The notes beneath the pieces were generated by a model. It saw only the letters and a program-made list of their open reading frames with translations, was not told the origin of the DNA and ran no database searches. From positions 1 to 64,000 of IMG/VR virus record IMGVR_UViG_3300043427_003501: a DNA stretch of 64,000 nucleotides. One strand, written 5' to 3'. Of the stretch, positions 1 through 64,000 are shown piece after piece; the stretch's first letter is position 1, and the number at the start of each line of letters is the position of its first letter. Position numbers and translations under genes: made by a program. Source of the DNA: a virus.

Positions 1-5
1 TATAA

Positions 6-530
6 ATGGCAATTGCCAATTCGTTCTATTCGCCGCAGAAGACCTTATTCGGGCCTGACTTCATCAAGTTGACGCGCCCGACAACTCCTAACCTTGCTGG
101 CGAAAATGACAGGTTGAAGCTCAAGCCCTTAGCGGCAGAGAGAACTCTTTCTGATCTCCTAAAAGTTACGGAGATCAATAGTCCCACTGTCTGCGCTGTT
201 CAGTTGGCCAAAGAGCTTGCTCATGGAATTGCCGCAAATACGAAATGCGGCGGCTGTCAATACATCAAGGTGACGCTGGATGACCAGCCAGACTACCTTT
301 CGGGCACAACACGATACATGGCAAGGGCGACTTGCAGCGCGAAAGGAGTCCCTTGTCCCGATCATGCGTTCGCAACGAGCGTTGGTATGCCTAGCATACC
401 TCCCATGTACTCCATACCGGAAATTCCAGAAACGCCTAAAACGGCGCCGGGTTTTCCGTCGGATTTTGAACGTCCTTATACAGGCGAATCCAGAGACAAG
501 CCTAGTACGGCACTAGGCGAAATCTGGTAA
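6..530 (+). CDS. hypothetical protein (Cys motifs, Pro-rich tail ending in Trp)
   Basis: 174-aa ORF co-oriented with the downstream operon; CGGC and C-x6-C-x2-H motifs; ends ...STALGEIW. Confidence 0.6.
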   Translation: MAIANSFYSPQKTLFGPDFIKLTRPTTPNLAGENDRLKLKPLAAERTLSDLLKVTEINSPTVCAVQLAKELAHGIAANTKCGGCQYIKVTLDDQPDYLSGTTRYMARATCSAKGVPCPDHAFATSVGMPSIPPMYSIPEIPETPKTAPGFPSDFERPYTGESRDKPSTALGEIW

Positions 531-547
531 TCCTTGTATGGCGAATA

Positions 548-561
548 AGTCACAACTGACC
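548..561. promoter_or_regulatory. AGTCA-N4-TGAC operator-like palindrome within the putative RNR promoter
   Basis: AGTCACAACTGACC directly before a TACAAT -10 box. Confidence 0.65.
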
Positions 562-609
562 TACAATCGCCGTCCCTTTTTCAACCCCAAAACTCACTAG
601 AGGAACCTC

Positions 610-3054
610 ATGAGCTTGCCGTCGTCCAGCACCCCTGCGCGTACCTACACGCCAGGCATCGGCGATGCGGTCGCAGACCGTACCGTCAATCGGAAAATCA
701 CCCGTCAGGTGACTACCTACACCAAAAACATCGAACTTCCGCGCCGAGATGACATGGCGCTCGACAAGGAAGTTGCGGAGTGGTGTAAATCCAACAATCT
801 CGTCATCGAGTCCTATCATGTTCTACATGGCGACGAACTTGTCGTCACTGTGGAGCTCCGAGTGATCGGACACGTTGAAGTTGAAAGGTGGGCTGACGTT
901 GCCCATCGTGTCGCCTATGGGAATGCGCTTTTGCACCCTACAACCACCGAAAGGCATAGTGAGTACGAATCCATGCACCATCACCTGCGTCAGGCATCGC
1001 TGCTGATGTCGGGACGTCATTTGCAGCATGGCGATGAGACTCAACCGTTGCGGAACATGGAAGTTTTCACAAACTGCTCGACGGCAGCTTCCACTTTCCT
1101 TACCTTCTATTTGCTGCTCAATGGTTCGGGTGTCGGTCGCTCCTATGACAACGCCATGATCAAGGCAGACCTGCGAAATCTGCCGATTACCGTCTGCGTC
1201 ATCGACATGTTCCACAAGGACTGTCAGTCGGGCGAAATCAACGCTCTGGACCTTCGCAACGCCAAACATCTGTACGCTGGACGCGAGATTGAGGTCTTTG
1301 AGGTTCCTGATAGCCGTGAGGGTTGGGCTAAGGCGCTGGAGAAGATGGAGCTTGCGGCTTTTCTGGGCAACAAGCGTGACTCCGTGCTGATTCTGGACTT
1401 CTCCAAGGTTCGTCCGCGTGGTACGCCGATTGGCGGCATGCAGAACCGTCCGGCGTCTGGTCCTGGCCCGATGATGTCAGCCCTTGCAAATGTCGCCAAA
1501 CTGCGTGACGCTGGCATGGAACCCTGGCGCTCTGCGATGTACGCCGATCACTACGTTGCCGAGTGTGTGCTGGTGGGTGGTGCTCGGCGTGCTGCTCGGA
1601 TGGCCACAAAGACTTGGCGCGACAAGAACGTGCTGGACTTCGTGCAAGTCAAGCGGGGAGGGTTCTTGTGGAGCTCAAACAACTCCGTGACGGTGGACGA
1701 CGAATTTTGGGAGATGGTCAAGTGCGATCCGAACGACTTCTTCCGCAAGTATGAGACGCAGGAGTCAGTCGAGCTGGCGCGCCACGCCAAGCAAGTCTTC
1801 AATGCCCTGTGTGAGGCTGCTTACCACGACGGCACCGGAGAACCCGGCATCATCAGTGTGGACAAGCTGACCTGGAGCGACGAGGGTGCGGAAGTTCTCA
1901 TGGATGGCAACTTCGCTGGGTCGGAGCGCTATCAGCTGGAGCCGGCAACGCTGACGCTGACGCAGGCTTTGGCGCAAGCATGGGCCTCAAGTCAGTACAA
2001 GACGATCACGAATCCCTGCGGTGAGATCGTCCTGGGTGCTCTGGGCGGCTACTGCGTGATCGCGGATGTGGTTCCTTTCCATGCGGGGAGTCGTCACGGC
2101 AAGGGTTTCGATCAAGTGACGAATGGCGAGTGGGATGACGACGCGGAAAGCGCCTTCCGCACCGCGACTCGGGCACTGATTCGCACGAACTTGATGGATT
2201 CGCTGTATCGCAAGGAAGTCAAGCGCACGAACCGCATCGGTGTTGGCATCACGGGTCTGCATGAGTACGCCTTCGCTCGATTCAACTTTGGTTGGAAGGA
2301 CATTGTTGACGAGGAGAAGTCGAAGCGCTTCTGGCTCACACTGTCCCGCTTCAAGCGCGCCGTTCAGGATGAAGCGAAGAAGTACAGCGAAGTTCTCGGT
2401 GTGGCCGTGCCTCACACAAACACAACCATCAAGCCAGCAGGCACTACTTCCAAGCTGTTTGGACTGACCGAAGGGGCTCACTTGCCGTCCATGCGCGAGT
2501 ACCTGCGCTGGGTGCAGTTCCGCAACGACGATCCGTTGATCGAGAACTATCGGGAACTTGGCTATCCGATTCGCAAGCTGAAGACCTACTCAGGCACGAC
2601 GATCGTAGGCTTCCCGACCGTTCCGACGATCTGCTCACTCGGCATGGGCGACAAGCTCGTCACCGCAGCCGAAGCGACTCCTGAAGAGCAGTACCAGTAC
2701 CTTCGCCTTCTGGAGAAGTATTGGATCAGCGGCGTCGAGGAAGATGGTGTGACGCCGCTCGAGGAGCGCGGCAATCAGGTCAGCTACACCCTGAAGTACG
2801 ATCCGAAGAAGGTCTCCTTCGAGGACTTCAAGCGGACGCTGCTTGATGGCCAGTCGAGCATTCGGTGCTGCTCGGTGATGCCTCAGATCGACACGACAGC
2901 CTACGAGTACCAGCCTGAGCAGCCTGTGACCAAGCACGAGTTCGAGATGATCCTGGCTGCCATCAAGGATGCTGAAGGGGTCAAGCAGGACGTTGACTTC
3001 GCTCATGTGGACTGCAGCAGCGGAGCTTGCCCGATCGACTTCAACAAGGCGTGA
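610..3054 (+). CDS. nrdJ: class II (adenosylcobalamin-dependent) ribonucleotide reductase
   Basis: FTNCS, NPCGEI catalytic motif, TIKPAGTTSKL, C-terminal CSSGACP redox pair; no beta subunit nearby; SD GAGG. Confidence 0.9.
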   Translation: MSLPSSSTPARTYTPGIGDAVADRTVNRKITRQVTTYTKNIELPRRDDMALDKEVAEWCKSNNLVIESYHVLHGDELVVTVELRVIGHVEVERWADVAHRVAYGNALLHPTTTERHSEYESMHHHLRQASLLMSGRHLQHGDETQPLRNMEVFTNCSTAASTFLTFYLLLNGSGVGRSYDNAMIKADLRNLPITVCVIDMFHKDCQSGEINALDLRNAKHLYAGREIEVFEVPDSREGWAKALEKMELAAFLGNKRDSVLILDFSKVRPRGTPIGGMQNRPASGPGPMMSALANVAKLRDAGMEPWRSAMYADHYVAECVLVGGARRAARMATKTWRDKNVLDFVQVKRGGFLWSSNNSVTVDDEFWEMVKCDPNDFFRKYETQESVELARHAKQVFNALCEAAYHDGTGEPGIISVDKLTWSDEGAEVLMDGNFAGSERYQLEPATLTLTQALAQAWASSQYKTITNPCGEIVLGALGGYCVIADVVPFHAGSRHGKGFDQVTNGEWDDDAESAFRTATRALIRTNLMDSLYRKEVKRTNRIGVGITGLHEYAFARFNFGWKDIVDEEKSKRFWLTLSRFKRAVQDEAKKYSEVLGVAVPHTNTTIKPAGTTSKLFGLTEGAHLPSMREYLRWVQFRNDDPLIENYRELGYPIRKLKTYSGTTIVGFPTVPTICSLGMGDKLVTAAEATPEEQYQYLRLLEKYWISGVEEDGVTPLEERGNQVSYTLKYDPKKVSFEDFKRTLLDGQSSIRCCSVMPQIDTTAYEYQPEQPVTKHEFEMILAAIKDAEGVKQDVDFAHVDCSSGACPIDFNKA

Positions 3055-3069
3055 CAGAGTTGGGGGATA

Positions 3070-3111
3070 AGTCAGTGATGACTTGTCACCCCTGCTGAAT
3101 CGCTCTATGAT
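3070..3111 (+). promoter_or_regulatory. sigma70-like promoter of the ncRNA-tRNA operon with operator overlapping the -35
   Basis: AGTCAGTGATGACT (3070-3083) then TTGTCA-17bp-TATGAT (3083-3111). Confidence 0.7.
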
Positions 3112-3117
3112 TCAAAA

Positions 3118-3207
3118 GACGCGAGAGGTTTCGGTGGGTTAGCGCCGCCGAGTCGAACCTCCTAATGTTGTTGAACAACACTGCTTCATGTGAAAGCCTC
3201 TTGCGTC
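3118..3207 (+). ncRNA. putative structured ncRNA preceding the tRNAs
   Basis: GACGCGAGAGGTT pairs with AAGCCTCTTGCGTC, enclosing hairpins CGGTGG/CCGCCG and TGTTG/CAACA; starts at the predicted TSS. Confidence 0.55.
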
Positions 3208-3211
3208 ACTT

Positions 3212-3298
3212 GGGTTGGAAGCATCAATGGTGATGCAACGGACTGTAAATCCGTCGCTCTTAGGAGCACGCCAGGTTCGATCCCTGGACAACCCACCA
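3212..3298 (+). tRNA. tRNA-Tyr(GTA)
   Basis: Anticodon arm ACGGA-CTGTAAA-TCCGT, long variable arm, GGTTCGATCCC T-loop, encoded CCA. Confidence 0.9.
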
Positions 3299-3301
3299 AA
3301 A

Positions 3302-3377
<76 letters not shown>

Positions 3378-3385
3378 GCATTCTC

Positions 3386-3412
3386 AAGCCCGCCTTTGCG
3401 GGCTTTCTTTTT
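3386..3412 (+). terminator. Rho-independent terminator after the tRNAs
   Basis: AAGCCCGC-CTTT-GCGGGCTT followed by a T-tract. Confidence 0.85.
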
Positions 3413-3487
3413 CCCTGACCAACCCCTCGATCTCAGTTCTATACTGAGTCAGTCACCGCTGAACAACTTACGGAAGGAGATAGCGCG

Positions 3488-3874
3488 ATGATTCCCCACC
3501 CAGAAGCAGTCAAGGCTGCCGAGCGTTCCCATGAGCGAAAGATGGAACGCGCCGCGATGAAAGCCTTTGTTGCTGACGCACAGGCTGACGGCGTTCAATT
3601 CGTCGAAATTCATCCTCAGACAGGCCATCTGAGTGATCGCAAGCCAACTCGGCGAGGCAGCATGACGATCGCTTTTTTGCCACATCGTCGGAATCTGGTG
3701 GAAATCTCCACCGCGATCTGTCATCCGAATGATACGTTTTGCAAGCTGACAGGGCGCTATGTAGCGGCTGATGGAATGAGCGAAGGGCGAACCATCATGC
3801 TTCGCAAGCCTAGCTACATCACCATGCCCACAAAGGCATGGCTGAAGACCGTGTTCTACACCTATGGCGAGTGA
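3488..3874 (+). CDS. hypothetical protein
   Basis: 128-aa ORF, SD AAGGAG, abuts thyX. Confidence 0.7.
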   Translation: MIPHPEAVKAAERSHERKMERAAMKAFVADAQADGVQFVEIHPQTGHLSDRKPTRRGSMTIAFLPHRRNLVEISTAICHPNDTFCKLTGRYVAADGMSEGRTIMLRKPSYITMPTKAWLKTVFYTYGE

Positions 3875-3875
3875 C

Positions 3876-4706
3876 ATGAGCATCACGGCAAGAGTCATTG
3901 AGGACTCTGTAGCTATGGGGCACGGAGTTCGCCTCACGACGATGCAGTTGCGGTATCCGCGATTCATTCACTCCGAGTTCATGACTCATCGGGTGTTTAG
4001 CCGCAACGCCAGCTCATCTCGGGCCATTCCTGTAGCCAAGATGATCGAACAGGTCCGCAACGATCCGGCAATGCCGATTCATTGGGGCAAGAACCAGCCA
4101 GGCATGCAGGCCAATGAGGAGCTGCAGGGTGACGAGCTGGCGCTGGTTCAGGAAGGTTGGCGTAGCGCGGCTCGTGCGGCAGCAAACTTTGCTTCCGACA
4201 TGGCTTCAAACAACGCTCACAAGCAGATTGCCAATCGCATTCTTGAGCCGTTTCAGTTCATCCATGTCATCGTGACGGCAACCGAATGGGAGAACTTCTT
4301 TGATCTTCGGGCACATGCGGATGCGCAGCCTGAAATTCATGAATTGGCCGTGCAAATGGCATACGCCATGTCGCGCTCACAGCCGCGTCTTCTGGATATC
4401 GATGAATGGCATTTGCCATATGTCACCTGGACAGAGCGCACTCGGCATGAAGTTGATGTGTGCCTGAAGCTGTCGGCTGCTCGGTGTGCTCGCGTCTCCT
4501 ATCTCACTCATGACGGCGCTACGCCACTGTTTGAGAAGGATATGGAGTTGTACGAGCGCCTGGTTGGCAGCAAGCCACTTCATGCGTCACCCATCGAGCA
4601 TCAAGCCACACCAATGTTGGACAAGACGATGTGGTCCGGCAACTTCAGAGGCTGGCTGCAGAACAGGCAGTTGGTCGAATCTACTTTCAATGAGGAAAAC
4701 AAGTGA
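3876..4706 (+). CDS. thyX: FAD-dependent thymidylate synthase
   Basis: ThyX motif THRVFSRNASSSRAIP, NRILEPF, ARCARVSY, HASPIEH; start 3876 chosen (ORF track gives 3864). Confidence 0.9.
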   Translation: MSITARVIEDSVAMGHGVRLTTMQLRYPRFIHSEFMTHRVFSRNASSSRAIPVAKMIEQVRNDPAMPIHWGKNQPGMQANEELQGDELALVQEGWRSAARAAANFASDMASNNAHKQIANRILEPFQFIHVIVTATEWENFFDLRAHADAQPEIHELAVQMAYAMSRSQPRLLDIDEWHLPYVTWTERTRHEVDVCLKLSAARCARVSYLTHDGATPLFEKDMELYERLVGSKPLHASPIEHQATPMLDKTMWSGNFRGWLQNRQLVESTFNEENK

Positions 4707-5317
4707 ATTTCAAGGAATACCAACAAAAGGCTCTTCTGACCGAGAGCAAGCCGTCGGAGCTCAACTTTGGCGAGATTGGGCTCCATGTGATGCTCCAGAT
4801 GGGCATCTATTCGAGCGAACTGATGAATCTTGCCAAGCGCACGATCTTCTACGGCAAGGAGTTTGACTCTGAGAAAGCTCGGACGCTGGCAGAGAACCTT
4901 GCGGGTTTTGCCCAACTGATCTACTCCCTTAGCGATCACTTGGCAATTAAGGGCGATCGCGTCAACTTTGAAGAGTTGCCTGCTGAAGCCGAATCTGTTC
5001 GTCCTGAGAACGTCAATCTGCGGCTGTTGCACTCGGCAATGGGTCTGTTTACGGAGTCGGGCGAGGCGTTGGAGCTTCTGCGCGATCAGCTGGAAGGCAA
5101 GCCCTTCGACAAGGTGGGCTGGGGCGAGGAAATTGGTGGCGACATCAGTTGGTATCAGGCGCTCGGACACGATGCTGCCGACACTGATGAGGATGTCGAG
5201 CGCGAGAAGAACATCCGCAAGCTCGAGCTTCGGAACAAGGGCAAGACCTTCAACGCCGAAGCCACCATCAATCGCGATGCGGAGGCGGAGCGGGCGATCC
5301 TTGAGGGCAAAGCATGA
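4703..5317 (+). CDS. MazG-like nucleotide pyrophosphohydrolase (internally duplicated)
   Basis: MNFKEYQ start; LLHSAMGLFTESGEALE...EEIGGDISWY...NIRKL MazG/dUTPase-fold pattern. Confidence 0.7.
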   Translation: MNFKEYQQKALLTESKPSELNFGEIGLHVMLQMGIYSSELMNLAKRTIFYGKEFDSEKARTLAENLAGFAQLIYSLSDHLAIKGDRVNFEELPAEAESVRPENVNLRLLHSAMGLFTESGEALELLRDQLEGKPFDKVGWGEEIGGDISWYQALGHDAADTDEDVEREKNIRKLELRNKGKTFNAEATINRDAEAERAILEGKA

Positions 5318-5946
5318 TCGGTCTGTGCGGCGCTCACAGGTCAGGCAAAACAACTCTGGCCAGGGCATTTGCGAAAAAGGCAGGAATTGCTTTCGTCGAG
5401 ACTTCGGTCAGCTCCATCTGGAAAGACTTCGGACTCGATCCTGCAGCGGAGCACGACTTCGGAACAAGACTGATGATTCAGGAGGAAATCCTGAAGCGCA
5501 TCGATGTCAAGTTCGCTGAATACTCAGGCAAGGAGTGCATCACCGACCGTACTCCTCTTGACATGGCAGCATACACGTTGGCTGATGCCATCGGCAACCG
5601 TGTACCGCCTGCAGTCCAGAGTCGTTTGCGGAAGTACGTCGAGGACTGCTTTCAGAGCGCGAATCGGCGTTTCAGCATGATGCTCCTGCTGCAGCCTGGC
5701 ATTCCACTTGTGGACGAGCCAGGAAAAGCTCCACTCAATGAGGGCTACATTGAGCATTTGAACAGCCTGATTCTCGGCCTCACGGTCGATGAGCGGCTGC
5801 GCTGCCCACACTTCTACATGCCTCGCGGCATCGTGGACCTCGATGAGCGACTCAACGCTCTGGAGTCGGCCACACAGCGGGCCAAAGGCCGAGTCTTCGC
5901 CGAAATTGGCGAAGCGGTGAAAGCAGGGCTGTTGCGCTTTCACTAA
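5314..5946 (+). CDS. P-loop nucleotide kinase (AAA_28/dNMP-kinase-like)
   Basis: N-terminal Walker A GAHRSGKTT, ITDRTPLD motif; context thyX-mazG. Confidence 0.7.
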   Translation: MIGLCGAHRSGKTTLARAFAKKAGIAFVETSVSSIWKDFGLDPAAEHDFGTRLMIQEEILKRIDVKFAEYSGKECITDRTPLDMAAYTLADAIGNRVPPAVQSRLRKYVEDCFQSANRRFSMMLLLQPGIPLVDEPGKAPLNEGYIEHLNSLILGLTVDERLRCPHFYMPRGIVDLDERLNALESATQRAKGRVFAEIGEAVKAGLLRFH

Positions 5947-5951
5947 GGGAA

Positions 5952-5983
5952 CTGAAAGCGGGATGCACTATTCCCGCTTTCAG
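5952..5983. terminator. 12-bp inverted repeat, probable terminator
   Basis: CTGAAAGCGGGA-8nt-TCCCGCTTTCAG just after the kinase stop. Confidence 0.6.
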
Positions 5984-5998
5984 CTTTCTATACTTTGA

Positions 5999-6352
5999 AT
6001 GTCGCAGATGTTGCGATTTCAAAACCAAACGGCCATGTCAACAACCAACTTCCTGAAGCGATTCTTGAGCCTGTTTAGCAAGCAGGACATTTCGAACGTC
6101 AAGCCCTCTTCGATTACATACGCCAAGAAGCCGAAGCGTCGTCGCATTCACAGCCACGCTTGGCTGAGCAAAGCGATGGCAGACATGAATGAGCCTGGCG
6201 TCTACTACGTAGAACCTCCGAAGACCATCGGCCTTGACTACGCGCAGACCCTTCTCTGTCAGCGCCTGAGAACTCGCTTCGGAAAGGGTCGGTACAGCAC
6301 GAATCGTGAGGCGACTCTCAATCGCCTTCGTGTCTACATCATCGCCAGCTGA
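5999..6352 (+). CDS. hypothetical basic protein
   Basis: 117-aa ORF; true start may be downstream. Confidence 0.5.
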   Translation: MSQMLRFQNQTAMSTTNFLKRFLSLFSKQDISNVKPSSITYAKKPKRRRIHSHAWLSKAMADMNEPGVYYVEPPKTIGLDYAQTLLCQRLRTRFGKGRYSTNREATLNRLRVYIIAS

Positions 6353-6354
6353 AC

Positions 6355-6579
6355 ATGAGCGGCGTTCCTGTTCTTCAGGACGAAGTCAATCGCAAAGCGG
6401 TGGACACACTGATCTGGCTGGGGATGTCTTTGCATCACGGCAAGATCAGTGTGGATCAGTTCTCCACTGGCGTCGATGCGCTCTTCATGGCGGTGTCTGG
6501 CCTAGTGACGGACAAGGACTGGCTTCAGATGATCGGCGAAGCCCAGTACATCATTGAGAACGAGAGGAAGAAAGCATGA
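6355..6579 (+). CDS. hypothetical protein
   Basis: 74-aa ORF, ATGA-coupled to the next gene. Confidence 0.6.
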   Translation: MSGVPVLQDEVNRKAVDTLIWLGMSLHHGKISVDQFSTGVDALFMAVSGLVTDKDWLQMIGEAQYIIENERKKA

Positions 6580-6797
6580 TGCGTTGGGCAGGCACTGTCG
6601 CCTACTTGATCGGCATGCTGCTGACCTCCCTGAACGTGTACCCGGCCAACCTGTTCTTCGGCGTCCTGGGAGCCTCCATGTGGATGGTGGTGGGGCTTCA
6701 GTGGAAGGACAAGGCATTGATCGCGGTGGAGTTCGCAAGTGCGGCAATTTACGCTTTCGGCGTTCTTCGCTGGGCCTATACTGTCAGTCACCAGTGA
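6576..6797 (+). CDS. small membrane protein (about 3 TM segments)
   Basis: 73 aa, mostly hydrophobic; SD GAGG. Confidence 0.65.
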   Translation: MMRWAGTVAYLIGMLLTSLNVYPANLFFGVLGASMWMVVGLQWKDKALIAVEFASAAIYAFGVLRWAYTVSHQ

Positions 6798-6799
6798 CT
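6786..6799. promoter_or_regulatory. AGTCA-N4-TGACT palindrome
   Basis: AGTCACCAGTGACT, perfect match. Confidence 0.7.
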
Positions 6800-6813
6800 G
6801 TACCGGAGGAGCC

Positions 6814-6990
6814 ATGTTGGACATTTTGTTGATCAGGGACCACGCCCAGGCAGCGGCCGATGAGGGTAAGAGCAGCGAAGCCTGCCCGTTCGCCGTGACA
6901 TCTAGGCATGGACTCTTGTGGCTCGATTACTACCACTCCCGCGTCAGGTGGCTGTCGGGAAAGTTGTCGGCTCAAGTTTCACAACCCTAG
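6814..6990 (+). CDS. small protein with Rmf/CrpP-like motif
   Basis: SD GGAGGAG; AAADEGKSSEACPF...WLDYY resembles the RMF G-x-S-x-E-x-CPY...WL pattern. Confidence 0.45.
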   Translation: MLDILLIRDHAQAAADEGKSSEACPFAVTSRHGLLWLDYYHSRVRWLSGKLSAQVSQP

Positions 6991-7008
6991 CAAAGGAGAT
7001 GTTGCAGC

Positions 7009-7221
7009 ATGAAGCAAACACAAGTTGTCCTATCTGCACTAGAAAAGGGACCACTTACATCAATGGAGGCGTTCGTGGAGTTTGGCATCACGCGACTTGC
7101 GGCTCGTGTAGATGAGCTTCGAAAGGATGGTGTCAAGATTCACACGGAACGCATCAATACAACAAACAGGCTAGGCGGCCATTGCTGCTATGCCCGATAC
7201 CACTTGATCAGTCATGCGTGA
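7009..7221 (+). CDS. winged helix-turn-helix protein
   Basis: LTSMEAF.EFGITRLAARVDELRKDG phage HTH signature. Confidence 0.75.
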   Translation: MKQTQVVLSALEKGPLTSMEAFVEFGITRLAARVDELRKDGVKIHTERINTTNRLGGHCCYARYHLISHA

Positions 7222-7223
7222 CG
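7210..7223. promoter_or_regulatory. AGTCA-N4-TGAC palindrome before the RNA ligase
   Basis: AGTCATGCGTGACG. Confidence 0.6.
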
Positions 7224-7236
7224 TAGTAGGAGAACC

Positions 7237-8391
7237 ATGAGCGCTTTTTCGTGCCCAGTTGTGCGAGTTCGGATCGAGCCGCACCCAAATGCAGACGCCA
7301 TCGAGATCGCTCGGGTTGGCGACTATCAGTCCATCGTCAAGAAAGGACAGTTTCAGGATGGCAGTCTTGCCGTCTACATCCCTGAGCAGTCTGTGCTGCC
7401 TGAGTGGCTGCTCAAGCACATGGGCTTCTGGGACGCGATGAAGGGCAAGGGCGGGCTTAGCGGCTCACTGGGCAACCGAGTACGGGCTATCAAGCTGCGT
7501 GGCGTGCTATCGCAAGGCTTGGTGCTGGACATGGAGACAGCCGAGACCAGCGTGGGCAATCCACTTCGGTCGCTGCAGGAGGGTGAGGACATCGCCTCGT
7601 ACTTGGAAATCACAAAGTACGAGCCTCCCATTCCTTCACACATGGCAGGAAAGATCGCAGGCGTCGATCTGGCTGCAACCCTGAATTACGACTTCGAGAA
7701 CATCAAGAAGCATCCGGACCTCTTTGATCCTGATGAGCCAGTGATGATCACGGAGAAGATTCATGGCACCTTCATGCAAGTGGGTGTCGTTCCATCCAAC
7801 ATGGCCAACGATCGGTTCTACAAAGGCCGCGTGATCGTGACAAGCAAGGGGCTGGGTGCAAAAGGCTTCATCCTTGATCACACGGACGAGACGAACCTGT
7901 ATATCCAATGTGCCAAGAAGCACGGCCTTCTTGATGCTGCACTGAGCTACTTTGGCGATGCTGCCAATGACTGTGATGTGCCGTACTTCGTCTGCGGAGA
8001 AGTCTTCGGCAAGACGAACTCAGGCGCAGGTGTGCAGGACTTGACCTACAACGGAGAGAAGCTCGCCTTTAGGGCGTTCGATGTCTGCGCTGGAACACGG
8101 GGCAAGGAAGAGTTTTTCGACATGGGCGAGTTCCTCGAAGCTGTTCGCCAGCTCGGAATCGAACATGTGCCAATTCTCTACGTCGGACCTTACTCAAAGG
8201 AGCGTGTCCTTGAGTACACCGATGGATCGACTTTCCTGTTCGATGTCCAAAACTCACATGCCGCCCACATTCGTGAGGGTGTCGTGATCAAGTGCGTCCG
8301 AGAGTCGCGGCACCCCCGACTTGGACGAAAGATTGCCAAGAGTGTCAGTGAGGCATACCTGTTGCGGAAGAATGCAACGGAATTCAACTAA
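7237..8391 (+). CDS. ATP-dependent RNA ligase (DRB0094/Rnl2-like with N-terminal OB domain)
   Basis: IEPHPNADAIE, IKLRGVLSQGL, adenylation motif TEKIHGT, GEVFG, FDV, REGVVIK, K.VSEAYL. Confidence 0.88.
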   Translation: MSAFSCPVVRVRIEPHPNADAIEIARVGDYQSIVKKGQFQDGSLAVYIPEQSVLPEWLLKHMGFWDAMKGKGGLSGSLGNRVRAIKLRGVLSQGLVLDMETAETSVGNPLRSLQEGEDIASYLEITKYEPPIPSHMAGKIAGVDLAATLNYDFENIKKHPDLFDPDEPVMITEKIHGTFMQVGVVPSNMANDRFYKGRVIVTSKGLGAKGFILDHTDETNLYIQCAKKHGLLDAALSYFGDAANDCDVPYFVCGEVFGKTNSGAGVQDLTYNGEKLAFRAFDVCAGTRGKEEFFDMGEFLEAVRQLGIEHVPILYVGPYSKERVLEYTDGSTFLFDVQNSHAAHIREGVVIKCVRESRHPRLGRKIAKSVSEAYLLRKNATEFN

Positions 8392-8404
8392 AAGAGGAGT
8401 AATC

Positions 8405-8599
8405 GTGCCAGATATAAGCATGTGCTCGGGCGAAGGATGCGAGAAGTCGATTGACTGCTATCGCTTTCGTGCCATTCCCACCGAGTACCGTCAGTCCTAT
8501 TTTTCAAGACCGCCGCTCGATTGGGAGACTGGTGAGTGTCAATACTTTTCGCCAGTTCGACCGGGTGATCGGATTCGCGACATCGAGGACATCAAATGA
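8405..8599 (+). CDS. Cys-rich hypothetical phage protein
   Basis: GTG start with SD GAGGAG; PDISMC..EGC..S..CYRF...RQSYF. Confidence 0.65.
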   Translation: MPDISMCSGEGCEKSIDCYRFRAIPTEYRQSYFSRPPLDWETGECQYFSPVRPGDRIRDIEDIK

Positions 8600-9189
8600 T
8601 CGTCATGGGTGTCGACACTGAGACTACGGGTCTCGAGCAGGAGAAGGGCCATCGAATCATCGAAATCGCTCTTGTTTCCTACGATCTTGAAAGCCGCAAA
8701 CTGATGGATCGCTACGTTCAGCGAATCGATCCTGAACGTCCGATCGACTCGGGCGCTCAGGCGGCACATGGCATCAGCTACACGGAACTTGTCGGCCAAC
8801 CCAAATGGGAAGATGTCGCCGAAGAGATCAACCGCCGACTTGGCGGTACTGATCTTCTGGTGGCGCACAACATGGGCTTTGACGGTCCCTTCATCGCAGG
8901 AGAGCTTCTGCGAGTCGGTCTTCAACCGCCCAATGTTCACTCAGTCTGCACGATGGAAAACGCTCGGTGGGCATGCCCCGACGGTAAGTTACCTCGTCTA
9001 GGCGAGCTCTGCTTTGCGCTTGGTGTCGGTTATGACCGCGCCAAAGCTCATGCTGCTGAGTACGACATCGAAGTCACGATGGCTTGCTTCTTTCGCGGCC
9101 TGGATCGTGGTTTCTACGAACTGCCCAAGAAGTTGAAGGGCATCAACGAATTCAAAAACTGCCACGACGCACCAGGAGCACCAGCATGA
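8596..9189 (+). CDS. DEDDh 3'-5' exonuclease (DNA pol III epsilon-like)
   Basis: ExoI DTETTGL, ExoII AHNMGFD, ExoIII HAAEYD. Confidence 0.88.
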   Translation: MIVMGVDTETTGLEQEKGHRIIEIALVSYDLESRKLMDRYVQRIDPERPIDSGAQAAHGISYTELVGQPKWEDVAEEINRRLGGTDLLVAHNMGFDGPFIAGELLRVGLQPPNVHSVCTMENARWACPDGKLPRLGELCFALGVGYDRAKAHAAEYDIEVTMACFFRGLDRGFYELPKKLKGINEFKNCHDAPGAPA

Positions 9190-9569
9190 GCCTTGAGTTT
9201 CATGGATACGAAATGAAGAGAGAGCCAACGATGTTGCCGACTCCGAAGGAGTTCTGCGTCGAGAACAATCCCAGTTACGCTAAGTCACTCGTGACAGGGA
9301 TTGTCTCTCCTCTCTTTCATCTGCCTCAGATCATCTTCTTTGGATGTTTGTGGCCGTTCATCACCGCAATTGGCAAGAGCATTGCCTATATCGGACTGTC
9401 GATGTATGCGGGATTCACAGGCAGAGCGTCAGGCTACCGTACTACGGAGGTTAAGTCGGTCGCCATTTCGCAGGCAGATCGCCAGAAGGCGGTCAACAGA
9501 ATGTTGGAAGGCTCTGGCTTTGTGGCGGTACCAATTGAGGCCATCACTGAGCCGACTTCCGAGAAATGA
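9186..9569 (+). CDS. hypothetical membrane protein
   Basis: ATGA-coupled; central hydrophobic stretch; contains AGTCACTCGTGACA at 9283-9296. Confidence 0.55.
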   Translation: MSLEFHGYEMKREPTMLPTPKEFCVENNPSYAKSLVTGIVSPLFHLPQIIFFGCLWPFITAIGKSIAYIGLSMYAGFTGRASGYRTTEVKSVAISQADRQKAVNRMLEGSGFVAVPIEAITEPTSEK

Positions 9570-9757
9570 TTCCTTCGCCATGCAGCAAGCGATGCAAACC
9601 AGATTGGAATGCGAGCTTGTGTTTGTCCTGTCGCCGAACATTCGAAGAGATCGGTGCCTGGAACAAGCTGAGTGACGAGGCCAAAACTGTCATATTGGAG
9701 CGAATTAAGCATGGATCAAATTCAGACGATGCGCCTGGCAATGCAGGCGCTGCGTAA
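9566..9757 (+). CDS. DUF1289-like Cys-rich protein
   Basis: SPC...C......CLSCRRTFEEIGAW pattern. Confidence 0.65.
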   Translation: MIPSPCSKRCKPDWNASLCLSCRRTFEEIGAWNKLSDEAKTVILERIKHGSNSDDAPGNAGAA

Positions 9758-10259
9758 CGGAGCTCGAGTCTGGGATGCTATGGACATTCTCGACGCAGGC
9801 ATAAAGCTAGCTCAGGCTTCGGGAAACGATGAAGGGTTGGCGATCAAGGAGTGGTTCGACAAGACAGACTGGATGAAGGGTACATACGAACCCAAAGAGC
9901 TTGGCTTGCATAGAGCCGATGTCCTGAAGCAGAGAGTCGATCGCCTGCAAGCGGAAAATGAAAGGTTGCGAGAGGCTTTGCGTCTCATCAGCCTTGCAGG
10001 CCAAAACAGCATGAGCAGCCGCAGAGAGTGTGGAGCTTTAGCGCGGCGTGCTTTGGAGCAAGCGCCTTGTGACATCGCCGAAGATGGCGTTTGTGAGACG
10101 TTGGAATGCTGTAAAGAGCAAGAGCAGTCTCGGCGCGAATGGCAGAGCTTGACAGACACGGAGCGTGCGGCAATTCAGTACGAGAGTTTCAAACGCGGAC
10201 TGACCCCTCTTGAGTTCATGGAATTGCATGAGGCCAAGATGAAGGAGAAGAACGCATGA
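9711..10259 (+). CDS. modular hypothetical protein
   Basis: ORF with coiled-coil AENERLREAL and REWQSLTD module shared with neighbours. Confidence 0.6.
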   Translation: MDQIQTMRLAMQALRNGARVWDAMDILDAGIKLAQASGNDEGLAIKEWFDKTDWMKGTYEPKELGLHRADVLKQRVDRLQAENERLREALRLISLAGQNSMSSRRECGALARRALEQAPCDIAEDGVCETLECCKEQEQSRREWQSLTDTERAAIQYESFKRGLTPLEFMELHEAKMKEKNA

Positions 10260-10579
10260 AACCCATCACCATCGACCGAGCCGTGATCCAGCAGGCGCTG
10301 GAGGCGTTGGAAAGCCTGTTCACGTTGCAAGTGGACTATGCCCGTCCCAAGCAATGCGGAGACGCCATTACCGCCCTCCGCGCCGCGTTGGAGCAGCCGG
10401 AGCAGGAGCCAGTGGCGTGGATGCACAGGCACATTGAAGGCAACGTCATTACGCACAGGCCCGCCGACTTGGATAGGCACCCCGACAGATGGACATTTCT
10501 CTACAAGAACCCGACGCCATGTGAAACCTGTCAGGCGCTGGCCCGCACTGTGATGATGGATCAGATGGGGGCAGCATGA
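10256..10579 (+). CDS. modular hypothetical protein (ALEQPEQEPVAW)
   Basis: ATGA-coupled; shares a 41-bp segment with the gene at 10776. Confidence 0.65.
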   Translation: MKPITIDRAVIQQALEALESLFTLQVDYARPKQCGDAITALRAALEQPEQEPVAWMHRHIEGNVITHRPADLDRHPDRWTFLYKNPTPCETCQALARTVMMDQMGAA

Positions 10580-10912
10580 CCCAATGGAGAAACATAACCG
10601 GAGAAGCAGAAGACGGTCGTCTTGTTACGCATGTCGTTCCTGTTGCTGACTTGCGTGAACACTCGCTCACCTCTAAATGCTGGTGTGACCCAGACCTTGA
10701 TGAGTGGTATCGGGTTGCCACGCACCACAGCGCCGACAACAGAGAAGCGTTTGAACGCGGGGAAAGGAAAGCATCATGACCACACTACGCGAAGCCGCCC
10801 AGCAAGCTGTCGCGATGCTGAAGACGGGAATGCCAGAGTACGACGCTCACGATGTGCTGGAGGTGCTTGAGGCCGCGCTGGAGCAGCCGGAGCAGGAGCC
10901 GGTGGCGTGGAT
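10382..10912 (+). repeat. 41-bp direct repeat (10382-10422 and 10872-10912)
   Basis: GCCGCG(T/C)TGGAGCAGCCGGAGCAGGAGCC(A/G)GTGGCGTGGAT, 2 mismatches. Confidence 0.9.
10576..10779 (+). CDS. hypothetical protein
   Basis: HVVPVADLREH...CWCDP...HHSADNRE conserved-looking phage motif. Confidence 0.65.
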   Translation: MTQWRNITGEAEDGRLVTHVVPVADLREHSLTSKCWCDPDLDEWYRVATHHSADNREAFERGERKAS

Positions 10913-11168
10913 AAGCCCTGCGTCTGAGTCAATGATTGGCAAAACAGACGAGAACGGTTCGGCGTATCACATCATTACGACCAGCAAAAAGACGGCCAAC
11001 AACTCAGTCCCCCTCTTCACCTACCCACCCCGCCGCGAGTGGCGAGGGCTGACGGAGGAGGAAATCATTTCGCTGGCAAATGAACCGCGATGGCCTGTAG
11101 GAAATAGCTACGTTGTGCCATTCGCCAGAGCCATCGAGGCCGCGCTGAAGGAGCTAAACCATGAGTGA
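10776..11168 (+). CDS. modular hypothetical protein
   Basis: ALEQPEQEPVAW, REWRGLTEEE and FARAIEAALKE modules. Confidence 0.65.
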   Translation: MTTLREAAQQAVAMLKTGMPEYDAHDVLEVLEAALEQPEQEPVAWISPASESMIGKTDENGSAYHIITTSKKTANNSVPLFTYPPRREWRGLTEEEIISLANEPRWPVGNSYVVPFARAIEAALKELNHE

Positions 11169-11427
11169 ACAACCCGAAGCACTGCGGCTGGCTACCCAAC
11201 TTGAAAAGTATTGGGGCGCAGAGAGCGGCCACGACCGCGAACGACAAGCCGCCGCCGAACTGCGCCGCCTGCATGCGGTGAATCAGGAACTGCTGGAGGC
11301 GTTGAAGTTGGCGCTGTCTGCGCATGGCGTGCTTCTGCTGAGCGACCCCCCGCAAGATGCTTGGAAGACCTACGGTGTGGAGCAAAAGGCCCGCGCCGCC
11401 ATCAAGAAAGCGGAGGGGCAAGCATGA
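11161..11427 (+). CDS. modular hypothetical protein
   Basis: QPEALRLA...AAAELRRLH...ELLEALK...AAIKKAEGQA. Confidence 0.65.
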   Translation: MSEQPEALRLATQLEKYWGAESGHDRERQAAAELRRLHAVNQELLEALKLALSAHGVLLLSDPPQDAWKTYGVEQKARAAIKKAEGQA

Positions 11428-11627
11428 TTCGTCTTAGTTCGCCGCACAGCGGCACCGTCCAGTACGTCTCTCCGCAGGCCATAGCCCGCGTCATCGAAGC
11501 AGGCGCATCCAGTCAATGGCACGGAATCCGCTCGATTGTGAAGACATTCGACGGCGCGACCTTGGAATGCAGCGAGACAGCGCACGAGATCAACGCCGCG
11601 ATCGCCAAAGCGGAGGGGCAAGCATGA
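11407..11627 (+). repeat. 21-bp perfect direct repeat flanking one gene
   Basis: AAAGCGGAGGGGCAAGCATGA at 11407-11427 and 11607-11627; each copy carries the SD and overlapping stop/start. Confidence 0.9.
11424..11627 (+). CDS. hypothetical protein
   Basis: 67-aa ORF between the two 21-bp repeats. Confidence 0.65.
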   Translation: MIRLSSPHSGTVQYVSPQAIARVIEAGASSQWHGIRSIVKTFDGATLECSETAHEINAAIAKAEGQA

Positions 11628-11878
11628 GCCGCGACGACATCATCCGCATGGCGCGGGAGGCTGGCGACGTTGAAATTGACCGTCGTGGCCGAGAGACTTT
11701 CAGCTACGACAGCTATGGCCTGGAACGCTTCGCCGCCCTTGTCGCCGCTGCCGAGCGCGAGGCGTGTGCGAAGGTGTGTGACCAGAAAGTTGATGCCGAG
11801 TACGCCACGGGGAAGGTTGACCACAACGAGATGGGATGGACGCAGGCTTGCGCCATTGCCATTCGCGCAATGGAGTAA
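11624..11878 (+). CDS. modular hypothetical protein
   Basis: DIIRMAREAG...LERFAALVAAAEREACAK...CAIAIRA. Confidence 0.65.
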   Translation: MSRDDIIRMAREAGDVEIDRRGRETFSYDSYGLERFAALVAAAEREACAKVCDQKVDAEYATGKVDHNEMGWTQACAIAIRAME

Positions 11879-11880
11879 GT

Positions 11881-12117
11881 ATGAACAGGGATAACGTCGT
11901 CAAATTGGCGCATGAGGCGGGATGTGCGGTGTACGAGGGCAGAGATATTGCCCCTGCACTGGAACGCTTCGCCGCCATCATTCTCCAAAATAAACGGTCT
12001 CTTACAGATGCCGAAATTGGCGCAATTTGGTTTGAAGCCAAGATTCCTGGTCTGACCGAAACTAATGCCAGACTGCTCATTAGGGCAACTGAGCGCAAGA
12101 TCAGGGAACTTCAATAG
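11881..12117 (+). CDS. modular hypothetical protein
   Basis: LAHEAG...LERFAA...SLTDAEI modules; SD GGAG. Confidence 0.6.
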   Translation: MNRDNVVKLAHEAGCAVYEGRDIAPALERFAAIILQNKRSLTDAEIGAIWFEAKIPGLTETNARLLIRATERKIRELQ

Positions 12118-12183
12118 CCAGTATTTCTACTCCTGATTCGTTGCGACAGAATTATCAGATCGCAACACAACAAGGAGCGTCAT

Positions 12184-12432
12184 ATGCGGATTCGCAAACT
12201 CGCCGAGCCTCTCAACGACAAAGCTGAGGGTTATTGCGGCGGCTTTCCCTACACCACCGAACTCGCCGGACCTGACGGCGTTTCCATTCATTTCTGGGTT
12301 GGCGCTCAGACAGTTACGGAAGAGATGCTGCAGGCCGCTCTGACGAAGGCGCGCAGGGCGCGAGATGTCGTCTGTGCCAGCTGGAGCGAAGGCATGCCCA
12401 TCAAGTTCTGGGCGCATCAGGACATCAATTGA
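12184..12432 (+). CDS. hypothetical protein
   Basis: SD AAGGAG; 82 aa. Confidence 0.6.
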   Translation: MRIRKLAEPLNDKAEGYCGGFPYTTELAGPDGVSIHFWVGAQTVTEEMLQAALTKARRARDVVCASWSEGMPIKFWAHQDIN

Positions 12433-12442
12433 AGGAGCGCAC

Positions 12443-12634
12443 ATGACGAGCAAATGGAAATGCCGCGAGTGTGGCTCGATCAACGTCCAAATCTCTCTGC
12501 CTACGTGGTATCGAGAGTCCCAAGATGGCGATCTCATGCTTGTGGATACTGACTACGAAGCCGATCCTATCTACTGGTACTGCGAGGACTGCGATACGTC
12601 CGATAACGGCAGTCCCGCTTTTGCATTGAGGTAA
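12443..12634 (+). CDS. zinc-ribbon protein
   Basis: CRECGS ... WYCEDC; SD AAGGAG. Confidence 0.6.
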   Translation: MTSKWKCRECGSINVQISLPTWYRESQDGDLMLVDTDYEADPIYWYCEDCDTSDNGSPAFALR

Positions 12635-12636
12635 AG

Positions 12637-12852
12637 ATGACCTACGCACTACACATCCGACGAGGAACTTTGGTTATTACAGACCCACAACGCCGGTGCT
12701 ACAACGGAGCCTATGCCTCGTCGCATATGGAGTGGTCACCCTGGGAGTTGTGGATCAAGGACTTCACATTCGATACGTTGGAGAAGGCTGAATACACGGC
12801 CAAGCTGTTCTGCCGCGAGGATCAGCAAGTCAAAGCTGTGGAGCTTGAGTGA
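12637..12852 (+). CDS. hypothetical protein
   Basis: SD GAGG; TDPQRRCYNG motif. Confidence 0.6.
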   Translation: MTYALHIRRGTLVITDPQRRCYNGAYASSHMEWSPWELWIKDFTFDTLEKAEYTAKLFCREDQQVKAVELE

Positions 12853-13337
12853 ACATCTTCGTCCTTCACCGTGAACCGGCCATTGCAGCGCAAATGGCCT
12901 GTGACAAGCACTGCGTGAAGATGATTCTGGAAACGGCTCAGATGCTGGCCACTGTCATTCAGGCCAATGGCGGTACGGCCAAGTACAAGCCAACACATGC
13001 AGGCCATCCCTGCACGATTTGGGCAGGCCAATCGGCTCACAACTTCGCCTGGTTATGGCATCACGGCCTGGCGCTGTGCGAGGAGTACACCTTCCGCTAC
13101 GGCCGTACTCACGCCTGCCATGAACTGTTCGAGGGCGAGCTCCGCAAGCTGCCTTCTTCAGTACCTAAAGCAGGGCTGACCACATTCGCGCAGGCAATGC
13201 CTGAGCAGTATAAGCACCCTAATCCCGTCATTGCCTACCGTCGCTACTACCTGGGCGACAAGGCGCGTTTTGCCAAATGGACGCTACGTGATGAGCCATT
13301 GTGGTTCACCTATAAGCGTCCGGAACTGGAGGTTTGA
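12849..13337 (+). CDS. pyrimidine-dimer DNA glycosylase / endonuclease V-like protein
   Basis: MNIFVL...AAQ..CDKH.VKMILETAQML, YKPTH..HPCT.W, AYRRYY motifs. Confidence 0.75.
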   Translation: MNIFVLHREPAIAAQMACDKHCVKMILETAQMLATVIQANGGTAKYKPTHAGHPCTIWAGQSAHNFAWLWHHGLALCEEYTFRYGRTHACHELFEGELRKLPSSVPKAGLTTFAQAMPEQYKHPNPVIAYRRYYLGDKARFAKWTLRDEPLWFTYKRPELEV

Positions 13338-13777
13338 AAGTGATCTACTTCGATAAGGTTGGAAACAAGATTTCTCCAGCCAAATGGCATGAACTTCGTG
13401 CCGACCACTCCTACACCACTGTTCGTGAGTTTGCCAATGAAAAAGTCTCCATTCGAGTTATTTGGCATGGCGCTCTGACACTGGGTGAGTCGAAGTCATT
13501 CAGGGACACATGGCCACTGTTTCAAATCAGCGTATCAAATGCCAATGCGGCTGGTGAGTTCAAGCCTGACCCCGTTCTGGACTGCAAGACGTTCCCTTAC
13601 GAGAATATCGCCATTCAGGCATACGAGCACTTCCTTCTCCAGTGGTCGGAATGCAAGGTGAACGACAGTGGCGAGTTTGAGGAAGTGGGTAACGAGCTGA
13701 CACCGCCTCCGCCACCAAGTCCCGACATCCCTACCTCGACGATCAGGGGTACGGGTACGGACCTGATGGTGTGGTGA
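13334..13777 (+). CDS. hypothetical protein (Pro-rich tail ending in Trp)
   Basis: TTG start coupled to the upstream stop; SD GGAGG. Confidence 0.6.
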   Translation: MKVIYFDKVGNKISPAKWHELRADHSYTTVREFANEKVSIRVIWHGALTLGESKSFRDTWPLFQISVSNANAAGEFKPDPVLDCKTFPYENIAIQAYEHFLLQWSECKVNDSGEFEEVGNELTPPPPPSPDIPTSTIRGTGTDLMVW

Positions 13778-14063
13778 GGAGTACGGGAGCAGCTCTGTAT
13801 AGGGCTCTCGGACGGTGGCGCAGCCACTGTCGGCTATTACAGGCAAAGTCCTAGGCGTTTGTCCAAAATGGCAGCCAAGACGCCCAAGTCCTGAATTATC
13901 CTGAATTATCCTCAGCAGGATAATTCCTCATAAAAGTCCATAAAAGTACCCTGCGGCCGCTGTTGACACTCCTATGATCCAGCGGTATTCGCATGCGCGC
14001 TGGCGCGCATTCTTGATCAGTTCCTGCTCGGCACGTTCCCTACAAGGTGTCCTGCGAATACTG

Positions 14064-14190
14064 TTGTAACTCCTATCCGTGAGGTTGATACTTCAACCAT
14101 CGACAAACCCGCTGATGGAAATGAGAGCAAGGCCCAACATTCAAGTCTCCAAGCAATTTGCTTGTAACTCCAAGCCTGTGTCTCTACAGT
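14064..14190 (+). promoter_or_regulatory. tandem sigma70-like promoters
   Basis: TTGTAA-17-GATACT (14064-14092) and TTGTAA-17-TACAGT (14162-14190); both spacers begin CTCC. Confidence 0.55.
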
Positions 14191-14243
14191 TCAATCATCG
14201 ATTTATCGATGCCGTTCAACCCGCTCACCAAAGGAGTTTTTCC

Positions 14244-15098
14244 ATGAGCAAGCGCAAATCCAAGCAGCAGTCCGAACTGGACACCTTCTTTCACGCACTG
14301 GGCGTGGTGGAAGCCCCCACAACCGATGACGCTCTGTTGGCGTCGATGATCGGTGATCTCAACCTGGACGACGATGGCGAACTGCCCGAGCCGCCCAGCG
14401 AGATCATCGTGCCTGTCGATATGCTCTCGGGCGATCCGCTCGAAGCTGCGGTGGCAGACATCGAGAAGGCAGAAGCTGTTCAGGCTCTGTACGAGGAGCA
14501 GGACTCTGAGTTCGAGACTTCGGAGGCTGACAAGCCCTCGACCGAGACGGTCGCCGACTCTGCTAAGCCCGCGAAGGTCAAGAAGGAGCGTGCTGCGAAG
14601 GCTCCCAAGACCACTCGCGTCACCTCCATCACGCATCAACCGGGCGATCGTCTGGTGGCGATGCTCGGTGCCGACTACAAAGACTTCCTCGTCTTCTACA
14701 AGTCGGACGACACGATCGCTGCGGAGACTCGCGTCGAGTCCTTCGTGACCGCCATGAACGATCGCGAGGCGATTGCCGATAAGGTCAAAGACAAGGCCGT
14801 CATGCTGCTGACTTGGCTCAAGGCTGGCAAAGATGTCTCGGAGCTCAACGAGGTTCTTCGTCGGGCGTTCACGGTTCTCTTCCGAGACGGTGAACTGACA
14901 TCGGGCAAGGCGGGCAATCTCCAGACCGACCTGCTGTCCAAGCCGTACTCACCGGGTACGTCGGCATCGCAGGCGAATCAGATGTTCATGCTGTTCCCGA
15001 TTCTCGGTATCACCCAACGCGAGAAGGGTCGCATGGTCGTCAATCCGGACAGCACCATCGCTGAGGCGATGAAGATCAAGCTGGGTGTCGCGGCGTAA
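14244..15098 (+). CDS. hypothetical protein; acidic N-terminus, C-terminal domain distantly similar to the paralogs at 23592 and 25546
   Basis: SD AAGGAG; YSPGTSASQANQMFMLFPILGI resembles CSEGTASTQASSTRMMLRALGV. Confidence 0.75.
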   Translation: MSKRKSKQQSELDTFFHALGVVEAPTTDDALLASMIGDLNLDDDGELPEPPSEIIVPVDMLSGDPLEAAVADIEKAEAVQALYEEQDSEFETSEADKPSTETVADSAKPAKVKKERAAKAPKTTRVTSITHQPGDRLVAMLGADYKDFLVFYKSDDTIAAETRVESFVTAMNDREAIADKVKDKAVMLLTWLKAGKDVSELNEVLRRAFTVLFRDGELTSGKAGNLQTDLLSKPYSPGTSASQANQMFMLFPILGITQREKGRMVVNPDSTIAEAMKIKLGVAA

Positions 15099-15100
15099 TT

Positions 15101-15128
15101 GGGAGGGGCTTAGGCCCCTTCCTTTTTT
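15101..15128 (+). terminator. Rho-independent terminator
   Basis: GGGAGGGGC-TTAG-GCCCCTTCC followed by TTTTTT. Confidence 0.8.
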
Positions 15129-15170
15129 GAGCGTGTCACGTTGGCGCGCTGAAACAAGGAAGGAACCTAT

Positions 15171-15491
15171 ATGGAGGATGGAATCATGGATGCTGGCACA
15201 GCTTACTTGAGCCTGATGCGTGAGCGCAATGCCTATCGCGACATCGCCCTGCAGATGCAGATGGCGCTAGATGCGATCCGCGCTCTGCACCCTTCTGACA
15301 CCGAAGAAGGCTACAACGAGTGGGGCGAAGCGGAATGCTTCCATAGAGCTCAGCGTATCGCCTTCGACACCCTCAATCAACTCAACAAGGAGTATGGAAG
15401 TGGACCTCTCGATTCTGGACAAGATGTCAACCGAGGCGCTGCAGGCGATTCGAGATCGGACTCAGGACTTGCTTCAGGCGCGTTCGCGTAG
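15171..15491 (+). CDS. hypothetical protein
   Basis: SD AAGGA; overlaps the next ORF by about 100 nt. Confidence 0.45.
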   Translation: MEDGIMDAGTAYLSLMRERNAYRDIALQMQMALDAIRALHPSDTEEGYNEWGEAECFHRAQRIAFDTLNQLNKEYGSGPLDSGQDVNRGAAGDSRSDSGLASGAFA

Positions 15492-15714
15492 TGTTATCAG
15501 AGTCGGCGCCTTTGCCGAGTTCAAGGACAAGAATGGCGTCGTGCGGACTATCCAAATCACTCGGGTCAACGCCAAGAGCGTCACCGGGTTGGAAAACGGC
15601 AAGCTCCGCTGGCGCGTCAGCCCTCAGTTTCTGACAGTCAGGACTTTGCCAAGCGCTCCCGTGATAACCGCCGAGCGCCATGTGCCCAAGACCGAAGCCA
15701 CCGCCGTTTGGTGA
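15394..15714 (+). CDS. hypothetical protein (SH3-like beta core, tail ending in Trp)
   Basis: SD AAGGAG; IRVG...ITRVNAKSV...WRVSPQFL. Confidence 0.65.
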   Translation: MEVDLSILDKMSTEALQAIRDRTQDLLQARSRSVIRVGAFAEFKDKNGVVRTIQITRVNAKSVTGLENGKLRWRVSPQFLTVRTLPSAPVITAERHVPKTEATAVW

Positions 15715-16110
15715 CAGTAAGGCGCCTTTTTGGCGTTTTTTGGCTTCAGACCAAAATTTCCTAGGACTTAGCGGTTCTCCCTAGCGGCGACTGCTGCGCG
15801 ACACCAGCACACGATCTAGGACTGCGGTGTTCCTGCCATCAGAACGCGCTACAAGCGATTTCCAAGATGTCGGTAATGGTGAGGTACCACCGACAAAACG
15901 AAACCAAGGCCAAGGTGTTTTCGTCGGTTTGCCCTAGGGGCTTCCTATAGCACTTTGTGCTATAGGCCGATAAATAGGAGATTTCAACTCGCCTCTGTGA
16001 ACTCCCTGCAAAAGCGCTTCAAAGTCCTATAGCGGCTCGCAACAATGAGTCATGTCGCAAACACGGCGACAGGCACAAGCGCCATGCGCTTCATCTCAAG
16101 GAGTCACAGT

Positions 16111-16554
16111 ATGTGGGACAAGGAAGGTATTCAAAGGCTATTAGCCGAGAACGACAAGGCTGTCGTTCGGGCAGTGGCTGCAATCTATGCGCGCCAAACT
16201 GCATCCGAGCAGAGCACAGAGTCCACCGTTGAGTCCAACGGTGTCGGTTTCAACTACGCGGATGCTAGGCTTGGCACCTACTATGGGCAGTACATCGCTC
16301 GTCGGGGTGCCTTGACTGGCCATCATCTTCAGAAGGCTCGTCGGATGATGATGAAGTATTGGCGTCAGTTGGCTGAGATTGCGAACGCCAAGCAGCCGAC
16401 TGTGGTCGAGCCCAAGATCGAAGCTGCTGGCTTTCGTCCGATCGAACCTGACGAGGATGTTGGCAACTACCTCGAGGAGAAGATGATTCACGACGAGATG
16501 GCCGCTGCAGGCATGTTGGAGACCACAACTCCGCGCCCTGCTGATTGGGCTTGA
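16111..16554 (+). CDS. conserved hypothetical phage protein
   Basis: SD AAGGAG; IYARQTASEQ...NGVGFNYADA...KYWRQL. Confidence 0.7.
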   Translation: MWDKEGIQRLLAENDKAVVRAVAAIYARQTASEQSTESTVESNGVGFNYADARLGTYYGQYIARRGALTGHHLQKARRMMMKYWRQLAEIANAKQPTVVEPKIEAAGFRPIEPDEDVGNYLEEKMIHDEMAAAGMLETTTPRPADWA

Positions 16555-16565
16555 TCTCGGGAATC

Positions 16566-16607
16566 AGTCACGGGTGACTTGTGTTTCCTGCAAGCGCAAG
16601 TCACACT
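16566..16607 (+). promoter_or_regulatory. operator palindrome plus promoter
   Basis: AGTCACGGGTGACT overlapping TTGTGT-17-CACACT. Confidence 0.65.
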
Positions 16608-16642
16608 TCACTTGTCACTTTTGACAGCAAAGGAGAAACCAT

Positions 16643-17155
16643 ATGGGTTTGGATATGTATGCGTACAGGATTCGCCAAGACATCATTGGCGATGCTCAAG
16701 TGGACGTTGACGTCAACGATCTCGTCCTGAAGGCCAGTGGCTACACGACGCCCTCAGATGAGGAGTTTGAGAAGCTCAGCGACGAGGAGAAGAAGCGGCA
16801 CTACGCCGAAGTTCACAAGCTGATCGACCGGGCGAAGGAAGACGGCATCTTGGACACTGACTTTGCCTACTGGCGCAAGTTCAACCACCTGCATGGGTGG
16901 ATGGAGGAGCTCTACAGGCACAAGGGCGGCCAAAGCGAGTCCTTCAACTGCGACACGGTTCGCCTGATGCCAGACGATCTGGACGCGCTCTACGTCCTGG
17001 CAGCCAGCAAGGCGTTGGCACCGACGCAGGGCTTCTTCTTCGGAAGCTACGAGCCCTTCAACGACGACGACAAGGGTGAAGTCATCGACTTCATCCAGAA
17101 GGCTCGCTCGGCCATCAGGGACGGTTACGCCGTCCTGTACTCATCCTGGTGGTGA
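16643..17155 (+). CDS. conserved hypothetical phage protein (MGLDMY...YWRK family)
   Basis: SD AAGGAG; MGLDMY, YWRKFNHLHGWM, GFFFGS, YSSWW. Confidence 0.75.
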   Translation: MGLDMYAYRIRQDIIGDAQVDVDVNDLVLKASGYTTPSDEEFEKLSDEEKKRHYAEVHKLIDRAKEDGILDTDFAYWRKFNHLHGWMEELYRHKGGQSESFNCDTVRLMPDDLDALYVLAASKALAPTQGFFFGSYEPFNDDDKGEVIDFIQKARSAIRDGYAVLYSSWW

Positions 17156-17174
17156 TTGGCTGCTTTATTGGATA

Positions 17175-17188
17175 AGTCACAGGCGACT
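17175..17188. promoter_or_regulatory. operator-like palindrome
   Basis: AGTCACAGGCGACT, 1 mismatch. Confidence 0.55.
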
Positions 17189-17249
17189 AACCTTTTCCTG
17201 GGGTCGCTTGTGACAATTCACTGTCAGCAATCAACTGTGAGGAGTTTCT

Positions 17250-17567
17250 ATGGATTGGATCATCACCAAAGACAGGACTGCGGAGCCGGATGAGGCCTCA
17301 TTCGCAGGGCGAGGTATGCGCGATGGCGTATTTCATATCGGCCTGCAGCTTCAACAGGACGCAGATGAGTGGCGTAAGCAGGAACTGATCTTTCAGTTCC
17401 AACTGCTCAACGACGATGGCGAAATCGACCTCGATGGCGAGTGTGGCGACATTCAAAACGCCTACGAACTCGACGCCTTCGCCCCTCTCGATTGGGCGTC
17501 CGACCTGATTGGCTGCACCGAACTCCGTTTCAGACTGAAAGGATCAAAGCAATGGCAAACCCTGTGA
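17250..17567 (+). CDS. hypothetical protein
   Basis: SD GAGGAG; 105 aa. Confidence 0.65.
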   Translation: MDWIITKDRTAEPDEASFAGRGMRDGVFHIGLQLQQDADEWRKQELIFQFQLLNDDGEIDLDGECGDIQNAYELDAFAPLDWASDLIGCTELRFRLKGSKQWQTL

Positions 17568-17749
17568 ACGAACACAATTGGACAACCAAGAGATTCCACA
17601 GAACCATGCGTGAGGCGTTTCCAAACGATGCTAAATATGCCTGCGCTATCGAAGTCCACAAACCGTTTCGGTGCCTGGACTTTCCCATCTTTGCCGTAGT
17701 GACAGGACTGGCGGCTGTGTCCGCAATTCTCATGATCCTCGCGAGTTGA
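17552..17749 (+). CDS. small protein with C-terminal TM segment
   Basis: RFHRTMREAFP motif plus hydrophobic tail. Confidence 0.55.
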   Translation: MANPVNEHNWTTKRFHRTMREAFPNDAKYACAIEVHKPFRCLDFPIFAVVTGLAAVSAILMILAS

Positions 17750-17752
17750 CGC

Positions 17753-17947
17753 ATGGAAACTTCCACAAAAGCCACGTTTCATAAATCCTGCAACTGCCAT
17801 ATGTGCAGGCTTGGCAGGCAGCATTTCGACAGGAATCTGAATGAGCGGAAGCTGCGTAGGAAGTCAAAGAAGCAACTCCTCGACTATCGGCTCAAGGGCT
17901 CAGAAGATGTGGAAATTCATCCTATCTCAAGCCCCTTCACGGACTAA
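17753..17947 (+). CDS. small basic Cys-motif protein
   Basis: CNCHMC; Arg/Lys-rich. Confidence 0.5.
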   Translation: METSTKATFHKSCNCHMCRLGRQHFDRNLNERKLRRKSKKQLLDYRLKGSEDVEIHPISSPFTD

Positions 17948-18007
17948 ATCCATGTTTGAAGCAATCCTCGTGTGCATCCTGTACGGAATTCTTGTAGGAA
18001 ATAGGAA

Positions 18008-18211
18008 ATGACTTCAGTGCCAAACAATGCTTTGAGGCTACTTAGGATCGAGGGTGATCTTGTTGCCGTCTATGAAGGCAGGAGGCGTCTGGCCATCTTT
18101 GCGGGTGCCAGGCAGTTGGATCGAGAGTCAGCCGAAACTCTGCGGCTGACGCCTGAAGCAACTATCTTGGCGCAGCCCATTGAGCCTGTCGAGAACCCAA
18201 CGGCCGCTTGA
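18008..18211 (+). CDS. hypothetical protein
   Basis: 67-aa ORF with SD AGGA. Confidence 0.45.
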   Translation: MTSVPNNALRLLRIEGDLVAVYEGRRRLAIFAGARQLDRESAETLRLTPEATILAQPIEPVENPTAA

Positions 18212-18224
18212 AAGTGTCCTGCTA

Positions 18225-18259
18225 AGTCACTTGTGACTCCATGCGGCGAGCGTCAGAAT
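18225..18259 (+). promoter_or_regulatory. operator palindrome plus promoter
   Basis: AGTCACTTGTGACT overlapping TTGTGA-17-CAGAAT. Confidence 0.65.
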
Positions 18260-18293
18260 CAATCATCGCAATCAACGACAAAGGAGTGACGCG

Positions 18294-18524
18294 ATGGAAG
18301 TTCTCAAGGTGGGCGATACCGTCATGTGGCGCGGCAGTTGGGGCAGCGAACCTGCCAAACGCGCCAAGATAGTTCGTATGGAGCTGTGCAAGGCCGAACG
18401 CGACAAGTATGGCGTGGAGGTCAGTAGCGCCTGGCTCACGGACAAGAATCGCTTGTGCGTGGACCTCGACAACGGGTCGTGGGCCTATGGCTTCCAAATC
18501 GAACCGATCGGGAGCGCGGCATGA
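18294..18524 (+). CDS. hypothetical protein (SH3-like)
   Basis: SD AAGGAG; LKVGDTVMWRGSWG...DLDNGSWAYG. Confidence 0.7.
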   Translation: MEVLKVGDTVMWRGSWGSEPAKRAKIVRMELCKAERDKYGVEVSSAWLTDKNRLCVDLDNGSWAYGFQIEPIGSAA

Positions 18525-18871
18525 ATTTCAGCCAAGACTTCAAACAAGCCTACGTTGACGAGCTCCTGCATCAGGTGCATCACCGAGCAGGCAATGAGTG
18601 GCCCTGGCTCGAGGAAGACGAAATGGTGGGCTCTGTGTATTTTGTGGAAGACAAGGAAATTGTCTACTGCACGCCCGCTGTTCGCCAATACCTTGGCGGT
18701 GAGGAAGTTCCTCCCAACGACAACTGCCCAATTCAGTTCTGTCGGATCAGAGAGGAGAGTGACTCCCACGAAATGACCGAAGTGGACTACTTCCTCACTT
18801 ACAACATGCCTTATGACTTGGCGCGATATCAGGCGCTTGTAGGGGCTTACAAGCAAGGAGCTTTGGTATGA
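18521..18871 (+). CDS. hypothetical protein
   Basis: ATGA-coupled ORF. Confidence 0.6.
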   Translation: MNFSQDFKQAYVDELLHQVHHRAGNEWPWLEEDEMVGSVYFVEDKEIVYCTPAVRQYLGGEEVPPNDNCPIQFCRIREESDSHEMTEVDYFLTYNMPYDLARYQALVGAYKQGALV

Positions 18872-19158
18872 ACGTCCGAGCTGAACTCGATAAGGCAACG
18901 GAGCCTGTTGTCACCATCTCCACCAGCCACCTGTCCGAAGCCACAAAGGAGTGGCTTAGCAAGGACTTGCTCAGGCGTGATGGAAAGATGGCAGGTATGG
19001 AGTGGGACTACGGTTGGATGTTGTTCGTAGGCAATTGGGATGAGGATACCCCTGAAGATTTGGCTTGCATCCTCAAAACCTGCAACGACTACGCATACTC
19101 CTGGGTCCGATTCGACTGCGATGCGCCTGCCTGTCGCGCATTTCCGGAAGCCTCGTAG
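18868..19158 (+). CDS. hypothetical protein
   Basis: ISTSHLS...YGW...PEDL...WVRFDCDA motif. Confidence 0.65.
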   Translation: MNVRAELDKATEPVVTISTSHLSEATKEWLSKDLLRRDGKMAGMEWDYGWMLFVGNWDEDTPEDLACILKTCNDYAYSWVRFDCDAPACRAFPEAS

Positions 19159-19430
19159 GAGACTGAAATGACCACATCGGACAGGGTCTTTCTGATAGTT
19201 TTGGCCATCTGTTGCCTCGCCCTTTCCACAGTAATTGGCAAACCTGGCAGTTACTGTGGAAATGTGGAGTTTCGTCCGGATGCCACTCAGCATCAAAAGG
19301 ACGAATGTCGAAGGCTGAGGCCTTGATCAGCCAGGAAACCTTATAGGGGATGTCGAGCTTGCGCTCGCTATTCCTATTTTCGCAAGCGACAATTATTTGT
19401 CAGCAACTTATACCCTTTGGGGCTTTTCCC

Positions 19431-19784
19431 ATGAAAAAGAAACGCAAGCCAACACGCGCTCAGCAGGAAGCACAGGCTTCTTTTGACGCCATGATTCGCA
19501 AGTGGGCGAATCTACCAAAATTCGCGCACACTAACAGGCCGAATGTTAGCGTCCAAAAACCTGTTACATCGCCTATCTACCCGCCAGGGCGCGAGCCTCA
19601 AACTGTCATCCGACCCTCCGAGTCGTCGTTCCAGGACAAGTGGGTGGGCGGCACCAAGCCTGTACACAGTCTGCGCTATACGGGCGACAAGCTCGTGGGT
19701 ATTGGCGTTATGCACAAATCCAACTCAGTGCCTGTATTCAACTCGGATCAGGCTGTCGAAATCGCACGTATGCGGAGGGGCTGA
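19431..19784 (+). CDS. conserved hypothetical phage protein
   Basis: C-terminal YTGDKLVGIGVMHKSNSVPV...ARMRRG. Confidence 0.7.
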   Translation: MKKKRKPTRAQQEAQASFDAMIRKWANLPKFAHTNRPNVSVQKPVTSPIYPPGREPQTVIRPSESSFQDKWVGGTKPVHSLRYTGDKLVGIGVMHKSNSVPVFNSDQAVEIARMRRG

Positions 19785-19993
19785 TGCAGCCAACACACGA
19801 AGAGAAATTGGCCACCATGCGTGGCGAGGACACGGGCTGGAACTACCGATTTCAGGTGCCTGGCCCTTCCCCAAATATGTGGAGTCACGAGGACTGGATT
19901 CGCTACATTGGCGACAACTGGTTCCGAGTGCCTCGCAAGGACACCAACCATGAAGACCGAACCCCTGAAAGTACCGATCCCGAAGCCTCGTAA
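19784..19993 (+). CDS. hypothetical protein
   Basis: TGATG coupling; SD GGAGG. Confidence 0.5.
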   Translation: MQPTHEEKLATMRGEDTGWNYRFQVPGPSPNMWSHEDWIRYIGDNWFRVPRKDTNHEDRTPESTDPEAS

Positions 19994-20099
19994 TCCCCTG
20001 GTTGCGCCTTCACACCGTCGGAAAGCGGGACCACATAAGGATAGGCGCGACAAACGCCGTAAGCCTGACGTAAGAGAAGATCAAACTCATGAATCCTGA
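19950..20099 (+). CDS. small Arg/Lys-rich peptide
   Basis: KPRNPLVA...RKAGPHKDRR. Confidence 0.5.
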   Translation: MKTEPLKVPIPKPRNPLVAPSHRRKAGPHKDRRDKRRKPDVREDQTHES

Positions 20100-20334
20100 A
20101 GAACTCCTGGCCAAGATCAAGGAGCTTGGCAATTACATCGACGTTCGGATGCTCGAGGACGAATCGATCGTCGCCATTGGCGAGCTGATGTTCACCCGAG
20201 CGATCTACATGGATGTGGATTTACTCGGCTGGGGCAGGCGCTTCTGCTTTGAGAACCGAGATTTGGCCGTTGTGGAATATGCCAAGCTCCAAAACGGTGA
20301 CATGGAACCTCAAGGGTGGATTGCGAGGAGATAA
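20089..20334 (+). CDS. hypothetical protein
   Basis: LMFTRAI...RRFCF...EPQGWI. Confidence 0.6.
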   Translation: MNPEELLAKIKELGNYIDVRMLEDESIVAIGELMFTRAIYMDVDLLGWGRRFCFENRDLAVVEYAKLQNGDMEPQGWIARR

Positions 20335-20508
20335 ACATGGGCTACTGTGATCCTAAAGCCATTCGCAATGGCAAGGCCTGGGCTGATGTCGTCAATACGC
20401 CTGGGTTCATGCGTGGGTGTTTGCCAGGGAAAGTGAGTGGAACCTCACCAAACCCTGCACTCGGTCGAGACAATAAATCATCGCAAAACGACATGAAAGG
20501 AGATTGCG

Positions 20509-20709
20509 ATGGTTTCCGAAGCACGCAGACAGGAGTTGGCTCGCAAGGGCTACTTCATCGAGGACATGGGGGTCGAGTACGGCCTTGAGTACGAGGGTCA
20601 GTTCCGCTGGATGAACAGCCGAACGAACGAATTCCAGGACTACGAAGCGTCCTACAGCATCAACGATGCCTGGACCGCAGCCGACCTTCACGATCAGGAG
20701 GCAGCATGA
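20509..20709 (+). CDS. hypothetical protein
   Basis: SD AAGGAG. Confidence 0.6.
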   Translation: MVSEARRQELARKGYFIEDMGVEYGLEYEGQFRWMNSRTNEFQDYEASYSINDAWTAADLHDQEAA

Positions 20710-21035
20710 GCGAGGACAAGCGCACCCAGTACCTACGAGGAATTGCAGCAAGCGCTCCTGAGCGCCAGGTTGATCCTCGCAACATCCAGCATCGCCTCCT
20801 GCACACCATCTTCTACGAGGTGGCCAACACGGAAGATTGGCGAGCTCCGATCAACGTCCTGGTGAAGATTCACCGTACAGGATCGATCACGCTCGGCCTG
20901 TACACCGACGCCATCGAATACTTCACAGGAACCAAGCCGGCCATCTTCATCGTCGAGGATTGGCAGGAGGCTTCCGACTTCGCAACCTTCCGAATCGTCA
21001 GCGAAGGCTATCGACTCGGCCCCGCAGGAGCTTGA
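20706..21035 (+). CDS. hypothetical protein
   Basis: ATGA-coupled; DWRAPI...AIEYFTG...SEGYRLGPAG. Confidence 0.65.
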   Translation: MSEDKRTQYLRGIAASAPERQVDPRNIQHRLLHTIFYEVANTEDWRAPINVLVKIHRTGSITLGLYTDAIEYFTGTKPAIFIVEDWQEASDFATFRIVSEGYRLGPAGA

Positions 21036-21036
21036 C

Positions 21037-21219
21037 ATGCTTGTCAATGGAATTGGACCGATCGATTGGGCGCTGCTGCGAGAGCAAAAGCGTTGGCTCC
21101 TGGATCAGGACAACCAGTACGCCGAAGGGCTCGTGATCCTGCTGGATCACATTGGCGATTTGGCTGTCGAGCAGGGTTTCAGTGAACAGGAAGTCTTCGA
21201 CGAGGAAATTCTCCTATGA
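21037..21219 (+). CDS. hypothetical protein
   Basis: IDWALLREQK...EGLVILLDHI. Confidence 0.6.
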   Translation: MLVNGIGPIDWALLREQKRWLLDQDNQYAEGLVILLDHIGDLAVEQGFSEQEVFDEEILL

Positions 21220-21431
21220 AGCACGAGCAAATCCAACAACTCGCCGACGATGCTTTGGACGCAGCCTGCCTCCATATGCAGAACCAGCTCGGAATCGACG
21301 ATGGCGACGTAGCAGGCATCTACTTCAGTGGAAATGTCCAAGATGCAATTCGCCAAATCTTCGAGGGCTACATCAAGATGGAAACCGCCATGAGGAGCAG
21401 GACAAATGTCCGTACCGAAACTCCTGCGTGA
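21216..21431 (+). CDS. hypothetical protein
   Basis: ATGA-coupled ORF. Confidence 0.55.
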   Translation: MKHEQIQQLADDALDAACLHMQNQLGIDDGDVAGIYFSGNVQDAIRQIFEGYIKMETAMRSRTNVRTETPA

Positions 21432-21639
21432 GCAGATTCGCCAATACGAACGTGAAGGGTTTACGGTGGAGAACATCTCTCGGGCCGCCAGGCACTACAA
21501 GGTGAAGTTCCACCAGTTCCCCGAACCACAGTTCCTGACGGCCAACACGACCGACTTTCGTGCCTACAAGAACAATATCACCCGATTCAAACGCCTGACT
21601 GTAAGCCAGGAGAAAGGTTCGAAGCCCCGAAACGTATAG
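21406..21639 (+). CDS. small protein, possibly HicA-like fold
   Basis: GFTV...RHYKV...TTDFRAYKN pattern. Confidence 0.4.
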   Translation: MSVPKLLREQIRQYEREGFTVENISRAARHYKVKFHQFPEPQFLTANTTDFRAYKNNITRFKRLTVSQEKGSKPRNV

Positions 21640-21702
21640 GCAAGACACCTCCGAGTTATCAGATCAGTCACCCGTAACGTATTAGGAAAGGGTAAAACTA
21701 CC

Positions 21703-22083
21703 ATGCACGGATACCCCTCACCGAAGCCTGCTGAGCAGTACCGGAAGCTGCAGGAGCTGGCTCTCAAAGGCAAATTAGGCGCTTCGAGCGCAGATGGATC
21801 ATGCGTCTATGAATCCAAAGGCAGCTTCTGCGCGGTTGGAGCTCTGTTCAACAAAGCCCAACACAAAGACCTGAAAGCCCGCGACCTCAACACAAAAGGC
21901 ATCGGCTTTGTCGCCCACCAGATCGGAAAAAAGAACCTCGAGGCCGTCACTGGACTTCGCCTGAATGAGCTGGTGAAGCTGCAAGGCCTGCATGACGAAA
22001 ACGCCTGGCGTCTGTCGAATGGCGATCAGTATTCCATACGACGATCGGAGTTCTTCCAGTACCTTGAAGAACGCCAAAAGTAA
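21703..22083 (+). CDS. hypothetical protein
   Basis: CVY....FCAVGAL...LQGLHD; preceded by AGTCACCCGTAACG (21666-21679). Confidence 0.6.
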   Translation: MHGYPSPKPAEQYRKLQELALKGKLGASSADGSCVYESKGSFCAVGALFNKAQHKDLKARDLNTKGIGFVAHQIGKKNLEAVTGLRLNELVKLQGLHDENAWRLSNGDQYSIRRSEFFQYLEERQK

Positions 22084-22109
22084 CGCAAAAGGCGTTATAA
22101 CTTGACCCT

Positions 22110-22642
22110 ATAACCCCACACAGCATGGGGTTATTCCACAAAGCCATCAACCATAGGCGCTAAGTCCTTGATTTCAAAGGACTTTCCTCAAATTGCAACA
22201 TCGAAATGTTTCTATAAGAGTGCTGGCCTACTTGTAACCCAAGTGTATGAAAACGACATAGAAAACTACTAATTTCCAACATCAGGGAAGACACAGGCCA
22301 GAGCTCACAACGAAGCCGGAAAAGCAAAGAGTACACCGACCAACACCAAGCACAGGAAATCGCTCAAAACGTCAATAAACGAACCGAAGCCTAAGAAGAA
22401 CAATACGGACAACAGGAACAAACAGGACAAAGACAAGAACGAGGCCAACAAGGACAAAGACAAAGATCAGGCCAAGAACAAGAACACAGGCAAAGAAGAC
22501 AAGTATGTCAAGGAAGATACAGAGGAAGAAGAGGAGAAAAACAGGCAAAAGAAGAATAAAGGAGAACAGGCAAAGGGCAACAAGAAGAGAAACAAAAATG
22601 GGAACAAAAATGGGGCGGCAGTTGTCCCTTCACTTTTCCACA
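22110..22642. other. non-coding zone: two hairpins, IHF-like site, strand-skewed A-rich tract, DnaA-box-like 9-mer
   Basis: IR 22110-22134 and 22162-22184; TAAGTCCTTGATT is the reverse complement of WATCAANNNNTTR; about 22280-22610 almost T-free; TTTTCCACA at 22634. Confidence 0.55.
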
Positions 22643-22761
22643 TGCCATAAAACTGGCCTTGGCAACGAATTCCCCTACAAGGTTCCCAACAAACTGCATT
22701 GCACACCCTACCTCCCGTCATCACAATTGAATCGTGCAAGGTGCACAACGAGGAGTTCAAC

Positions 22762-22899
22762 ATGGATGAGATGCAGTTTTTGCTGGCCGATTCTGAGAGG
22801 GATTTTGCCTACCTGACCGACAACCTGGAAGATCAGGAGTGCTTCGAGCGCCTGGTCGAGCGCTTTGAGGAGCAACAAGATTGGCAAGATTTCCGATGA
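22762..22899 (+). CDS. small acidic protein
   Basis: SD GAGGAG; promoter TTGCAC-17-CACAAT at 22699-22727; 45 aa, Asp/Glu-rich. Confidence 0.6.
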   Translation: MDEMQFLLADSERDFAYLTDNLEDQECFERLVERFEEQQDWQDFR

Positions 22900-23297
22900 T
22901 TCGCTACCTTCTTCTAGGTTTAGCCATGACTTTCGCGACTTTTGGGCTTTCCGAAGCGGTTGGAAAGCTCCTTGAGACACGGGAAATGATCTGGCTTTTG
23001 GCTTCTCTGGGAGCCGTAGCTGTCCTGGGAATGCTGCTTTCCCAATGTTCTCGGGAGTAGGAAAAGCCAGGAACCGAGTGTCGGGATGAACCGGGAAAGA
23101 CCGGCAAATCCCGACACTTCGTATATATGTATATGTAAAGGAAAGAAGAAAGGAAAGAATGTTTGCGGGAAGTTGCCGGCTCCTAGGGGTACGGCACGGC
23201 TCCTGTAAGGACGATAGGAGCTCGGCAACGAGGTACGGGAAGCCCCGAGTGGCCAATCGCCGTCAAAGGTTCCTAGGCCTGCCTAGGCCGAGGTTGG

Positions 23298-23400
23298 AAG
23301 CTCCTATAAGGTTCCAAGGCAAGCCTAGGGCGCCGTATAAGGATGGCTCCAAGCTCCTATAAGGTTCCAAGGCGAAGTGTAAGGATCGCCCTATAAGGTT
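23298..23400 (+). repeat. 23-bp direct repeats with CTCCTATAAG core
   Basis: AAGCTCCTATAAGGTTCCAAGGC at 23298-23320 and 23351-23373; partial copy 23389-23400. Confidence 0.9.
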
Positions 23401-23503
23401 ACGGTCCAAAAAGTATCTCCCTAGGGAAAAAGCATGGATTTGCCAGGCCGTTCCGGTTCCCATGTGTAAGGTTGGGAACTTGCAATGTCTCCTGGGAAAG
23501 CTG

Positions 23504-23532
23504 TTGCACCTCCAAAAGTGGCACATCACAAT
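23504..23532 (+). promoter_or_regulatory. sigma70-like promoter
   Basis: TTGCAC-17-CACAAT, the same hexamers as at 22699. Confidence 0.6.
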
Positions 23533-23591
23533 ACAGTCACTGGGTAGTGATTCTGCTCCCGGTGCTCTTTCAATCCATTTTGGAGGCCATC

Positions 23592-24233
23592 ATGGCAAAA
23601 AAGTCCGTCTCTTCCGCCCCTTCCGCTTCTTCTGTTGACGCAATCGAGGCCGCTCAGGCCGCTTTACTCGCGTCCATCAAGCGCCGCATTGACAACGCGC
23701 CCAACGACAACCAGGCGGAGAAGCTCTCGGCCGAGTTCAAGTTCTTCGAGGGTGCTTCGGGGGCTCGTATCCTGAGCGCAGCTGCTGCCAAGTACGAGCT
23801 CGACATCGGAGCCCTCGCTGCTCAGGTGGCCGTGCTCAGCAACGAGGACAAGGATCGCTTCCTTGCGGTCTACGCCCTCCAGAAGGTGCGCAAGGCACTC
23901 TATGCCCTGGCCAACGACCTTCGGAGCTTCTTCGATGGGTACACGAACTCCATCCTCTTCAACATGGCGAACCTGCAGGCCATCAACAACAAGGAGGCCA
24001 GGATGAGCCTGTGCAAGGCCATCGAGTACACGGAGCTGGAGCAAGTGCAGGCCATTCGTAGGCTGCTGAACTGCTCGGAGGGTACGGCTTCGACACAGGC
24101 CAGCAGCACTCGGATGATGCTGCGGGCTTTGGGTGTCGCCAACGTCGTCAAGCGTAAGGCCGGTGACTCGATCTCCTTCACCGAGAGCAAGGCCGCGCAG
24201 GGCATCTTGGCGATGTACGCGACGAAGGCGTAA
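23592..24233 (+). CDS. hypothetical protein, paralog A (putative DNA-binding)
   Basis: SD GGAGG; shares RID.APN.NQAE.LSAE..FF, AVYALQK.RK, DGY.NSI.FNM and TASTQASSTR.MLR with the gene at 25546. Confidence 0.8.
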   Translation: MAKKSVSSAPSASSVDAIEAAQAALLASIKRRIDNAPNDNQAEKLSAEFKFFEGASGARILSAAAAKYELDIGALAAQVAVLSNEDKDRFLAVYALQKVRKALYALANDLRSFFDGYTNSILFNMANLQAINNKEARMSLCKAIEYTELEQVQAIRRLLNCSEGTASTQASSTRMMLRALGVANVVKRKAGDSISFTESKAAQGILAMYATKA

Positions 24234-24256
24234 TCAGGGGGCTGCAAGGCAGCCCA

Positions 24257-24276
24257 GGGAGCGTCAGCTCCCTTTT
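24257..24276 (+). terminator. probable terminator
   Basis: GGGAGC-GTCA-GCTCCC followed by TTTT. Confidence 0.6.
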
Positions 24277-24671
24277 ACGGGTACGGCTGAGCCCTAGGCG
24301 AGATCAGGATCAGGGTACGGCTGGACAGCTGTACGGGTGAGTAGGAGTACGGCTGTACCGAAGTAGGCCGGTATTCCTAGGCCTTAGCAGGCCACGGTAG
24401 GGGATTGCAGGCCACTGCAGGAGGTAGGCCTTTCCTAGGCCAGCCTAGGCCGCCGAAGGACTTCAGGCCACCGCAGGCATTCTCAGGGCAATAGGCCGAC
24501 TCCAGAACATCTGAGAAACGCCAAGGAGAAAACGTAGGGCCGTTGCAAATTGCCCTGCAAACCTCTCACAGGGAGCTTTGCAGGAGACATGCACCCCCAC
24601 CATCAAAACCCAAAGATGGCTTGCTGTAATGAGTTTGCTGCGATGTTGCAGCGGTTCTTTCGGAGAGGTGT

Positions 24672-25007
24672 ATGGTCCAAGTCTCGCGAGTTTCTGTTTT
24701 GCTCCTGAATACCGACGACATGGGGAAGTTTTACTTCGCCAAGTCTGACGCCGAGCGTGAAATCATGGCGCTGGAAACGTTACAGGCAGGTGGGTACCAG
24801 TACGTCAAGGGCAGCATCATTGTGGAAAGTCTGTTTCGCAAGGATGCTGCTGAGGAGGTGTTCGACTTGACCAACAATCCAAGTCGTGAAGAGGAGCGTG
24901 AGCTGCTGTATGGACGTCACCGCAGCGTGTCCTCAGGTGACATCGTGGATGTGGACGGTTCCAAGTTTCTTTGCCTACCTGTTGGTTGGCTTCGCTTGGC
25001 GGCTTGA
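24672..25007 (+). CDS. YodL-like domain protein
   Basis: AEEVFDLTN...RSVSSGDIVDVDG..FLC..VGW matches the YodL RS.SVGD.V pattern. Confidence 0.6.
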   Translation: MVQVSRVSVLLLNTDDMGKFYFAKSDAEREIMALETLQAGGYQYVKGSIIVESLFRKDAAEEVFDLTNNPSREEERELLYGRHRSVSSGDIVDVDGSKFLCLPVGWLRLAA

Positions 25008-25019
25008 TGGGTAGATGAG

Positions 25020-25045
25020 AAGCCGACCAGGAGTCGGCTTCTTTT
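25020..25045 (+). terminator. Rho-independent terminator
   Basis: AAGCCGAC-CAGGA-GTCGGCTT followed by CTTTT. Confidence 0.75.
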
Positions 25046-25321
25046 GGAGCTGTTCGCTTCCTAGGGATGCCCAGGGGTACGGCTGAGCCGAAGAGGACTT
25101 CGGGAAGTTTGGGTACGGCAGGGTCGAAGAGGGTCTTTCGGAGTACGGCGGTCTCGGAGTACGGCTAGGGCGAAGAGGGCCTTCCTAGGGCTAGCGCCCT
25201 CGCGGGCCAGCCCGCCTGGCGGCCATAGCGGCCGCCTATCGGCCCGTCGCCGCCATAGCGGCCTGCTATCGATAGCCTGGCCCTACCGCCACGCCGTTTC
25301 CATAGCGGCTCCCTATCCTGG

Positions 25322-25387
25322 GTCTCCTATAAGACCCAAGATGTCTCCTATAAGACCCAAGACCCGGGTCTCCTATAAGACCCAAGA
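25322..25387 (+). repeat. three 20-bp iteron-like direct repeats
   Basis: GTCTCCTATAAGACCCAAGA at 25322, 25343 and 25368. Confidence 0.92.
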
Positions 25388-25545
25388 CCCACGCCATAGA
25401 GGCCCTCCATTACATCATCGGCCCCATTGTAAAATTTCATCGTCGCGCCGTTGCAACATGCTGCAAAAAAGCGGTTGCAGCATGCGCCACCATGTTATGA
25501 TTGCATCACTGCGATGTTGCAGTGTTCGATTCTGAAAGGTTCATC

Positions 25546-26124
25546 ATGAACAAGGTTCAAAAAGCCCTCCTCGCCGCCCTCCAGACCCGCATCGATTCCG
25601 CGCCCAATGCGAACCAAGCCGAGAATCTGTCCGCAGAATATAGATTCTTTTCAGATACTAACGCCGGTATTATTATCGACAAAGTATCTCACATAATCGA
25701 TATTAATAAACTCGCAAAGCAGATTGCAATATCTGAAAAGTCTAATTCTGATTTTATCGCAGTATATGCTTTGCAGAAAATTCGTAAAATGATTTATTCG
25801 CTTGCGAATAATACTAAATCATATATTGACGGTTATTCTAATTCGATTATCTTCAATATGGTCAAATTGAATTCTGAAATTACTAATAAGTCTGCACTTG
25901 TTGCATTATCTAAATCGGTCGAATATACCGAATTCGATAAGGTGCAAGATATTAAGCGCACAATATCTGTTGCAGTATCTACCGCATCCACTCAAGCATC
26001 ATCCACCCGTCAAATGCTGCGTGTTTTGAATATCGCCAACGTTACCAAGCGCAAGAATCAAGATGAATTTACTTTCATCGATTCTGATATTGCAAAACAA
26101 GTAATCGCATATTATCAGGTATAA
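25546..26124 (+). CDS. hypothetical protein, paralog B (AT-rich copy)
   Basis: SD GAAAGG; colinear homolog of the 23592 gene. Confidence 0.8.
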   Translation: MNKVQKALLAALQTRIDSAPNANQAENLSAEYRFFSDTNAGIIIDKVSHIIDINKLAKQIAISEKSNSDFIAVYALQKIRKMIYSLANNTKSYIDGYSNSIIFNMVKLNSEITNKSALVALSKSVEYTEFDKVQDIKRTISVAVSTASTQASSTRQMLRVLNIANVTKRKNQDEFTFIDSDIAKQVIAYYQV

Positions 26125-26130
26125 ATAATA

Positions 26131-26162
26131 AGGTGCGGTATATAATATAATATACCGCACCT
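26131..26162. terminator. 13-bp inverted repeat with AT-rich centre
   Basis: AGGTGCGGTATAT-AATATA-ATATACCGCACCT. Confidence 0.5.
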
Positions 26163-26191
26163 AATATAAACCACATTCGAAAGGTAATATC

Positions 26192-26293
26192 ATGGTATAT
26201 ATAATCGGTGCGATTCTGATTCTCTGCGGTATATTCTTTATCTGTGAGAATATATATATTCGAAGAGAATATAATAAATACCTGAAGAGATAA
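26192..26293 (+). CDS. 33-aa single-pass membrane peptide (not in ORF track)
   Basis: SD GAAAGGT; MVYIIGAILILCGIFFICENIYIRREYNKYLKR. Confidence 0.5.
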   Translation: MVYIIGAILILCGIFFICENIYIRREYNKYLKR

Positions 26294-26501
26294 TATACTA
26301 TCGAGAAAACCAAAGTCTTAGGTTTTCTCTATCGGTGCGGGAGCGCTCCCTTCCTCGTTCCGACCCTCTCCCAGACCCCCTTATACGGCCAGGCCCGAGT
26401 CTCCAAAGACCATCCTTATAGAGCCAAGCTCAGAGTGCAGAATAGCGTCTTTGTAGAGCCGAGCCCGACCTTGATGCGGGCGTCCTTACACCGGCAAGAG
26501 C

Positions 26502-26792
26502 TCACTGACGCTCTTTGAGCGCCTTCAAGAGCAGATCGAGGTCTTCGGCTGAGAACTTTGACAGTTCCTTGAGCACGGAGGTCTTGCCAACCTTGTTTGA
26601 GGTCTTGGCATCTTGCTTAGCCTTGATCGCGGCTTCGAACTCGGGCTTGCCCTCGCAGACCTCGAGCAGCGCCAGAATGATGTGCCCTTGAGAGAGCTTG
26701 TTCTGGCGAGCAAGTTTGGCGATTCGCTCCTGTATCTCGGTTTCGAGAACGATGGCGGAGCGCTTGGGTTGGTTGGTGACAGACTCACTCAT
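26502..26792 (-). CDS. ribbon-helix-helix-like regulator (candidate repressor)
   Basis: KRSAIVLETEIQERIAKLARQNKLSQGHIILALL beta-alpha-alpha pattern; SD GGAG; ACTCACTCATGACT over the start codon. Confidence 0.55.
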   Translation of the reverse strand: MSESVTNQPKRSAIVLETEIQERIAKLARQNKLSQGHIILALLEVCEGKPEFEAAIKAKQDAKTSNKVGKTSVLKELSKFSAEDLDLLLKALKERQ

Positions 26793-26880
26793 GACTTTCT
26801 CCAGTTATACAAATGCAAAATTGCATCATTGCAAGAGTATAGTCTCTTGCATGTTATAAGCAACAGTGAAATTTAGGCTA

Positions 26881-27084
26881 TTACTCTTCTCCCCGAATGA
26901 ACCCAATGGGACGACCAGTTGGCTCTTCTTCCTCTTCAGGTTCGGCTTGACTCTGGTCCAGAAGACCATACGGCATGTCCTTCAGAAAGGCAATTCCCAG
27001 AAGCACCAGCGGGTTGGACGTTGCAAACAGTGCAATGAGTACAACGGCAAGAATTCCGACATTGAGAGCGAGAGCGTGGTTCAT
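26881..27084 (-). CDS. small membrane protein
   Basis: Two hydrophobic segments and an acidic tail; SD AAAGGT. Confidence 0.6.
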   Translation of the reverse strand: MNHALALNVGILAVVLIALFATSNPLVLLGIAFLKDMPYGLLDQSQAEPEEEEEPTGRPIGFIRGEE

Positions 27085-27107
27085 GTTGCGGCACCTTTCT
27101 GTGGCTT

Positions 27108-28679
27108 TTACGCAACTGTAGCACGCCCCTGTTTGGCAAGTCCCAGTTTTTCGAAGTCGAAGTCACTTCCATCTGCAAGAAGGTTCTCGGCAAAGCCTTC
27201 AGTACCTTTGATGATGCTCAGGCGCTGCAGCGAATGATCCTTCAGGTAGCGGTTGTGCTCATCGAAGAAATCCACAATCAGAGCAATGTTGGGACCGGAT
27301 TTTTTGGCCCGAAGACCGCGACCGACCCTTTGACGAAGAGCGACTTCGGCCTTACCACCGCCGGCAAGAATCACCATCCCCACAGCGGGAACGTCAACAC
27401 CGACGTCCAGAATCGTAGAACCAATCAGTACCTGAATTTCACCATTGGCGAGCTTAGAGAGCGCTTTCTTGCGCTCGTCTTGGTCGTTCTCACCGTAGAT
27501 GAACGCGGCGCGAACACCTTTAGCTTTCAGAAGCTCAAGCAGCTTGTGACCGTGGGCTTTCTGCTGGATGAGCACCATCGTCGACAGGCGGTGACGAGCT
27601 GCTCGTAGACACTCGGCGACAATCAGGCTGTTTCGCTCTTCGTTTTCGACGATTCCCAGACGGTACGCAGCTTGCCAGGGTGTGCCTCGCAGCAGGTTCT
27701 TGGGCTTGGAAGACAGTTTGGCAATCTTGAAGATGGGTCGGGCAAGAATGCCTCGATCGATCAGCATCTTCTCGGTGACCTTGATGCCGATGGAGCCGAA
27801 CGCCGCCATCAGGCGCATGTTCGACTCTTCGTCTTCCTTCATGAAGGGCGTGGCGGTGATGGCCAGGCGGTAGTGGGCGTTCTTGCAGTGGCGAAGAATC
27901 TCGTAGTAGCTATTGCCGGACGCCTCGTGGGCTTCCTCACCGATCACAAACTCGAACTTGGACAACAAGCTGATCGTCTGGTTGCGAATCGCAGTCTGGC
28001 GATTCTGCTCTTCAACGGAGTCGTCTGGATCAGGCTCGGCCAGTCGTGAGACAAGAGTTTGCACCATGCCGACGCTCATCTTCTTTACAAACTGGCGACC
28101 TTCGGCGTCAGTGTAGCCGAACTGACCGTCTCCCAGTACCGAGCAAGCGATGCCAAGGTCTTGCTCAAAAGTTTCCTTCATCTGGTACATCAGGATCGAC
28201 CGGGTCGTCAGAAACAACGTCGGGCGGTTGATGCGCATGAAGGCAAGACGAGCGATGCGACTCTTTCCACCACCCGTTGCGACCTGAGCAATCATGGAGC
28301 CGTACTTCACCAGCCTATCGACTGTCTCCATCTGATAGTCATAGCGAGGGTCGTCGGGAAACGAGTCAACTCGAGGCTTTTCTGGCCCCTGGGGCAACGG
28401 AAGCGGTTTTCGAACGCGGTTGACTCGATGACCTAGACGAGTCAGGTGCGCCGCTACGTAGTTGACGAAGCCCGCAGGGAAAGTCGCAGCCCGAAAGTCA
28501 AAGAAGCTGGATCGACCATCCCAGCTGCCGCCTTTGAAAGCGGCAGTGTGCTCGGCACCTTCAACCTTGTAGGATAATAGAGATTGCACCCGCAGCTTTA
28601 CCTCTCTTGAGGATTCATGCAGCTTTGCAACCGTGGCGTTGTATGCCAGCGTAACCGGCTCGTGATTTGAGTGTTCCAT
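27108..28679 (-). CDS. superfamily 2 (ResIII/UvsW-like) DNA helicase
   Basis: Q motif YDYQ, Walker A ATGGGKS, EEAH, TATP, DVGVDVP, QRVGRGLR. Confidence 0.9.
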   Translation of the reverse strand: MEHSNHEPVTLAYNATVAKLHESSREVKLRVQSLLSYKVEGAEHTAAFKGGSWDGRSSFFDFRAATFPAGFVNYVAAHLTRLGHRVNRVRKPLPLPQGPEKPRVDSFPDDPRYDYQMETVDRLVKYGSMIAQVATGGGKSRIARLAFMRINRPTLFLTTRSILMYQMKETFEQDLGIACSVLGDGQFGYTDAEGRQFVKKMSVGMVQTLVSRLAEPDPDDSVEEQNRQTAIRNQTISLLSKFEFVIGEEAHEASGNSYYEILRHCKNAHYRLAITATPFMKEDEESNMRLMAAFGSIGIKVTEKMLIDRGILARPIFKIAKLSSKPKNLLRGTPWQAAYRLGIVENEERNSLIVAECLRAARHRLSTMVLIQQKAHGHKLLELLKAKGVRAAFIYGENDQDERKKALSKLANGEIQVLIGSTILDVGVDVPAVGMVILAGGGKAEVALRQRVGRGLRAKKSGPNIALIVDFFDEHNRYLKDHSLQRLSIIKGTEGFAENLLADGSDFDFEKLGLAKQGRATVA

Positions 28680-28685
28680 TGGCTG

Positions 28686-28730
28686 TTGCCAAGTTCTTAT
28701 ATAAGGATTATAGTTGCCTCAGTCGTGACT
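28686..28730 (+). promoter_or_regulatory. promoter plus operator in the divergent helicase/ParB intergenic region
   Basis: TTGCCA-17-TATAGT, then CCTCAGTCGTGACT. Confidence 0.6.
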
Positions 28731-28742
28731 TATACAAATACC

Positions 28743-29393
28743 GTGACCAAGATCAAAGTTGAAACTCTACCGCCGAGTCAGTTGCGGCCAAATCCCTGGA
28801 ACACCAATGTGGTGTCGCCGGAAAACCAGGCCAAGCTCGAAGCCTCGGTCAAACGCTTTGGCATGTTCAAACCGATCGTGGTTCGGCAAATGCCTGATGA
28901 GACTCTTCAGATCATTGGCGGTCAGCATCGTTGGGAAGCGGCAAAGTCACTGGGGTTGAAAGAGGTTCCAGTTGTCAATCTTGGCGTACTGAACGACAAA
29001 AAGGCAAAAGAGATTGGGCTTGTTGACAACGGTCGGTACGGAGCAGACGACACCCTACAGCTGGCAGGCCTGCTGGAAGACATCGGTGTTTCCACCGAAG
29101 AGCTTGCCAGCTTTATGCCGTTTTCCGAAACCGACATCGCATCAATTTTTTCATCTGTAAGCATATCGCTGGATGACCTTGATCTACCTGATGATGCTGA
29201 AATTCCCAAGACGCCGGCTACAAAAGCCGTTCAGACTCATCAAATCATGCGCTTCAAGGTTCCGGTAGACGATGTTGCCAAAATCACAGAGATGATCGAG
29301 CGGACCATGAAGGAGCAGAGGTTTACGGATGAAGACTCACTTTCTAATGCCGGAAATGCTCTGGTTCACCTCCTGTCAGGACTCTACGACTAA
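28743..29393 (+). CDS. ParB/Sulfiredoxin N-terminal domain protein 1
   Basis: LRPNPWNTN, KPIVVR, IIGGQHRWEAA; GTG start. Confidence 0.85.
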   Translation: MTKIKVETLPPSQLRPNPWNTNVVSPENQAKLEASVKRFGMFKPIVVRQMPDETLQIIGGQHRWEAAKSLGLKEVPVVNLGVLNDKKAKEIGLVDNGRYGADDTLQLAGLLEDIGVSTEELASFMPFSETDIASIFSSVSISLDDLDLPDDAEIPKTPATKAVQTHQIMRFKVPVDDVAKITEMIERTMKEQRFTDEDSLSNAGNALVHLLSGLYD

Positions 29394-29403
29394 AGGTGAT
29401 GAC

Positions 29404-29580
29404 ATGGACAAGTTTCCTGAGTGCGCCGAGTGCATCAACAAAGAGTTTGACCCTTTTCAATGCGAATCCTGCGAGGATGCTTGCAACTTTGAGCCTTACG
29501 ATGAGGAATATGAGCCAGAAGACACTGCGGAGTCAATGACCATCTCGGAATTCAAAGATTTCTGGAGGAATGGACGATGA
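29404..29580 (+). CDS. small Cys-rich acidic protein
   Basis: CAEC...CESCEDAC; SD AAGGTG. Confidence 0.6.
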   Translation: MDKFPECAECINKEFDPFQCESCEDACNFEPYDEEYEPEDTAESMTISEFKDFWRNGR

Positions 29581-30245
29581 AAAAGAAGACTGACATTCCT
29601 GGCCAGATCACCGTCTGGGACATTGACAAGGTCAAGCCCTACGAACTCAACGCCAAGATTCACGACTCGAAGCAGGTCGAACGGATTGCCAAATCGATCT
29701 CGGAGTTCGGTTGGGATCAGCCGATTGTCGTCGATGCAACCGGAACCATCATCAAAGGTCATGGCCGTCGCCTGGCCGCTCTAAAGCTGGGTCTGACGCG
29801 CATTCCGGTCTGGGTACGCGACGACCTGACTCCCGAGCAGGTTCGAGCCTCTCGCCTGGCAGACAACCGAGTTGCAGTCAGCGACATCGACAGCAGCATT
29901 CTGCAGAAGGAACTCGAAGGTCTCGAATATGACTTGAAAGGCATATTTGATGAGAAGGAACTTACCTTCCTAGAGGAAAATTTAGGAGAATTCAATGCAA
30001 ACGCTTTTGTCGATGACATTGAGGTCGAAGTAGGGCGCCAAACAGAAGAGACTCAAAAGACTGTCGAGAGTGCGAAGTCGAAAGATGTTCCAATCGACAA
30101 AGCTCTGGGTTTTAAGATGATCAAAGGCAGCCAGGAGCGCCATGTGGCTGCTTTTATGGCCCAAATCGAAGAAGAAACTGGGCTCGAGGGTGCAGACGCC
30201 TTCGTTGACTTCATCCAAAAATTGCTGGACGAGGATCAGTCATGA
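29577..30245 (+). CDS. ParB/Sulfiredoxin N-terminal domain protein 2
   Basis: KPYELNAKIH, SISEFGWDQPIVVD, IKGHGRRLAA, RLADNR. Confidence 0.87.
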   Translation: MKKKTDIPGQITVWDIDKVKPYELNAKIHDSKQVERIAKSISEFGWDQPIVVDATGTIIKGHGRRLAALKLGLTRIPVWVRDDLTPEQVRASRLADNRVAVSDIDSSILQKELEGLEYDLKGIFDEKELTFLEENLGEFNANAFVDDIEVEVGRQTEETQKTVESAKSKDVPIDKALGFKMIKGSQERHVAAFMAQIEEETGLEGADAFVDFIQKLLDEDQS

Positions 30246-30613
30246 GTGACGTATACATAGGCTTACCAAGAAAGATCAGAGTTGGCCAATACACGTTTCG
30301 CGTCACTGTCGGTTCGGAAGAGAAGTACCCCGTACTCGAAGGAAATGACGGCGTGACCGATTTTGGTCAGTTCCGCATCTACCTTGGCGACAAGCTGCAC
30401 CGACAGCGTGCCATTAACGTCGTTCAGCACGAACTGACTCACGCAATCAACTGGGTGTACGGCGTCACTGATGGCTCAGAAGAAGAGCACATCACAACGC
30501 AACACACAAATGGACTGATCGAGCTATGGGTAAGCAATCCAAAGGTATTCGGCTGGTTTGCCAAGAGTTTGCGAACGCTGAAGCGCGAAAACGCGCAGGA
30601 GGAGACTGAGTGA
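30242..30613 (+). CDS. HExxH zincin-like protein
   Basis: VVQHELTHAI...EE; start overlapped by AGTCATGAGTGACG (30238-30251). Confidence 0.6.
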   Translation: MSDVYIGLPRKIRVGQYTFRVTVGSEEKYPVLEGNDGVTDFGQFRIYLGDKLHRQRAINVVQHELTHAINWVYGVTDGSEEEHITTQHTNGLIELWVSNPKVFGWFAKSLRTLKRENAQEETE

Positions 30614-30756
30614 CCTGCATATCGACAATCTGGATGTGGCTGCTTGCCATGTCCGCCATTCCCGGCATTGCTATTACCCTGCTGATACTGCTGATGCTCT
30701 GGGAAGGCGCCTGCATTTTTATCGATGACTGGCGTCGAGCTCGGAGGCGTCAATGA
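30610..30756 (+). CDS. 48-aa membrane peptide (not in ORF track)
   Basis: GTG start with SD GGAGGAG, coupled at both ends; long hydrophobic stretch. Confidence 0.5.
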   Translation: MTCISTIWMWLLAMSAIPGIAITLLILLMLWEGACIFIDDWRRARRRQ

Positions 30757-31415
30757 CACAGTACGTACTGGACAAGCGCTTCGTCTGCAAAGTCGATCGT
30801 TCTGATCGAGTGCTGGAGATCGCTGAGGCCTTCGGTTTGGGCCTGGATGACAAGGAATTTGTCGTCTTTGACAAGCAGGCTGTCGAGATTGAGCAAGGCG
30901 ATGTCGTTTACATCACAGGGCAGTCGGGCTCAGGAAAGTCACTGGCCCTGCGCGAGTTGAAGAAGCAGATGTCCGAAGCGGGGCACCATATATCGGACAT
31001 TGACGAGGTAACGCTCGATTTAACGCGCCCCTTGATCGATCAAATTGGAAGCAATACAGCCGAGGCGCTCACGCTTCTATCAATCGCCGGACTGAACGAC
31101 GCCTACCTTTTCGTTCGCAAGCCGCAAGAACTCTCCGATGGTCAGCGCTACCGCTTTCGCCTGGCTAAGATCATTGAGTCTGGCGCAAACGTCTGGGTCT
31201 GCGATGAGTTCTTGGCGGTATTGGATCGAACCACGGCCAAGGTCATTGCATTCAACTTGCAAAAGGTGGCTCGCAAGATGAAGGCTACTTTGATGGTAGC
31301 TACAACCCATACCGACATGGTTGCCGACCTGGCGCCAAACCTTTACATCAACAAACGCTACCGAGAAAAGATCGAAATCGTTCGGTCCCCGGAAGGCTAC
31401 AAGGAGAACCCATGA
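30753..31415 (+). CDS. stand-alone ABC ATPase
   Basis: Walker A GQSGSGKS, signature LSDGQ, Walker B VCDEF, H-loop TTH. Confidence 0.88.
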   Translation: MTQYVLDKRFVCKVDRSDRVLEIAEAFGLGLDDKEFVVFDKQAVEIEQGDVVYITGQSGSGKSLALRELKKQMSEAGHHISDIDEVTLDLTRPLIDQIGSNTAEALTLLSIAGLNDAYLFVRKPQELSDGQRYRFRLAKIIESGANVWVCDEFLAVLDRTTAKVIAFNLQKVARKMKATLMVATTHTDMVADLAPNLYINKRYREKIEIVRSPEGYKENP

Positions 31416-31747
31416 ATGACATTGAGCAGGAAATTCAAGAAAAGAAGCTGACCGCGCCGCGCATTACGCCGGCGGACATCGAGGCCAACATCGTCAGCGA
31501 GCATTACTTCACCGCCGCAGACGGCATCGACGGTTCTGACAAGGCCGCCGAAATCCCCGACGAGTGCGAACTGCTGACCTTCTGCGTCCTGGTTCTGCGC
31601 AACGGCTTCATGGTGACTGGTGAGTCGGCCTGCGCCAGCCCGGAGAACTTCGACGCCGAGATCGGACGCAAGGTGGCCCGACAGAACGCAGTGGCCAAGA
31701 TTTGGCCGCTGATGGGATATGAGCTGCGAACTCGCCTGGCTCAATAA
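31412..31747 (+). CDS. Phage_gp49_66-family protein (possible Acb4-type nucleotide sponge)
   Basis: APRITPADIEA...LTFCVLVLRNGF.VTGESACASPENFDAEIG...IWPLMGY. Confidence 0.75.
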   Translation: MNDIEQEIQEKKLTAPRITPADIEANIVSEHYFTAADGIDGSDKAAEIPDECELLTFCVLVLRNGFMVTGESACASPENFDAEIGRKVARQNAVAKIWPLMGYELRTRLAQ

Positions 31748-31749
31748 AG

Positions 31750-32064
31750 ATGACCGAAGACAAGGAAACTTTTGAGCAGATGGTTCTGCGATCCTGGAAT
31801 GAGGAGGCAGGCGCCAAATCGTTCGTACTGTTCAGCTCACCCGATTGCGCTCCATGCAGGCGCATAAAAGCCACCATTGAGTCGCTAGAGGATGATCTGG
31901 GAAAGATTGTAGGGTTCGTCAACGTGTACCACGCAGTCGCAGCCGCCTCTCAGACCAAGGTCAGATCAGTGCCAACGCTGATTCGCTTTGAGCGGGGTCA
32001 AGAAGTGGCGCGCATAGTTGGCGAGACAAGTCGGCAAAAGCTCGAGGCGTTTCTTCGTGACTGA
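31750..32064 (+). CDS. thioredoxin-like protein
   Basis: CAPC active site, VRSVPTL. Confidence 0.8.
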   Translation: MTEDKETFEQMVLRSWNEEAGAKSFVLFSSPDCAPCRRIKATIESLEDDLGKIVGFVNVYHAVAAASQTKVRSVPTLIRFERGQEVARIVGETSRQKLEAFLRD

Positions 32065-32968
32065 AGACATGGAAGTCATTCGCCGGCCAGTGCCGAGCAA
32101 CCATACGCTCTCGCTTTTGCCGAACGTATACGTTGAGCGCGGCACTATCGAGGACTGGAATCTGCTCCACGAACTCCACTACAAGGCGGAGTCGCTAGGT
32201 ATCGGTCCTCGCATCTACCGCTGCGTACTCAACGGACAAACAATCGGCGTGGGTGTCATGACGGTGCCCAAGATTCTGCTGTCCGGACGGAATGAAGTCT
32301 TCAGACATCTGAAGCCCAACACCGGAGGTATGGACTCAAGGTTGATCAATCGACACCGAGCGTACTGGATCAACGATCACGCCTGTACCAACTCGCGGCT
32401 GGTGCTGGACACCATGTACCGAGGCGCCGGCATCGCCTACCGAATGCAGAACATCATGATGCGAATGACTGGCTGCCAGGTGATTGAATTTCAGTCGTCG
32501 ATGAGCAAGTTCAACCCCTTCGCTCAAAAGGCGGGCATTCGCTTTACCAGACCGAAGCGCAGCGCCAACTACGAGCGCGGCGTCATGTTCTTCCAACGAT
32601 GGTTCATATCCAATCCGTCGGACTACATGGGAATCATGACGGAAATCAACGAGATGAAGCCGGCGGTGCGAAGTAAATGCGAAGCCGAGATGCGTAAGTT
32701 TTATTACGCCTGTTCGGCACTCGAGAAGACAGGAAATGCGCGTTTTCGAGGAGAAGATCGGCGCGACAACATGGAAGTCAGCTATCTGCTCAAGTCACTT
32801 CAGCAGCTGACGTTGGCTTCACCTCTGTACGGCGCATACATCAATCCCGACGCCAGCCCGCAAAAGGGAGTCTCAAAACTGCCTCCCCGCGTTCCAATCA
32901 TCGCTTTCGACAACCAACCGCCGGATCAACCGCTGGACATTTCCAGGCTGCCGGCTAAGTACGTGTGA
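32057..32968 (+). CDS. GNAT-like (Mom-type) acyltransferase
   Basis: LHELHY, SRLVLDTMYRGAGIA acyl-CoA-binding-like motif, MSKFNPFAQKAG. Confidence 0.65.
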   Translation: MTEDMEVIRRPVPSNHTLSLLPNVYVERGTIEDWNLLHELHYKAESLGIGPRIYRCVLNGQTIGVGVMTVPKILLSGRNEVFRHLKPNTGGMDSRLINRHRAYWINDHACTNSRLVLDTMYRGAGIAYRMQNIMMRMTGCQVIEFQSSMSKFNPFAQKAGIRFTRPKRSANYERGVMFFQRWFISNPSDYMGIMTEINEMKPAVRSKCEAEMRKFYYACSALEKTGNARFRGEDRRDNMEVSYLLKSLQQLTLASPLYGAYINPDASPQKGVSKLPPRVPIIAFDNQPPDQPLDISRLPAKYV

Positions 32969-32972
32969 TGCC

Positions 32973-33305
32973 ATGCCTCTGACAAACAAACAACTCGCCC
33001 TGATCAACCTCCTGGCCAAGCGCAACCCCGACGGGTCAGCACTTGACCTGGACCAGATTTCTGAAGGGCTACCCTACAAGCCGAGCAAGCAATCGCTGCA
33101 ATTTTCGATCCGAGCGCTGGTAGCCCACGGTCTGATTGAAAAGGCACCCTCTGAGAAGCGACGGGGCCGCATGCGATGCCTCATCGTTCTGACCCGAGCC
33201 GGTGAGCATGTAGCGGGACTGAAGTCAAAGTCTGAGCCGATCGCTGTGGACGAACAAACCGACGCTCTTCTTCAGGAACTTAGCGAGGCCTTTGAAGAAG
33301 TCTGA
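32973..33305 (+). CDS. winged-helix (MarR-like) protein
   Basis: LTNKQ...LDLDQI...SKQSLQFSIRALVAHGLIEK...LTRAG. Confidence 0.65.
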   Translation: MPLTNKQLALINLLAKRNPDGSALDLDQISEGLPYKPSKQSLQFSIRALVAHGLIEKAPSEKRRGRMRCLIVLTRAGEHVAGLKSKSEPIAVDEQTDALLQELSEAFEEV

Positions 33306-33359
33306 GCCGACCTGGGAAATCTGGGAAACCGGCATCACTTCGTATATAGATATATAGAT

Positions 33360-33779
33360 ATGACAGATTCAACAGATAAAGAATTGCGGGAAAGTACCGG
33401 CACGGAAGAGACCCGCCGGGAAGAGGCTTTGATGGTTGATGCCGCAATCATGCAGATGTTGAATCTGCGGTTTGAAGTCGCGGACGACATCATCAAAGTC
33501 TGGCCTCGGGAAATCGAAATCCCTGACGACACAAACTGGCTGACCGGACCTCGGTTTACACAAAGTGTTGTCGCCTGCCAGGACTTGTTTGAGGCCCTCA
33601 AGGTGGAGACAGAAGCCCTCGAAACCGACGGCGAGCATTTCGTCAGAGTGACGTTCCCCAATCACGGCGGGTTCAAGCTGGACGGCTCAAAGACGTACTG
33701 TCTCGAGATGGCACAAGCCATTGCACTGATGTCCACCCTGTACATCTTCCGCACGGAAAACGACGTAAGTCATGACTGA
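33360..33779 (+). CDS. hypothetical protein
   Basis: 139-aa ORF. Confidence 0.55.
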   Translation: MTDSTDKELRESTGTEETRREEALMVDAAIMQMLNLRFEVADDIIKVWPREIEIPDDTNWLTGPRFTQSVVACQDLFEALKVETEALETDGEHFVRVTFPNHGGFKLDGSKTYCLEMAQAIALMSTLYIFRTENDVSHD

Positions 33780-33809
33780 CTTGACAATGTGTCGCTTTTT
33801 TGCTACATT
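33768..33809 (+). promoter_or_regulatory. operator plus promoter of the terminase operon
   Basis: AGTCATGACTGACT abutting TTGACA-17-TACATT. Confidence 0.75.
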
Positions 33810-33834
33810 CCGCCCGAGACTTGTTCTATCTCCT

Positions 33835-33865
33835 ATGGGCGTTATCTCCACGCCCATTTTTTTTG
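33835..33865 (+). terminator. terminator-like hairpin before terS
   Basis: ATGGGCGT-TATCTCC-ACGCCCAT followed by a long T-run. Confidence 0.65.
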
Positions 33866-33881
33866 ACTGAAAGAGGCGCCT

Positions 33882-34547
33882 GTGAAAGAAGACAAGGTCG
33901 CCGCATCGGAAAAAGCGGTAAATCCACACGGAAAGCGACTTACGCCAAGCGAATGGGCTCGGGCGACTGCTTTGTGGCGAGCCGGAGAAGTAACACTAGA
34001 GGAGCTCGGCAAGCAGTTTGACCGACATCCACAATCCTTCGCCAAATACTTCGGACGCCGAGGTATCAAGAAGGGCGACAGAGCTCACCTCACTACCAAG
34101 GCGGTAGAAAACGCCGTAGAGCGTAAGGCTATTAAGGATGCAGAGCTGATAGCGGCTCGGATTCGGGAAACCAAGGAAGAGCACTACAAAATGGCCAGCG
34201 GTCTGGCCAAGCTCACTTGGGCTGAAATTCTTAAAGCCAAGCAGGACGGAGTTCCGCTATCGGCCATTCTCAACAACATCAAGACTCTGGATGCTGCATC
34301 AAGTGTCCTGCGCAGGACTCGAGAAGATCGCTACGCCGTGCTTGGGCTGGATCGTGCAGACGCAGTGGATGAGGACGACGTACCACAACTCGTAATCTCG
34401 GAACTGACGGCTGAGCAGATCGAGAACCTTCGAAAGCGTAACTTCCGCGAGCTATCAGCGCTCGACGGCATGGAAGTCGGCGACATTGATGGCTCTCAGG
34501 ATGCTTCTGCTGACGATGATGACGATGAGGTGGTTGAGGAGTCGTAA
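33882..34547 (+). CDS. probable terminase small subunit
   Basis: N-terminal HTH-like region, acidic tail; TAATG-coupled to the large subunit. Confidence 0.65.
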   Translation: MKEDKVAASEKAVNPHGKRLTPSEWARATALWRAGEVTLEELGKQFDRHPQSFAKYFGRRGIKKGDRAHLTTKAVENAVERKAIKDAELIAARIRETKEEHYKMASGLAKLTWAEILKAKQDGVPLSAILNNIKTLDAASSVLRRTREDRYAVLGLDRADAVDEDDVPQLVISELTAEQIENLRKRNFRELSALDGMEVGDIDGSQDASADDDDDEVVEES

Positions 34548-35794
34548 TGACACTTCGAGCCAACCTCACCCTGCATCCGAAGCAGATGGAGGTGTACCGC
34601 TCAAAGGCGCGGTACCGAGTAGTCGTGGCCGGACGACGCTGGGGCAAGACCGCGCTTTCGCGGGTGCTCATCATCAAAAAGGCGCAAAAGCCTAAGCAGA
34701 AAATCTGGTATGTGGCGCCTACGTACAAGATGGCCAAGCAGATTATGTGGCTTGACCTGCTAGATGCGATTCCACGCAAATGGATTCGAAAGATCAACGA
34801 GACATCTTTGTCCATTACGTTGATCAACAACACGCGAATCGAACTAAAAGGCGCAGACAAGCCTGATTCACTTCGAGGCGTGGGTATTCATTTCCTGGTG
34901 CTCGATGAGTTTCAGGACATGGCTGAAGAGGTTTGGACCCTAGTTCTGCGACCGACGCTCGCAGACACCGGAGGAGATGCGATCTTTATCGGCACTCCAA
35001 AGGCTTACAACTACCTGTATGAGCTGTACAAAAACGGTCAGAATCCCAAGATGGTTGCCAGCAACCTGTGGGAGTCTTGGCAGTTTCCGACCATTACCTC
35101 TCCATTCATTCCGCTCAGCGAAATCGAAGCCGCTCGACAGGACATGGATGAGAAGAGCTTCAAGCAGGAGTTTGAAGCCTCGTTCGAGACAATGTCCGGA
35201 AGGGTGTACTACCCGTTCGAGCGAAGCACTCACGTTCAAAAGTTGGAGTTCAATCCAAAGCTGCCCATTTGGGTTGGCATGGACTTCAACATCGACCCGA
35301 TGTCAACAGTCATCTTTCAGCCTCAAAACAATCGTGAGGAGCTCTGGGCAGTCGATGAGATCGTTCTATTTGGTTCCAATACCGAAGAGGTATGTGAGGA
35401 GCTCGAGAAGCGCTATTGGCGCAACCAGGGGCTCATTGTGATGTACCCAGACCCTGCCGGCGGTCAGCGCCAGCATGCTCGCGGTGAAACCGATATGGAC
35501 ATCTTGCGGGAAAAGGGCTTCAAGCGGATCAAGTACCGTCGCAAACACCCAATGGTGGCAGACCGGGTAAATGCAGTCAATCGCATGCTACGTGATGCAA
35601 CTGGAAAGATTCGACTCAAAATTGATCCAAAATGCAAGCACTTTATCAATGCGCTGGAACAGACAATCTACAAGCGTGGCACGCGAGAGGTTGATAAGAC
35701 GTTGGGACTAGAGCACTCGGCGGACGCCGGCGGTTACTGCATCGAGCTTGAGTTCCCAGTTCGTAAGGTGGAAATTGGCGGGTTGTCAATATAA
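34547..35794 (+). CDS. terL: terminase large subunit
   Basis: LHPKQ, AGRRWGKT, YVAPTY, LVLDEF, GTPK, GMDFN, DPAG. Confidence 0.93.
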   Translation: MTLRANLTLHPKQMEVYRSKARYRVVVAGRRWGKTALSRVLIIKKAQKPKQKIWYVAPTYKMAKQIMWLDLLDAIPRKWIRKINETSLSITLINNTRIELKGADKPDSLRGVGIHFLVLDEFQDMAEEVWTLVLRPTLADTGGDAIFIGTPKAYNYLYELYKNGQNPKMVASNLWESWQFPTITSPFIPLSEIEAARQDMDEKSFKQEFEASFETMSGRVYYPFERSTHVQKLEFNPKLPIWVGMDFNIDPMSTVIFQPQNNREELWAVDEIVLFGSNTEEVCEELEKRYWRNQGLIVMYPDPAGGQRQHARGETDMDILREKGFKRIKYRRKHPMVADRVNAVNRMLRDATGKIRLKIDPKCKHFINALEQTIYKRGTREVDKTLGLEHSADAGGYCIELEFPVRKVEIGGLSI

Positions 35795-35798
35795 GGCG

Positions 35799-35827
35799 TT
35801 GACTAACTCAGTAGTGACGTATAAGAT
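35799..35827 (+). promoter_or_regulatory. portal promoter with operator in the spacer
   Basis: TTGACT-17-TAAGAT enclosing ACTCAGTAGTGACG. Confidence 0.65.
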
Positions 35828-35841
35828 AGGAGCCTCAAAAC

Positions 35842-37446
35842 ATGGCAACTGTACTGAAACCAGGCGAATCCTTCGTCATTGACCCGGCATCTGCTGGAGG
35901 CTCAATTGCGCCGATGACGGACGATCAGAAGCTACTTCGACGCTTGATTGAGCGCCGACACCCCGACTACGCGGAAAAAGTAGCACATTGGGACTTTCTT
36001 GAAGACACCTATGAAGGTGGACGAGAGTGGTTTACCGACAACATCTTCCGCTACATCAAGGAAGGTGACACTGAGTTTGCAGACAGGCTGACTCGAGCCT
36101 ACCGATTCAACCACTCTCGCGAAGTGGTGGACTTGCTGAACAAGTACCTGTTCAAGCAAAACATCCAGCGCAACGAGACAGATGCGCCCGAATCGGTTCG
36201 CCGCTTCTGGAAAAAGGCAACTCGCAACGGTCTGGGGATCAAAGACTTTTCGCGTCAGATTTCCAAAAAAGCGTCAATCTATGGCCGCATTGGTATCGTG
36301 ATTGATACCAACAACGGCCAAAACGGCGAACTTGTAATAACAAAGGCTGACGAAAAGCGGTCTGGCGTATCGGTCTATGCTTACACGGTAGGGCCGGAAC
36401 AGTTGCTGGACTACGCTTTTGACGAACAGGGCGCTCTGGAGTGGATTTTGATCCTCGAGAACGTGCGTGACGCCATCGATCCCATGAATTCGTCAGGCGA
36501 CGAGAAAGAGCGCTTCAGGCTCTGGACCAAGACTGAGTGGCGACTGTTTGAAGAGGTCAAGCAGGGTCGAAAGAAGGTCGTTGTTGAAGTCGCAAGCGGC
36601 GTTCACGGACTGGGTATCGTGCCGGTTGTGCTGGCCGACAACATCATCTCCGACGAAGAATACTGCGCGCAGTCGCTGATTGACGAAATTGCGTACCTGG
36701 ATCGAGCCGTTGCCAATTACCTCTCGAACTTGGACGCCATCATTCAGGATCAGACTTTCTCGCAGCTGGCCATGCCGGCGCAGAACGTGCTGCCGGGTGA
36801 AGACAACTACACCAAGCTCACCGAGATGGGCACCAAGCGCATCTTTCTGTATGACGGGGAGGGCGGGGCTCAACCCTTCTACCTGTCTCCCGATCCAAAA
36901 CAGGCACAGATGATCCTGGCGGTGATCAACAAGATCATCTCGGAGATTTACCACACGGTCGGACTGGCAGGCGAGCGCACCAAGCAAGACAACGCCGTAG
37001 GTATCGACAACTCATCCGGTGTGGCCAAGGCATACGACTTCGAACGAGTCAACGCGCTTCTGGCAGCCAAGGCGGATTCGCTGGAAGTTATCGAGAACAA
37101 GATCACGGCCATTGTGGCTCGATGGAGTGGCGAAGACGGGAGTATCGACTCCGATCTGGTGACTTACCCTGACGATTTCGACACCCGTGGGCTGTACGAC
37201 GAGTTTGACATTGCGGCTCGACTGATGTTGATTGGAGCACCTGATCCGATTCGTCAGGAGCAGATGAAATCGGTGTTGGACAAATTGTTCCCGCAACTTG
37301 CTAAAGACTTGCGGGCAAAAATGGAAGCGGAGCTGAAAAAGTGGCCGCCCGATCCGGCAGAACTGACGCAAAGTCCAGATGGACCCAAAAGCGCAGTGAA
37401 GCCCAAAACGAATCAAGGGGCAGTCGGCCCTGAGAACGGAGAGTAA
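35842..37446 (+). CDS. portal protein
   Basis: 534 aa after terL; HPDY...YEGG, RLTRA..FN, SGVAKAYDF. Confidence 0.85.
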   Translation: MATVLKPGESFVIDPASAGGSIAPMTDDQKLLRRLIERRHPDYAEKVAHWDFLEDTYEGGREWFTDNIFRYIKEGDTEFADRLTRAYRFNHSREVVDLLNKYLFKQNIQRNETDAPESVRRFWKKATRNGLGIKDFSRQISKKASIYGRIGIVIDTNNGQNGELVITKADEKRSGVSVYAYTVGPEQLLDYAFDEQGALEWILILENVRDAIDPMNSSGDEKERFRLWTKTEWRLFEEVKQGRKKVVVEVASGVHGLGIVPVVLADNIISDEEYCAQSLIDEIAYLDRAVANYLSNLDAIIQDQTFSQLAMPAQNVLPGEDNYTKLTEMGTKRIFLYDGEGGAQPFYLSPDPKQAQMILAVINKIISEIYHTVGLAGERTKQDNAVGIDNSSGVAKAYDFERVNALLAAKADSLEVIENKITAIVARWSGEDGSIDSDLVTYPDDFDTRGLYDEFDIAARLMLIGAPDPIRQEQMKSVLDKLFPQLAKDLRAKMEAELKKWPPDPAELTQSPDGPKSAVKPKTNQGAVGPENGE

Positions 37447-37518
37447 TCTCCGGCCGACAAGAGACTGTCGGTATTTTTAACTCCATGACCAAGCGAACGG
37501 TCGGAAAGGTTCTAGACG

Positions 37519-38409
37519 ATGTTTCATCTAACACGAAATGTGGCCATGAAGTACCAAGCTCCCGAAAACGGGGGTGAAGGTGGTTCTGGTGGTGGCGGTG
37601 GTTCTGGAGACGGCGGTGACGCCGCAGCCGCCGCAAAAGCTGCAGAAGAAGCCGCAAAGAAGGCAGCTGACGAAGCGGCAGCCAAAAAGGCAGCTGATGA
37701 CGCTGCCGCCGCAGCCGGCAACAAGAAGCCCACCGATGAGGAGGCTCGGTTGCTCAAGGAGAGCATGAAGCGCAAAGAAGCTCTTGACAAGGCAAATGCC
37801 GACCTCAAGGCTGCTCAAGAGGCGCTCAAGAAGTTCGACGGCATCGATGCTGATGCCGTGCGGAAAATGTTGGCCGATCAGAAGTCGGCCGAAGATAAGG
37901 CGCTAGAAGCCAAAGGCGACTGGGATCGTCTGAAGACGCGCATGGCTGAAGAGCACGGCAAAGAGATCACTACGCTGCAAGATCAGATCAAGCAATTGAC
38001 AGAGGAGCTCGGCAAGACGAAGGGCACCATCAAGGACTTGAGTATTGGCACTCAGTTCTCTCAATCGAAGTTCATCTCTGACGAGTTGACACTGACGGCA
38101 GCCAAAGCTCGAGTGATCTATGGAGATCACTTTGATGTGGAAGACGGCAAAATCGTTGGCTATGACAAGCCGCGTGGCGCACAGAACCGAACAGCAATTG
38201 TTGATCAGTATGGAAACGCCGTTGGCTTTGAAGATGCGCTGAAGAAGATTGTCGAAGCCGATCCCGAGAAAGATCATCTGCTGAAGAGCAAGATGAAGCC
38301 GGGTGCGGGTTCGGATAGCAAGAAACCCAGCGGTGCTGTAAAGACGGAAATTCCTACTGATGGAATCTCAAAGATTGCCTCAGGCTTGAAAGGTTTGAAG
38401 GTATTTTGA
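37519..38409 (+). CDS. capsid scaffolding protein
   Basis: Coiled-coil, Ala/Lys-rich protein with a KPGAGS tail, between portal and capsid. Confidence 0.75.
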   Translation: MFHLTRNVAMKYQAPENGGEGGSGGGGGSGDGGDAAAAAKAAEEAAKKAADEAAAKKAADDAAAAAGNKKPTDEEARLLKESMKRKEALDKANADLKAAQEALKKFDGIDADAVRKMLADQKSAEDKALEAKGDWDRLKTRMAEEHGKEITTLQDQIKQLTEELGKTKGTIKDLSIGTQFSQSKFISDELTLTAAKARVIYGDHFDVEDGKIVGYDKPRGAQNRTAIVDQYGNAVGFEDALKKIVEADPEKDHLLKSKMKPGAGSDSKKPSGAVKTEIPTDGISKIASGLKGLKVF

Positions 38410-38424
38410 TTGCAAAGAGAGGTA

Positions 38425-38466
38425 AGTCACGAATGACTTGCCTTTCTTGGCAATATGTGTTATAGT
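38425..38466 (+). promoter_or_regulatory. operator plus promoter of the major capsid gene
   Basis: AGTCACGAATGACT abutting TTGCCT-17-TATAGT. Confidence 0.75.
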
Positions 38467-38536
38467 TCTGCATCATCGGTGACTTAGAGCGACGTAAGAG
38501 CCGAGACATTGAATTCAACCTCTGAAAGGAAATGAA

Positions 38537-39448
38537 ATGGCTCTTCTGAAAGCCGAAGCTGAAAAGCTGTCGAATAACCAGCTCGTCGCTGGCGTGATCG
38601 AGCAGATCATCGACCGTGACGACCTGTTCGCCGTGCTGCCCTTCTCGCAAGTGAATGGCAAGGCATATGTGTACAACCGCGAGAACACTCTGGCTGGCGC
38701 TGACTGGCTGGACCCCAACGAGGCGATCAACGAGAGCGCCTCGACGTTCACTGAGGTCGTGGCAAAGCTGCGTATCCTGGCTGGTGACGTTGATGTGGAC
38801 AAGTTCCTGCAGTCTACGATGGGCGACACGAATGACCAGATGGCCATTCAGATCGCACAAAAGGCCAAGGGCGTTGCCCGTGCCTTCCATCAGACGCTCG
38901 CCAAGGGCAATGCGACTACGAACGCCAAGGAGTTCGACGGTCTGCCTCAGCTGGCTGTGGCCGCTGGTGGCACCCAGACCGTGACTGCTGGTGCGAACGG
39001 CGCTGCGCTGACCCTGACGATGCTGGACGAGCTGGTTGACGCTGTGCCGAACGGCCCGGACGTCATCGTGATGCGTCGTGGCACCATCCGTGCGTTCCGT
39101 GCTCTGTTGCGCGCCACTTACGGCACTGACGCCGTGATGCAGCAGCTGGAGAACTTCGGTCGCCCGATGCTGACCCACAACGGCATCCCCATCATCATGA
39201 ATGAGTGGCTGGCTTCTGACGAGACTCAAGGTTCCTCGAGCGCTACTTGCTCGGTGTACGCCCTGCGTCTGAACGAGCTGGACGGTCTGCATGGTCTGTA
39301 CGGTGGCGGTAGCGCTGGTATCGTGGTCGAGAACATCGGCACGGTGCAAAACAAGGACGCAACCCGTCTGCGTATGAAGTGGTACACCGGCCTGGCCCTG
39401 AAGAGCACCCGCTCTATCGGTCGCCTGAAGGGTGTGACCAACGTGTAA
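38537..39448 (+). CDS. major capsid protein (HK97 fold)
   Basis: 303 aa, strongly biased codons; LPF..VNG.AYVYNRE, GDVDVDKF, EFDGL, R.KWYTGLA. Confidence 0.9.
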   Translation: MALLKAEAEKLSNNQLVAGVIEQIIDRDDLFAVLPFSQVNGKAYVYNRENTLAGADWLDPNEAINESASTFTEVVAKLRILAGDVDVDKFLQSTMGDTNDQMAIQIAQKAKGVARAFHQTLAKGNATTNAKEFDGLPQLAVAAGGTQTVTAGANGAALTLTMLDELVDAVPNGPDVIVMRRGTIRAFRALLRATYGTDAVMQQLENFGRPMLTHNGIPIIMNEWLASDETQGSSSATCSVYALRLNELDGLHGLYGGGSAGIVVENIGTVQNKDATRLRMKWYTGLALKSTRSIGRLKGVTNV

Positions 39449-39449
39449 G

Positions 39450-39506
39450 TTGTGCATCAGTCACGACTGACATAAAATAGGGCGGGTTCAAAAGACCCGC
39501 CCTTTT
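39450..39506 (+). promoter_or_regulatory. promoter with operator, followed by a terminator hairpin
   Basis: TTGTGC-17-TAAAAT enclosing AGTCACGACTGACA; GGGCGGGT-TCAAAAG-ACCCGCCC-TTTT. Confidence 0.7.
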
Positions 39507-39527
39507 CATTTGCAGGAGAGATAACGC

Positions 39528-39773
39528 ATGAAAGTCAAACTTACTCAAGCTGGAATGGAGACATACAGCGGTCTGCTGGGGGATGTCGTCTTTCAAGACG
39601 GCGTGTCGAGCACAGAACTTAGCGCCGCACAAGTGGCTGCTCTTCTGAGCATCTATGTGGGTGAAATCATGAATGGTGAAGATTCGGAAGTTGCTGGCGC
39701 TGTCGTCGAGCTCGCAGGAGCAGCCAGTGCAGTTGTTGGCGAACCCGAAGTTGAAACAGAGGAAAGCGAATGA
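39528..39773 (+). CDS. virion-associated hypothetical protein (paralog of the next gene)
   Basis: MKVKLTQAGMETYSG..G.V.FQDGVS. Confidence 0.65.
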   Translation: MKVKLTQAGMETYSGLLGDVVFQDGVSSTELSAAQVAALLSIYVGEIMNGEDSEVAGAVVELAGAASAVVGEPEVETEESE

Positions 39774-40225
39774 AGTTGCGCCTGACTCAAGCAGGGTTCG
39801 AGAACTACACCGGCCAGATGGGCGTGGTGTGGTTCGAGAACGGCCTATCCACAACCGATGTTCTGCCAATTGACGGCATTCGTATCTCGGCGGCTCTTGG
39901 AGCGGTATGGGATGACGGGTCAGCCGCAAACGTAGGTCAGATGTACCTCAACAACATGGAGGTACCTGCGTTCGTCGGCATGGCAGACAACCAGGCAAAG
40001 GCACCCGAACCCGTGGCGCCTGTCGAGACCGTAAAGCAAGCGCTGGGAGAGCCCGACGGCGGTCTCGTCACCTACACCGAGGAAATGCTGGCCAAGATTG
40101 CCGACGAGAAGGGCATTGGCGGCGTGCGGGAAGTGGGCGACAAGTTGGGAGTCAAGGGAACTTCCATTGTCGGTCTGATTGCCGCAATCCTCAAAGCTCA
40201 GGCATCTCAGCCTAAAGCGGAGTAA
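39770..40225 (+). CDS. virion-associated hypothetical protein
   Basis: MKLRLTQAGFENYTGQMG.V.FENGLS plus a C-terminal helical domain. Confidence 0.7.
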   Translation: MKLRLTQAGFENYTGQMGVVWFENGLSTTDVLPIDGIRISAALGAVWDDGSAANVGQMYLNNMEVPAFVGMADNQAKAPEPVAPVETVKQALGEPDGGLVTYTEEMLAKIADEKGIGGVREVGDKLGVKGTSIVGLIAAILKAQASQPKAE

Positions 40226-40231
40226 CGGCAT

Positions 40232-41083
40232 ATGGCGCTCGACGTCTTTCTAGTCAACACCGAAGTCACGCTCGCCATCGATCTGGTCGATGACGCAGGC
40301 AATGCGCTGACTGTAGATTCGGTAGCCTATCGAGTCGTCGATCAAGATGGCGTAGTAAAGGTTGCCCAAACCAACCTCACCACGTTTACCGCTGGCGACC
40401 CGCAAGCGACTGTAATTGTGGCAGCCAGCGTCAATCAAATGGCGCTGGGCAACACCCGTGAGATCAGAAGCGTCGAGCTAATCTGCGACACCGAAAGTGG
40501 GACGATCGGCTTTGCGAAGACTTACGGGCTGGAGACTCTTGCGCCCCTAGTCACGGGCGCCAACAGCTTTCAGACTTTTCCGATGGCTGAGCTTACAGCG
40601 ATGGATATGCCCAACCTCGACGGTTGGGAGAGCGCATCAGAGCAAAGCAAGGTTCGGGCGCTCATCGACGCTCGTGAGCACATCTGCCAGCTGAACTTCA
40701 ACCTGTTGAACTCCAACGCAAACTTTGGCCAGGACCAGCTCGCATACGTTCCGGAAGGGCAATACCAGTCCTCTTACGTGGCGCAAAACAGCCTGTTCAT
40801 CTTCAACGGCGATCTGGGCATTCTGAATGAAACTCAGTACGCCGCATTGCCAGACCGTTTCAAGAAGGCGTTGCGTCAGGCTCAGGTTGCTGAGGCAAAT
40901 GCGATTCTGGGTGGCGACAGCAATGAATCGCGCCGTCAAAGCGGCATCATTGAAGATGAAATTGGCGAATCGCGCCAGAAGTATCGAGACTCAAAACCGC
41001 TGCAGCTGCCGGTATGCCGTCGAGCTCTCGGCTACTTGAGTGGCTACGTCACCTTTGCCAAGCGTATCGGTCGTGCGGGATGA
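40232..41083 (+). CDS. head-tail adaptor-like protein
   Basis: Position after the capsid gene; GANSF...ALIDA...ALRQAQVAEA...IGES. Confidence 0.6.
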   Translation: MALDVFLVNTEVTLAIDLVDDAGNALTVDSVAYRVVDQDGVVKVAQTNLTTFTAGDPQATVIVAASVNQMALGNTREIRSVELICDTESGTIGFAKTYGLETLAPLVTGANSFQTFPMAELTAMDMPNLDGWESASEQSKVRALIDAREHICQLNFNLLNSNANFGQDQLAYVPEGQYQSSYVAQNSLFIFNGDLGILNETQYAALPDRFKKALRQAQVAEANAILGGDSNESRRQSGIIEDEIGESRQKYRDSKPLQLPVCRRALGYLSGYVTFAKRIGRAG

Positions 41084-41754
41084 CTTACGATCAATTCGGC
41101 ATCGATGCTCGGCGCGAGTATGACCTGTTCATATTTGCGTTGACTGGCCGATATTTGGCTCTAGTTGCTCCTGGAGTATCTCCAACTCCATTCTCGATCA
41201 ACCAGTTGAAAAACTCTGGAATGGCGCTACGCCAGTCCTACCTTCAGAGTAGCAAGCTCTCTATTGAGGATTACGTTCGAGCCTACCCATCTGAAAAAGC
41301 TCAAGCGCTGGCAAGTGAATGGCAGGCAAAGATTGCTCGCTTCACCATGGAAAATATCGCCAGCTTGGTGTTGAAGATGAAGGGAAGAGATCGATCGGAG
41401 CTCAGCTTGTTAGGTAATGCGCATGGTGCCGTAGGTCGCCTTCTTCAGGCAAAGCTAACGGAGCCTCAATACGAGATAACCACGGCAAGTGGTCGTCGCT
41501 ACAAGGCAAGCCCGTTAATGGAGGCCGAGGCTCGCGACTTCGCCTATCGAGTTTGGCTGGAAGCAAACCTGCAAATAATCTCGCAGCAGAGTGATTTGGC
41601 CGAGGTGGCTTATACCTCTCCGGAACACGAAGGCAATGGTCGCGTCTTCTCAATCTCAGGCCAAGATTCTCGCTTCCCTTCTTTCGCCGAGATCAAAGAC
41701 CAAGTCTTCCATTACAACGCCACCGCAATGGTGAAGCCCCATGTTCTTTCCTAA
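41080..41754 (+). CDS. hypothetical morphogenesis protein
   Basis: ATGA-coupled within the head-tail block. Confidence 0.6.
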   Translation: MTYDQFGIDARREYDLFIFALTGRYLALVAPGVSPTPFSINQLKNSGMALRQSYLQSSKLSIEDYVRAYPSEKAQALASEWQAKIARFTMENIASLVLKMKGRDRSELSLLGNAHGAVGRLLQAKLTEPQYEITTASGRRYKASPLMEAEARDFAYRVWLEANLQIISQQSDLAEVAYTSPEHEGNGRVFSISGQDSRFPSFAEIKDQVFHYNATAMVKPHVLS

Positions 41755-42085
41755 CAAAACCTGCATCATCAGCGTAGCTTCCGGCAAAACGGATGTCTAT
41801 GGCCAACCTCTTCCAGGGCGAAAGGTGTCAGAAGGCTGTGCTGTTGTGCGGTTGCAACTAAACAATATAAAGACATCGGTTCGTACCGACAGCTCTGCTT
41901 CCCGAGGTAATGCAATGGAGCTGGTTACGGACGCTTTGTTGTTGCTGTCTCGCAACACTGTTGCCAATATTGACGATGTGATTGAGATCGAAGGAGCCAA
42001 GCTGCGAGTTATTTCCAAGCACCCGCGATATTCAGTGAATGGAAAGCTGGATCACTACGAGATTGGCGCAATTACCTGGAGCTAA
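41741..42085 (+). CDS. head-closure-like protein
   Basis: DVYGQP N-terminal motif, 114 aa, position. Confidence 0.6.
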   Translation: MFFPNKTCIISVASGKTDVYGQPLPGRKVSEGCAVVRLQLNNIKTSVRTDSSASRGNAMELVTDALLLLSRNTVANIDDVIEIEGAKLRVISKHPRYSVNGKLDHYEIGAITWS

Positions 42086-42087
42086 AC

Positions 42088-42480
42088 ATGGACTTGATGC
42101 CGATCGCAAATAAGCTGGAATATGAAGGTTTGGGCGTACCTGGCAAGACGTTGTTCGTCAATTTCATGCCAATGGAATGCAAAGAGGGAATTTTGCTTCG
42201 TAGCCCATTGGCGGGCACAAATGTCGATCATGAGCTTCCGGGGTACTACAAGACCGAGTTTTCGCTGATTGTCAGGTCACATCAATTCACCAATGCTGGA
42301 GCTTTGGCGCAAGAGGCGATGACGACACTGTGCCTTGCCGAACAGATGCTTGATGATCTGTATATCCACTACTTGCGCCCCAAGAAACTACCTGTGGCTT
42401 TTCCAGTCTCTGATGGCAACTACTACGAGGTAATGGTTGTCTTTGAGGTGGTCTACGTAGGCGCAACCTATGGGCATTGA
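42088..42480 (+). CDS. tail terminator-like protein
   Basis: GKTLFVNFMP pattern, size and position. Confidence 0.55.
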   Translation: MDLMPIANKLEYEGLGVPGKTLFVNFMPMECKEGILLRSPLAGTNVDHELPGYYKTEFSLIVRSHQFTNAGALAQEAMTTLCLAEQMLDDLYIHYLRPKKLPVAFPVSDGNYYEVMVVFEVVYVGATYGH

Positions 42481-42937
42481 GTTTGGTGGCTTTGAGGAGC
42501 TACAGGCTAATATTCGGCAAATAGGCCCACGCGCCGAAAGAGCCGTCACGCGCCAGATGCGCTTTGAGGCGTATCGGATGCGAGACCTTGCACGCAAGTT
42601 TGCTCCTATCGATGAAGGCCCGCTCGAGGAAGCTATCGAAGTCAAGGAAGAAGGTGGCGGGCGCGATAGTCGAGGCAGATTTGCTCGCGTGAGTTACACG
42701 GTCTATGTGGACACCGACGCCTACGGCTCTCATGGTGCTTTCGTCGGCGAGTACGCCTACATCATGCACGAGCATCTCGCCCCTTATGGAAGTTACAAGC
42801 TCGGCAAGAGATCGCGTGAGAAGCAGTCTGGCCAGTCTGAGATGGTTGGGGGACGCTACCTGGAACGTGCGGCAGCCGAAGTTTCAGATGGCATCATGAA
42901 TCGATTGATCGAAGTCACGCGAAGAGAGCTTTACTAA
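42470..42937 (+). CDS. HK97 gp10-like tail completion protein
   Basis: GFEEL..NI, APIDEGPLEEAI, YAYIMHE, RYLERA. Confidence 0.7.
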   Translation: MGIEFGGFEELQANIRQIGPRAERAVTRQMRFEAYRMRDLARKFAPIDEGPLEEAIEVKEEGGGRDSRGRFARVSYTVYVDTDAYGSHGAFVGEYAYIMHEHLAPYGSYKLGKRSREKQSGQSEMVGGRYLERAAAEVSDGIMNRLIEVTRRELY

Positions 42938-43029
42938 TCTCTGGACTTTGCACAAAGTTTGTGCTATAGTGCGCCCTACCGCTGAAGTCAAACACGACTG
43001 ACTTCCACCCCTTTGCAAAGGAGTTCCGA

Positions 43030-43896
43030 ATGCCTTCCAGCACCAAAAATGTGAAACTTGGCGTCTGCCAAGTCTTCTTCGACGGCGTAGACCTGGGATA
43101 CACCCAAGGTGGCGTCGAGGTCACCGTGTCTACTGAGACCCACAAGGTCAATGTCGATCAATTCGGCAAGAGCACGATCAACGAATACATTCTGGGTCGT
43201 GAAGTCATGGCCAAGGTGCCGATGGCCGAGACCACGCTGGAGAACATGGTTGCGATCATGCCTGGCGCTACGCTGACTCAGTCGGGTGGCACCGCCGCTT
43301 CCGGTACGATCACTTTCGCGACCTCCGCTTCTGTGGCCAATGACACTGTGACCGTCAATGGCGTAGTGTTTACCTGCAAGGCCGTTCCCGCGACAGCATA
43401 CGAGTTCGCTCCTGGCGCCTCGTTCACAGCCTCCGCTCAGAACCTGGCTGCCGTGCTGCAGGCTTCGACCGATCCCAAGGTTGCCATTGCTTCTTACACA
43501 CTGGCTGGCGCTGTGATCACCGTCAAGTACGGCTCTGAGCTCCAGTACGGTACGACCGGCAAGCAAGGTACTGAAGGCAACAGCTTCACGCTGGCAAAGA
43601 GCGGCACCAACGTGACCGTGTCTGGCGCGACATTGACTGGCGGCGTTGAGCCCACCTCTGTGTCTGTGGCTGTGAGCACCGGCATCGGTACCGACCTGCT
43701 GGCCGTTGCCAAGGAACTGCGCTTCCATCCGACTACCAAGGCTTCGACCGACAAGTCTGACGACTTCGCGATTCCCCTGGCGGCCACTGCTGGCGCTCTG
43801 ACCTTCGCTTACAAGCTGGAGAACGAGCGTATTTACAACGTGGACTTCATGGGTTATCCGGACTCCACCGGCAAGCTCTTTACAGTGGGTGCATAA
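43030..43896 (+). CDS. major tail (tube) protein
   Basis: NVKLGVC.V.F..VDLGYTQGGVEV; Ig-like insertion; biased codons. Confidence 0.8.
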   Translation: MPSSTKNVKLGVCQVFFDGVDLGYTQGGVEVTVSTETHKVNVDQFGKSTINEYILGREVMAKVPMAETTLENMVAIMPGATLTQSGGTAASGTITFATSASVANDTVTVNGVVFTCKAVPATAYEFAPGASFTASAQNLAAVLQASTDPKVAIASYTLAGAVITVKYGSELQYGTTGKQGTEGNSFTLAKSGTNVTVSGATLTGGVEPTSVSVAVSTGIGTDLLAVAKELRFHPTTKASTDKSDDFAIPLAATAGALTFAYKLENERIYNVDFMGYPDSTGKLFTVGA

Positions 43897-43900
43897 AGTA

Positions 43901-43956
43901 GTTCACAACTGACTCACCTGCTGTAGAATAAGCCTCGCCTAGTGCGAGGCTTTTTC
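43901..43956 (+). promoter_or_regulatory. operator-like site, TAGAAT box and terminator hairpin
   Basis: GTTCACAACTGACT; AAGCCTCGC-CTAGT-GCGAGGCTT-TTT. Confidence 0.6.
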
Positions 43957-43980
43957 ATTTCTGGAGCTACAAGGAGTCAC

Positions 43981-44310
43981 ATGACGAAACTACTCAATCT
44001 GAACCAATTGAGCCCGAAGGAAGTTCGGGAAGTTCAAATTGGAGACAAGACCTATTCTTTGAAAGAAATGTCCGTCGAAGATTTCATCGAGACGACAAAA
44101 GTTGCTGAAGCAATGGAGAGTGAGACTTCATATGCCAAGCAACTGACGGCAACAATCACTCTGGTCAAGCGCTCTATTCCGGAGATTGACGAGACGATCC
44201 TTCTGAACCTGTCTTTGGAGCAACTGCAGGCTCTGACAGCATTCATTCGAGGCGCAAGTCCCGAAGAGCTGATCAAGCCTAAGGAAGAGGTCGAGCAGGG
44301 AAACGCTTAA
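43981..44310 (+). CDS. tail assembly chaperone (gpG-like)
   Basis: SD AAGGAG; between tail tube and TMP; ends over a slippery site. Confidence 0.8.
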   Translation: MTKLLNLNQLSPKEVREVQIGDKTYSLKEMSVEDFIETTKVAEAMESETSYAKQLTATITLVKRSIPEIDETILLNLSLEQLQALTAFIRGASPEELIKPKEEVEQGNA

Positions 44311-44630
44311 AGGGCTTACCGCAAAGAGAGATCGACTTTGGGTTTCTCTTCTGCGAAGTAAGCCACTTCTACTCGATGTCTTATCGAGAGGTGTTGGAGA
44401 TGCCGATCAGAGCGTTCTGGCTCATGAGCGGCAATGTGAAGAGAGTTAGAGCGTACTCGGATGTTCGATCGCTGACGGTCGCAGCGGCAGCTCAGAGTGC
44501 GGATGGAATAGAGGAGATCAGAGAAAGACTGGTTTTGGAAATCGGTACTGTGATTAACGAGCCGCCAACCGTAGTCGAGCGTGACGAAGCAGGGTTTGCA
44601 GAACTGAGAGCGATGGCAGCAGCAATGTAA
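44298..44630 (+). CDS. -1 frameshift extension of the chaperone (gpGT-like)
   Basis: G GGA AAC at 44298-44304; the -1 frame (GKRLKGLPQREIDFGFLFCEV...) is open into ORF 44376-44630. Confidence 0.8.
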   Translation, partial: GKRLKGLPQREIDFGFLFCEVSHFYSMSYREVLEMPIRAFWLMSGNVKRVRAYSDVRSLTVAAAAQSADGIEEIRERLVLEIGTVINEPPTVVERDEAGFAELRAMAAAM

Positions 44631-44641
44631 GGAAGCGGAAA

Positions 44642-47600
44642 ATGCTCGGTGGTGAAATTAAAGTCGTGATGACCCTGGATAACGGGCAATTCACGATTCA
44701 AACTCAGAAGTCTGGCCAGGTAATCAAGGAGCTCAAGCGTACCCTTGAGGACACTGCTCGCTCTACCAAAGTTCTCGAGCAACGCTTCACGGGTCTCTAC
44801 GGCCGTTTTCAGGACTTGGTGAAGACCGCATCGCTGCTGCGGTATGCCCTGCACGACATCCATGATGTCTTTGCGGCTCTACCTGGGGCCATTCTCAAGT
44901 CGTCGGGTGAAATTGAGCGCATGACTCTCCTTATGGAGGGCTTGAGCAAGCAGACCGACTCGGCGGCTAAGCGAGCGGAGGCTCTGTCGAACGTCAAGTT
45001 CGTGTTCGACATGGCGCAGAAGAACCCCTTCGACGTCAAGGCGCTTACCGACTCCTTCGTCAAGTTCAAGTCTGCAGGGCTTGATCCCACCAACGGCAGC
45101 TTGCAGGCCCTTGTGGACTCGGTGGCACGCTTCGGTGGCACTTCCGAGGCGCTAAAGCGAGCCTCGATCGCGATTCAGCAGATGGCGGGCAAGGGCGTCA
45201 TCTCGATGGAAGAACTGCGACAGCAGTTGGGTGAAGCTGTGCCCAACGCCATCAACATGATGGCTGATGGTGCAGGCATGTCGATGGCCAAGTTCACCAA
45301 GCTCGTCTCGACGGGCACGGTGGAGGCATCGACCTCGCTGAACAACATGTTTGCCATCATGAAGTTCCAGAACGACGGCGCTGCCGCCGCAATGATGCAG
45401 TCGTGGACCGGCATGCTGGCGCTTCTCTCCACCAAGTTCGAACTCTTCAAGAAGGAGGTCGGTGACAACGCATTCTTCGAGGAGTCGAAGAAGCAGCTCC
45501 AGGACATCATCGACCTCTTCGGGCAACCGCAAGCCAAGGCCTTTGCGAACGACCTTGGCGAAAGCCTTGCTCAGATCGTTCGCGCTCTTCGATCCGTCAT
45601 CGAGACGGTTGTGGAGTGGTGGGGCGTCATCAAGCTCGCCGGCCAGGCATTCCTTGCCTATTTCGCGATCACGAAGGTCCAGGCAATGTTCAACGCCCTT
45701 CGTGGCGTATTTATGGCCAAGGTTGGCCTGTACCAGACAGATGTTGCAGCTCAGCGCGCCGCATTGGCTGACAAGTTGAATGCAGCGAATCAGGAAATTG
45801 CCGCTGAAAGACAGCGCTACGCGCAAAAGGTAGCAACCATTGCCGCAATCAGGGATGCCGAACTGAATGCGCATGCCAACCAAGCGTATGACCAAGAAAA
45901 AGCCGCGAAGCAGAAGTTGACTGCTCTGCAAAAGGAACGAGCGGAGGCTTTTAAGCACTATCAGACACTCAATCAGCTCCATCAGCAGCACTTGATGCAG
46001 AAGATGGCTGCGGAATTGGCTGCCGAAGCGGCAATGCGTCAAAAGAAGGCCGGCTCGGCGGCTCAAGCTAGAGCTTATACGGCAGAGGCTAATCGTCTTG
46101 GCGGCAACGCCGCATTGATCGGCGCTGAAGTTGCCAAAGCTAGAGAACACTCCGCCGCCCTTGAGGCTCAGCGCATTGCTCTTCTGCGACAGATTGATGC
46201 CGCAAGAATGTCTACCGTTGCCAATTCGCAACAGGCGGCATCAGCCGCAGCCGCAGCCGCCCATGCTCGAGAAATGGCTCGTTTGCTTCAAGTTCAAGCG
46301 GGCGCAGCTACCGCAGCAGCATCAGGCGTGACGCTCTTTGGCCGAGCAATGTCGGGCCTGGGCGTCGTATTCAACGCTTTTGGCGGTTGGGTAGGTGTAG
46401 CAATCGGCGTACTGGTAACGCTCGGCTCAAAACTCTATGAGTACATGAATCGCTGGGAGGAGTTTCGCAAGGCAGTAGATCGAACTAAGAGAGGCATGTC
46501 TTCTGCGGAAGATATGGAACGGTTTAAGAAAAATGCTGAAGAGTCCAAGGGTGAAATTGAAGCGCTAAGCAGAGCCCTTAAAGACTTTGACGCTCTTTCT
46601 ACTGACCAGCAAAGGGCTTTCGCCTTTTCAATGGGTAGTCGAACAAAGCCCAACGCACAAGGTCGCCAAGAGGGTGATGCTGGGGAATATCGAAGAAGGC
46701 TTCAAGAGGGGCTGAATAAGCAGATTGCGATCTATACAGAGGCGCAAAATGGCCTTGCCGAGCAGAAGCGCCTGATTCGTGAAGAGGCAATTGCCACGGA
46801 AAGCTCACAGTACCAGCGCGAGTATGAGCGCGGTGTAATGGCTCAGTTGCGCACCTTTCAGGAAGGGGTAACCAGACTTACTCAAGAAGAGCAAGAGGCT
46901 CTAAAGAAGGCTCGGGATGCTGCTGCCGCCAAGGGAAGAAAGCTGACCCAAGGCGAAGAAGAAGCGCTTCGCAAGCGCTACATCGATGCTCGCAATGCAA
47001 TAGTTCAACAGGAGGCTCAATATCGTCTGACTTATGCACTGGAGAAGGATAAGACTCTCCAAAGCATGATTGCGGTCGAGAGTGACCCGAAGAAGCTCGA
47101 AGTTTTGAAGGCTCAGCGCGACTTTGTTGCTCAGCAGATTCAGGCGGCTCGCGAGCGAATTGTCGGTACGGTCAATTTAGGCAAAACCAATACGGCTGTT
47201 AAAGACCCCAAACCTAAGCTGCGCGAAGACCCGCTGGTGCGCATGGCTGCAGACCTTGAAGCAGCCGTTATTGCCGCCAGAATCAAGTACGAAGACGTTC
47301 TGGACGAAGGGCGAACCCTCAAAGCGTTGAAGAATCAAGTTGCCGTTGAAGTCTTCGGAGATATGGCTGAGGGCAAGTTTGATAGCAAGGAGCAAAACGC
47401 CGACGGTGAAATGGTGCCCAATTTTATGGGCGGTAAGGATGCACGGAAACTATACGCGCAAAACTTCATTGGCTTTCTCGAACTTAACAAAGGAGGCGTT
47501 GAGGAATTTATCGCAACTCTCGACAACCTTAAGGACAAGGAAGCCATCCTCAAGCGTATCAACGACTTGTTCATCCTTCGGCAATACACCGAAGGCACTC

Positions 47601-49057
47601 AAGCTATTGAGCAAGCGCGTCAGATTGGAATTGGGGCTGCGAATGATCTCAAGAACGCCTCAATCGACGTTGCAGACAATGGCCTGAGCAGAGAGAGCGC
47701 AGCACTCAATGCCGTAATCGAGCAGTTCAACAAGTTGGAGGCTAAGGTTCGCGCTTCTGGCAAGGGCTATGAAGAGTTCCAGCGTATTCGCGATAAGGCC
47801 GTCGGCGATGCTACGGCTGCTCGAGAGATCAAGGTTACCGCTGAGCTGAAGGAGGCAAACAATAAGTACATCCAAGATGTTAAGAAGGGTGTGGAAGAAA
47901 GTCGCCTTGCCAGAAGCAAGGCATCAATGGACTTTCGGCAGCTTGCTCGAGCTCAATACGAAGAAGAGCTAAGACTTTTCCAAGAGAAGGAAGATAAACA
48001 GCAGGCCGAGCTTACAGCTCGCATGCTGAATGGTTCAATTTCGTGGCAATTTTTCGAAAGCGAGAAGAGTCGCATCACAGCTGCCGGTGAGGCATATAGA
48101 ACCGAAGCAATGGCTCGCTGGTTTGAAAACTCAAAGTCCGCAGTCGCGAAACTGAGGGATGAGTGGCAAAACTCTGTGAACGCGATGAACCAGGCCACGG
48201 CAAATTGGGCCAACTCCTTCATGGATCGGTTCATCAATGTCATCACTGGCGGCAGCTTCAAGTGGAAAGAATTCGTTGCCGGCATGGCTCGTGATCTGCT
48301 GGGTATGCTGATCAAGAAAGAGCTTGGTGGGGCGGTCGTAAAAATGTTTGGAGGTATTGGTCAAAAGATCGGACAGTCTCTTGGTTTGGTACCAGAAGCA
48401 ACATCAACACGAGGTCAGTCACCCGATCAACCCATGTACGTTCAGGATGTTTCAAGCGGCGTGGGTAAGGCGGCAAGCGAAGAGGGGATATTTAAGACCG
48501 TTAAGGATAAGCTCACAGATACTTGGGAACAACTCAAAAGCGGATTGAGTAATGTTTGGGACAGCCTTAAAAGCGGCTTTGATAGCGTTATGGGCTGGCT
48601 CAAAGATGGAATGAGTTGGATCACAGAGGGTCTGTCGAGCTTCTTTGGAAGCGGTGGTGGTGGCGGCGATATGTTGGCGACAATCATGTCCTTCTTTGGT
48701 TTTGCAAAGGGTGGGGTGATGACAGGTTCAGGCCCCATGCCTCTCAAGCGATATGCAATGGGCGGGATTGCTAAGAGTCCACAACTTGCTATGTTTGGAG
48801 AAGGCTCAACGCCCGAAGCGTATGTCCCACTACCTGACGGACGTTCAATCCCCGTTTCGATGTCGGCTGCACCAGTGACAAATAACGGCGGTACCGCCGT
48901 CTACATCACTATCAACGTCGATGAAAACGGACAAGATCAAGAAACTTCGGGGTCTGGCGATGCAGAGACATGGAAAGTGATGGCAAGTCGTGTGAAGGGT
49001 GTTGTGATGGAAGAGCTTGTTAAGCAACAGCGCCCTGGCGGCGTCTTGTACAAATAA
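44642..49057 (+). CDS. tape measure protein
   Basis: 1471 aa; tape-measure domain (PFDVKALTDSFVK, QMAGKGVISMEELRQQLGE) and C-terminal FAKGG...GEGSTPEAYVPL. Confidence 0.92.
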   Translation: MLGGEIKVVMTLDNGQFTIQTQKSGQVIKELKRTLEDTARSTKVLEQRFTGLYGRFQDLVKTASLLRYALHDIHDVFAALPGAILKSSGEIERMTLLMEGLSKQTDSAAKRAEALSNVKFVFDMAQKNPFDVKALTDSFVKFKSAGLDPTNGSLQALVDSVARFGGTSEALKRASIAIQQMAGKGVISMEELRQQLGEAVPNAINMMADGAGMSMAKFTKLVSTGTVEASTSLNNMFAIMKFQNDGAAAAMMQSWTGMLALLSTKFELFKKEVGDNAFFEESKKQLQDIIDLFGQPQAKAFANDLGESLAQIVRALRSVIETVVEWWGVIKLAGQAFLAYFAITKVQAMFNALRGVFMAKVGLYQTDVAAQRAALADKLNAANQEIAAERQRYAQKVATIAAIRDAELNAHANQAYDQEKAAKQKLTALQKERAEAFKHYQTLNQLHQQHLMQKMAAELAAEAAMRQKKAGSAAQARAYTAEANRLGGNAALIGAEVAKAREHSAALEAQRIALLRQIDAARMSTVANSQQAASAAAAAAHAREMARLLQVQAGAATAAASGVTLFGRAMSGLGVVFNAFGGWVGVAIGVLVTLGSKLYEYMNRWEEFRKAVDRTKRGMSSAEDMERFKKNAEESKGEIEALSRALKDFDALSTDQQRAFAFSMGSRTKPNAQGRQEGDAGEYRRRLQEGLNKQIAIYTEAQNGLAEQKRLIREEAIATESSQYQREYERGVMAQLRTFQEGVTRLTQEEQEALKKARDAAAAKGRKLTQGEEEALRKRYIDARNAIVQQEAQYRLTYALEKDKTLQSMIAVESDPKKLEVLKAQRDFVAQQIQAARERIVGTVNLGKTNTAVKDPKPKLREDPLVRMAADLEAAVIAARIKYEDVLDEGRTLKALKNQVAVEVFGDMAEGKFDSKEQNADGEMVPNFMGGKDARKLYAQNFIGFLELNKGGVEEFIATLDNLKDKEAILKRINDLFILRQYTEGTQAIEQARQIGIGAANDLKNASIDVADNGLSRESAALNAVIEQFNKLEAKVRASGKGYEEFQRIRDKAVGDATAAREIKVTAELKEANNKYIQDVKKGVEESRLARSKASMDFRQLARAQYEEELRLFQEKEDKQQAELTARMLNGSISWQFFESEKSRITAAGEAYRTEAMARWFENSKSAVAKLRDEWQNSVNAMNQATANWANSFMDRFINVITGGSFKWKEFVAGMARDLLGMLIKKELGGAVVKMFGGIGQKIGQSLGLVPEATSTRGQSPDQPMYVQDVSSGVGKAASEEGIFKTVKDKLTDTWEQLKSGLSNVWDSLKSGFDSVMGWLKDGMSWITEGLSSFFGSGGGGGDMLATIMSFFGFAKGGVMTGSGPMPLKRYAMGGIAKSPQLAMFGEGSTPEAYVPLPDGRSIPVSMSAAPVTNNGGTAVYITINVDENGQDQETSGSGDAETWKVMASRVKGVVMEELVKQQRPGGVLYK

Positions 49058-49070
49058 GTCACGGGTGACA
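49057..49070. promoter_or_regulatory. operator-like palindrome
   Basis: AGTCACGGGTGACA fills the TMP/gpM junction. Confidence 0.65.
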
Positions 49071-49072
49071 CA

Positions 49073-49411
49073 ATGGCGCTAACATTCAACTACGTACCTG
49101 AGTGGGGCAGCAAGCTCGAACAAGAGCCCCGCGTACTCACCACGAAGTTCGGTGACGGTTACGAAATCCGCTCCCCTGACGGAATCAACAATAACCCCGA
49201 AAAGTGGACTCTTCAGTTCACGATGGGAACAGCTAACGCTTCACAAGCTCTTGCCTTTCTACAGCAACGAAATGGCGTCGAGGCTTTCTGGTGGAAGAAT
49301 CCATTTGAAGTGACTAAGTTGTACAAGTGCTCAAAATGGACATTTGGTAGGGAGCGTGGATACAATGTCCTCAGCATGACATTCGAACAGGTCTTTGAAG
49401 CCGCAACATGA
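49073..49411 (+). CDS. minor tail protein M (distal tail)
   Basis: KFGDGYE...GINN, FL...GVEAFWW, FEQVFE. Confidence 0.88.
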   Translation: MALTFNYVPEWGSKLEQEPRVLTTKFGDGYEIRSPDGINNNPEKWTLQFTMGTANASQALAFLQQRNGVEAFWWKNPFEVTKLYKCSKWTFGRERGYNVLSMTFEQVFEAAT

Positions 49412-50106
49412 TTCGCACAGAGATTCAAAAGCTGGAGCAATCGGCTCTCGTTCAACTTTTCGTACTGGATTCCACCAATCTTCCTGGCGGATCAATCCTT
49501 CGGTTTCATGCTGGAACAAACCAGTTGAGTCAGCCTGTTGTTTGGCAAGGTCAGACATACACGCCTCTGCCCATTCAAGCAGATGGATTTGACGTCAGTG
49601 CAAAGGGAGCTTTGCCGCGCCCAAAGATGGTGGTGGCCAACGTGGGTGGTTTCGTCTCGGCCGAACTGGCTGATATGGACGATCTGATCGGCGCTCGCGT
49701 CATTCGAAAGCGCACTTTTGCAAAGTACCTAGATGCGGTCAATTTCCCCGGTGGCGTCAATGCAACTGCCGACCCCAACCAATACCTGCCTGACGACATC
49801 TGGTACGTCGAGCGCAAGGTAATGGAAGATAAGAAGGTGGTTGAATTCGAACTCTCATCGGCGTTTGACTTGATGGGCGTCCAACTGCCCAATCGCCAAA
49901 TCATTCAAAACTCCTGCCCTTGGCCATATCGAGGCACGGTTTGCGGCTATACAGGTACCGGCTACACGAAGGATAACTTGCCCACGACGGCCAACTCCGC
50001 CACCGATGTGTGCAACAAAACGCTGACAGCCTGCCGCACTCGGTTTGGAACTAGCGTCATTCGGTTTGGCGGGTTTCCAGGAGCAGTGCGTGGAACTAGC
50101 GGATGA
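49408..50106 (+). CDS. minor tail protein L
   Basis: VWQGQTY...PIQADGF, RTFAKYLD, C-terminal Fe-S Cys set CPW.YRG..CGY...C.K...AC..RF..FGGFP. Confidence 0.9.
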   Translation: MIRTEIQKLEQSALVQLFVLDSTNLPGGSILRFHAGTNQLSQPVVWQGQTYTPLPIQADGFDVSAKGALPRPKMVVANVGGFVSAELADMDDLIGARVIRKRTFAKYLDAVNFPGGVNATADPNQYLPDDIWYVERKVMEDKKVVEFELSSAFDLMGVQLPNRQIIQNSCPWPYRGTVCGYTGTGYTKDNLPTTANSATDVCNKTLTACRTRFGTSVIRFGGFPGAVRGTSG

Positions 50107-50842
50107 CTTCAATGAAAAGGCTCGAGCTCTTGCCGAGCAAAGCTATCCCAACGAAGCCTGCGCTCTGCTTGTTGGAGTAGGAAAGCGATCAAAGTTCTTT
50201 GCTTGTCGCAACATCTCTACCGACCCGACATCGCAATTCCTGATTCATCCTGACGATTACATCGCCGCTGAAAGCGCGGGTGACATCATCGGTTTGTGGC
50301 ACTCTCACACAAACACGAACTCAAGCCCCTCTGAGATTGACATTGCCTGCTGTGAAGCGATGGAAGTGCCCTGGATCATCTCCTCGATCTGGCAGGAGAA
50401 TGAAGAGTTCAAGCATGGTCCGATGACGACCATCACACCTCTAGGCGAACCCCTTGAGTATGTTGGGCGACCCTACGTCTTTGGCCAGATCGACTGCTAC
50501 TCATTGACGGTGGACTTCTATAAGCGCGAGTTCGGCATCGTCCTTCCGCCATTCAAAGATCGTCGAATCGACTTCTGGTGGAAAAACGGTACCGACTACT
50601 TTGGAAACTTGTACAAGGAACAGGGCTTTCAAGATGTTGAAGGAGAGTGGAAACGTGGAGATGTGGTGATGTTTGGTGTTGGCTCTGACATTCCAAATCA
50701 CGTTGCAATCTACCTTGGTGCCGGTATAATTCTTCATCATGTTGTAAACCGCCTCTCTCGAAGAGAGGAGTGTTCACCCTACTGGTCGGAGAAGGTCGTT
50801 CGTTGCGTCCGACATAAAGATGCTCACCAAAGTAATCCTTAG
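50090..50842 (+). CDS. tail protein K (JAB/MPN + NlpC/P60)
   Basis: PNEACAL, WHSH, GRPYVFGQIDCY, NHVAIY, LHH. Confidence 0.88.
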   Translation: MELADDFNEKARALAEQSYPNEACALLVGVGKRSKFFACRNISTDPTSQFLIHPDDYIAAESAGDIIGLWHSHTNTNSSPSEIDIACCEAMEVPWIISSIWQENEEFKHGPMTTITPLGEPLEYVGRPYVFGQIDCYSLTVDFYKREFGIVLPPFKDRRIDFWWKNGTDYFGNLYKEQGFQDVEGEWKRGDVVMFGVGSDIPNHVAIYLGAGIILHHVVNRLSRREECSPYWSEKVVRCVRHKDAHQSNP

Positions 50843-51467
50843 CGGTCCCCTCGGCAAGAAATTTGGAAGGAACTGGGAGCTCGACGTCTCCGGTCCGGCC
50901 GAAGCTCTGCGTTTGATCGACGCCAATGTTACGGGCTTTCGTAAATGGATTGCCGATAACGCCAAAAAGTACCAAGAGTACCGAGTTACTGTGGAGTATG
51001 AGGACGGTCGTAAGGCTGACCTTGATAGCAATGAATTTGCCACTCACTGTAAGGCGAAAACGATTCGATTTGCGCCGTTAATCAAGGGCGCATCAGGTGT
51101 GGCCAAAGTTATTGTGGGCGCCATCATGGTGGCGATAGCTTACTTTGTACCAGGCCCCTGGAGTCCATATCTCTACAAGATTGGCGCTGCCATGATACTT
51201 GGGGGAGTTGTGGAGCTACTCAGTCCGCGACCCAAGACCAAGAACCAGGATGGCACTGAGCTCAACTCCTACTACTTCGACGGACCTCTGAACACCGAAC
51301 AACAAGGTCGGCCCGTGCCGCTCATTTATGGTCGTGTAATGACGGGTTCTCAGGCAATTTCTGCCTCCATTTCCATTGACGAACTGTCCATTCCCGCAGT
51401 CAAGCCTGAAGCTCCAGGCACAGATGTCTGGGTTGGTGAGTCCAATGGCTATATTGACGGTCCCTGA
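50820..51467 (+). CDS. tail assembly protein I
   Basis: LSGPLGKKFGR, SYYFDGPLNT..QGRPVPLIYGR. Confidence 0.88.
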   Translation: MLTKVILSGPLGKKFGRNWELDVSGPAEALRLIDANVTGFRKWIADNAKKYQEYRVTVEYEDGRKADLDSNEFATHCKAKTIRFAPLIKGASGVAKVIVGAIMVAIAYFVPGPWSPYLYKIGAAMILGGVVELLSPRPKTKNQDGTELNSYYFDGPLNTEQQGRPVPLIYGRVMTGSQAISASISIDELSIPAVKPEAPGTDVWVGESNGYIDGP

Positions 51468-51475
51468 GTATTCTA

Positions 51476-54400
51476 ATGAACGAAGTTAAAGACTCCCTAC
51501 AGTCGCGAGCGCTGCTGTCCATTCTTGACCTTTTGGGTGAAGGCGAGATTGCAGGTCTTGTAAATGGCGATCGGTCGATCTTCTTTAACGAGACCCCGCT
51601 TCGAAACGCTGACGGCACCTACAACTTCAAAGGCGTCACGACTGCCGGTACCTACGGAACAAATAATCAGTCACCACTGACGGGTTTTGGCAACTCGGTC
51701 GAGACGCCTTACAACATTGGCGTCAAGCTGAGCTTTCTCACTCCTTATACGTTTGCAGTCACCAACTCCGCAGCCGACTTGGCGCGGGTCATTATCAATA
51801 TCCCTGGACTTTCGAAGACCAATTCGGAAAACGGCGATATTAACGGCACGACCGTTGAATACAAATTTCAACTTTCAACAGATGGCGGCCCATTTCAGGA
51901 TGTCGCCGTCGATGCGGCATATGTAGATGATGTCACATGGTCCCAAGTCGGCGGTTACTGGCAAGTTACCGCACCTGCTGGCTCTTCGAAACTAACAGCC
52001 TCAATTACCGCAACCAGCACAGGCAACGGTGTTGGCCAAATCGTCTTTCAGCCGCAAGAGTTCAACGGCACCTCCTGGGTAAATCTGGGCGAGACAAAGA
52101 CGGTTGAGGTTATCGGCGCCTGGGAGAACAGCTATAGCGAGGCTCCCGCATTCAAGACTCGCGCATCTTTGTCGATGCCTGTTGAGAGCGTCTACAGCAC
52201 GATTCGATTTGTGCCAGTTTCGGTTCGACTTGACTCTGGAACCTCGATCAGTCCGGCTCAGGGTAACGCATCGTACTGGAAGCGCAGTCCTACAGTCACG
52301 ATCAGTGGCAAGACTCGCTCGAAGTACCAGCGAAGCCACATTCTGAGCTTGCCGACGCCGCGCACAAGCGCTCAAATTCGCGTCACTCGCCTTACAGCCG
52401 ATGCGGCAGATTCGCTCACGGTAAACGAGACATGGATTGAATCGTTCACTGAGATCACTTCGCTGAACATCAACTACCCGAATTCCGCACTCGTTGGCGT
52501 TCGAATCGATGCTCAGCAGTTCAACTCAATCCCGTCACGGGCGTATCTGGTTGACGGCCTGAAGATTCAGGTGCCGTCCAACTACAACCCTGTCACTCGA
52601 GTCTATACGGGAGTTTGGAACGGTACCTTTCAGACAGCGTACAGCAACAACCCGGCCTGGGTACTGTATGACGTTCTAACGAACAACCGTTATGGTCTTG
52701 GAAATTACCTGACGCCATCGCAGGTAGACAAGGCGGCCCTCTACACAATCGGCAAGTATTGCGACGAGCTTGTACCAGATGGGCAAGGCGGGACAGAGCC
52801 TCGCTTCACAATCAACACAGTCATTCAGAATGCTGCCGACGCCTACAAGGTGATCATGGACATCACCTCGGCATTCCGAGGTATGGCTTTTTGGGATGGT
52901 GGAGTTGTGGGTCTCATGCAGGATTCGCCTGCAGACCCCTCAATGCTCTACACCAATGCCAACGTAGTGGATGGCATGTTCTCGTACACCGGAAGTGCGA
53001 GAAAAGATCGGCATAGCGTCGTTCATGTGACATGGAACGACCCGTCGGACAACTATAAGCGCAAGGTTGAGTACGTCGAAGACCCTGAACTTATCCAGCG
53101 CTTCGGTATTCGCCGTACCGATACGCTGGCTTTTGGCTGTACATCGCGTGGTCAAGCCGCTCGTGTCGGTAAGTGGATTCTCTATACCGAGCGCTACGAA
53201 TCTGATGTCATTCAGTTCAAAGTTGGCGTCGATTCTGCATTCTTGTCGCCAGGCGAAATCATCAAGATTCACGACCGCGACAAGTCAGGCAAGCGCTTCG
53301 GCGGCAGGCTGGTTTCTTGCACTACAACGGGCGCTACTCTCGACTCTGCCATCGAGCTGACCGCTGGAACAACCGTCATCTCTCTGATGATGCCGGATGG
53401 CACATTTGTCGAGCGCACTCTTGACCAAACCAACGGAACCTTCCTTAACGTCACCTGGGCGCAGGCACTGACGCAACTGCCGGTCGCGGACGCTGTATGG
53501 ATGGCGTCCCAGGGCACGCTGTCGCCGATGTTGGCGCGAGTCATTGGAATCGCTCAGGGCGAGGACAACACATTCGAGATTTCGGCGGTTGAGCACAATC
53601 CATCGAAGTTTGGAGCCATTGAGCTGGGGCTTGCTCTGCAGACGCAGACAACCTCCATCATCGATCCGAAGTTTGTTGATACGCCGGAAAGCCTTCTGAC
53701 CGTTGAGCGACAGCTTCTGAATGACCTCGGTCAGCCCGAAATTCGCCTTTCGATTTCGTGGTACAGCAATGCCGGTCGGCATGAAATTGCCTATCGAAAC
53801 GTCAGTGTCGATAGAGGCTCTAACTGGACTCAACTCACGATTGAGAACCAGAACTTCTTTGAGATCGTCAATCCTAGTTTGGGCGAGTACGAGATTGCCA
53901 TCACCGCAATCAACCCTCTGGGCAGGCGTTCAAAGACGGCTCGAATCAACCACATCGTTGTTGGCAAAGTTGCCAACAGTGATCTGCCGACAGACCTGAC
54001 GATTCGTCCCATCTTTAGCGGTATTGCGCTGACCTGGACAAACGCAGGCAACAAGGACTTCTCTGGTGTCGAAATCTGGCGCAATGCGTCGAACGCAATC
54101 GGAAGCGCACAGCACATCGACACAACAGCCTCGTCTACCTACACCGACATGACGGTGGATGCGGCTGACGGTGAACGCTTCTACTGGATTCGTGCGTTTG
54201 ATGTCTACGGCAACACGACCAGCTATGTAGGCCCTGTCAATGGGTCGGCGCTTGACCTTCCCGAAGGCACATACGATCCAACGCCCCCTCCAGCGCCAAC
54301 CAATGTCACAACAAAGTCGATTGTTGGCGGTGTGGTTGTCAGCTGGGATGCGCCAACTTACTCCAACCACCAAGTTGCAGAAATCTGGCGTGCGACGTCG

Positions 54401-57400
54401 AATATTTTGGGCGAAGCGCTTCTCATCGACGTCACGGCATCGAACTCCTACATCGACTATGTAGGTAACACCGGCACCTACTACTACTGGGTCCGCTTCC
54501 TCAGTGTGTCGGACATTGCTGGTCCGTACCAGGGCGTGAATGGTGTTGTGGGCACGCCTGTAGCCGATCCTGCTTTCTTGCTCGATCTGCTCAGTGGAGC
54601 TATCACAGAGGGCGAGCTGTACCAGGGTCTGAACGACCGACTCGACCTGATCGACGGCAATGGTGCCGGCTCGGTCAACGCACGAGTTGCTTTAGAAGCG
54701 GCAAATAGCGCACTAGCGTTGGCTCAAGAGATTGATGCGCGCTCCACAGCAGACGCGATATTCGCACAGGTTGACTCTGCACTCAGTTCCGCTGCGTCTT
54801 CCACAAATCAATCTCTCTCTACCGAAATCAATGCACGAGCAGCCGCAGACAGCATTCTTACTGCCGCTGCAGCAGCGGGTGCCAGCTCCACGCAGGCAAC
54901 CGCAGCATCTCTGGTTCAAGAGCAGAATGCCAGAAGCCTTGCGGAGGCTGCGCTTGCAGCTACAGACGCAAGTTTTGCCGCTCAACTCGCGAGTACCGCT
55001 TCTGCTCTGGCAAGCGAGACAGATGCTAGGCTGAGTAGTGATGCAATTCTGTCCGCCACAAATGCCGTCATCGGCACCCAGATTCAAGATGCCGCGAACG
55101 CGCTTCTTCAGGAGCAGAATGCACGTTCTGTTGCCGATTCTGTAATCTCGGCGGCGAATAACTCTACTGCGGCAGCTGTACAAAATGCAGCCGCCTCTCT
55201 CATTGCAGAGACCAGAGATCGGCTTGCAGCAGACTCTTCGCTGACATCTGTTGCCTCGGCACTGGGTACGCAGCTTCTTAATGCTACGTCTTCGATTGAC
55301 GCGGAGGCTGGTGCGCGAGCGGCATCCGATGCAGTTCTTGCGGCAACATCGACGGTAATTGGAACTCAAGTCCAAGACGCCGCAATCGCGCTTCTTCAGG
55401 AGCAAAACGCCAGGACGGTTGCAGATGCGACCCTGAGTGCAACCTCGGGAGCTCTCAGTGCGGCTATTGCGGAAGCAGCGACGAATCTCATCGCCGAGCA
55501 GGCGAGCAGAGAAGCGACGGACGCACTCCTTTCTGCCGCTAACGCCGCCACAACAGCACAAGCACAGGCTACAAGCGCAGCTCTTGCCGATGAGCTCAAT
55601 GCTCGCACCCTTGCGGATTCGACGATCAGTGCAGTAACTGCGACGCTTGGCACGCAGGTACAGGACGCGGCGAACTCTCTGCTGGCGGAGCAGAGCGCAA
55701 GAGCGCAAGCGGACAGCACGATTGCTGCTGCTACCCAAGCAACAGAGATTCGCGCGCAAGATGCTGCGGCTGCCGTCCTTCAAGAGAAGAACGCTCGCGA
55801 AGTTGCGGATACGATTTTCGCAGCGGCAGATGCTGCGACCGATATTCGTGCGGCGACCATCTCGGCATCGCTTCAGACGGAGATCGATGCGCGAGCGCTC
55901 GCGGATTCCCTGAATGCGGCTAGGGCAGATGTGTTCGAAGTGCGGTCGGCCGAAATCGCCAACTCGGTTGTAGCCGAGATTGCGACAAGAGCGACCGCTG
56001 ATAGCACCATTCAAGCGGCTCTGAATGCTGTTGACGCGACGGCCGGTCAGGCAGTTGCGGCAGTGTTTTCCGAGGTGGATCAGAGAACAACAGCTGATAG
56101 CGCCATTGCGGCTATTTCCTCGGGGCTGATCGCCGCCCAAGCAGGCAACGCCGCTGCAATTCATACAGAACAGCAAGCTCGCGCTGACGCAGACTCGGCT
56201 TCTGCCGGAGTCTCGGCAACTCTTGCCGCTGCCTCTGCTGCATCCGCAGCAGCGCTGACCGTTGAACAAGGTGTTCGGGCCGATGCGGATTCTGCAAACG
56301 CTACCGCGACGGTGTCTCTAGGTGCGGCAGTTGGTCAGAACGCCGCCGCACTCATCGTTGAACAGCAGGTCCGAAGCGATTCGGACTCTGCCGCAGCGAC
56401 CGCGTCAACCTCATTGGCAGCCGCAGTAGGTGCCAATACTGCAGCAATCCAGAGTGAAGTTGCGGTTCGTGCGGGCGAGACCGGAGCGCTTGCATCCCAA
56501 GTAACGGCCATCGGCGTTGCTCTGGACGACAAAGCTAGCGTTAGCTCGGTAAACAGCCTTGCTTTGGATATCCAAACAATTGACGGAGAGCTTACAGCCC
56601 AGGGTCAGCAGATTGCCGCACTCTCGGCATCGATCAATACTGGAACAGAGGAGCTTCAGGCGGCTCTAGAGATCGAGCAACTCGTTCGAGCTTCCGAAAC
56701 AGAGGCACTGACTAGCACAACTACTCTTCTGCAGGCTCAGACGAGCGAAAATGCCGCTGCAATCCAAAATGAGGCGCTTGCTCGAGCTACTGCTGATTCC
56801 GCAGAAGCTGCTCAACGAGTGATCCTCAGTGCTCGGGTTGATTCTGCGGAGCTGGGCATCGCATCTAACGCCGCCGCTCTGGTAACAGAGCAACAAGTCC
56901 GTGCAGATGCGGATAGTTCTGCAGCCGCTCAAGTATCTCAATTGAGTGCAGTAACAGCAGCTAGCTTTGCTGCAATCCAAACGGAGCAACAGACCCGTTC
57001 GGATGCTGATGGCGCAGTTGCTAGCCAGCTATCGCAACTGAGTGCGACGGACGCAGCTAACACTGCGGCAATTCAAACAGAACAACAGACCCGAGCTGAC
57101 GCTGATTCTGCTACCGCATCCCAACTTTCCGGACTGTATGCGGCAACTCAGGCAAATGCAGCTTCGGTTCAAGTTGAACAGCAGGCAAGAGCAGACGCCG
57201 ACGCGGCATCTGCTGCGCAGACCAGTGCTCTTGCGGCAACAACTGCGGCAAACTCGGCTGCATTGCTCGTTGAGCAACAGGCTCGTACCGACGCTGATAG
57301 TGCTACGGCAAGTCAGGTTACTTCACTCGCTTCTTCGGTAGCCGCAGGCGATAGCACAAATGCTGCTGCGCTGATCGTCGAGCAGCAGACTCGTGCGGAC

Positions 57401-60400
57401 TCCGACAGTGCTCTTTCGACCCAAGTCGGAGTTCTTACGGCGTCGGCCAGCTCTAACGCGGCGGCGATTCAGATCGAGCAGCAGGCTCGAGCGGACGCAG
57501 ATAGTGCCGCAAGCACGCAAGTGGCAACTTTGGCTGCGCAGAGTGCCAATACAGTTGCAGGTCTTGTTTCTGAGCAGCAAGTCCGTGCGGACTCCGATAG
57601 CGCGGCATCTCTGCAGATCAACAGTCTCGGAGCAACAGCGGCGGCCAATAGTTCAGCGCTGGCAACAGAACAACAGGCGCGGGCTGACGAGACTTCAGCT
57701 CTCTCTTCGCAAGTTACCAGCCTGAGCGCTCAAGTCACGATTGGTGACCAGAGTAGCGCCGCTGCAATCCTCGTTGAGCAACAAGCTCGCGCTGATGCTG
57801 ACAGCGCTGCCGCCTCTCAGGTTCTTTCTCTTGCGGCTAGCACAGCGACTTCTGCCGCAGCTTTGAGCGCCGAGCAAGATGTCCGAGCTTCGGCCGACGC
57901 TGCAAGCGCTTCTCAGGTGTCAAGCCTTGCCGCCAGTTTGGGCGACAACAGCGCTGGCATTCAAGCGGAACAACTGGCTCGTGCCGATGCAGATTCTGCT
58001 TTTGCTCAGCAATCGACCACATTGGCTGCTGCGACTGCCGCAGCCTCTGCGGGCTTGGTCGCTGAACAACTTGCAAGAGCCGATGAGGATTCCGCTCTCT
58101 CGTCCCAGATCGTTGGTCTTGTCGCCAATGTTGGTGCAAACAACGCTGCTTTGGCTGTCGAGCAGCAGGCTCGAGTTGATTCCGACGCCGCTGTTGCATC
58201 ACAAGTCACAGCTTTGTCGGCATCTGTTGCTCAGGGCGACACACTCGTATCAGCCGCACTGGCAGTTGAGCAACAAGTCAGGGCTGAGTCGGACAGTGCG
58301 ATTTCGTCACAACTGACTTCACTTGCCGCAACGTCGGAAGAAAATGCTGCCGCGATTCTTGTTGAGCAGAACGCTCGTGCAGATGCCGATAGTGCTACAG
58401 CCAGCCAAGTCACAAACCTGGCATCAGGCTTTGGCAGCAATGCCGCTGCACTCCTTGTCGAACAACAAGCTCGTACCGATGCCGATCTTGCAACTGCGGG
58501 CCAGATCACTGGCTTGTCAGCGGCTGTCGGAACAAACGTCGCTGGACTTACCGCAGAGCAGCAAGTTCGGGCCGACTCGGATTCGAGCTTCTCCGGACAG
58601 CTGACGAGTCTGGTTGCCGCTACTGGAGCAACCAGCGCCGGATTGAGCGCGGAGCAGCAAGCTCGCGCTGATGCAGATGCTGCAACATCATCCCAACTGA
58701 CAACCCTGAGTGCTCGTGTTGACCTGGGAGACAGTGCCAACGCAGCAGCCCTCACCGTCGAGCAGCAAGCGCGTGCGGACGCTGATTCAAGCGTTGCGAC
58801 TCAAATCACAACACTTGCGGCCGCCACTGCCAATACCGCAGCAGAAATCACAGCGGAGCAACAGGCTCGTGCTGACGCCGATAGTGCGACCGCAGGGCAG
58901 CTCCTGAACCTTGCAGCTACTAATGCTACAAATGCGGCAGCGCTCCAGGTCGAGCAACAAGTTCGTGCCGATCAAACAAGTGCTCTTAGCCAACAAACCA
59001 GTATCCTGGCCGCTCAGGTTGGGGATGCAACCGCAGGCATTCTCCAAGAGCAGAACGCTCGCGCTACGGCAGATGCAGCTCAAGCCTCTCTGATCACGGG
59101 TCTGCAGGTATCGGCAGATACGGGCTTTCAGATCAACTCAGCGGCTATCGTTCAAGAGCAACAGGCTCGAGTTGACACCGATTCGGCGGTTGCGAATCAA
59201 ATCACAACGCTGAGCGCCCAGGCAGGACAGACCTCGGCGGGTCTGGTCACAGAACAGCAAGTCCGTTCGGATGCGGACAGTGCTTTCTCGTCTCAGGTGG
59301 CGGGTCTTGCGGCTTCTACCGGAGCCAATGCTGCAGCGTTGACCATCGAGCAGCAGACTCGGGCTGATCAAAACTCCTCTCTGTCTTCACAGGTGACATC
59401 TCTGGCCGCTAGCAGCGCCAGCAACAATGCTGCCTTGCAAGTGGAGCAGCAGGTTCGAACCGATGCCGATCTTGCCTCTGCTCAACAAGTTACGACTCTT
59501 GCTGCCGCTACAGCACAAACAACGGCAGGTCTGTTGTCCGAGCAAGAGGTAAGGGCTACTTCTGACCTGGCGCTCTCAGCCACAACAGCGGGTCTGACAG
59601 CGGCGCTTGGCCAGGCGAATGCAAACATTCTGGCGGAGCAACAAGTTCGCGCCGATGCAGACTCCTCGACAGCATCTCAAATAGTTGCGCTCAATGCGAC
59701 AACAGGAAGCAACACCGCTGCGATTCTGTCCGAGCAGACTGTTCGCTCTGACGAAACAGCCGCGCTTGCCTCTCAAATCACAAGTATTACGGTAGCGCTC
59801 GATGATAAGGCTTCGGTAACGGCGCTGAACGCTCTGGATGTCCAAGTACAGACGATTGATGGTGTCGTCGTTGCGCAAGGACAGCAGATTAGCCAGCTTC
59901 TTGCCGAGCAGACAACTGATGTCGCGGCGCTGGAAGCTGCAATCGAGGTCGAGACGCTCGTTCGAGCGGCAGAAACCGAGGCTCTTGTCCAGACGACGGA
60001 GACTCTGACAGCTTCCTTTAACTCAAACGCTGCCGCAATCCAACAAGAGGCAACTGCTCGAGCTGACGGCGATTCAGCTGAAGCGGCTCAGCGGCTCATT
60101 CTTGCCGCCCGAGTCACGGCTACTGAAGGCGACATTGCTGCCAGTCAAGCGGCTCTCAGCGTCGAGCAAACTACTCGCGCCGATGCAGATGGAGCTCTAT
60201 CTGGTCAGGTCACATCACTGAGCGCAACCAGCGCAGGCAACGCTGCAGCGCTCCAGGTCGAGCAACAAGTTCGTGCCGATGCTGATTCTTCAACATCGTC
60301 TCAACTGACATCGCTGACAAGTGCTGTTGGCGCAGCCGCTTCTTCCATTACGGTTGAGCAGCAAACTCGTGCAGATGCCGATGCTTCGTCAGCCTCACAG

Positions 60401-63400
60401 ATTGCAACACTCGGCTCATCAACCGGAAGTAACACTGCTGCCATTCAAACAGAGCAGCAGACTCGTGCTGACGCCGACTCGGCTTCTAGCCTGCAAGTCG
60501 CAACTCTAGCCAGCTCGACAGCCAGCAACACGGCGGGATTGGTAGCAGAGCAGCAGACACGGACTGACCAAGGCTCCGCTCTGTCTTCACAGATCACCGG
60601 ACTGACCGCAACAGTTGGCGCAAGCACTGCGGCTCTGACCGTCGAACAGCAAGCCCGTGCGGACGCGGATTCAGCAGTTGCCTCTCAAGTCACCTCTCTC
60701 GCAGCGTCTGTTGCCACAGGCGATACGATCGTTTCCTCCGCGCTAACGGTTGAGCAACAAGTTCGTGCTGATGCGGATAGCGCCACATCGGCTCAGGTCA
60801 CATCGCTGGCGGCAGCAGTAGGGGCAGATAGTGCCGCTCTTGTTGTAGAGCAGCGGACTCGTGCAGATCAAGACATCAGCCTGTCTTCTCAGGTCACGAG
60901 CCTGTCTGCAGGATTCAGCTCATCGAACGCCGCACTTCAGTTCGAACAGCAGACTCGGGCTGATGCGGACTCGGCGTCAGCCAGCCAAGTCACCACGCTG
61001 GCAGCGCAAACAGCAAGCACAAGCGCCGGTCTTCTTGCCGAGCAGCAGGTGCGAGCTGATGCCGATAGCAGTGTCTCCAGCACGATCAACGGTCTGACGG
61101 CCGCTACTGGACAGAACGCTTCGGCGCTCCTGGTAGAGCAACAGGCTCGCGCTGACGCTGACTCTTCGGCCGCTTCTCAGATTACAGCCTTGACGGCTTC
61201 GACAGGAAGCAATGCAGCTGCAATCCTGAACGAGGTCAGTGTTCGCTCCAGCGAGACTTCGGCTCTTGCAAGCCAGATCAGCTCCATGACGGTGACGCTG
61301 GGCGAAAAGGCCAGCGCTTCCGCTCTGAATGCACTGACCGTTGATGTCCAAACTCTCGACGGCGAGGTGACAGCCCAAGCATCGCAAATTGCCGCGCTGA
61401 CCGCCGCTCAGACGACGGATGTTGCGGACATTCGCGCCGACTTGGAAATTGAGCAGATTGTTCGAGCGTCCGAGACAGAAGCTCTGACACAAACGACAGA
61501 GACGTTGACAGCCTCGTTCGCATCAAACGCCGCAGCGATCGCACAGGAAGCAATTGCACGAGCTGACGCTGACTCGGCTGAAGCTGCACTTCGAGTAGCT
61601 TTGGCTGCAACCGTCGCAACGGGCGATAGCACCAACTCGGCAGCGCTGTCGGTGGAGCAGACGACTCGCGCCGATGCTGATTCCGCTACAAGTGGACAGC
61701 TTACAACTCTGGTCTCGTCGGTAGGATCAAACGCTGCGGCGATCATCACAGAGCAGCAGACCCGAGCCGATGCTGACGGCGCAACGTCGAGTCAGATTGC
61801 AACACTGGCGTCATCTACCGCCAATACAGCCGCAACGCTCGTCACTGAACAGCAGACTCGGGCTGACGCCGACAGCGCTGCATCGTCGCAAGTAACAACG
61901 CTGGCCGCCAACACAGCAGCTACTGGAGCAGCACTTCAGACGGAGCAGCAGACTCGTGCTGACGCAGACTCTGCCTCCAGTTTGCAAGTTGTCACTCTTG
62001 CGGCATCGACAAGCAATACGTCCGCAGGTCTTGTGGCGGAACAGCAAGTTCGCGCAGATCAAAACTCCTCACTGTCCTCGCAAGTCTCTGCGTTGACTGC
62101 CAATGTTGGAGCCAGCGCCGCCGGTTTGATCGTCGAGCAAACCGTTCGCGCACAGGCCGACTCGGCATCGGCCCAGCAGCTCACTGCGCTGGCTGCGGCC
62201 ACGGGAAATAACGCGGCTGCTCTTTCGTCTGAGATCACTACACGGTCTAGCGAGACGTCCGCTCTCGCAAGTCAAATTACAAGCCTGAACACGGCGCTTG
62301 GTGATAAGGCGAGTGCTTCAGCCTTGAACGCTCTGACGGTAGACGTCCAAACACTCGACGGCGAAGTTACTGCACAGGCATCACAGATCGCGGCTTTGAC
62401 GGCAGCGCAGACAACTGATGTAGCCGATATTCGTGCGGACTTGGAGATCGAACAAATCGTTCGAGCTTCGGAAACTGAGGCTTTAACGCAGACGACTGAG
62501 ACGCTGACTTCTTCGGTAGCGTCAAATACTGCGGCAATTCAGCAAGAGGCCACCACTCGCGCAAATGCCGATTCCGCCGAGGCTGCGCTGAGAGTGCAGC
62601 TAGAAGCCACCGTCACTTCGGGAGACTCTACAAACTCTGCGGCGATCACAACTGAGGCCACAACTCGAGCCACTGCTGACTCTGCCGCTAGTGGGCGCAT
62701 CGATGCGCTGACAGCTTCTGTTGGTGATGCTCGTTCTGCCATCATCACAGAGCAGCAAGTTCGCAGTAATGCCGACTCTTCCTCCGCTCAGCAGACGACA
62801 TCCCTAGCTTCGGCTTTTGGGACCAATGCCGCCGCTCTTGTAGTGGAGCAACAGACTCGCGCAGATGCTGACACAGCGTCCTCTTCTCAAACTACAACAC
62901 TTTCATCGGCTGTAGGCGCAAACGCCGCTGCACTGCAAACACAAGCACAAACAAGCTCCACTGCCGACTCAGCGCTGGCCGCACAGTCTTCAATTCTGAC
63001 GGCGAACACAGCTTCGGCAACAGCCGGCCTTGTTGCAGAGGCTCAAGCGCGAGCCACCGCCAACTCTGCCGAAGTACAGCAACTCTCGGCCCTGGTCACA
63101 TCTGCTGGAGCCAACTCCGCAAGCATCGTCGCAGAGCAGACAGCTCGGTCCAACGAGACCTCGTCGCTCTCAACCCAAGTCAACACACTCAGTGCATCCA
63201 CGAGCGCCAACACTGCCGCGATCACTACGGAACAGACTGCTCGAGCCAATGCCGACAGTGCGATGGCCAGCGAAATTCGCCAGGTTCAGGCGGTCGCAAC
63301 AGCTTTTGATGCCGGTATTGCGTGGAATTTCGACAGCGGAGTTGAAGGGTGGACGGCCACAAGCGCAAGCGCATCTGCCGCCAATAGCGTTGTCACACTA

Positions 63401-64000
63401 ACCTCAACTGGCGGCGGCGATCCAATCTTCTTTTCGCCTTCCGGACTTACGATTGATGGTTCCAAAAACTATCTGGTTCGGGCTCGAGTGAAGCGTACAG
63501 CGGGTAGTGGGTGGGACGGAACTCTTTTTTATGTCACTGCGGGCCATACTTTTAGTGCCCTTTATTACAAAGTAATTCCCGATACTACGATTCTGAATGA
63601 GTGGGTGGTGCTGGAATGGGATATGTCCACGCAACAAGCTGGCGGAACGGATTGGACGACAAATACTATCACCCAAATCCGACTGGATTTGGGTGCAACA
63701 CTTGCGGCTGCAGATGTATTTCAGATTGACTGGGTCACGATTGGGCGCACAGCTCCGCAAACCTACAGTGCTGCCATTCAACAGGAGATCACAACTCGCG
63801 CCACTCAAACGGGCGATATCTTTGCAAAGTATGGCATCAAGGTTGATGTTGCAGGGCATGTGTCAGGTTTTGGCCTGATTTCGACAGCTAACGACGCAAC
63901 TCCGACCAGCGAGTTCGGCATTCGCGCCGACAAGTTCTGGATTGCTGGACCCTCCGTTTCCCAGGCGACTGCACCGACTGCTAACCTGTACAAGGGCTAC
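51476..64000 (+). CDS. giant tail tip/central fibre protein J, 3' truncated by the window (at least 4175 codons; missing from ORF track)
   Basis: ATG at 51476; LDLLGEGEIAGL, NYPNSAL, YSNNPAWVLYD, FGCTSRGQA.R.GKW.L, FN3-like domains, coiled-coil repeats, then KYGIKVD.AGHVSGFGL...F.IRADKF (DUF1983-like); same frame at 61346, 62345 and 63782 (spot checks, not every codon). Confidence 0.9.
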   Translation, partial: MNEVKDSLQSRALLSILDLLGEGEIAGLVNGDRSIFFNETPLRNADGTYNFKGVTTAGTYGTNNQSPLTGFGNSVETPYNIGVKLSFLTPYTFAVTNSAADLARVIINIPGLSKTNSENGDINGTTVEYKFQLSTDGGPFQDVAVDAAYVDDVTWSQVGGYWQVTAPAGSSKLTASITATSTGNGVGQIVFQPQEFNGTSWVNLGETKTVEVIGAWENSYSEAPAFKTRASLSMPVESVYSTIRFVPVSVRLDSGTSISPAQGNASYWKRSPTVTISGKTRSKYQRSHILSLPTPRTSAQIRVTRLTADAADSLTVNETWIESFTEITSLNINYPNSALVGVRIDAQQFNSIPSRAYLVDGLKIQVPSNYNPVTRVYTGVWNGTFQTAYSNNPAWVLYDVLTNNRYGLGNYLTPSQVDKAALYTIGKYCDELVPDGQGGTEPRFTINTVIQNAADAYKVIMDITSAFRGMAFWDGGVVGLMQDSPADPSMLYTNANVVDGMFSYTGSARKDRHSVVHVTWNDPSDNYKRKVEYVEDPELIQRFGIRRTDTLAFGCTSRGQAARVGKWILYTERYESDVIQFKVGVDSAFLSPGEIIKIHDRDKSGKRFGGRLVSCTTTGATLDSAIELTAGTTVISLMMPDGTFVERTLDQTNGTFLNVTWAQALTQLPVADAVWMASQGTLSPMLARVIGIAQGEDNTFEISAVEHNPSKFGAIELGLALQTQTTSIIDPKFVDTPESLLTVERQLLNDLGQPEIRLSISWYSNAGRHEIAYRNVSVDRGSNWTQLTIENQNFFEIVNPSLGEYEIAITAINPLGRRSKTARINHIVVGKVANSDLPTDLTIRPIFSGIALTWTNAGNKDFSGVEIWRNASNAIGSAQHIDTTASSTYTDMTVDAADGERFYWIRAFDVYGNTTSYVGPVNGSALDLPEGTYDPTPPPAPTNVTTKSIVGGVVVSWDAPTYSNHQVAEIWRATSNILGEALLIDVTASNSYIDYVGNTGTYYYWVRFLSVSDIAGPYQGVNGVVGTPVADPAFLLDLLSGAITEGELYQGLNDRLDLIDGNGAGSVNARVALEAANSALALAQEIDARSTADAIFAQVDSALSSAASSTNQSLSTEINARAAADSILTAAAAAGASSTQATAASLVQEQNARSLAEAALAATDASFAAQLASTASALASETDARLSSDAILSATNAVIGTQIQDAANALLQEQNARSVADSVISAANNSTAAAVQNAAASLIAETRDRLAADSSLTSVASALGTQLLNATSSIDAEAGARAASDAVLAATSTVIGTQVQDAAIALLQEQNARTVADATLSATSGALSAAIAEAATNLIAEQASREATDALLSAANAATTAQAQATSAALADELNARTLADSTISAVTATLGTQVQDAANSLLAEQSARAQADSTIAAATQATEIRAQDAAAAVLQEKNAREVADTIFAAADAATDIRAATISASLQTEIDARALADSLNAARADVFEVRSAEIANSVVAEIATRATADSTIQAALNAVDATAGQAVAAVFSEVDQRTTADSAIAAISSGLIAAQAGNAAAIHTEQQARADADSASAGVSATLAAASAASAAALTVEQGVRADADSANATATVSLGAAVGQNAAALIVEQQVRSDSDSAAATASTSLAAAVGANTAAIQSEVAVRAGETGALASQVTAIGVALDDKASVSSVNSLALDIQTIDGELTAQGQQIAALSASINTGTEELQAALEIEQLVRASETEALTSTTTLLQAQTSENAAAIQNEALARATADSAEAAQRVILSARVDSAELGIASNAAALVTEQQVRADADSSAAAQVSQLSAVTAASFAAIQTEQQTRSDADGAVASQLSQLSATDAANTAAIQTEQQTRADADSATASQLSGLYAATQANAASVQVEQQARADADAASAAQTSALAATTAANSAALLVEQQARTDADSATASQVTSLASSVAAGDSTNAAALIVEQQTRADSDSALSTQVGVLTASASSNAAAIQIEQQARADADSAASTQVATLAAQSANTVAGLVSEQQVRADSDSAASLQINSLGATAAANSSALATEQQARADETSALSSQVTSLSAQVTIGDQSSAAAILVEQQARADADSAAASQVLSLAASTATSAAALSAEQDVRASADAASASQVSSLAASLGDNSAGIQAEQLARADADSAFAQQSTTLAAATAAASAGLVAEQLARADEDSALSSQIVGLVANVGANNAALAVEQQARVDSDAAVASQVTALSASVAQGDTLVSAALAVEQQVRAESDSAISSQLTSLAATSEENAAAILVEQNARADADSATASQVTNLASGFGSNAAALLVEQQARTDADLATAGQITGLSAAVGTNVAGLTAEQQVRADSDSSFSGQLTSLVAATGATSAGLSAEQQARADADAATSSQLTTLSARVDLGDSANAAALTVEQQARADADSSVATQITTLAAATANTAAEITAEQQARADADSATAGQLLNLAATNATNAAALQVEQQVRADQTSALSQQTSILAAQVGDATAGILQEQNARATADAAQASLITGLQVSADTGFQINSAAIVQEQQARVDTDSAVANQITTLSAQAGQTSAGLVTEQQVRSDADSAFSSQVAGLAASTGANAAALTIEQQTRADQNSSLSSQVTSLAASSASNNAALQVEQQVRTDADLASAQQVTTLAAATAQTTAGLLSEQEVRATSDLALSATTAGLTAALGQANANILAEQQVRADADSSTASQIVALNATTGSNTAAILSEQTVRSDETAALASQITSITVALDDKASVTALNALDVQVQTIDGVVVAQGQQISQLLAEQTTDVAALEAAIEVETLVRAAETEALVQTTETLTASFNSNAAAIQQEATARADGDSAEAAQRLILAARVTATEGDIAASQAALSVEQTTRADADGALSGQVTSLSATSAGNAAALQVEQQVRADADSSTSSQLTSLTSAVGAAASSITVEQQTRADADASSASQIATLGSSTGSNTAAIQTEQQTRADADSASSLQVATLASSTASNTAGLVAEQQTRTDQGSALSSQITGLTATVGASTAALTVEQQARADADSAVASQVTSLAASVATGDTIVSSALTVEQQVRADADSATSAQVTSLAAAVGADSAALVVEQRTRADQDISLSSQVTSLSAGFSSSNAALQFEQQTRADADSASASQVTTLAAQTASTSAGLLAEQQVRADADSSVSSTINGLTAATGQNASALLVEQQARADADSSAASQITALTASTGSNAAAILNEVSVRSSETSALASQISSMTVTLGEKASASALNALTVDVQTLDGEVTAQASQIAALTAAQTTDVADIRADLEIEQIVRASETEALTQTTETLTASFASNAAAIAQEAIARADADSAEAALRVALAATVATGDSTNSAALSVEQTTRADADSATSGQLTTLVSSVGSNAAAIITEQQTRADADGATSSQIATLASSTANTAATLVTEQQTRADADSAASSQVTTLAANTAATGAALQTEQQTRADADSASSLQVVTLAASTSNTSAGLVAEQQVRADQNSSLSSQVSALTANVGASAAGLIVEQTVRAQADSASAQQLTALAAATGNNAAALSSEITTRSSETSALASQITSLNTALGDKASASALNALTVDVQTLDGEVTAQASQIAALTAAQTTDVADIRADLEIEQIVRASETEALTQTTETLTSSVASNTAAIQQEATTRANADSAEAALRVQLEATVTSGDSTNSAAITTEATTRATADSAASGRIDALTASVGDARSAIITEQQVRSNADSSSAQQTTSLASAFGTNAAALVVEQQTRADADTASSSQTTTLSSAVGANAAALQTQAQTSSTADSALAAQSSILTANTASATAGLVAEAQARATANSAEVQQLSALVTSAGANSASIVAEQTARSNETSSLSTQVNTLSASTSANTAAITTEQTARANADSAMASEIRQVQAVATAFDAGIAWNFDSGVEGWTATSASASAANSVVTLTSTGGGDPIFFSPSGLTIDGSKNYLVRARVKRTAGSGWDGTLFYVTAGHTFSALYYKVIPDTTILNEWVVLEWDMSTQQAGGTDWTTNTITQIRLDLGATLAAADVFQIDWVTIGRTAPQTYSAAIQQEITTRATQTGDIFAKYGIKVDVAGHVSGFGLISTANDATPTSEFGIRADKFWIAGPSVSQATAPTANLYKGY
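54700..63290 (+). repeat. protein-level 32/36-aa repeats (EQQxRADADSA...) with four higher-order nodes
   Basis: Units start at 57080, 57176, 57272, 57380 and 57476 (96/108-nt spacing); (D/E)KAS...QTxDG nodes near 56528, 59804, 61304 and 62303. Confidence 0.9.

What the first reader, a model, noticed from the sequence alone, without database searches (positions are those of the whole stretch)
51476..64000. Hidden giant J protein with a ~2,800-aa coiled-coil stalk that may exceed the tail in length
Seen: an ORF absent from the track, at least 4175 codons. It has a lambda-J-like N-terminus and FN3-like domains, about 8.6 kb of 32/36-aa Ala/Ser/Thr/Gln repeats, a beta-rich domain and a DUF1983-like segment. 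Established: lambda J is about 1,100 aa. Inference: at about 0.15 nm per residue the stalk would be roughly 400 nm, versus roughly 200 nm for a tail set by the 1471-aa TMP. That would be an extremely long central fibre, perhaps for host capture in dilute water or for reaching through capsule or sheath.
Basis: partly seen in the sequence, partly recalled or inferred. Interest (0 to 1): 0.75.

Follow-up and report, generated by a model that had tools for sequence, protein, structure and literature searches.

The report
Half-micron phage tail-tip fibre gene
A freshwater phage encodes a 5,211-residue version of the lambda J tail-tip protein whose helical shaft has grown to about 90 repeats, predicting a central fibre about twice as long as the tail and built from units that in a related pyocin refold to breach the cell envelope.

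Summary
The ORF starts at 51476, has no stop in the window, and ends at contig base 67111, giving 5,211 aa. It follows TMP and M/L/K/I homologues. Its N-terminus is a lambda-J/TipJ hub. Residues ~1052-3951 are about 85-90 diverged units of 32 aa, some of 36. A 164-aa piece models as a parallel in-register trimeric coiled coil (ipSAE 0.56, best control 0.00). That gives ~425 nm against ~220 nm for a tail set by the 1,471-aa TMP. Contigs from two freshwater samples tile the gene, and 36 of 40 natural variants are synonymous, so it is not an artefact. Giant J proteins (to 4,155 aa) and this repeat type are already in databases. The longest comparable shaft among 271 comparators is 1,435 aa. New here: each unit carries the SxSxxMxxLxS fold-switch signature of the F-pyocin fibre shaft. 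The rod may therefore be metastable. This scan noted related giant J fibres before on other DNA. Verdict: real, an extreme variant of a known kind; interest 0.62.

The parts
44642..49057 (+). Tape measure protein, 1,471 aa. It sets the tail length at about 220 nm by the 0.15 nm per residue rule.
   Evidence: PHROG 1292 'tail length tape measure protein', E 7.5e-127. The ORF is listed. The rule is as used in PMC9928086.
49073..51467 (+). Tail-tip genes in lambda order: M-like (49073-49411), L-like (49408-50106), K-like (50045-50842) and I-like (50820-51467).
   Evidence: PHROG 14 (E 4.1e-30), PHROG 18 (2.7e-102), PHROG 30 (1.2e-92) and PHROG 32 'tail assembly protein' (7.2e-57).
51476..64000 (+). 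Central fibre (TipJ/J-like) gene. The whole gene is 51476-67111 in contig coordinates (same numbering as the window) and encodes 5,211 aa. The window holds the first 4,175 codons.
   Evidence: Beyond the window lie the rest of module M2 (to aa ~4276), a middle block (aa ~4277-4982) that includes a confident beta-sandwich at aa ~4522-4660, and the C-terminal module M5 (aa 4983-5211).
51476..53965 (+). J hub core, aa 1 to ~830: FNIII-A, hub domains and the Phage-tail_3 domain.
   Evidence: Pfam PF24801 and PF13550. PHROG 31 and PHROG 2589. PDB 25vf at 1e-132, 8iyk at 4.2e-123 and 9e7m at 5.4e-123.
53966..54595 (+). FN3-like domains distal to the hub, aa ~831-1040.
   Evidence: The alignment to lambda J and pyocin fibre chains runs to aa 918-927. 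Tail-fibre PHROGs 19394, 496 and 37064 hit aa 934-1076. There is a weak Pfam DUF4959 hit at aa 934-964. The boundaries are approximate.
54629..63298 (+). Helical shaft, aa ~1052-3941: about 85-90 units of 32 aa (some of 36 or 39), with consensus EQQxRADADSAxxSQvtsLaAxxgxNaAAlxv.
   Evidence: E1 and R5 in 55 of 55 canonical units, L19 in 52 of 55. A unit HMM finds 66 units. AF2 models it as helix. The trimer model is a coiled coil. The fold-switch motif is present.
56519..56659 (+). Interruption module A: a 47-residue loop (41 extra residues) at unit positions 22-27, aa 1682-1728. It holds the only break in the AF2 helix.
   Evidence: Unit table and alignment A1. AF2 gives pLDDT below 50 at model residues 95-104, which is aa ~1691-1700.
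59795..59935 (+). Interruption module B, aa ~2774-2820.
   Evidence: The position follows from alignment to module A. It was not folded on its own as the first row.
61295..61435 (+). Interruption module C, aa ~3274-3320.
   Evidence: The DNA of the C and D super-repeats is 79% identical, with most differences synonymous.
62294..62434 (+). Interruption module D, aa ~3607-3653.
58937..58972 (+). First copy of the only long exact DNA repeat in the gene (36 nt). The second copy is at 60245-60280, 1,308 nt (436 codons) downstream and in frame.
   Evidence: The de Bruijn contigs of runs X1 and X3 break only here.
60245..60280 (+). Second copy of the 36-nt exact repeat.
63299..63754 (+). M1, aa ~3942-4093: a beta-rich CBM/galactose-binding-like domain, inserted in the loop (unit positions 22-27) of the last repeat unit.
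   Evidence: ESM Atlas look-alikes are Lyase_N, Exop_C, CBM27 and CBM30 at 0.93-0.95, a lead only. It is shared at 41-55% identity with other fibres: P0179, P0151, P0131, P0223 and P0247. Pfam finds nothing at E<=1. The position in the loop was read from the sequence.
63755..64000 (+). Start of M2 (aa 4094 to ~4276; it continues to contig base ~64303): the last E..R half-unit leading into beta strands, and the first DUF1983/Phage_Tail_Tip-like piece.
   Evidence: Pfam PF09327 at aa ~4221-4263, E 3.2e-8. It is 50-70% identical to the post-repeat module of many shorter fibres. AF2 places strands here but at low confidence.

Best explanation
This is a real, intact gene for the central tail fibre (lambda gpJ / TipJ family) of an uncultured freshwater siphophage.

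Shown by sequence and searches:
- The N-terminal ~830 residues are the conserved tail-tip hub. FN3-like domains follow.
- The short alpha-helical shaft of ordinary J proteins is expanded here to ~2,900 residues. It consists of about 85-90 old, diverged 32-residue units.
- The distal ~1,270 residues are a mosaic of beta-rich modules. They include lectin-like beta-sandwiches and two DUF1983-type pieces, and they are shared with other phage fibres.

Predicted: three chains form a parallel, in-register coiled coil. Its contour length is about 0.42 micrometres, roughly twice the tail. It has four possible hinges at 41-residue loop insertions.

Inferred function:
- The rod holds glycan-binding tip modules far from the tail tip. 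This enlarges the capture radius or lets the phage reach a receptor under a thick surface layer.
- Each unit carries the motif pair that lets the homologous F-pyocin shaft refold into a beta-prism. Receptor binding is therefore most likely relayed to the hub by at least a partial coiled-coil-to-prism switch that starts at the distal beta-prism seed.
For: Gene intact, 5,211 aa.

Synteny: TMP, M, L, K, I, then J.

J family: Pfam, PHROG and PDB hits.

Repeat anatomy.

Coding and purifying selection:
- Paralogous modules C and D differ at 68 synonymous and 15 non-synonymous codons in their first 110 codons.
- 36 of the 40 natural variants listed in runs X3 and X7 are synonymous, and 36 of 40 lie at codon position 3.

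Assembly:
- Contigs of two samples from two studies tile all 15,636 bases at 99% identity or more.
- They break only at one 36-nt exact repeat.
- X1 depths are 192/186/204, and 403 for the repeat. This fits one pass through the array.

Helix and trimer:
- AF2 pLDDT is 79, with helices at 2-93 and 103-303.
- Trimer ipSAE is 0.56 (runs 0.53-0.64) against a best control of 0.00. The mark was reached by 20 of 30 solved pairs and 1 of 23 single chains in the tool's calibration. The runs agree in 95% or more of contacts, and partner pLDDT is 82 or more.
- Contacts are in register at 3-4 residue spacing, 9 per 32 residues.

Homology of the shaft to solved J-type shafts: 9ze4 at 2.7e-9, F2 pyocin fibre residues 975-1080 at 2.9e-6, and 23gd at 1.3e-3. 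The F2 shaft is a three-stranded coiled coil (PMC13455828).

Fold-switch motif:
- Reverse motif in 61 of 63 units, forward motif in 47 of 63, and the E1-R5 pair in 63 of 63.
- 94 forward and 119 reverse matches, against about 38 +/- 5 (maximum 55) in 500 shuffles.
- The motif's M and L positions (1, 16, 19, 30), with the E1 salt-bridge partner R5, are in the modelled interface. S positions 6, 11, 13, 21 and 28 are not. This is as the paper describes.

Distal lectin-like modules.
Against: - No virion, EM, proteomic or host data exist. Expression could not be checked.
- The trimer pass may reflect the model's memory of coiled coils in general. My own 6-row paralogue alignment was used, so the tool's calibration holds only roughly.
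- Hydropathy Fourier analysis on the Kyte-Doolittle scale did not give 32/9 = 3.56 among its 15 strongest periods. The top periods were 2.0, 2.13 and 4.0. The sequence is Ala-rich, which that scale counts as hydrophobic.
- The SxSxxMxxLxS pattern is loose. About 38 matches arise by chance in this composition, and other registers also match: forward at phase 4 (19 times), reverse at phase 14 (31 times).
- The distal AF2 model is poor (mean pLDDT 41.9). The 'seed' prism and the receptor-binding tip are therefore not structurally established.
- The lectin-like assignments rest on middling scores: Z 8.4 or less, Atlas 0.95 or less.
- In run X3 the 1.3-kb piece between the 36-nt repeats has half the depth of its flanks. 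The population may hold a shorter form.
Confidence: 0.72

Rival explanations
1. Contractile tether. The whole shaft is a metastable coiled coil. After the tip binds, it zips unit by unit into a beta-prism from the distal seed. This shortens the fibre several-fold, from ~425 nm to some tens of nm, reels the tail tip to the cell surface, and finally opens the hub.
For: - The F7 pyocin shaft (163 residues) makes exactly this switch, and blocking it abolishes killing (PMC12874032: abstract, sections 6 and 10, and legends read).
- Our shaft is homologous to the F-pyocin shaft.
- It carries the motif in alternating orientation in nearly every unit.
- The buried and exposed pattern is as described in the paper.
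- All insertions (+4, +7 and +41 aa, and the ~150-aa M1 domain) sit in one loop between the two motifs, where a hairpin turn would lie.
- Beta-strand sequence with a DUF1983 match follows the shaft.
Against:
- The paper's switch spans 163 residues, not 2,900.
- Lambda and T5 do not show such an extensive switch (paper's discussion).
- The motif is loose.
- I could not see the paper's figures or supplements, so the number of strands per 32-aa unit, and hence the contracted length, is uncertain.
- M1 lies between the last unit and the presumed seed, and might block propagation.
Confidence: 0.25
2. Folded or stowed fibre. The coiled coil is real, but in the virion it is bent back at the four interruption modules or laid along the tail. 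Its working reach would then be that of the longest segment (~160 nm) or less, not 425 nm.
For: - AF2 breaks the helix only in the interruption module.
- There are four such modules, giving segments of ~95, 160, 73, 48 and 48 nm. The positions of modules B-D are extrapolated from alignment A1.
- Kinks in the F2 pyocin shaft exist and serve as attachment sites.
- The tail region encodes an Ig-domain protein (43030-43896) that could in principle hold a fibre.
Against: - The segment lengths are unequal, which does not suit a neat antiparallel bundle.
- No evidence of any kind bears on the stowed state.
- The trimer model shows only in-register parallel contacts, although a single 164-aa piece cannot show fold-back.
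Confidence: 0.2
3. Scaffold for side fibres. The shaft's main role is to carry several sets of lateral receptor-binding fibres at its kinks and interruption modules, as the F2 pyocin shaft carries three side-fibre trimers.
For: - In the F2 pyocin, side fibres attach to the shaft at a Gly kink.
- He et al. suggest that short non-coiled stretches may be side-fibre attachment sites (legends).
- Our units have Gly at position 24 in 24 of 55 units, and there are four conserved 41-aa insertions.
- Seven ORFs of 121-371 aa lie downstream of J with no family assignment.
Against: None of the downstream ORFs matched a tail-fibre family. Pfam gave nothing above threshold, and PHROG gave only unknown-function or weak hits. 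No binding was tested.
Confidence: 0.15
4. Assembly artefact. The repeat array was expanded or chimerically joined by the assembler, and the real gene is much shorter.
For: - The source is a metagenome.
- One 36-nt exact repeat pair makes the k=31 graph ambiguous for a 1,308-nt piece.
- That piece has half the flank depth in run X3.
Against: - Units are only 48% identical on average at the DNA level (maximum 71%) over 1,485 pairs. The longest exact repeat is 36 nt. TRF finds no tandem array.
- Two samples from two studies give the same path with 2 differences in 15.6 kb. Both are flagged as possible sources, so at most one is independent.
- X1 depths fit a single pass.
- The frame stays open for 15.6 kb, with synonymous-dominated divergence.
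- At worst the ambiguity removes 436 of 5,211 residues.
Confidence: 0.03

Closest known systems
Bacteriophage lambda gpJ (tip attachment protein J, 1,132 aa; PDB 8iyk, 8xcg)
   Same: Homologous hub core: E 4.2e-123, our aa 267-918 against J residues 146-801. Same gene order after TMP-M-L-K-I. Same domain logic: hub, FNIII, alpha-helical shaft, beta-prism central straight fibre, then tip. The nomenclature is from PMC11101478 (passages read).
   Different: Lambda's shaft is a short three-helix bundle, and the whole fibre region is ~320 residues. Here the shaft alone is ~2,900 residues. The distal modules show no sequence match to lambda's (nothing below E 0.34). No LamB-type RBD was recognised.
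F-type pyocin central fibre proteins (F2 PyoF10, PDB 25vf; F7 CFP of He et al. 2026, PMC12874032)
   Same: Best PDB match of the hub (1e-132). The shaft repeats align to residues 975-1080 of the F2 fibre (2.9e-6). The shaft is a three-stranded coiled coil with kinks. The SxSxxMxxLxS motif and buried Glu-Arg pairs are present.
   Different: The pyocin shaft is ~163-180 residues, about 5 units. This one has about 85-90 units. The pyocin tip is completed by separate PyoF11/F12 proteins, whereas here large lectin-like modules are fused in cis. The fold switch is shown for F7 only and is not tested here.
Giant TipJ proteins of SSU5-like phage-plasmids and Acinetobacter elements (about 2,880-4,155 aa; PHROG 2589)
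   Same: Same family. The hub is 42-48% identical. They are very large, with helical segments and sugar-binding-type modules. Earlier notes of this scan describe them.
   Different: In the 14 of these giants that I profiled, the longest Gly/Pro/aromatic-poor stretch is 0-370 aa by the stricter window. By the more tolerant measure, the longest among all the giants held (P0116) is 872 aa. Acinetobacter ones show 7/14/21-residue periods. Their length therefore comes mainly from strings of beta modules. Only 1 of 1,070 scored giants (P0122) matched our repeat. None of the 120 listed exceeds 4,155 aa (248 further hits were not listed).
Database fibre proteins with the same 32-aa repeat (for example P0157, P0215, P0136 with a J core; P0123, P0161 without)
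   Same: Same unit type: 1,329 representatives at E<=1e-3 and 98 at E<=1e-30. 23 of the best 150 have a J core. Many share the post-repeat module M2 and the C-terminal module M5.
   Different: The best 150 are 562-2,850 aa long. They have at most 23 detectable units against 66 here. Their shafts are at most 1,435 aa, and ~1,000-1,090 aa in J-core proteins, against 2,900 here. 14 of the 150 begin inside shaft-like sequence and may be fragments of longer genes.

Membership tests
Lambda gpJ / TipJ central tail fibre (Pfam PF13550, PF24801; PHROG 31) | Homologous tail-tip hub domains at the N-terminus | tested here: met
   PF24801 at E 4.5e-30 and PF13550 at E 1.4e-27, both above their curated cut-offs. 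PHROG 31 at E 1.2e-284. PDB 8iyk at 4.2e-123 and 25vf at 1e-132.
Lambda gpJ / TipJ central tail fibre (Pfam PF13550, PF24801; PHROG 31) | Gene lies directly after the tape measure and the M, L, K and I homologues | tested here: met
   PHROGs 1292, 14, 18, 30 and 32 lie in that order at 44642-51467. J starts 8 nt after the I-like stop.
Lambda gpJ / TipJ central tail fibre (Pfam PF13550, PF24801; PHROG 31) | Distal fibre part with a helical shaft followed by a beta-prism 'tail tip fibre' (DUF1983) segment | tested here: met
   The shaft is homologous to solved J-type shafts. Pfam PF09327 is above cut-off at two sites. The prism fold itself is not established (AF2 pLDDT 41.9).
Lambda gpJ / TipJ central tail fibre (Pfam PF13550, PF24801; PHROG 31) | Homotrimer in the virion | tested here: inconclusive
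   A three-copy model of aa 1805-1968 passes (ipSAE 0.56, best control 0.00). This is a prediction, and it may reflect likeness to known coiled coils. There are no virion data.
Fold-switching central fibre shaft of F-type pyocins and siphophages (He et al. 2026) | Sequence homology of the shaft to the F-pyocin coiled-coil region | tested here: met
   F2 pyocin fibre residues 908-1086 at E 1.4e-3 with a single sequence, and residues 975-1080 at E 2.9e-6 with a profile. The F7 chain itself was not among the hits.
Fold-switching central fibre shaft of F-type pyocins and siphophages (He et al. 2026) | SxSxxMxxLxS pattern in alternating orientation, with Asp/Glu at M paired with Arg four residues away | tested here: met
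   Reverse motif in 61 of 63 units, forward in 47 of 63, and the E1-R5 pair in 63 of 63. Totals are 94 and 119 against ~38 +/- 5 in 500 shuffles. The residue classes are taken from the paper's text. The pattern is loose.
Fold-switching central fibre shaft of F-type pyocins and siphophages (He et al. 2026) | M and L positions buried and S positions exposed in the coiled-coil state | tested here: met
   The interface list of the trimer model includes unit positions 1, 5, 16, 19 and 30. It omits 6, 11, 13, 21 and 28. Position 4 is borderline.
Fold-switching central fibre shaft of F-type pyocins and siphophages (He et al. 2026) | Non-switching beta-prism 'seed' directly after the shaft | tested here: inconclusive
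   Strands are predicted at aa ~4118-4157, but with pLDDT of ~41-45. A DUF1983 match lies nearby. The ~150-aa M1 domain is inserted before the last half-unit.
Fold-switching central fibre shaft of F-type pyocins and siphophages (He et al. 2026) | An alternative beta-prism conformation of the same residues (predicted or observed) | not tested
CF-random and AF3 are not available here.
Giant modular J fibres of SSU5-like and Acinetobacter elements (PHROG 2589) | Length made up of many beta-sandwich modules strung on short coiled-coil segments | tested here: not met
   Here one nearly uninterrupted 2,900-aa helical array accounts for the extra length. The 14 profiled comparators have 0-370 aa by the window, and the longest among all the giants held is 872 aa by the measure. 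The PHROG 2589 profile matches our hub strongly (2.3e-285) but the shaft only weakly.

The most novel reading that the evidence does not exclude
The 2,900-residue shaft is a giant stored-energy device. It would be a half-micrometre metastable coiled coil of about 180 fold-switch strand motifs. After the lectin-like tip binds, it converts progressively into a beta-prism from the distal end. That would carry the binding signal over ~0.4 micrometres without any diffusible messenger. At the same time it would shorten the fibre several-fold, winching the virion down to the cell surface before the hub opens. This would be a retractable fibre in a non-contractile phage.
Probability: 0.22. Interest if true: 0.9.

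Novelty: new variant of a known kind. Interest (0 to 1): 0.62.

Why it matters
Siphophage central fibres are usually tens of nanometres long. A fibre predicted at about twice the tail length raises two concrete questions: how does receptor binding at the far end trigger DNA release, and what does extra reach buy in dilute fresh water?

[quoted passage not shown] This protein offers the same unit repeated about 18 times more often than in the F7 pyocin. It is a natural extreme case for asking whether such switches propagate, how much work they can do, and whether shaft length is tuned by unit gain and loss.

The units are diverged enough to be cloned and expressed in defined numbers. It also shows that gene callers working on windows or short contigs will miss or fragment such genes.

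Tried and rejected
- Tandem Repeats Finder on the DNA found nothing. The units are too diverged at the DNA level for it.
- Megablast of 24 kb against deposited phages gave only 5 tiny matches, each covering 1% or less. There is no close cultured relative.
- phmmer of the distal 1,311 aa against PDB sequences gave nothing below E 0.34.
- Pfam on aa 3921-4100, 4401-4700 and 4701-4966 gave nothing at E<=1.
- Foldseek of the helical AF2 model against the PDB gave 0 matches, as expected for a bare helix.
- The AF2 model of the distal 1,116 aa had mean pLDDT 41.9, and only aa ~4156-4195 and ~4526-4655 are usable. VIA matches to tailspike C-terminal domains and CBM32 have Z of 8.4 or less and are leads only.
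- tblastn of the distal 1,272 aa against the 88 fetched loci returned an empty table, and the script then stopped with an index error. I read this as no hit at E<=1e-5.
The alignment tool was used instead.
- The hydropathy Fourier spectrum did not single out 3.5-3.6 residues. I do not count it for or against a coiled coil, because Ala dominates the sequence.
- Downstream ORFs (67108-72534) gave no Pfam family above threshold and only weak or unknown PHROGs.
- Literature searches for very long siphophage central fibres or giant J proteins found nothing specific. These were three keyword searches of the open-access library only, so this is not proof that nothing is in print.
- The search of earlier findings by place and by sequence returned nothing.
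- Runs X5 and X7 hold only short low-depth pieces. I draw no habitat or strain conclusion from them beyond using the listed variants. One X7 contig joins 7870 back to 4904 of the gene at depth 4.6 (table 5c). It was not interpreted.
- The N@d adhesin-stalk reading was considered because Asn is common at unit position 26 (29 of 55). It was not pursued, since the unit is 32 residues and homologous to J shafts.


Full report
**Observation**

The ORF listing gives 51476..64000 on the + strand, 4,175 codons, ATG start, open at the window's 3' end. The translation has no stop. The window is bases 1-64000 of a single 72,547-bp contig. There the frame continues to TGA at 67109-67111, so the protein has 5,211 residues.

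**Context**

The contig is a siphophage genome.
- Head and replication genes: large terminase (34547-35794), portal (35842-37446), scaffold, major head protein (38537-39448), an Ig-domain protein (43030-43896), a ribonucleotide reductase, an RNA ligase and a helicase.
- Directly upstream of the ORF lie a 1,471-aa tape measure protein and homologues of lambda M, L, K and I, in that order.
- No deposited phage is close at the DNA level.
- The hub part of the protein is at most 43% identical to any of 1,780 matching phage records, and all are below 60%.
- All sequencing runs that hold the gene are labelled freshwater metagenome.
- Prophage-type relatives of the hub occur in Burkholderiales genomes, among others: Undibacterium 40%, an unnamed Burkholderiales 43%, Ramlibacter 34%. 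This is only a hint at the host.

**Anatomy**

- aa 1 to ~830 is the J/TipJ hub. Evidence: Pfam FNIII-A_GpJ and Phage-tail_3; PHROG 31 at E 1.2e-284; PDB F2-pyocin fibre 25vf at 1e-132 and lambda J 8iyk at 4.2e-123.
- aa ~831-1040 are FN3-like domains.
- aa ~1052-3951 is one long stretch poor in Gly, Pro and aromatic residues. It is 56-64% Ala/Ser/Thr/Gln.
- Its dominant period is 32 residues (identity autocorrelation 0.366 at lag 32). Offsets of +4 reflect 36-residue variants.
- Anchoring on the E..xR motif gives 77 anchors with spacings of 32 (55), 36 (8), 64 (6), 73 (3), 39 (2), 105 and 185. That is about 85-90 units.
- In the 55 canonical units, Glu1 and Arg5 are invariant. Leu19 occurs in 52, Asp9 in 46, Leu/Ile30 in 53, Asn26 in 29 and Gly24 in 24.
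- Four 'interruption modules' recur at aa ~1682-1728, 2774-2820, 3274-3320 and 3607-3653.
- Reading the sequences, every length change lies in the same place, the loop at unit positions 22-27. This holds for +4 residues (36-aa units), +7 (39-aa units), +41 (the four modules) and the ~150-residue beta-rich domain M1 (aa ~3942-4093), which sits inside the last unit.

**Distal end (aa ~3942-5211)**

- M1 has CBM/galactose-binding-like look-alikes in the ESM Atlas (0.93-0.95; a lead only).
- M2 (aa ~4094-4276) is 50-70% identical to the module that follows the repeats in many shorter fibres. It holds a DUF1983/Phage_Tail_Tip match.
- A middle block (aa ~4277-4982) is absent from simpler relatives such as P0146. 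It holds the only confidently modelled distal domain, a beta-sandwich at aa ~4522-4660. That domain resembles C-terminal domains of phage tailspikes and CBM32 modules at middling scores (best Z 8.4, rmsd 3.1 over 110 residues).
- M5 (aa 4983-5211) has a second DUF1983 piece and aligns to the C-terminal ends of shorter fibres.
- The distal model as a whole is poor (mean pLDDT 41.9). The tip's fold and its ligand remain open. A glycan receptor is a reasonable inference, not a result.

**Is it real, or an assembly product?**

- The units are old. Over 1,485 unit pairs the mean DNA identity is 48% (maximum 71%). TRF finds no tandem repeat. The longest exact repeat in the gene is 36 nt.
- The two most similar super-repeats (aa 3253-3585 and 3586-3918) are 79% identical in DNA. 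In their first 110 codons, 68 codon differences are synonymous and 15 are not.
- Logan contigs of two samples from two studies tile all 15,636 bases at 99% identity or more, with 2 differences between them. They break only at the 36-nt repeat pair. Both samples are flagged as possible sources, so at most one is independent.
- In X1 the contig depths (192, 186, 204; 403 for the shared 36-mer) fit one pass through the array.
- In X3 the 1,332-nt piece between the repeats has depth 30.5 against 64 and 58 for its flanks. This hints that part of that population lacks 436 residues in frame. A k=31 graph cannot show such a junction, so this stays a hint.
- Of the 40 natural variants listed for X3 and X7, 36 are synonymous and 36 lie at codon position 3.
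- I conclude that the gene is genuine, translated in this frame and under purifying selection. At worst its length is uncertain by 436 residues in part of one population.

**Fold of the shaft**

- AF2 on aa 1597-1900 with its three paralogues as alignment gives pLDDT 79. It models one helix through the canonical units. The only break is in the interruption module (model residues 94-102, pLDDT below 50 at 95-104).
- A three-copy model of aa 1805-1968 passes the complex test. ipSAE is 0.56 (runs 0.53, 0.56 and 0.64), and the best of 3 controls is 0.00. The mark was reached by 20 of 30 solved pairs and 1 of 23 single chains in the tool's calibration. Runs agree in 95% or more of contacts, and partner pLDDT is 82 or more.
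- The contacts are in register (58 with 58, 83 with 83, 119 with 119). They recur every 3-4 residues, nine per 32-residue unit. That describes a parallel trimeric coiled coil with 32/9 = 3.56 residues per turn.
- Two caveats apply. Such a pass can come from the model's memory of coiled coils. My own alignment was used, so the calibration counts hold only roughly.
- Independent support comes from homology. A profile of the repeats hits the shaft segments of solved J-type fibres: 9ze4 at 2.7e-9, F2-pyocin fibre residues 975-1080 at 2.9e-6, and 23gd at 1.3e-3. [quoted passage not shown]

**Length**

- With 0.148 nm per residue (my own knowledge of coiled-coil rise), the five helical segments between the presumed hinges are ~95, 160, 73, 48 and 48 nm. 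Together they make ~423 nm. Hinges B-D are placed by alignment to A.
- The 1,471-aa tape measure predicts ~221 nm by the 0.15 nm rule. In the SSU5-like phage Cyrano that rule predicted 230 nm for a 1,525-aa TMP, and 259 nm was measured (PMC9928086, passages read).
- The predicted fibre contour is thus about 1.7-1.9 times the tail. Whether it is extended in the virion is unknown.

**How unusual is it?**

- Giant J proteins as such are known. Among proteins of 2,866-9,120 aa, 368 match the hub at E<=1e-3. The 120 listed are 2,882-4,155 aa, many from Klebsiella and Acinetobacter ~105-110-kb elements. The lengths of the other 248 were not shown.
- In the 14 giants I profiled, the longest helical-type stretch is 0-370 aa by the window. 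By the more tolerant measure, the longest among all the giants held (P0116) is 872 aa. Their length therefore comes mainly from other modules.
- Only 1 of 1,070 scored giants shares our repeat.
- The repeat type itself is widespread. There are 1,329 representatives at E<=1e-3, 541 at 1e-10 and 98 at 1e-30 among 1.84 billion. The best 150 are 562-2,850 aa long.
- A unit HMM, built from our units and so biased towards them, finds 66 units here and at most 23 in any of 271 comparators. The median is 9 among the 151 comparators with at least one unit.
- A composition-based measure gives 2,900 aa here. The next best is 1,435 aa, and J-core proteins with the same repeat reach ~1,000-1,090 aa. 23 of the 150 have a J core.
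- Among 80 IMG/VR loci with a related hub, 16 ORFs run off the locus. The longest of the other 64 is 2,470 aa. The closest (51% identity) is 2,019 aa.
- 14 of the 150 repeat hits begin inside shaft-like sequence and may be fragments of longer genes. I therefore claim an extreme member, not a proven record.
- Earlier notes of this scan describe related giant J fibres on other DNA, and one notes 3-21 copies of a 33-residue shaft repeat in SSU5-like phages. These are unchecked AI notes.

**Mechanism**

A 2026 preprint reports on the F7 pyocin (He et al., PMC12874032; I read the abstract, sections 6 and 10, and figure legends, not figures or supplements).
- The 163-residue coiled-coil shaft of the central fibre (residues 921-1083) converts into a triangular beta-prism on receptor binding. 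This opens the tip and ejects the tape measure.
- Gln substitutions at 'small' positions block killing.
- Each prism strand carries SxSxxMxxLxS, in the direction of the strand.
[quoted passage not shown] - Asp or Glu at M is often paired with Arg four residues away.

I tested this on our units.
- The reverse pattern sits at unit positions 28 to 6 in 61 of 63 units, with Glu1 at M and Arg5 at +4 in 63 of 63.
- The forward pattern sits at positions 11-21 in 47 of 63 units.
- The shaft holds 94 forward and 119 reverse matches, against about 38 +/- 5 (maximum 55) in 500 composition-preserving shuffles. The hub and the distal part hold 12 and 7, and 7 and 6.
- In the trimer model the motif's M and L positions (1, 16, 19, 30) and the Glu1 partner Arg5 are in the interface. 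S positions 6, 11, 13, 21 and 28 are not.
- Each 32-residue unit thus reads as two oppositely directed strand motifs joined by two short connectors: DADS, and the xxGxN loop where all insertions occur.
- The pattern is loose, and other registers also match. It is the phase consistency and the homology that carry weight.

My best explanation follows.
- The protein is a J-type central fibre whose shaft has been multiplied to give a very long reach, with lectin-like modules at the far end.
- The shaft units retain the properties that allow at least a local coiled-coil-to-prism switch to relay binding to the hub.
- The bolder reading is that the whole rod zips into a prism and thereby reels the virion in. 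It is not excluded and I give it about 0.2.
- Depending on whether a unit forms one or two strands, which I could not settle without the figures, ~90 units would make a prism of roughly 40-90 nm (inference).

**Comparison and verdict**

- It is a member of the TipJ family: hub, synteny and distal DUF1983 were all tested and met.
- Its shaft belongs to the F-pyocin-type shaft class by homology and motif. The defining behaviour, the switch, is untested.
- It is not built like the modular giants of SSU5-like elements.
- I rate it a new variant of a known kind. It has the same parts, but the shaft is about 18 times the F7 pyocin's and two to three times the longest comparable shaft I could find. 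This has qualitatively new consequences: a fibre longer than the tail, and the problem of long-range signalling.
- Interest is 0.62. It would surprise specialists moderately, and it offers a sharp test case for a very recent mechanism. But it comes from an uncultured phage and rests on predictions.

Noticed in passing
window 58937-58972 and 60245-60280 (L001 7462-7497 and 8770-8805): A 36-nt exact repeat pair lies 1,308 nt apart, in frame. In run X3 the contig between the two copies has about half the depth of its flanks (30.5 against 64.3 and 58.1). In X1 the depths are equal. This may be a natural 436-residue length polymorphism of the shaft that includes interruption module B.
   Followed up: partly
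window 32018-32968 (+): A 316-aa ORF matches PHROG 886 'ABC transporter ATP-binding subunit' (category moron/auxiliary metabolic gene) at E 3e-124. It sits just upstream of the packaging genes.
   Followed up: no
window 44642-49057 (+): Besides TMP families, the N-terminal part of the tape measure protein (aa 66-348) matches PHROG 1768, labelled 'endolysin', at E 3.4e-45. This may be only a shared TMP segment in that PHROG.
   Followed up: no
contig 67108-72534 (L002 7108-12534), beyond the window: Seven + strand ORFs of 121-371 aa lie directly downstream of J. None has a Pfam family above threshold, and PHROG hits are only weak or of unknown function. One has a faint 'head decoration' hit (phrog_20658, 6.6e-8). 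They are candidates for fibre accessory, chaperone or side-fibre proteins.
   Followed up: partly
window 10001-12000 and 20001-24000: These stretches have unusually high AT skew (0.18-0.195), and GC is 0.587 at 10-12 kb. No ORF of 150 aa or more lies between 17155 and 22708.
   Followed up: no
window 610-3054 and 7237-8391: The phage carries a ribonucleotide reductase (PHROG 367, E 3.3e-95) and an RNA ligase (PHROG 968, E 9.7e-49).
   Followed up: no
L001 4904 and 7870 (run X7): One low-depth (4.6) contig of a related strain joins position 7870 back to 4904 of the gene, with 9 other letters between. It could be a relative with a different unit arrangement, or a repeat-induced chimera.
   Followed up: no
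P0161 (1,780 aa) and 13 other repeat hits: These database proteins start inside shaft-like sequence. In P0161 the shaft-like stretch runs from residue 1 to 1435. They may be fragments of other very long shaft genes cut by contig ends.
   Followed up: partly
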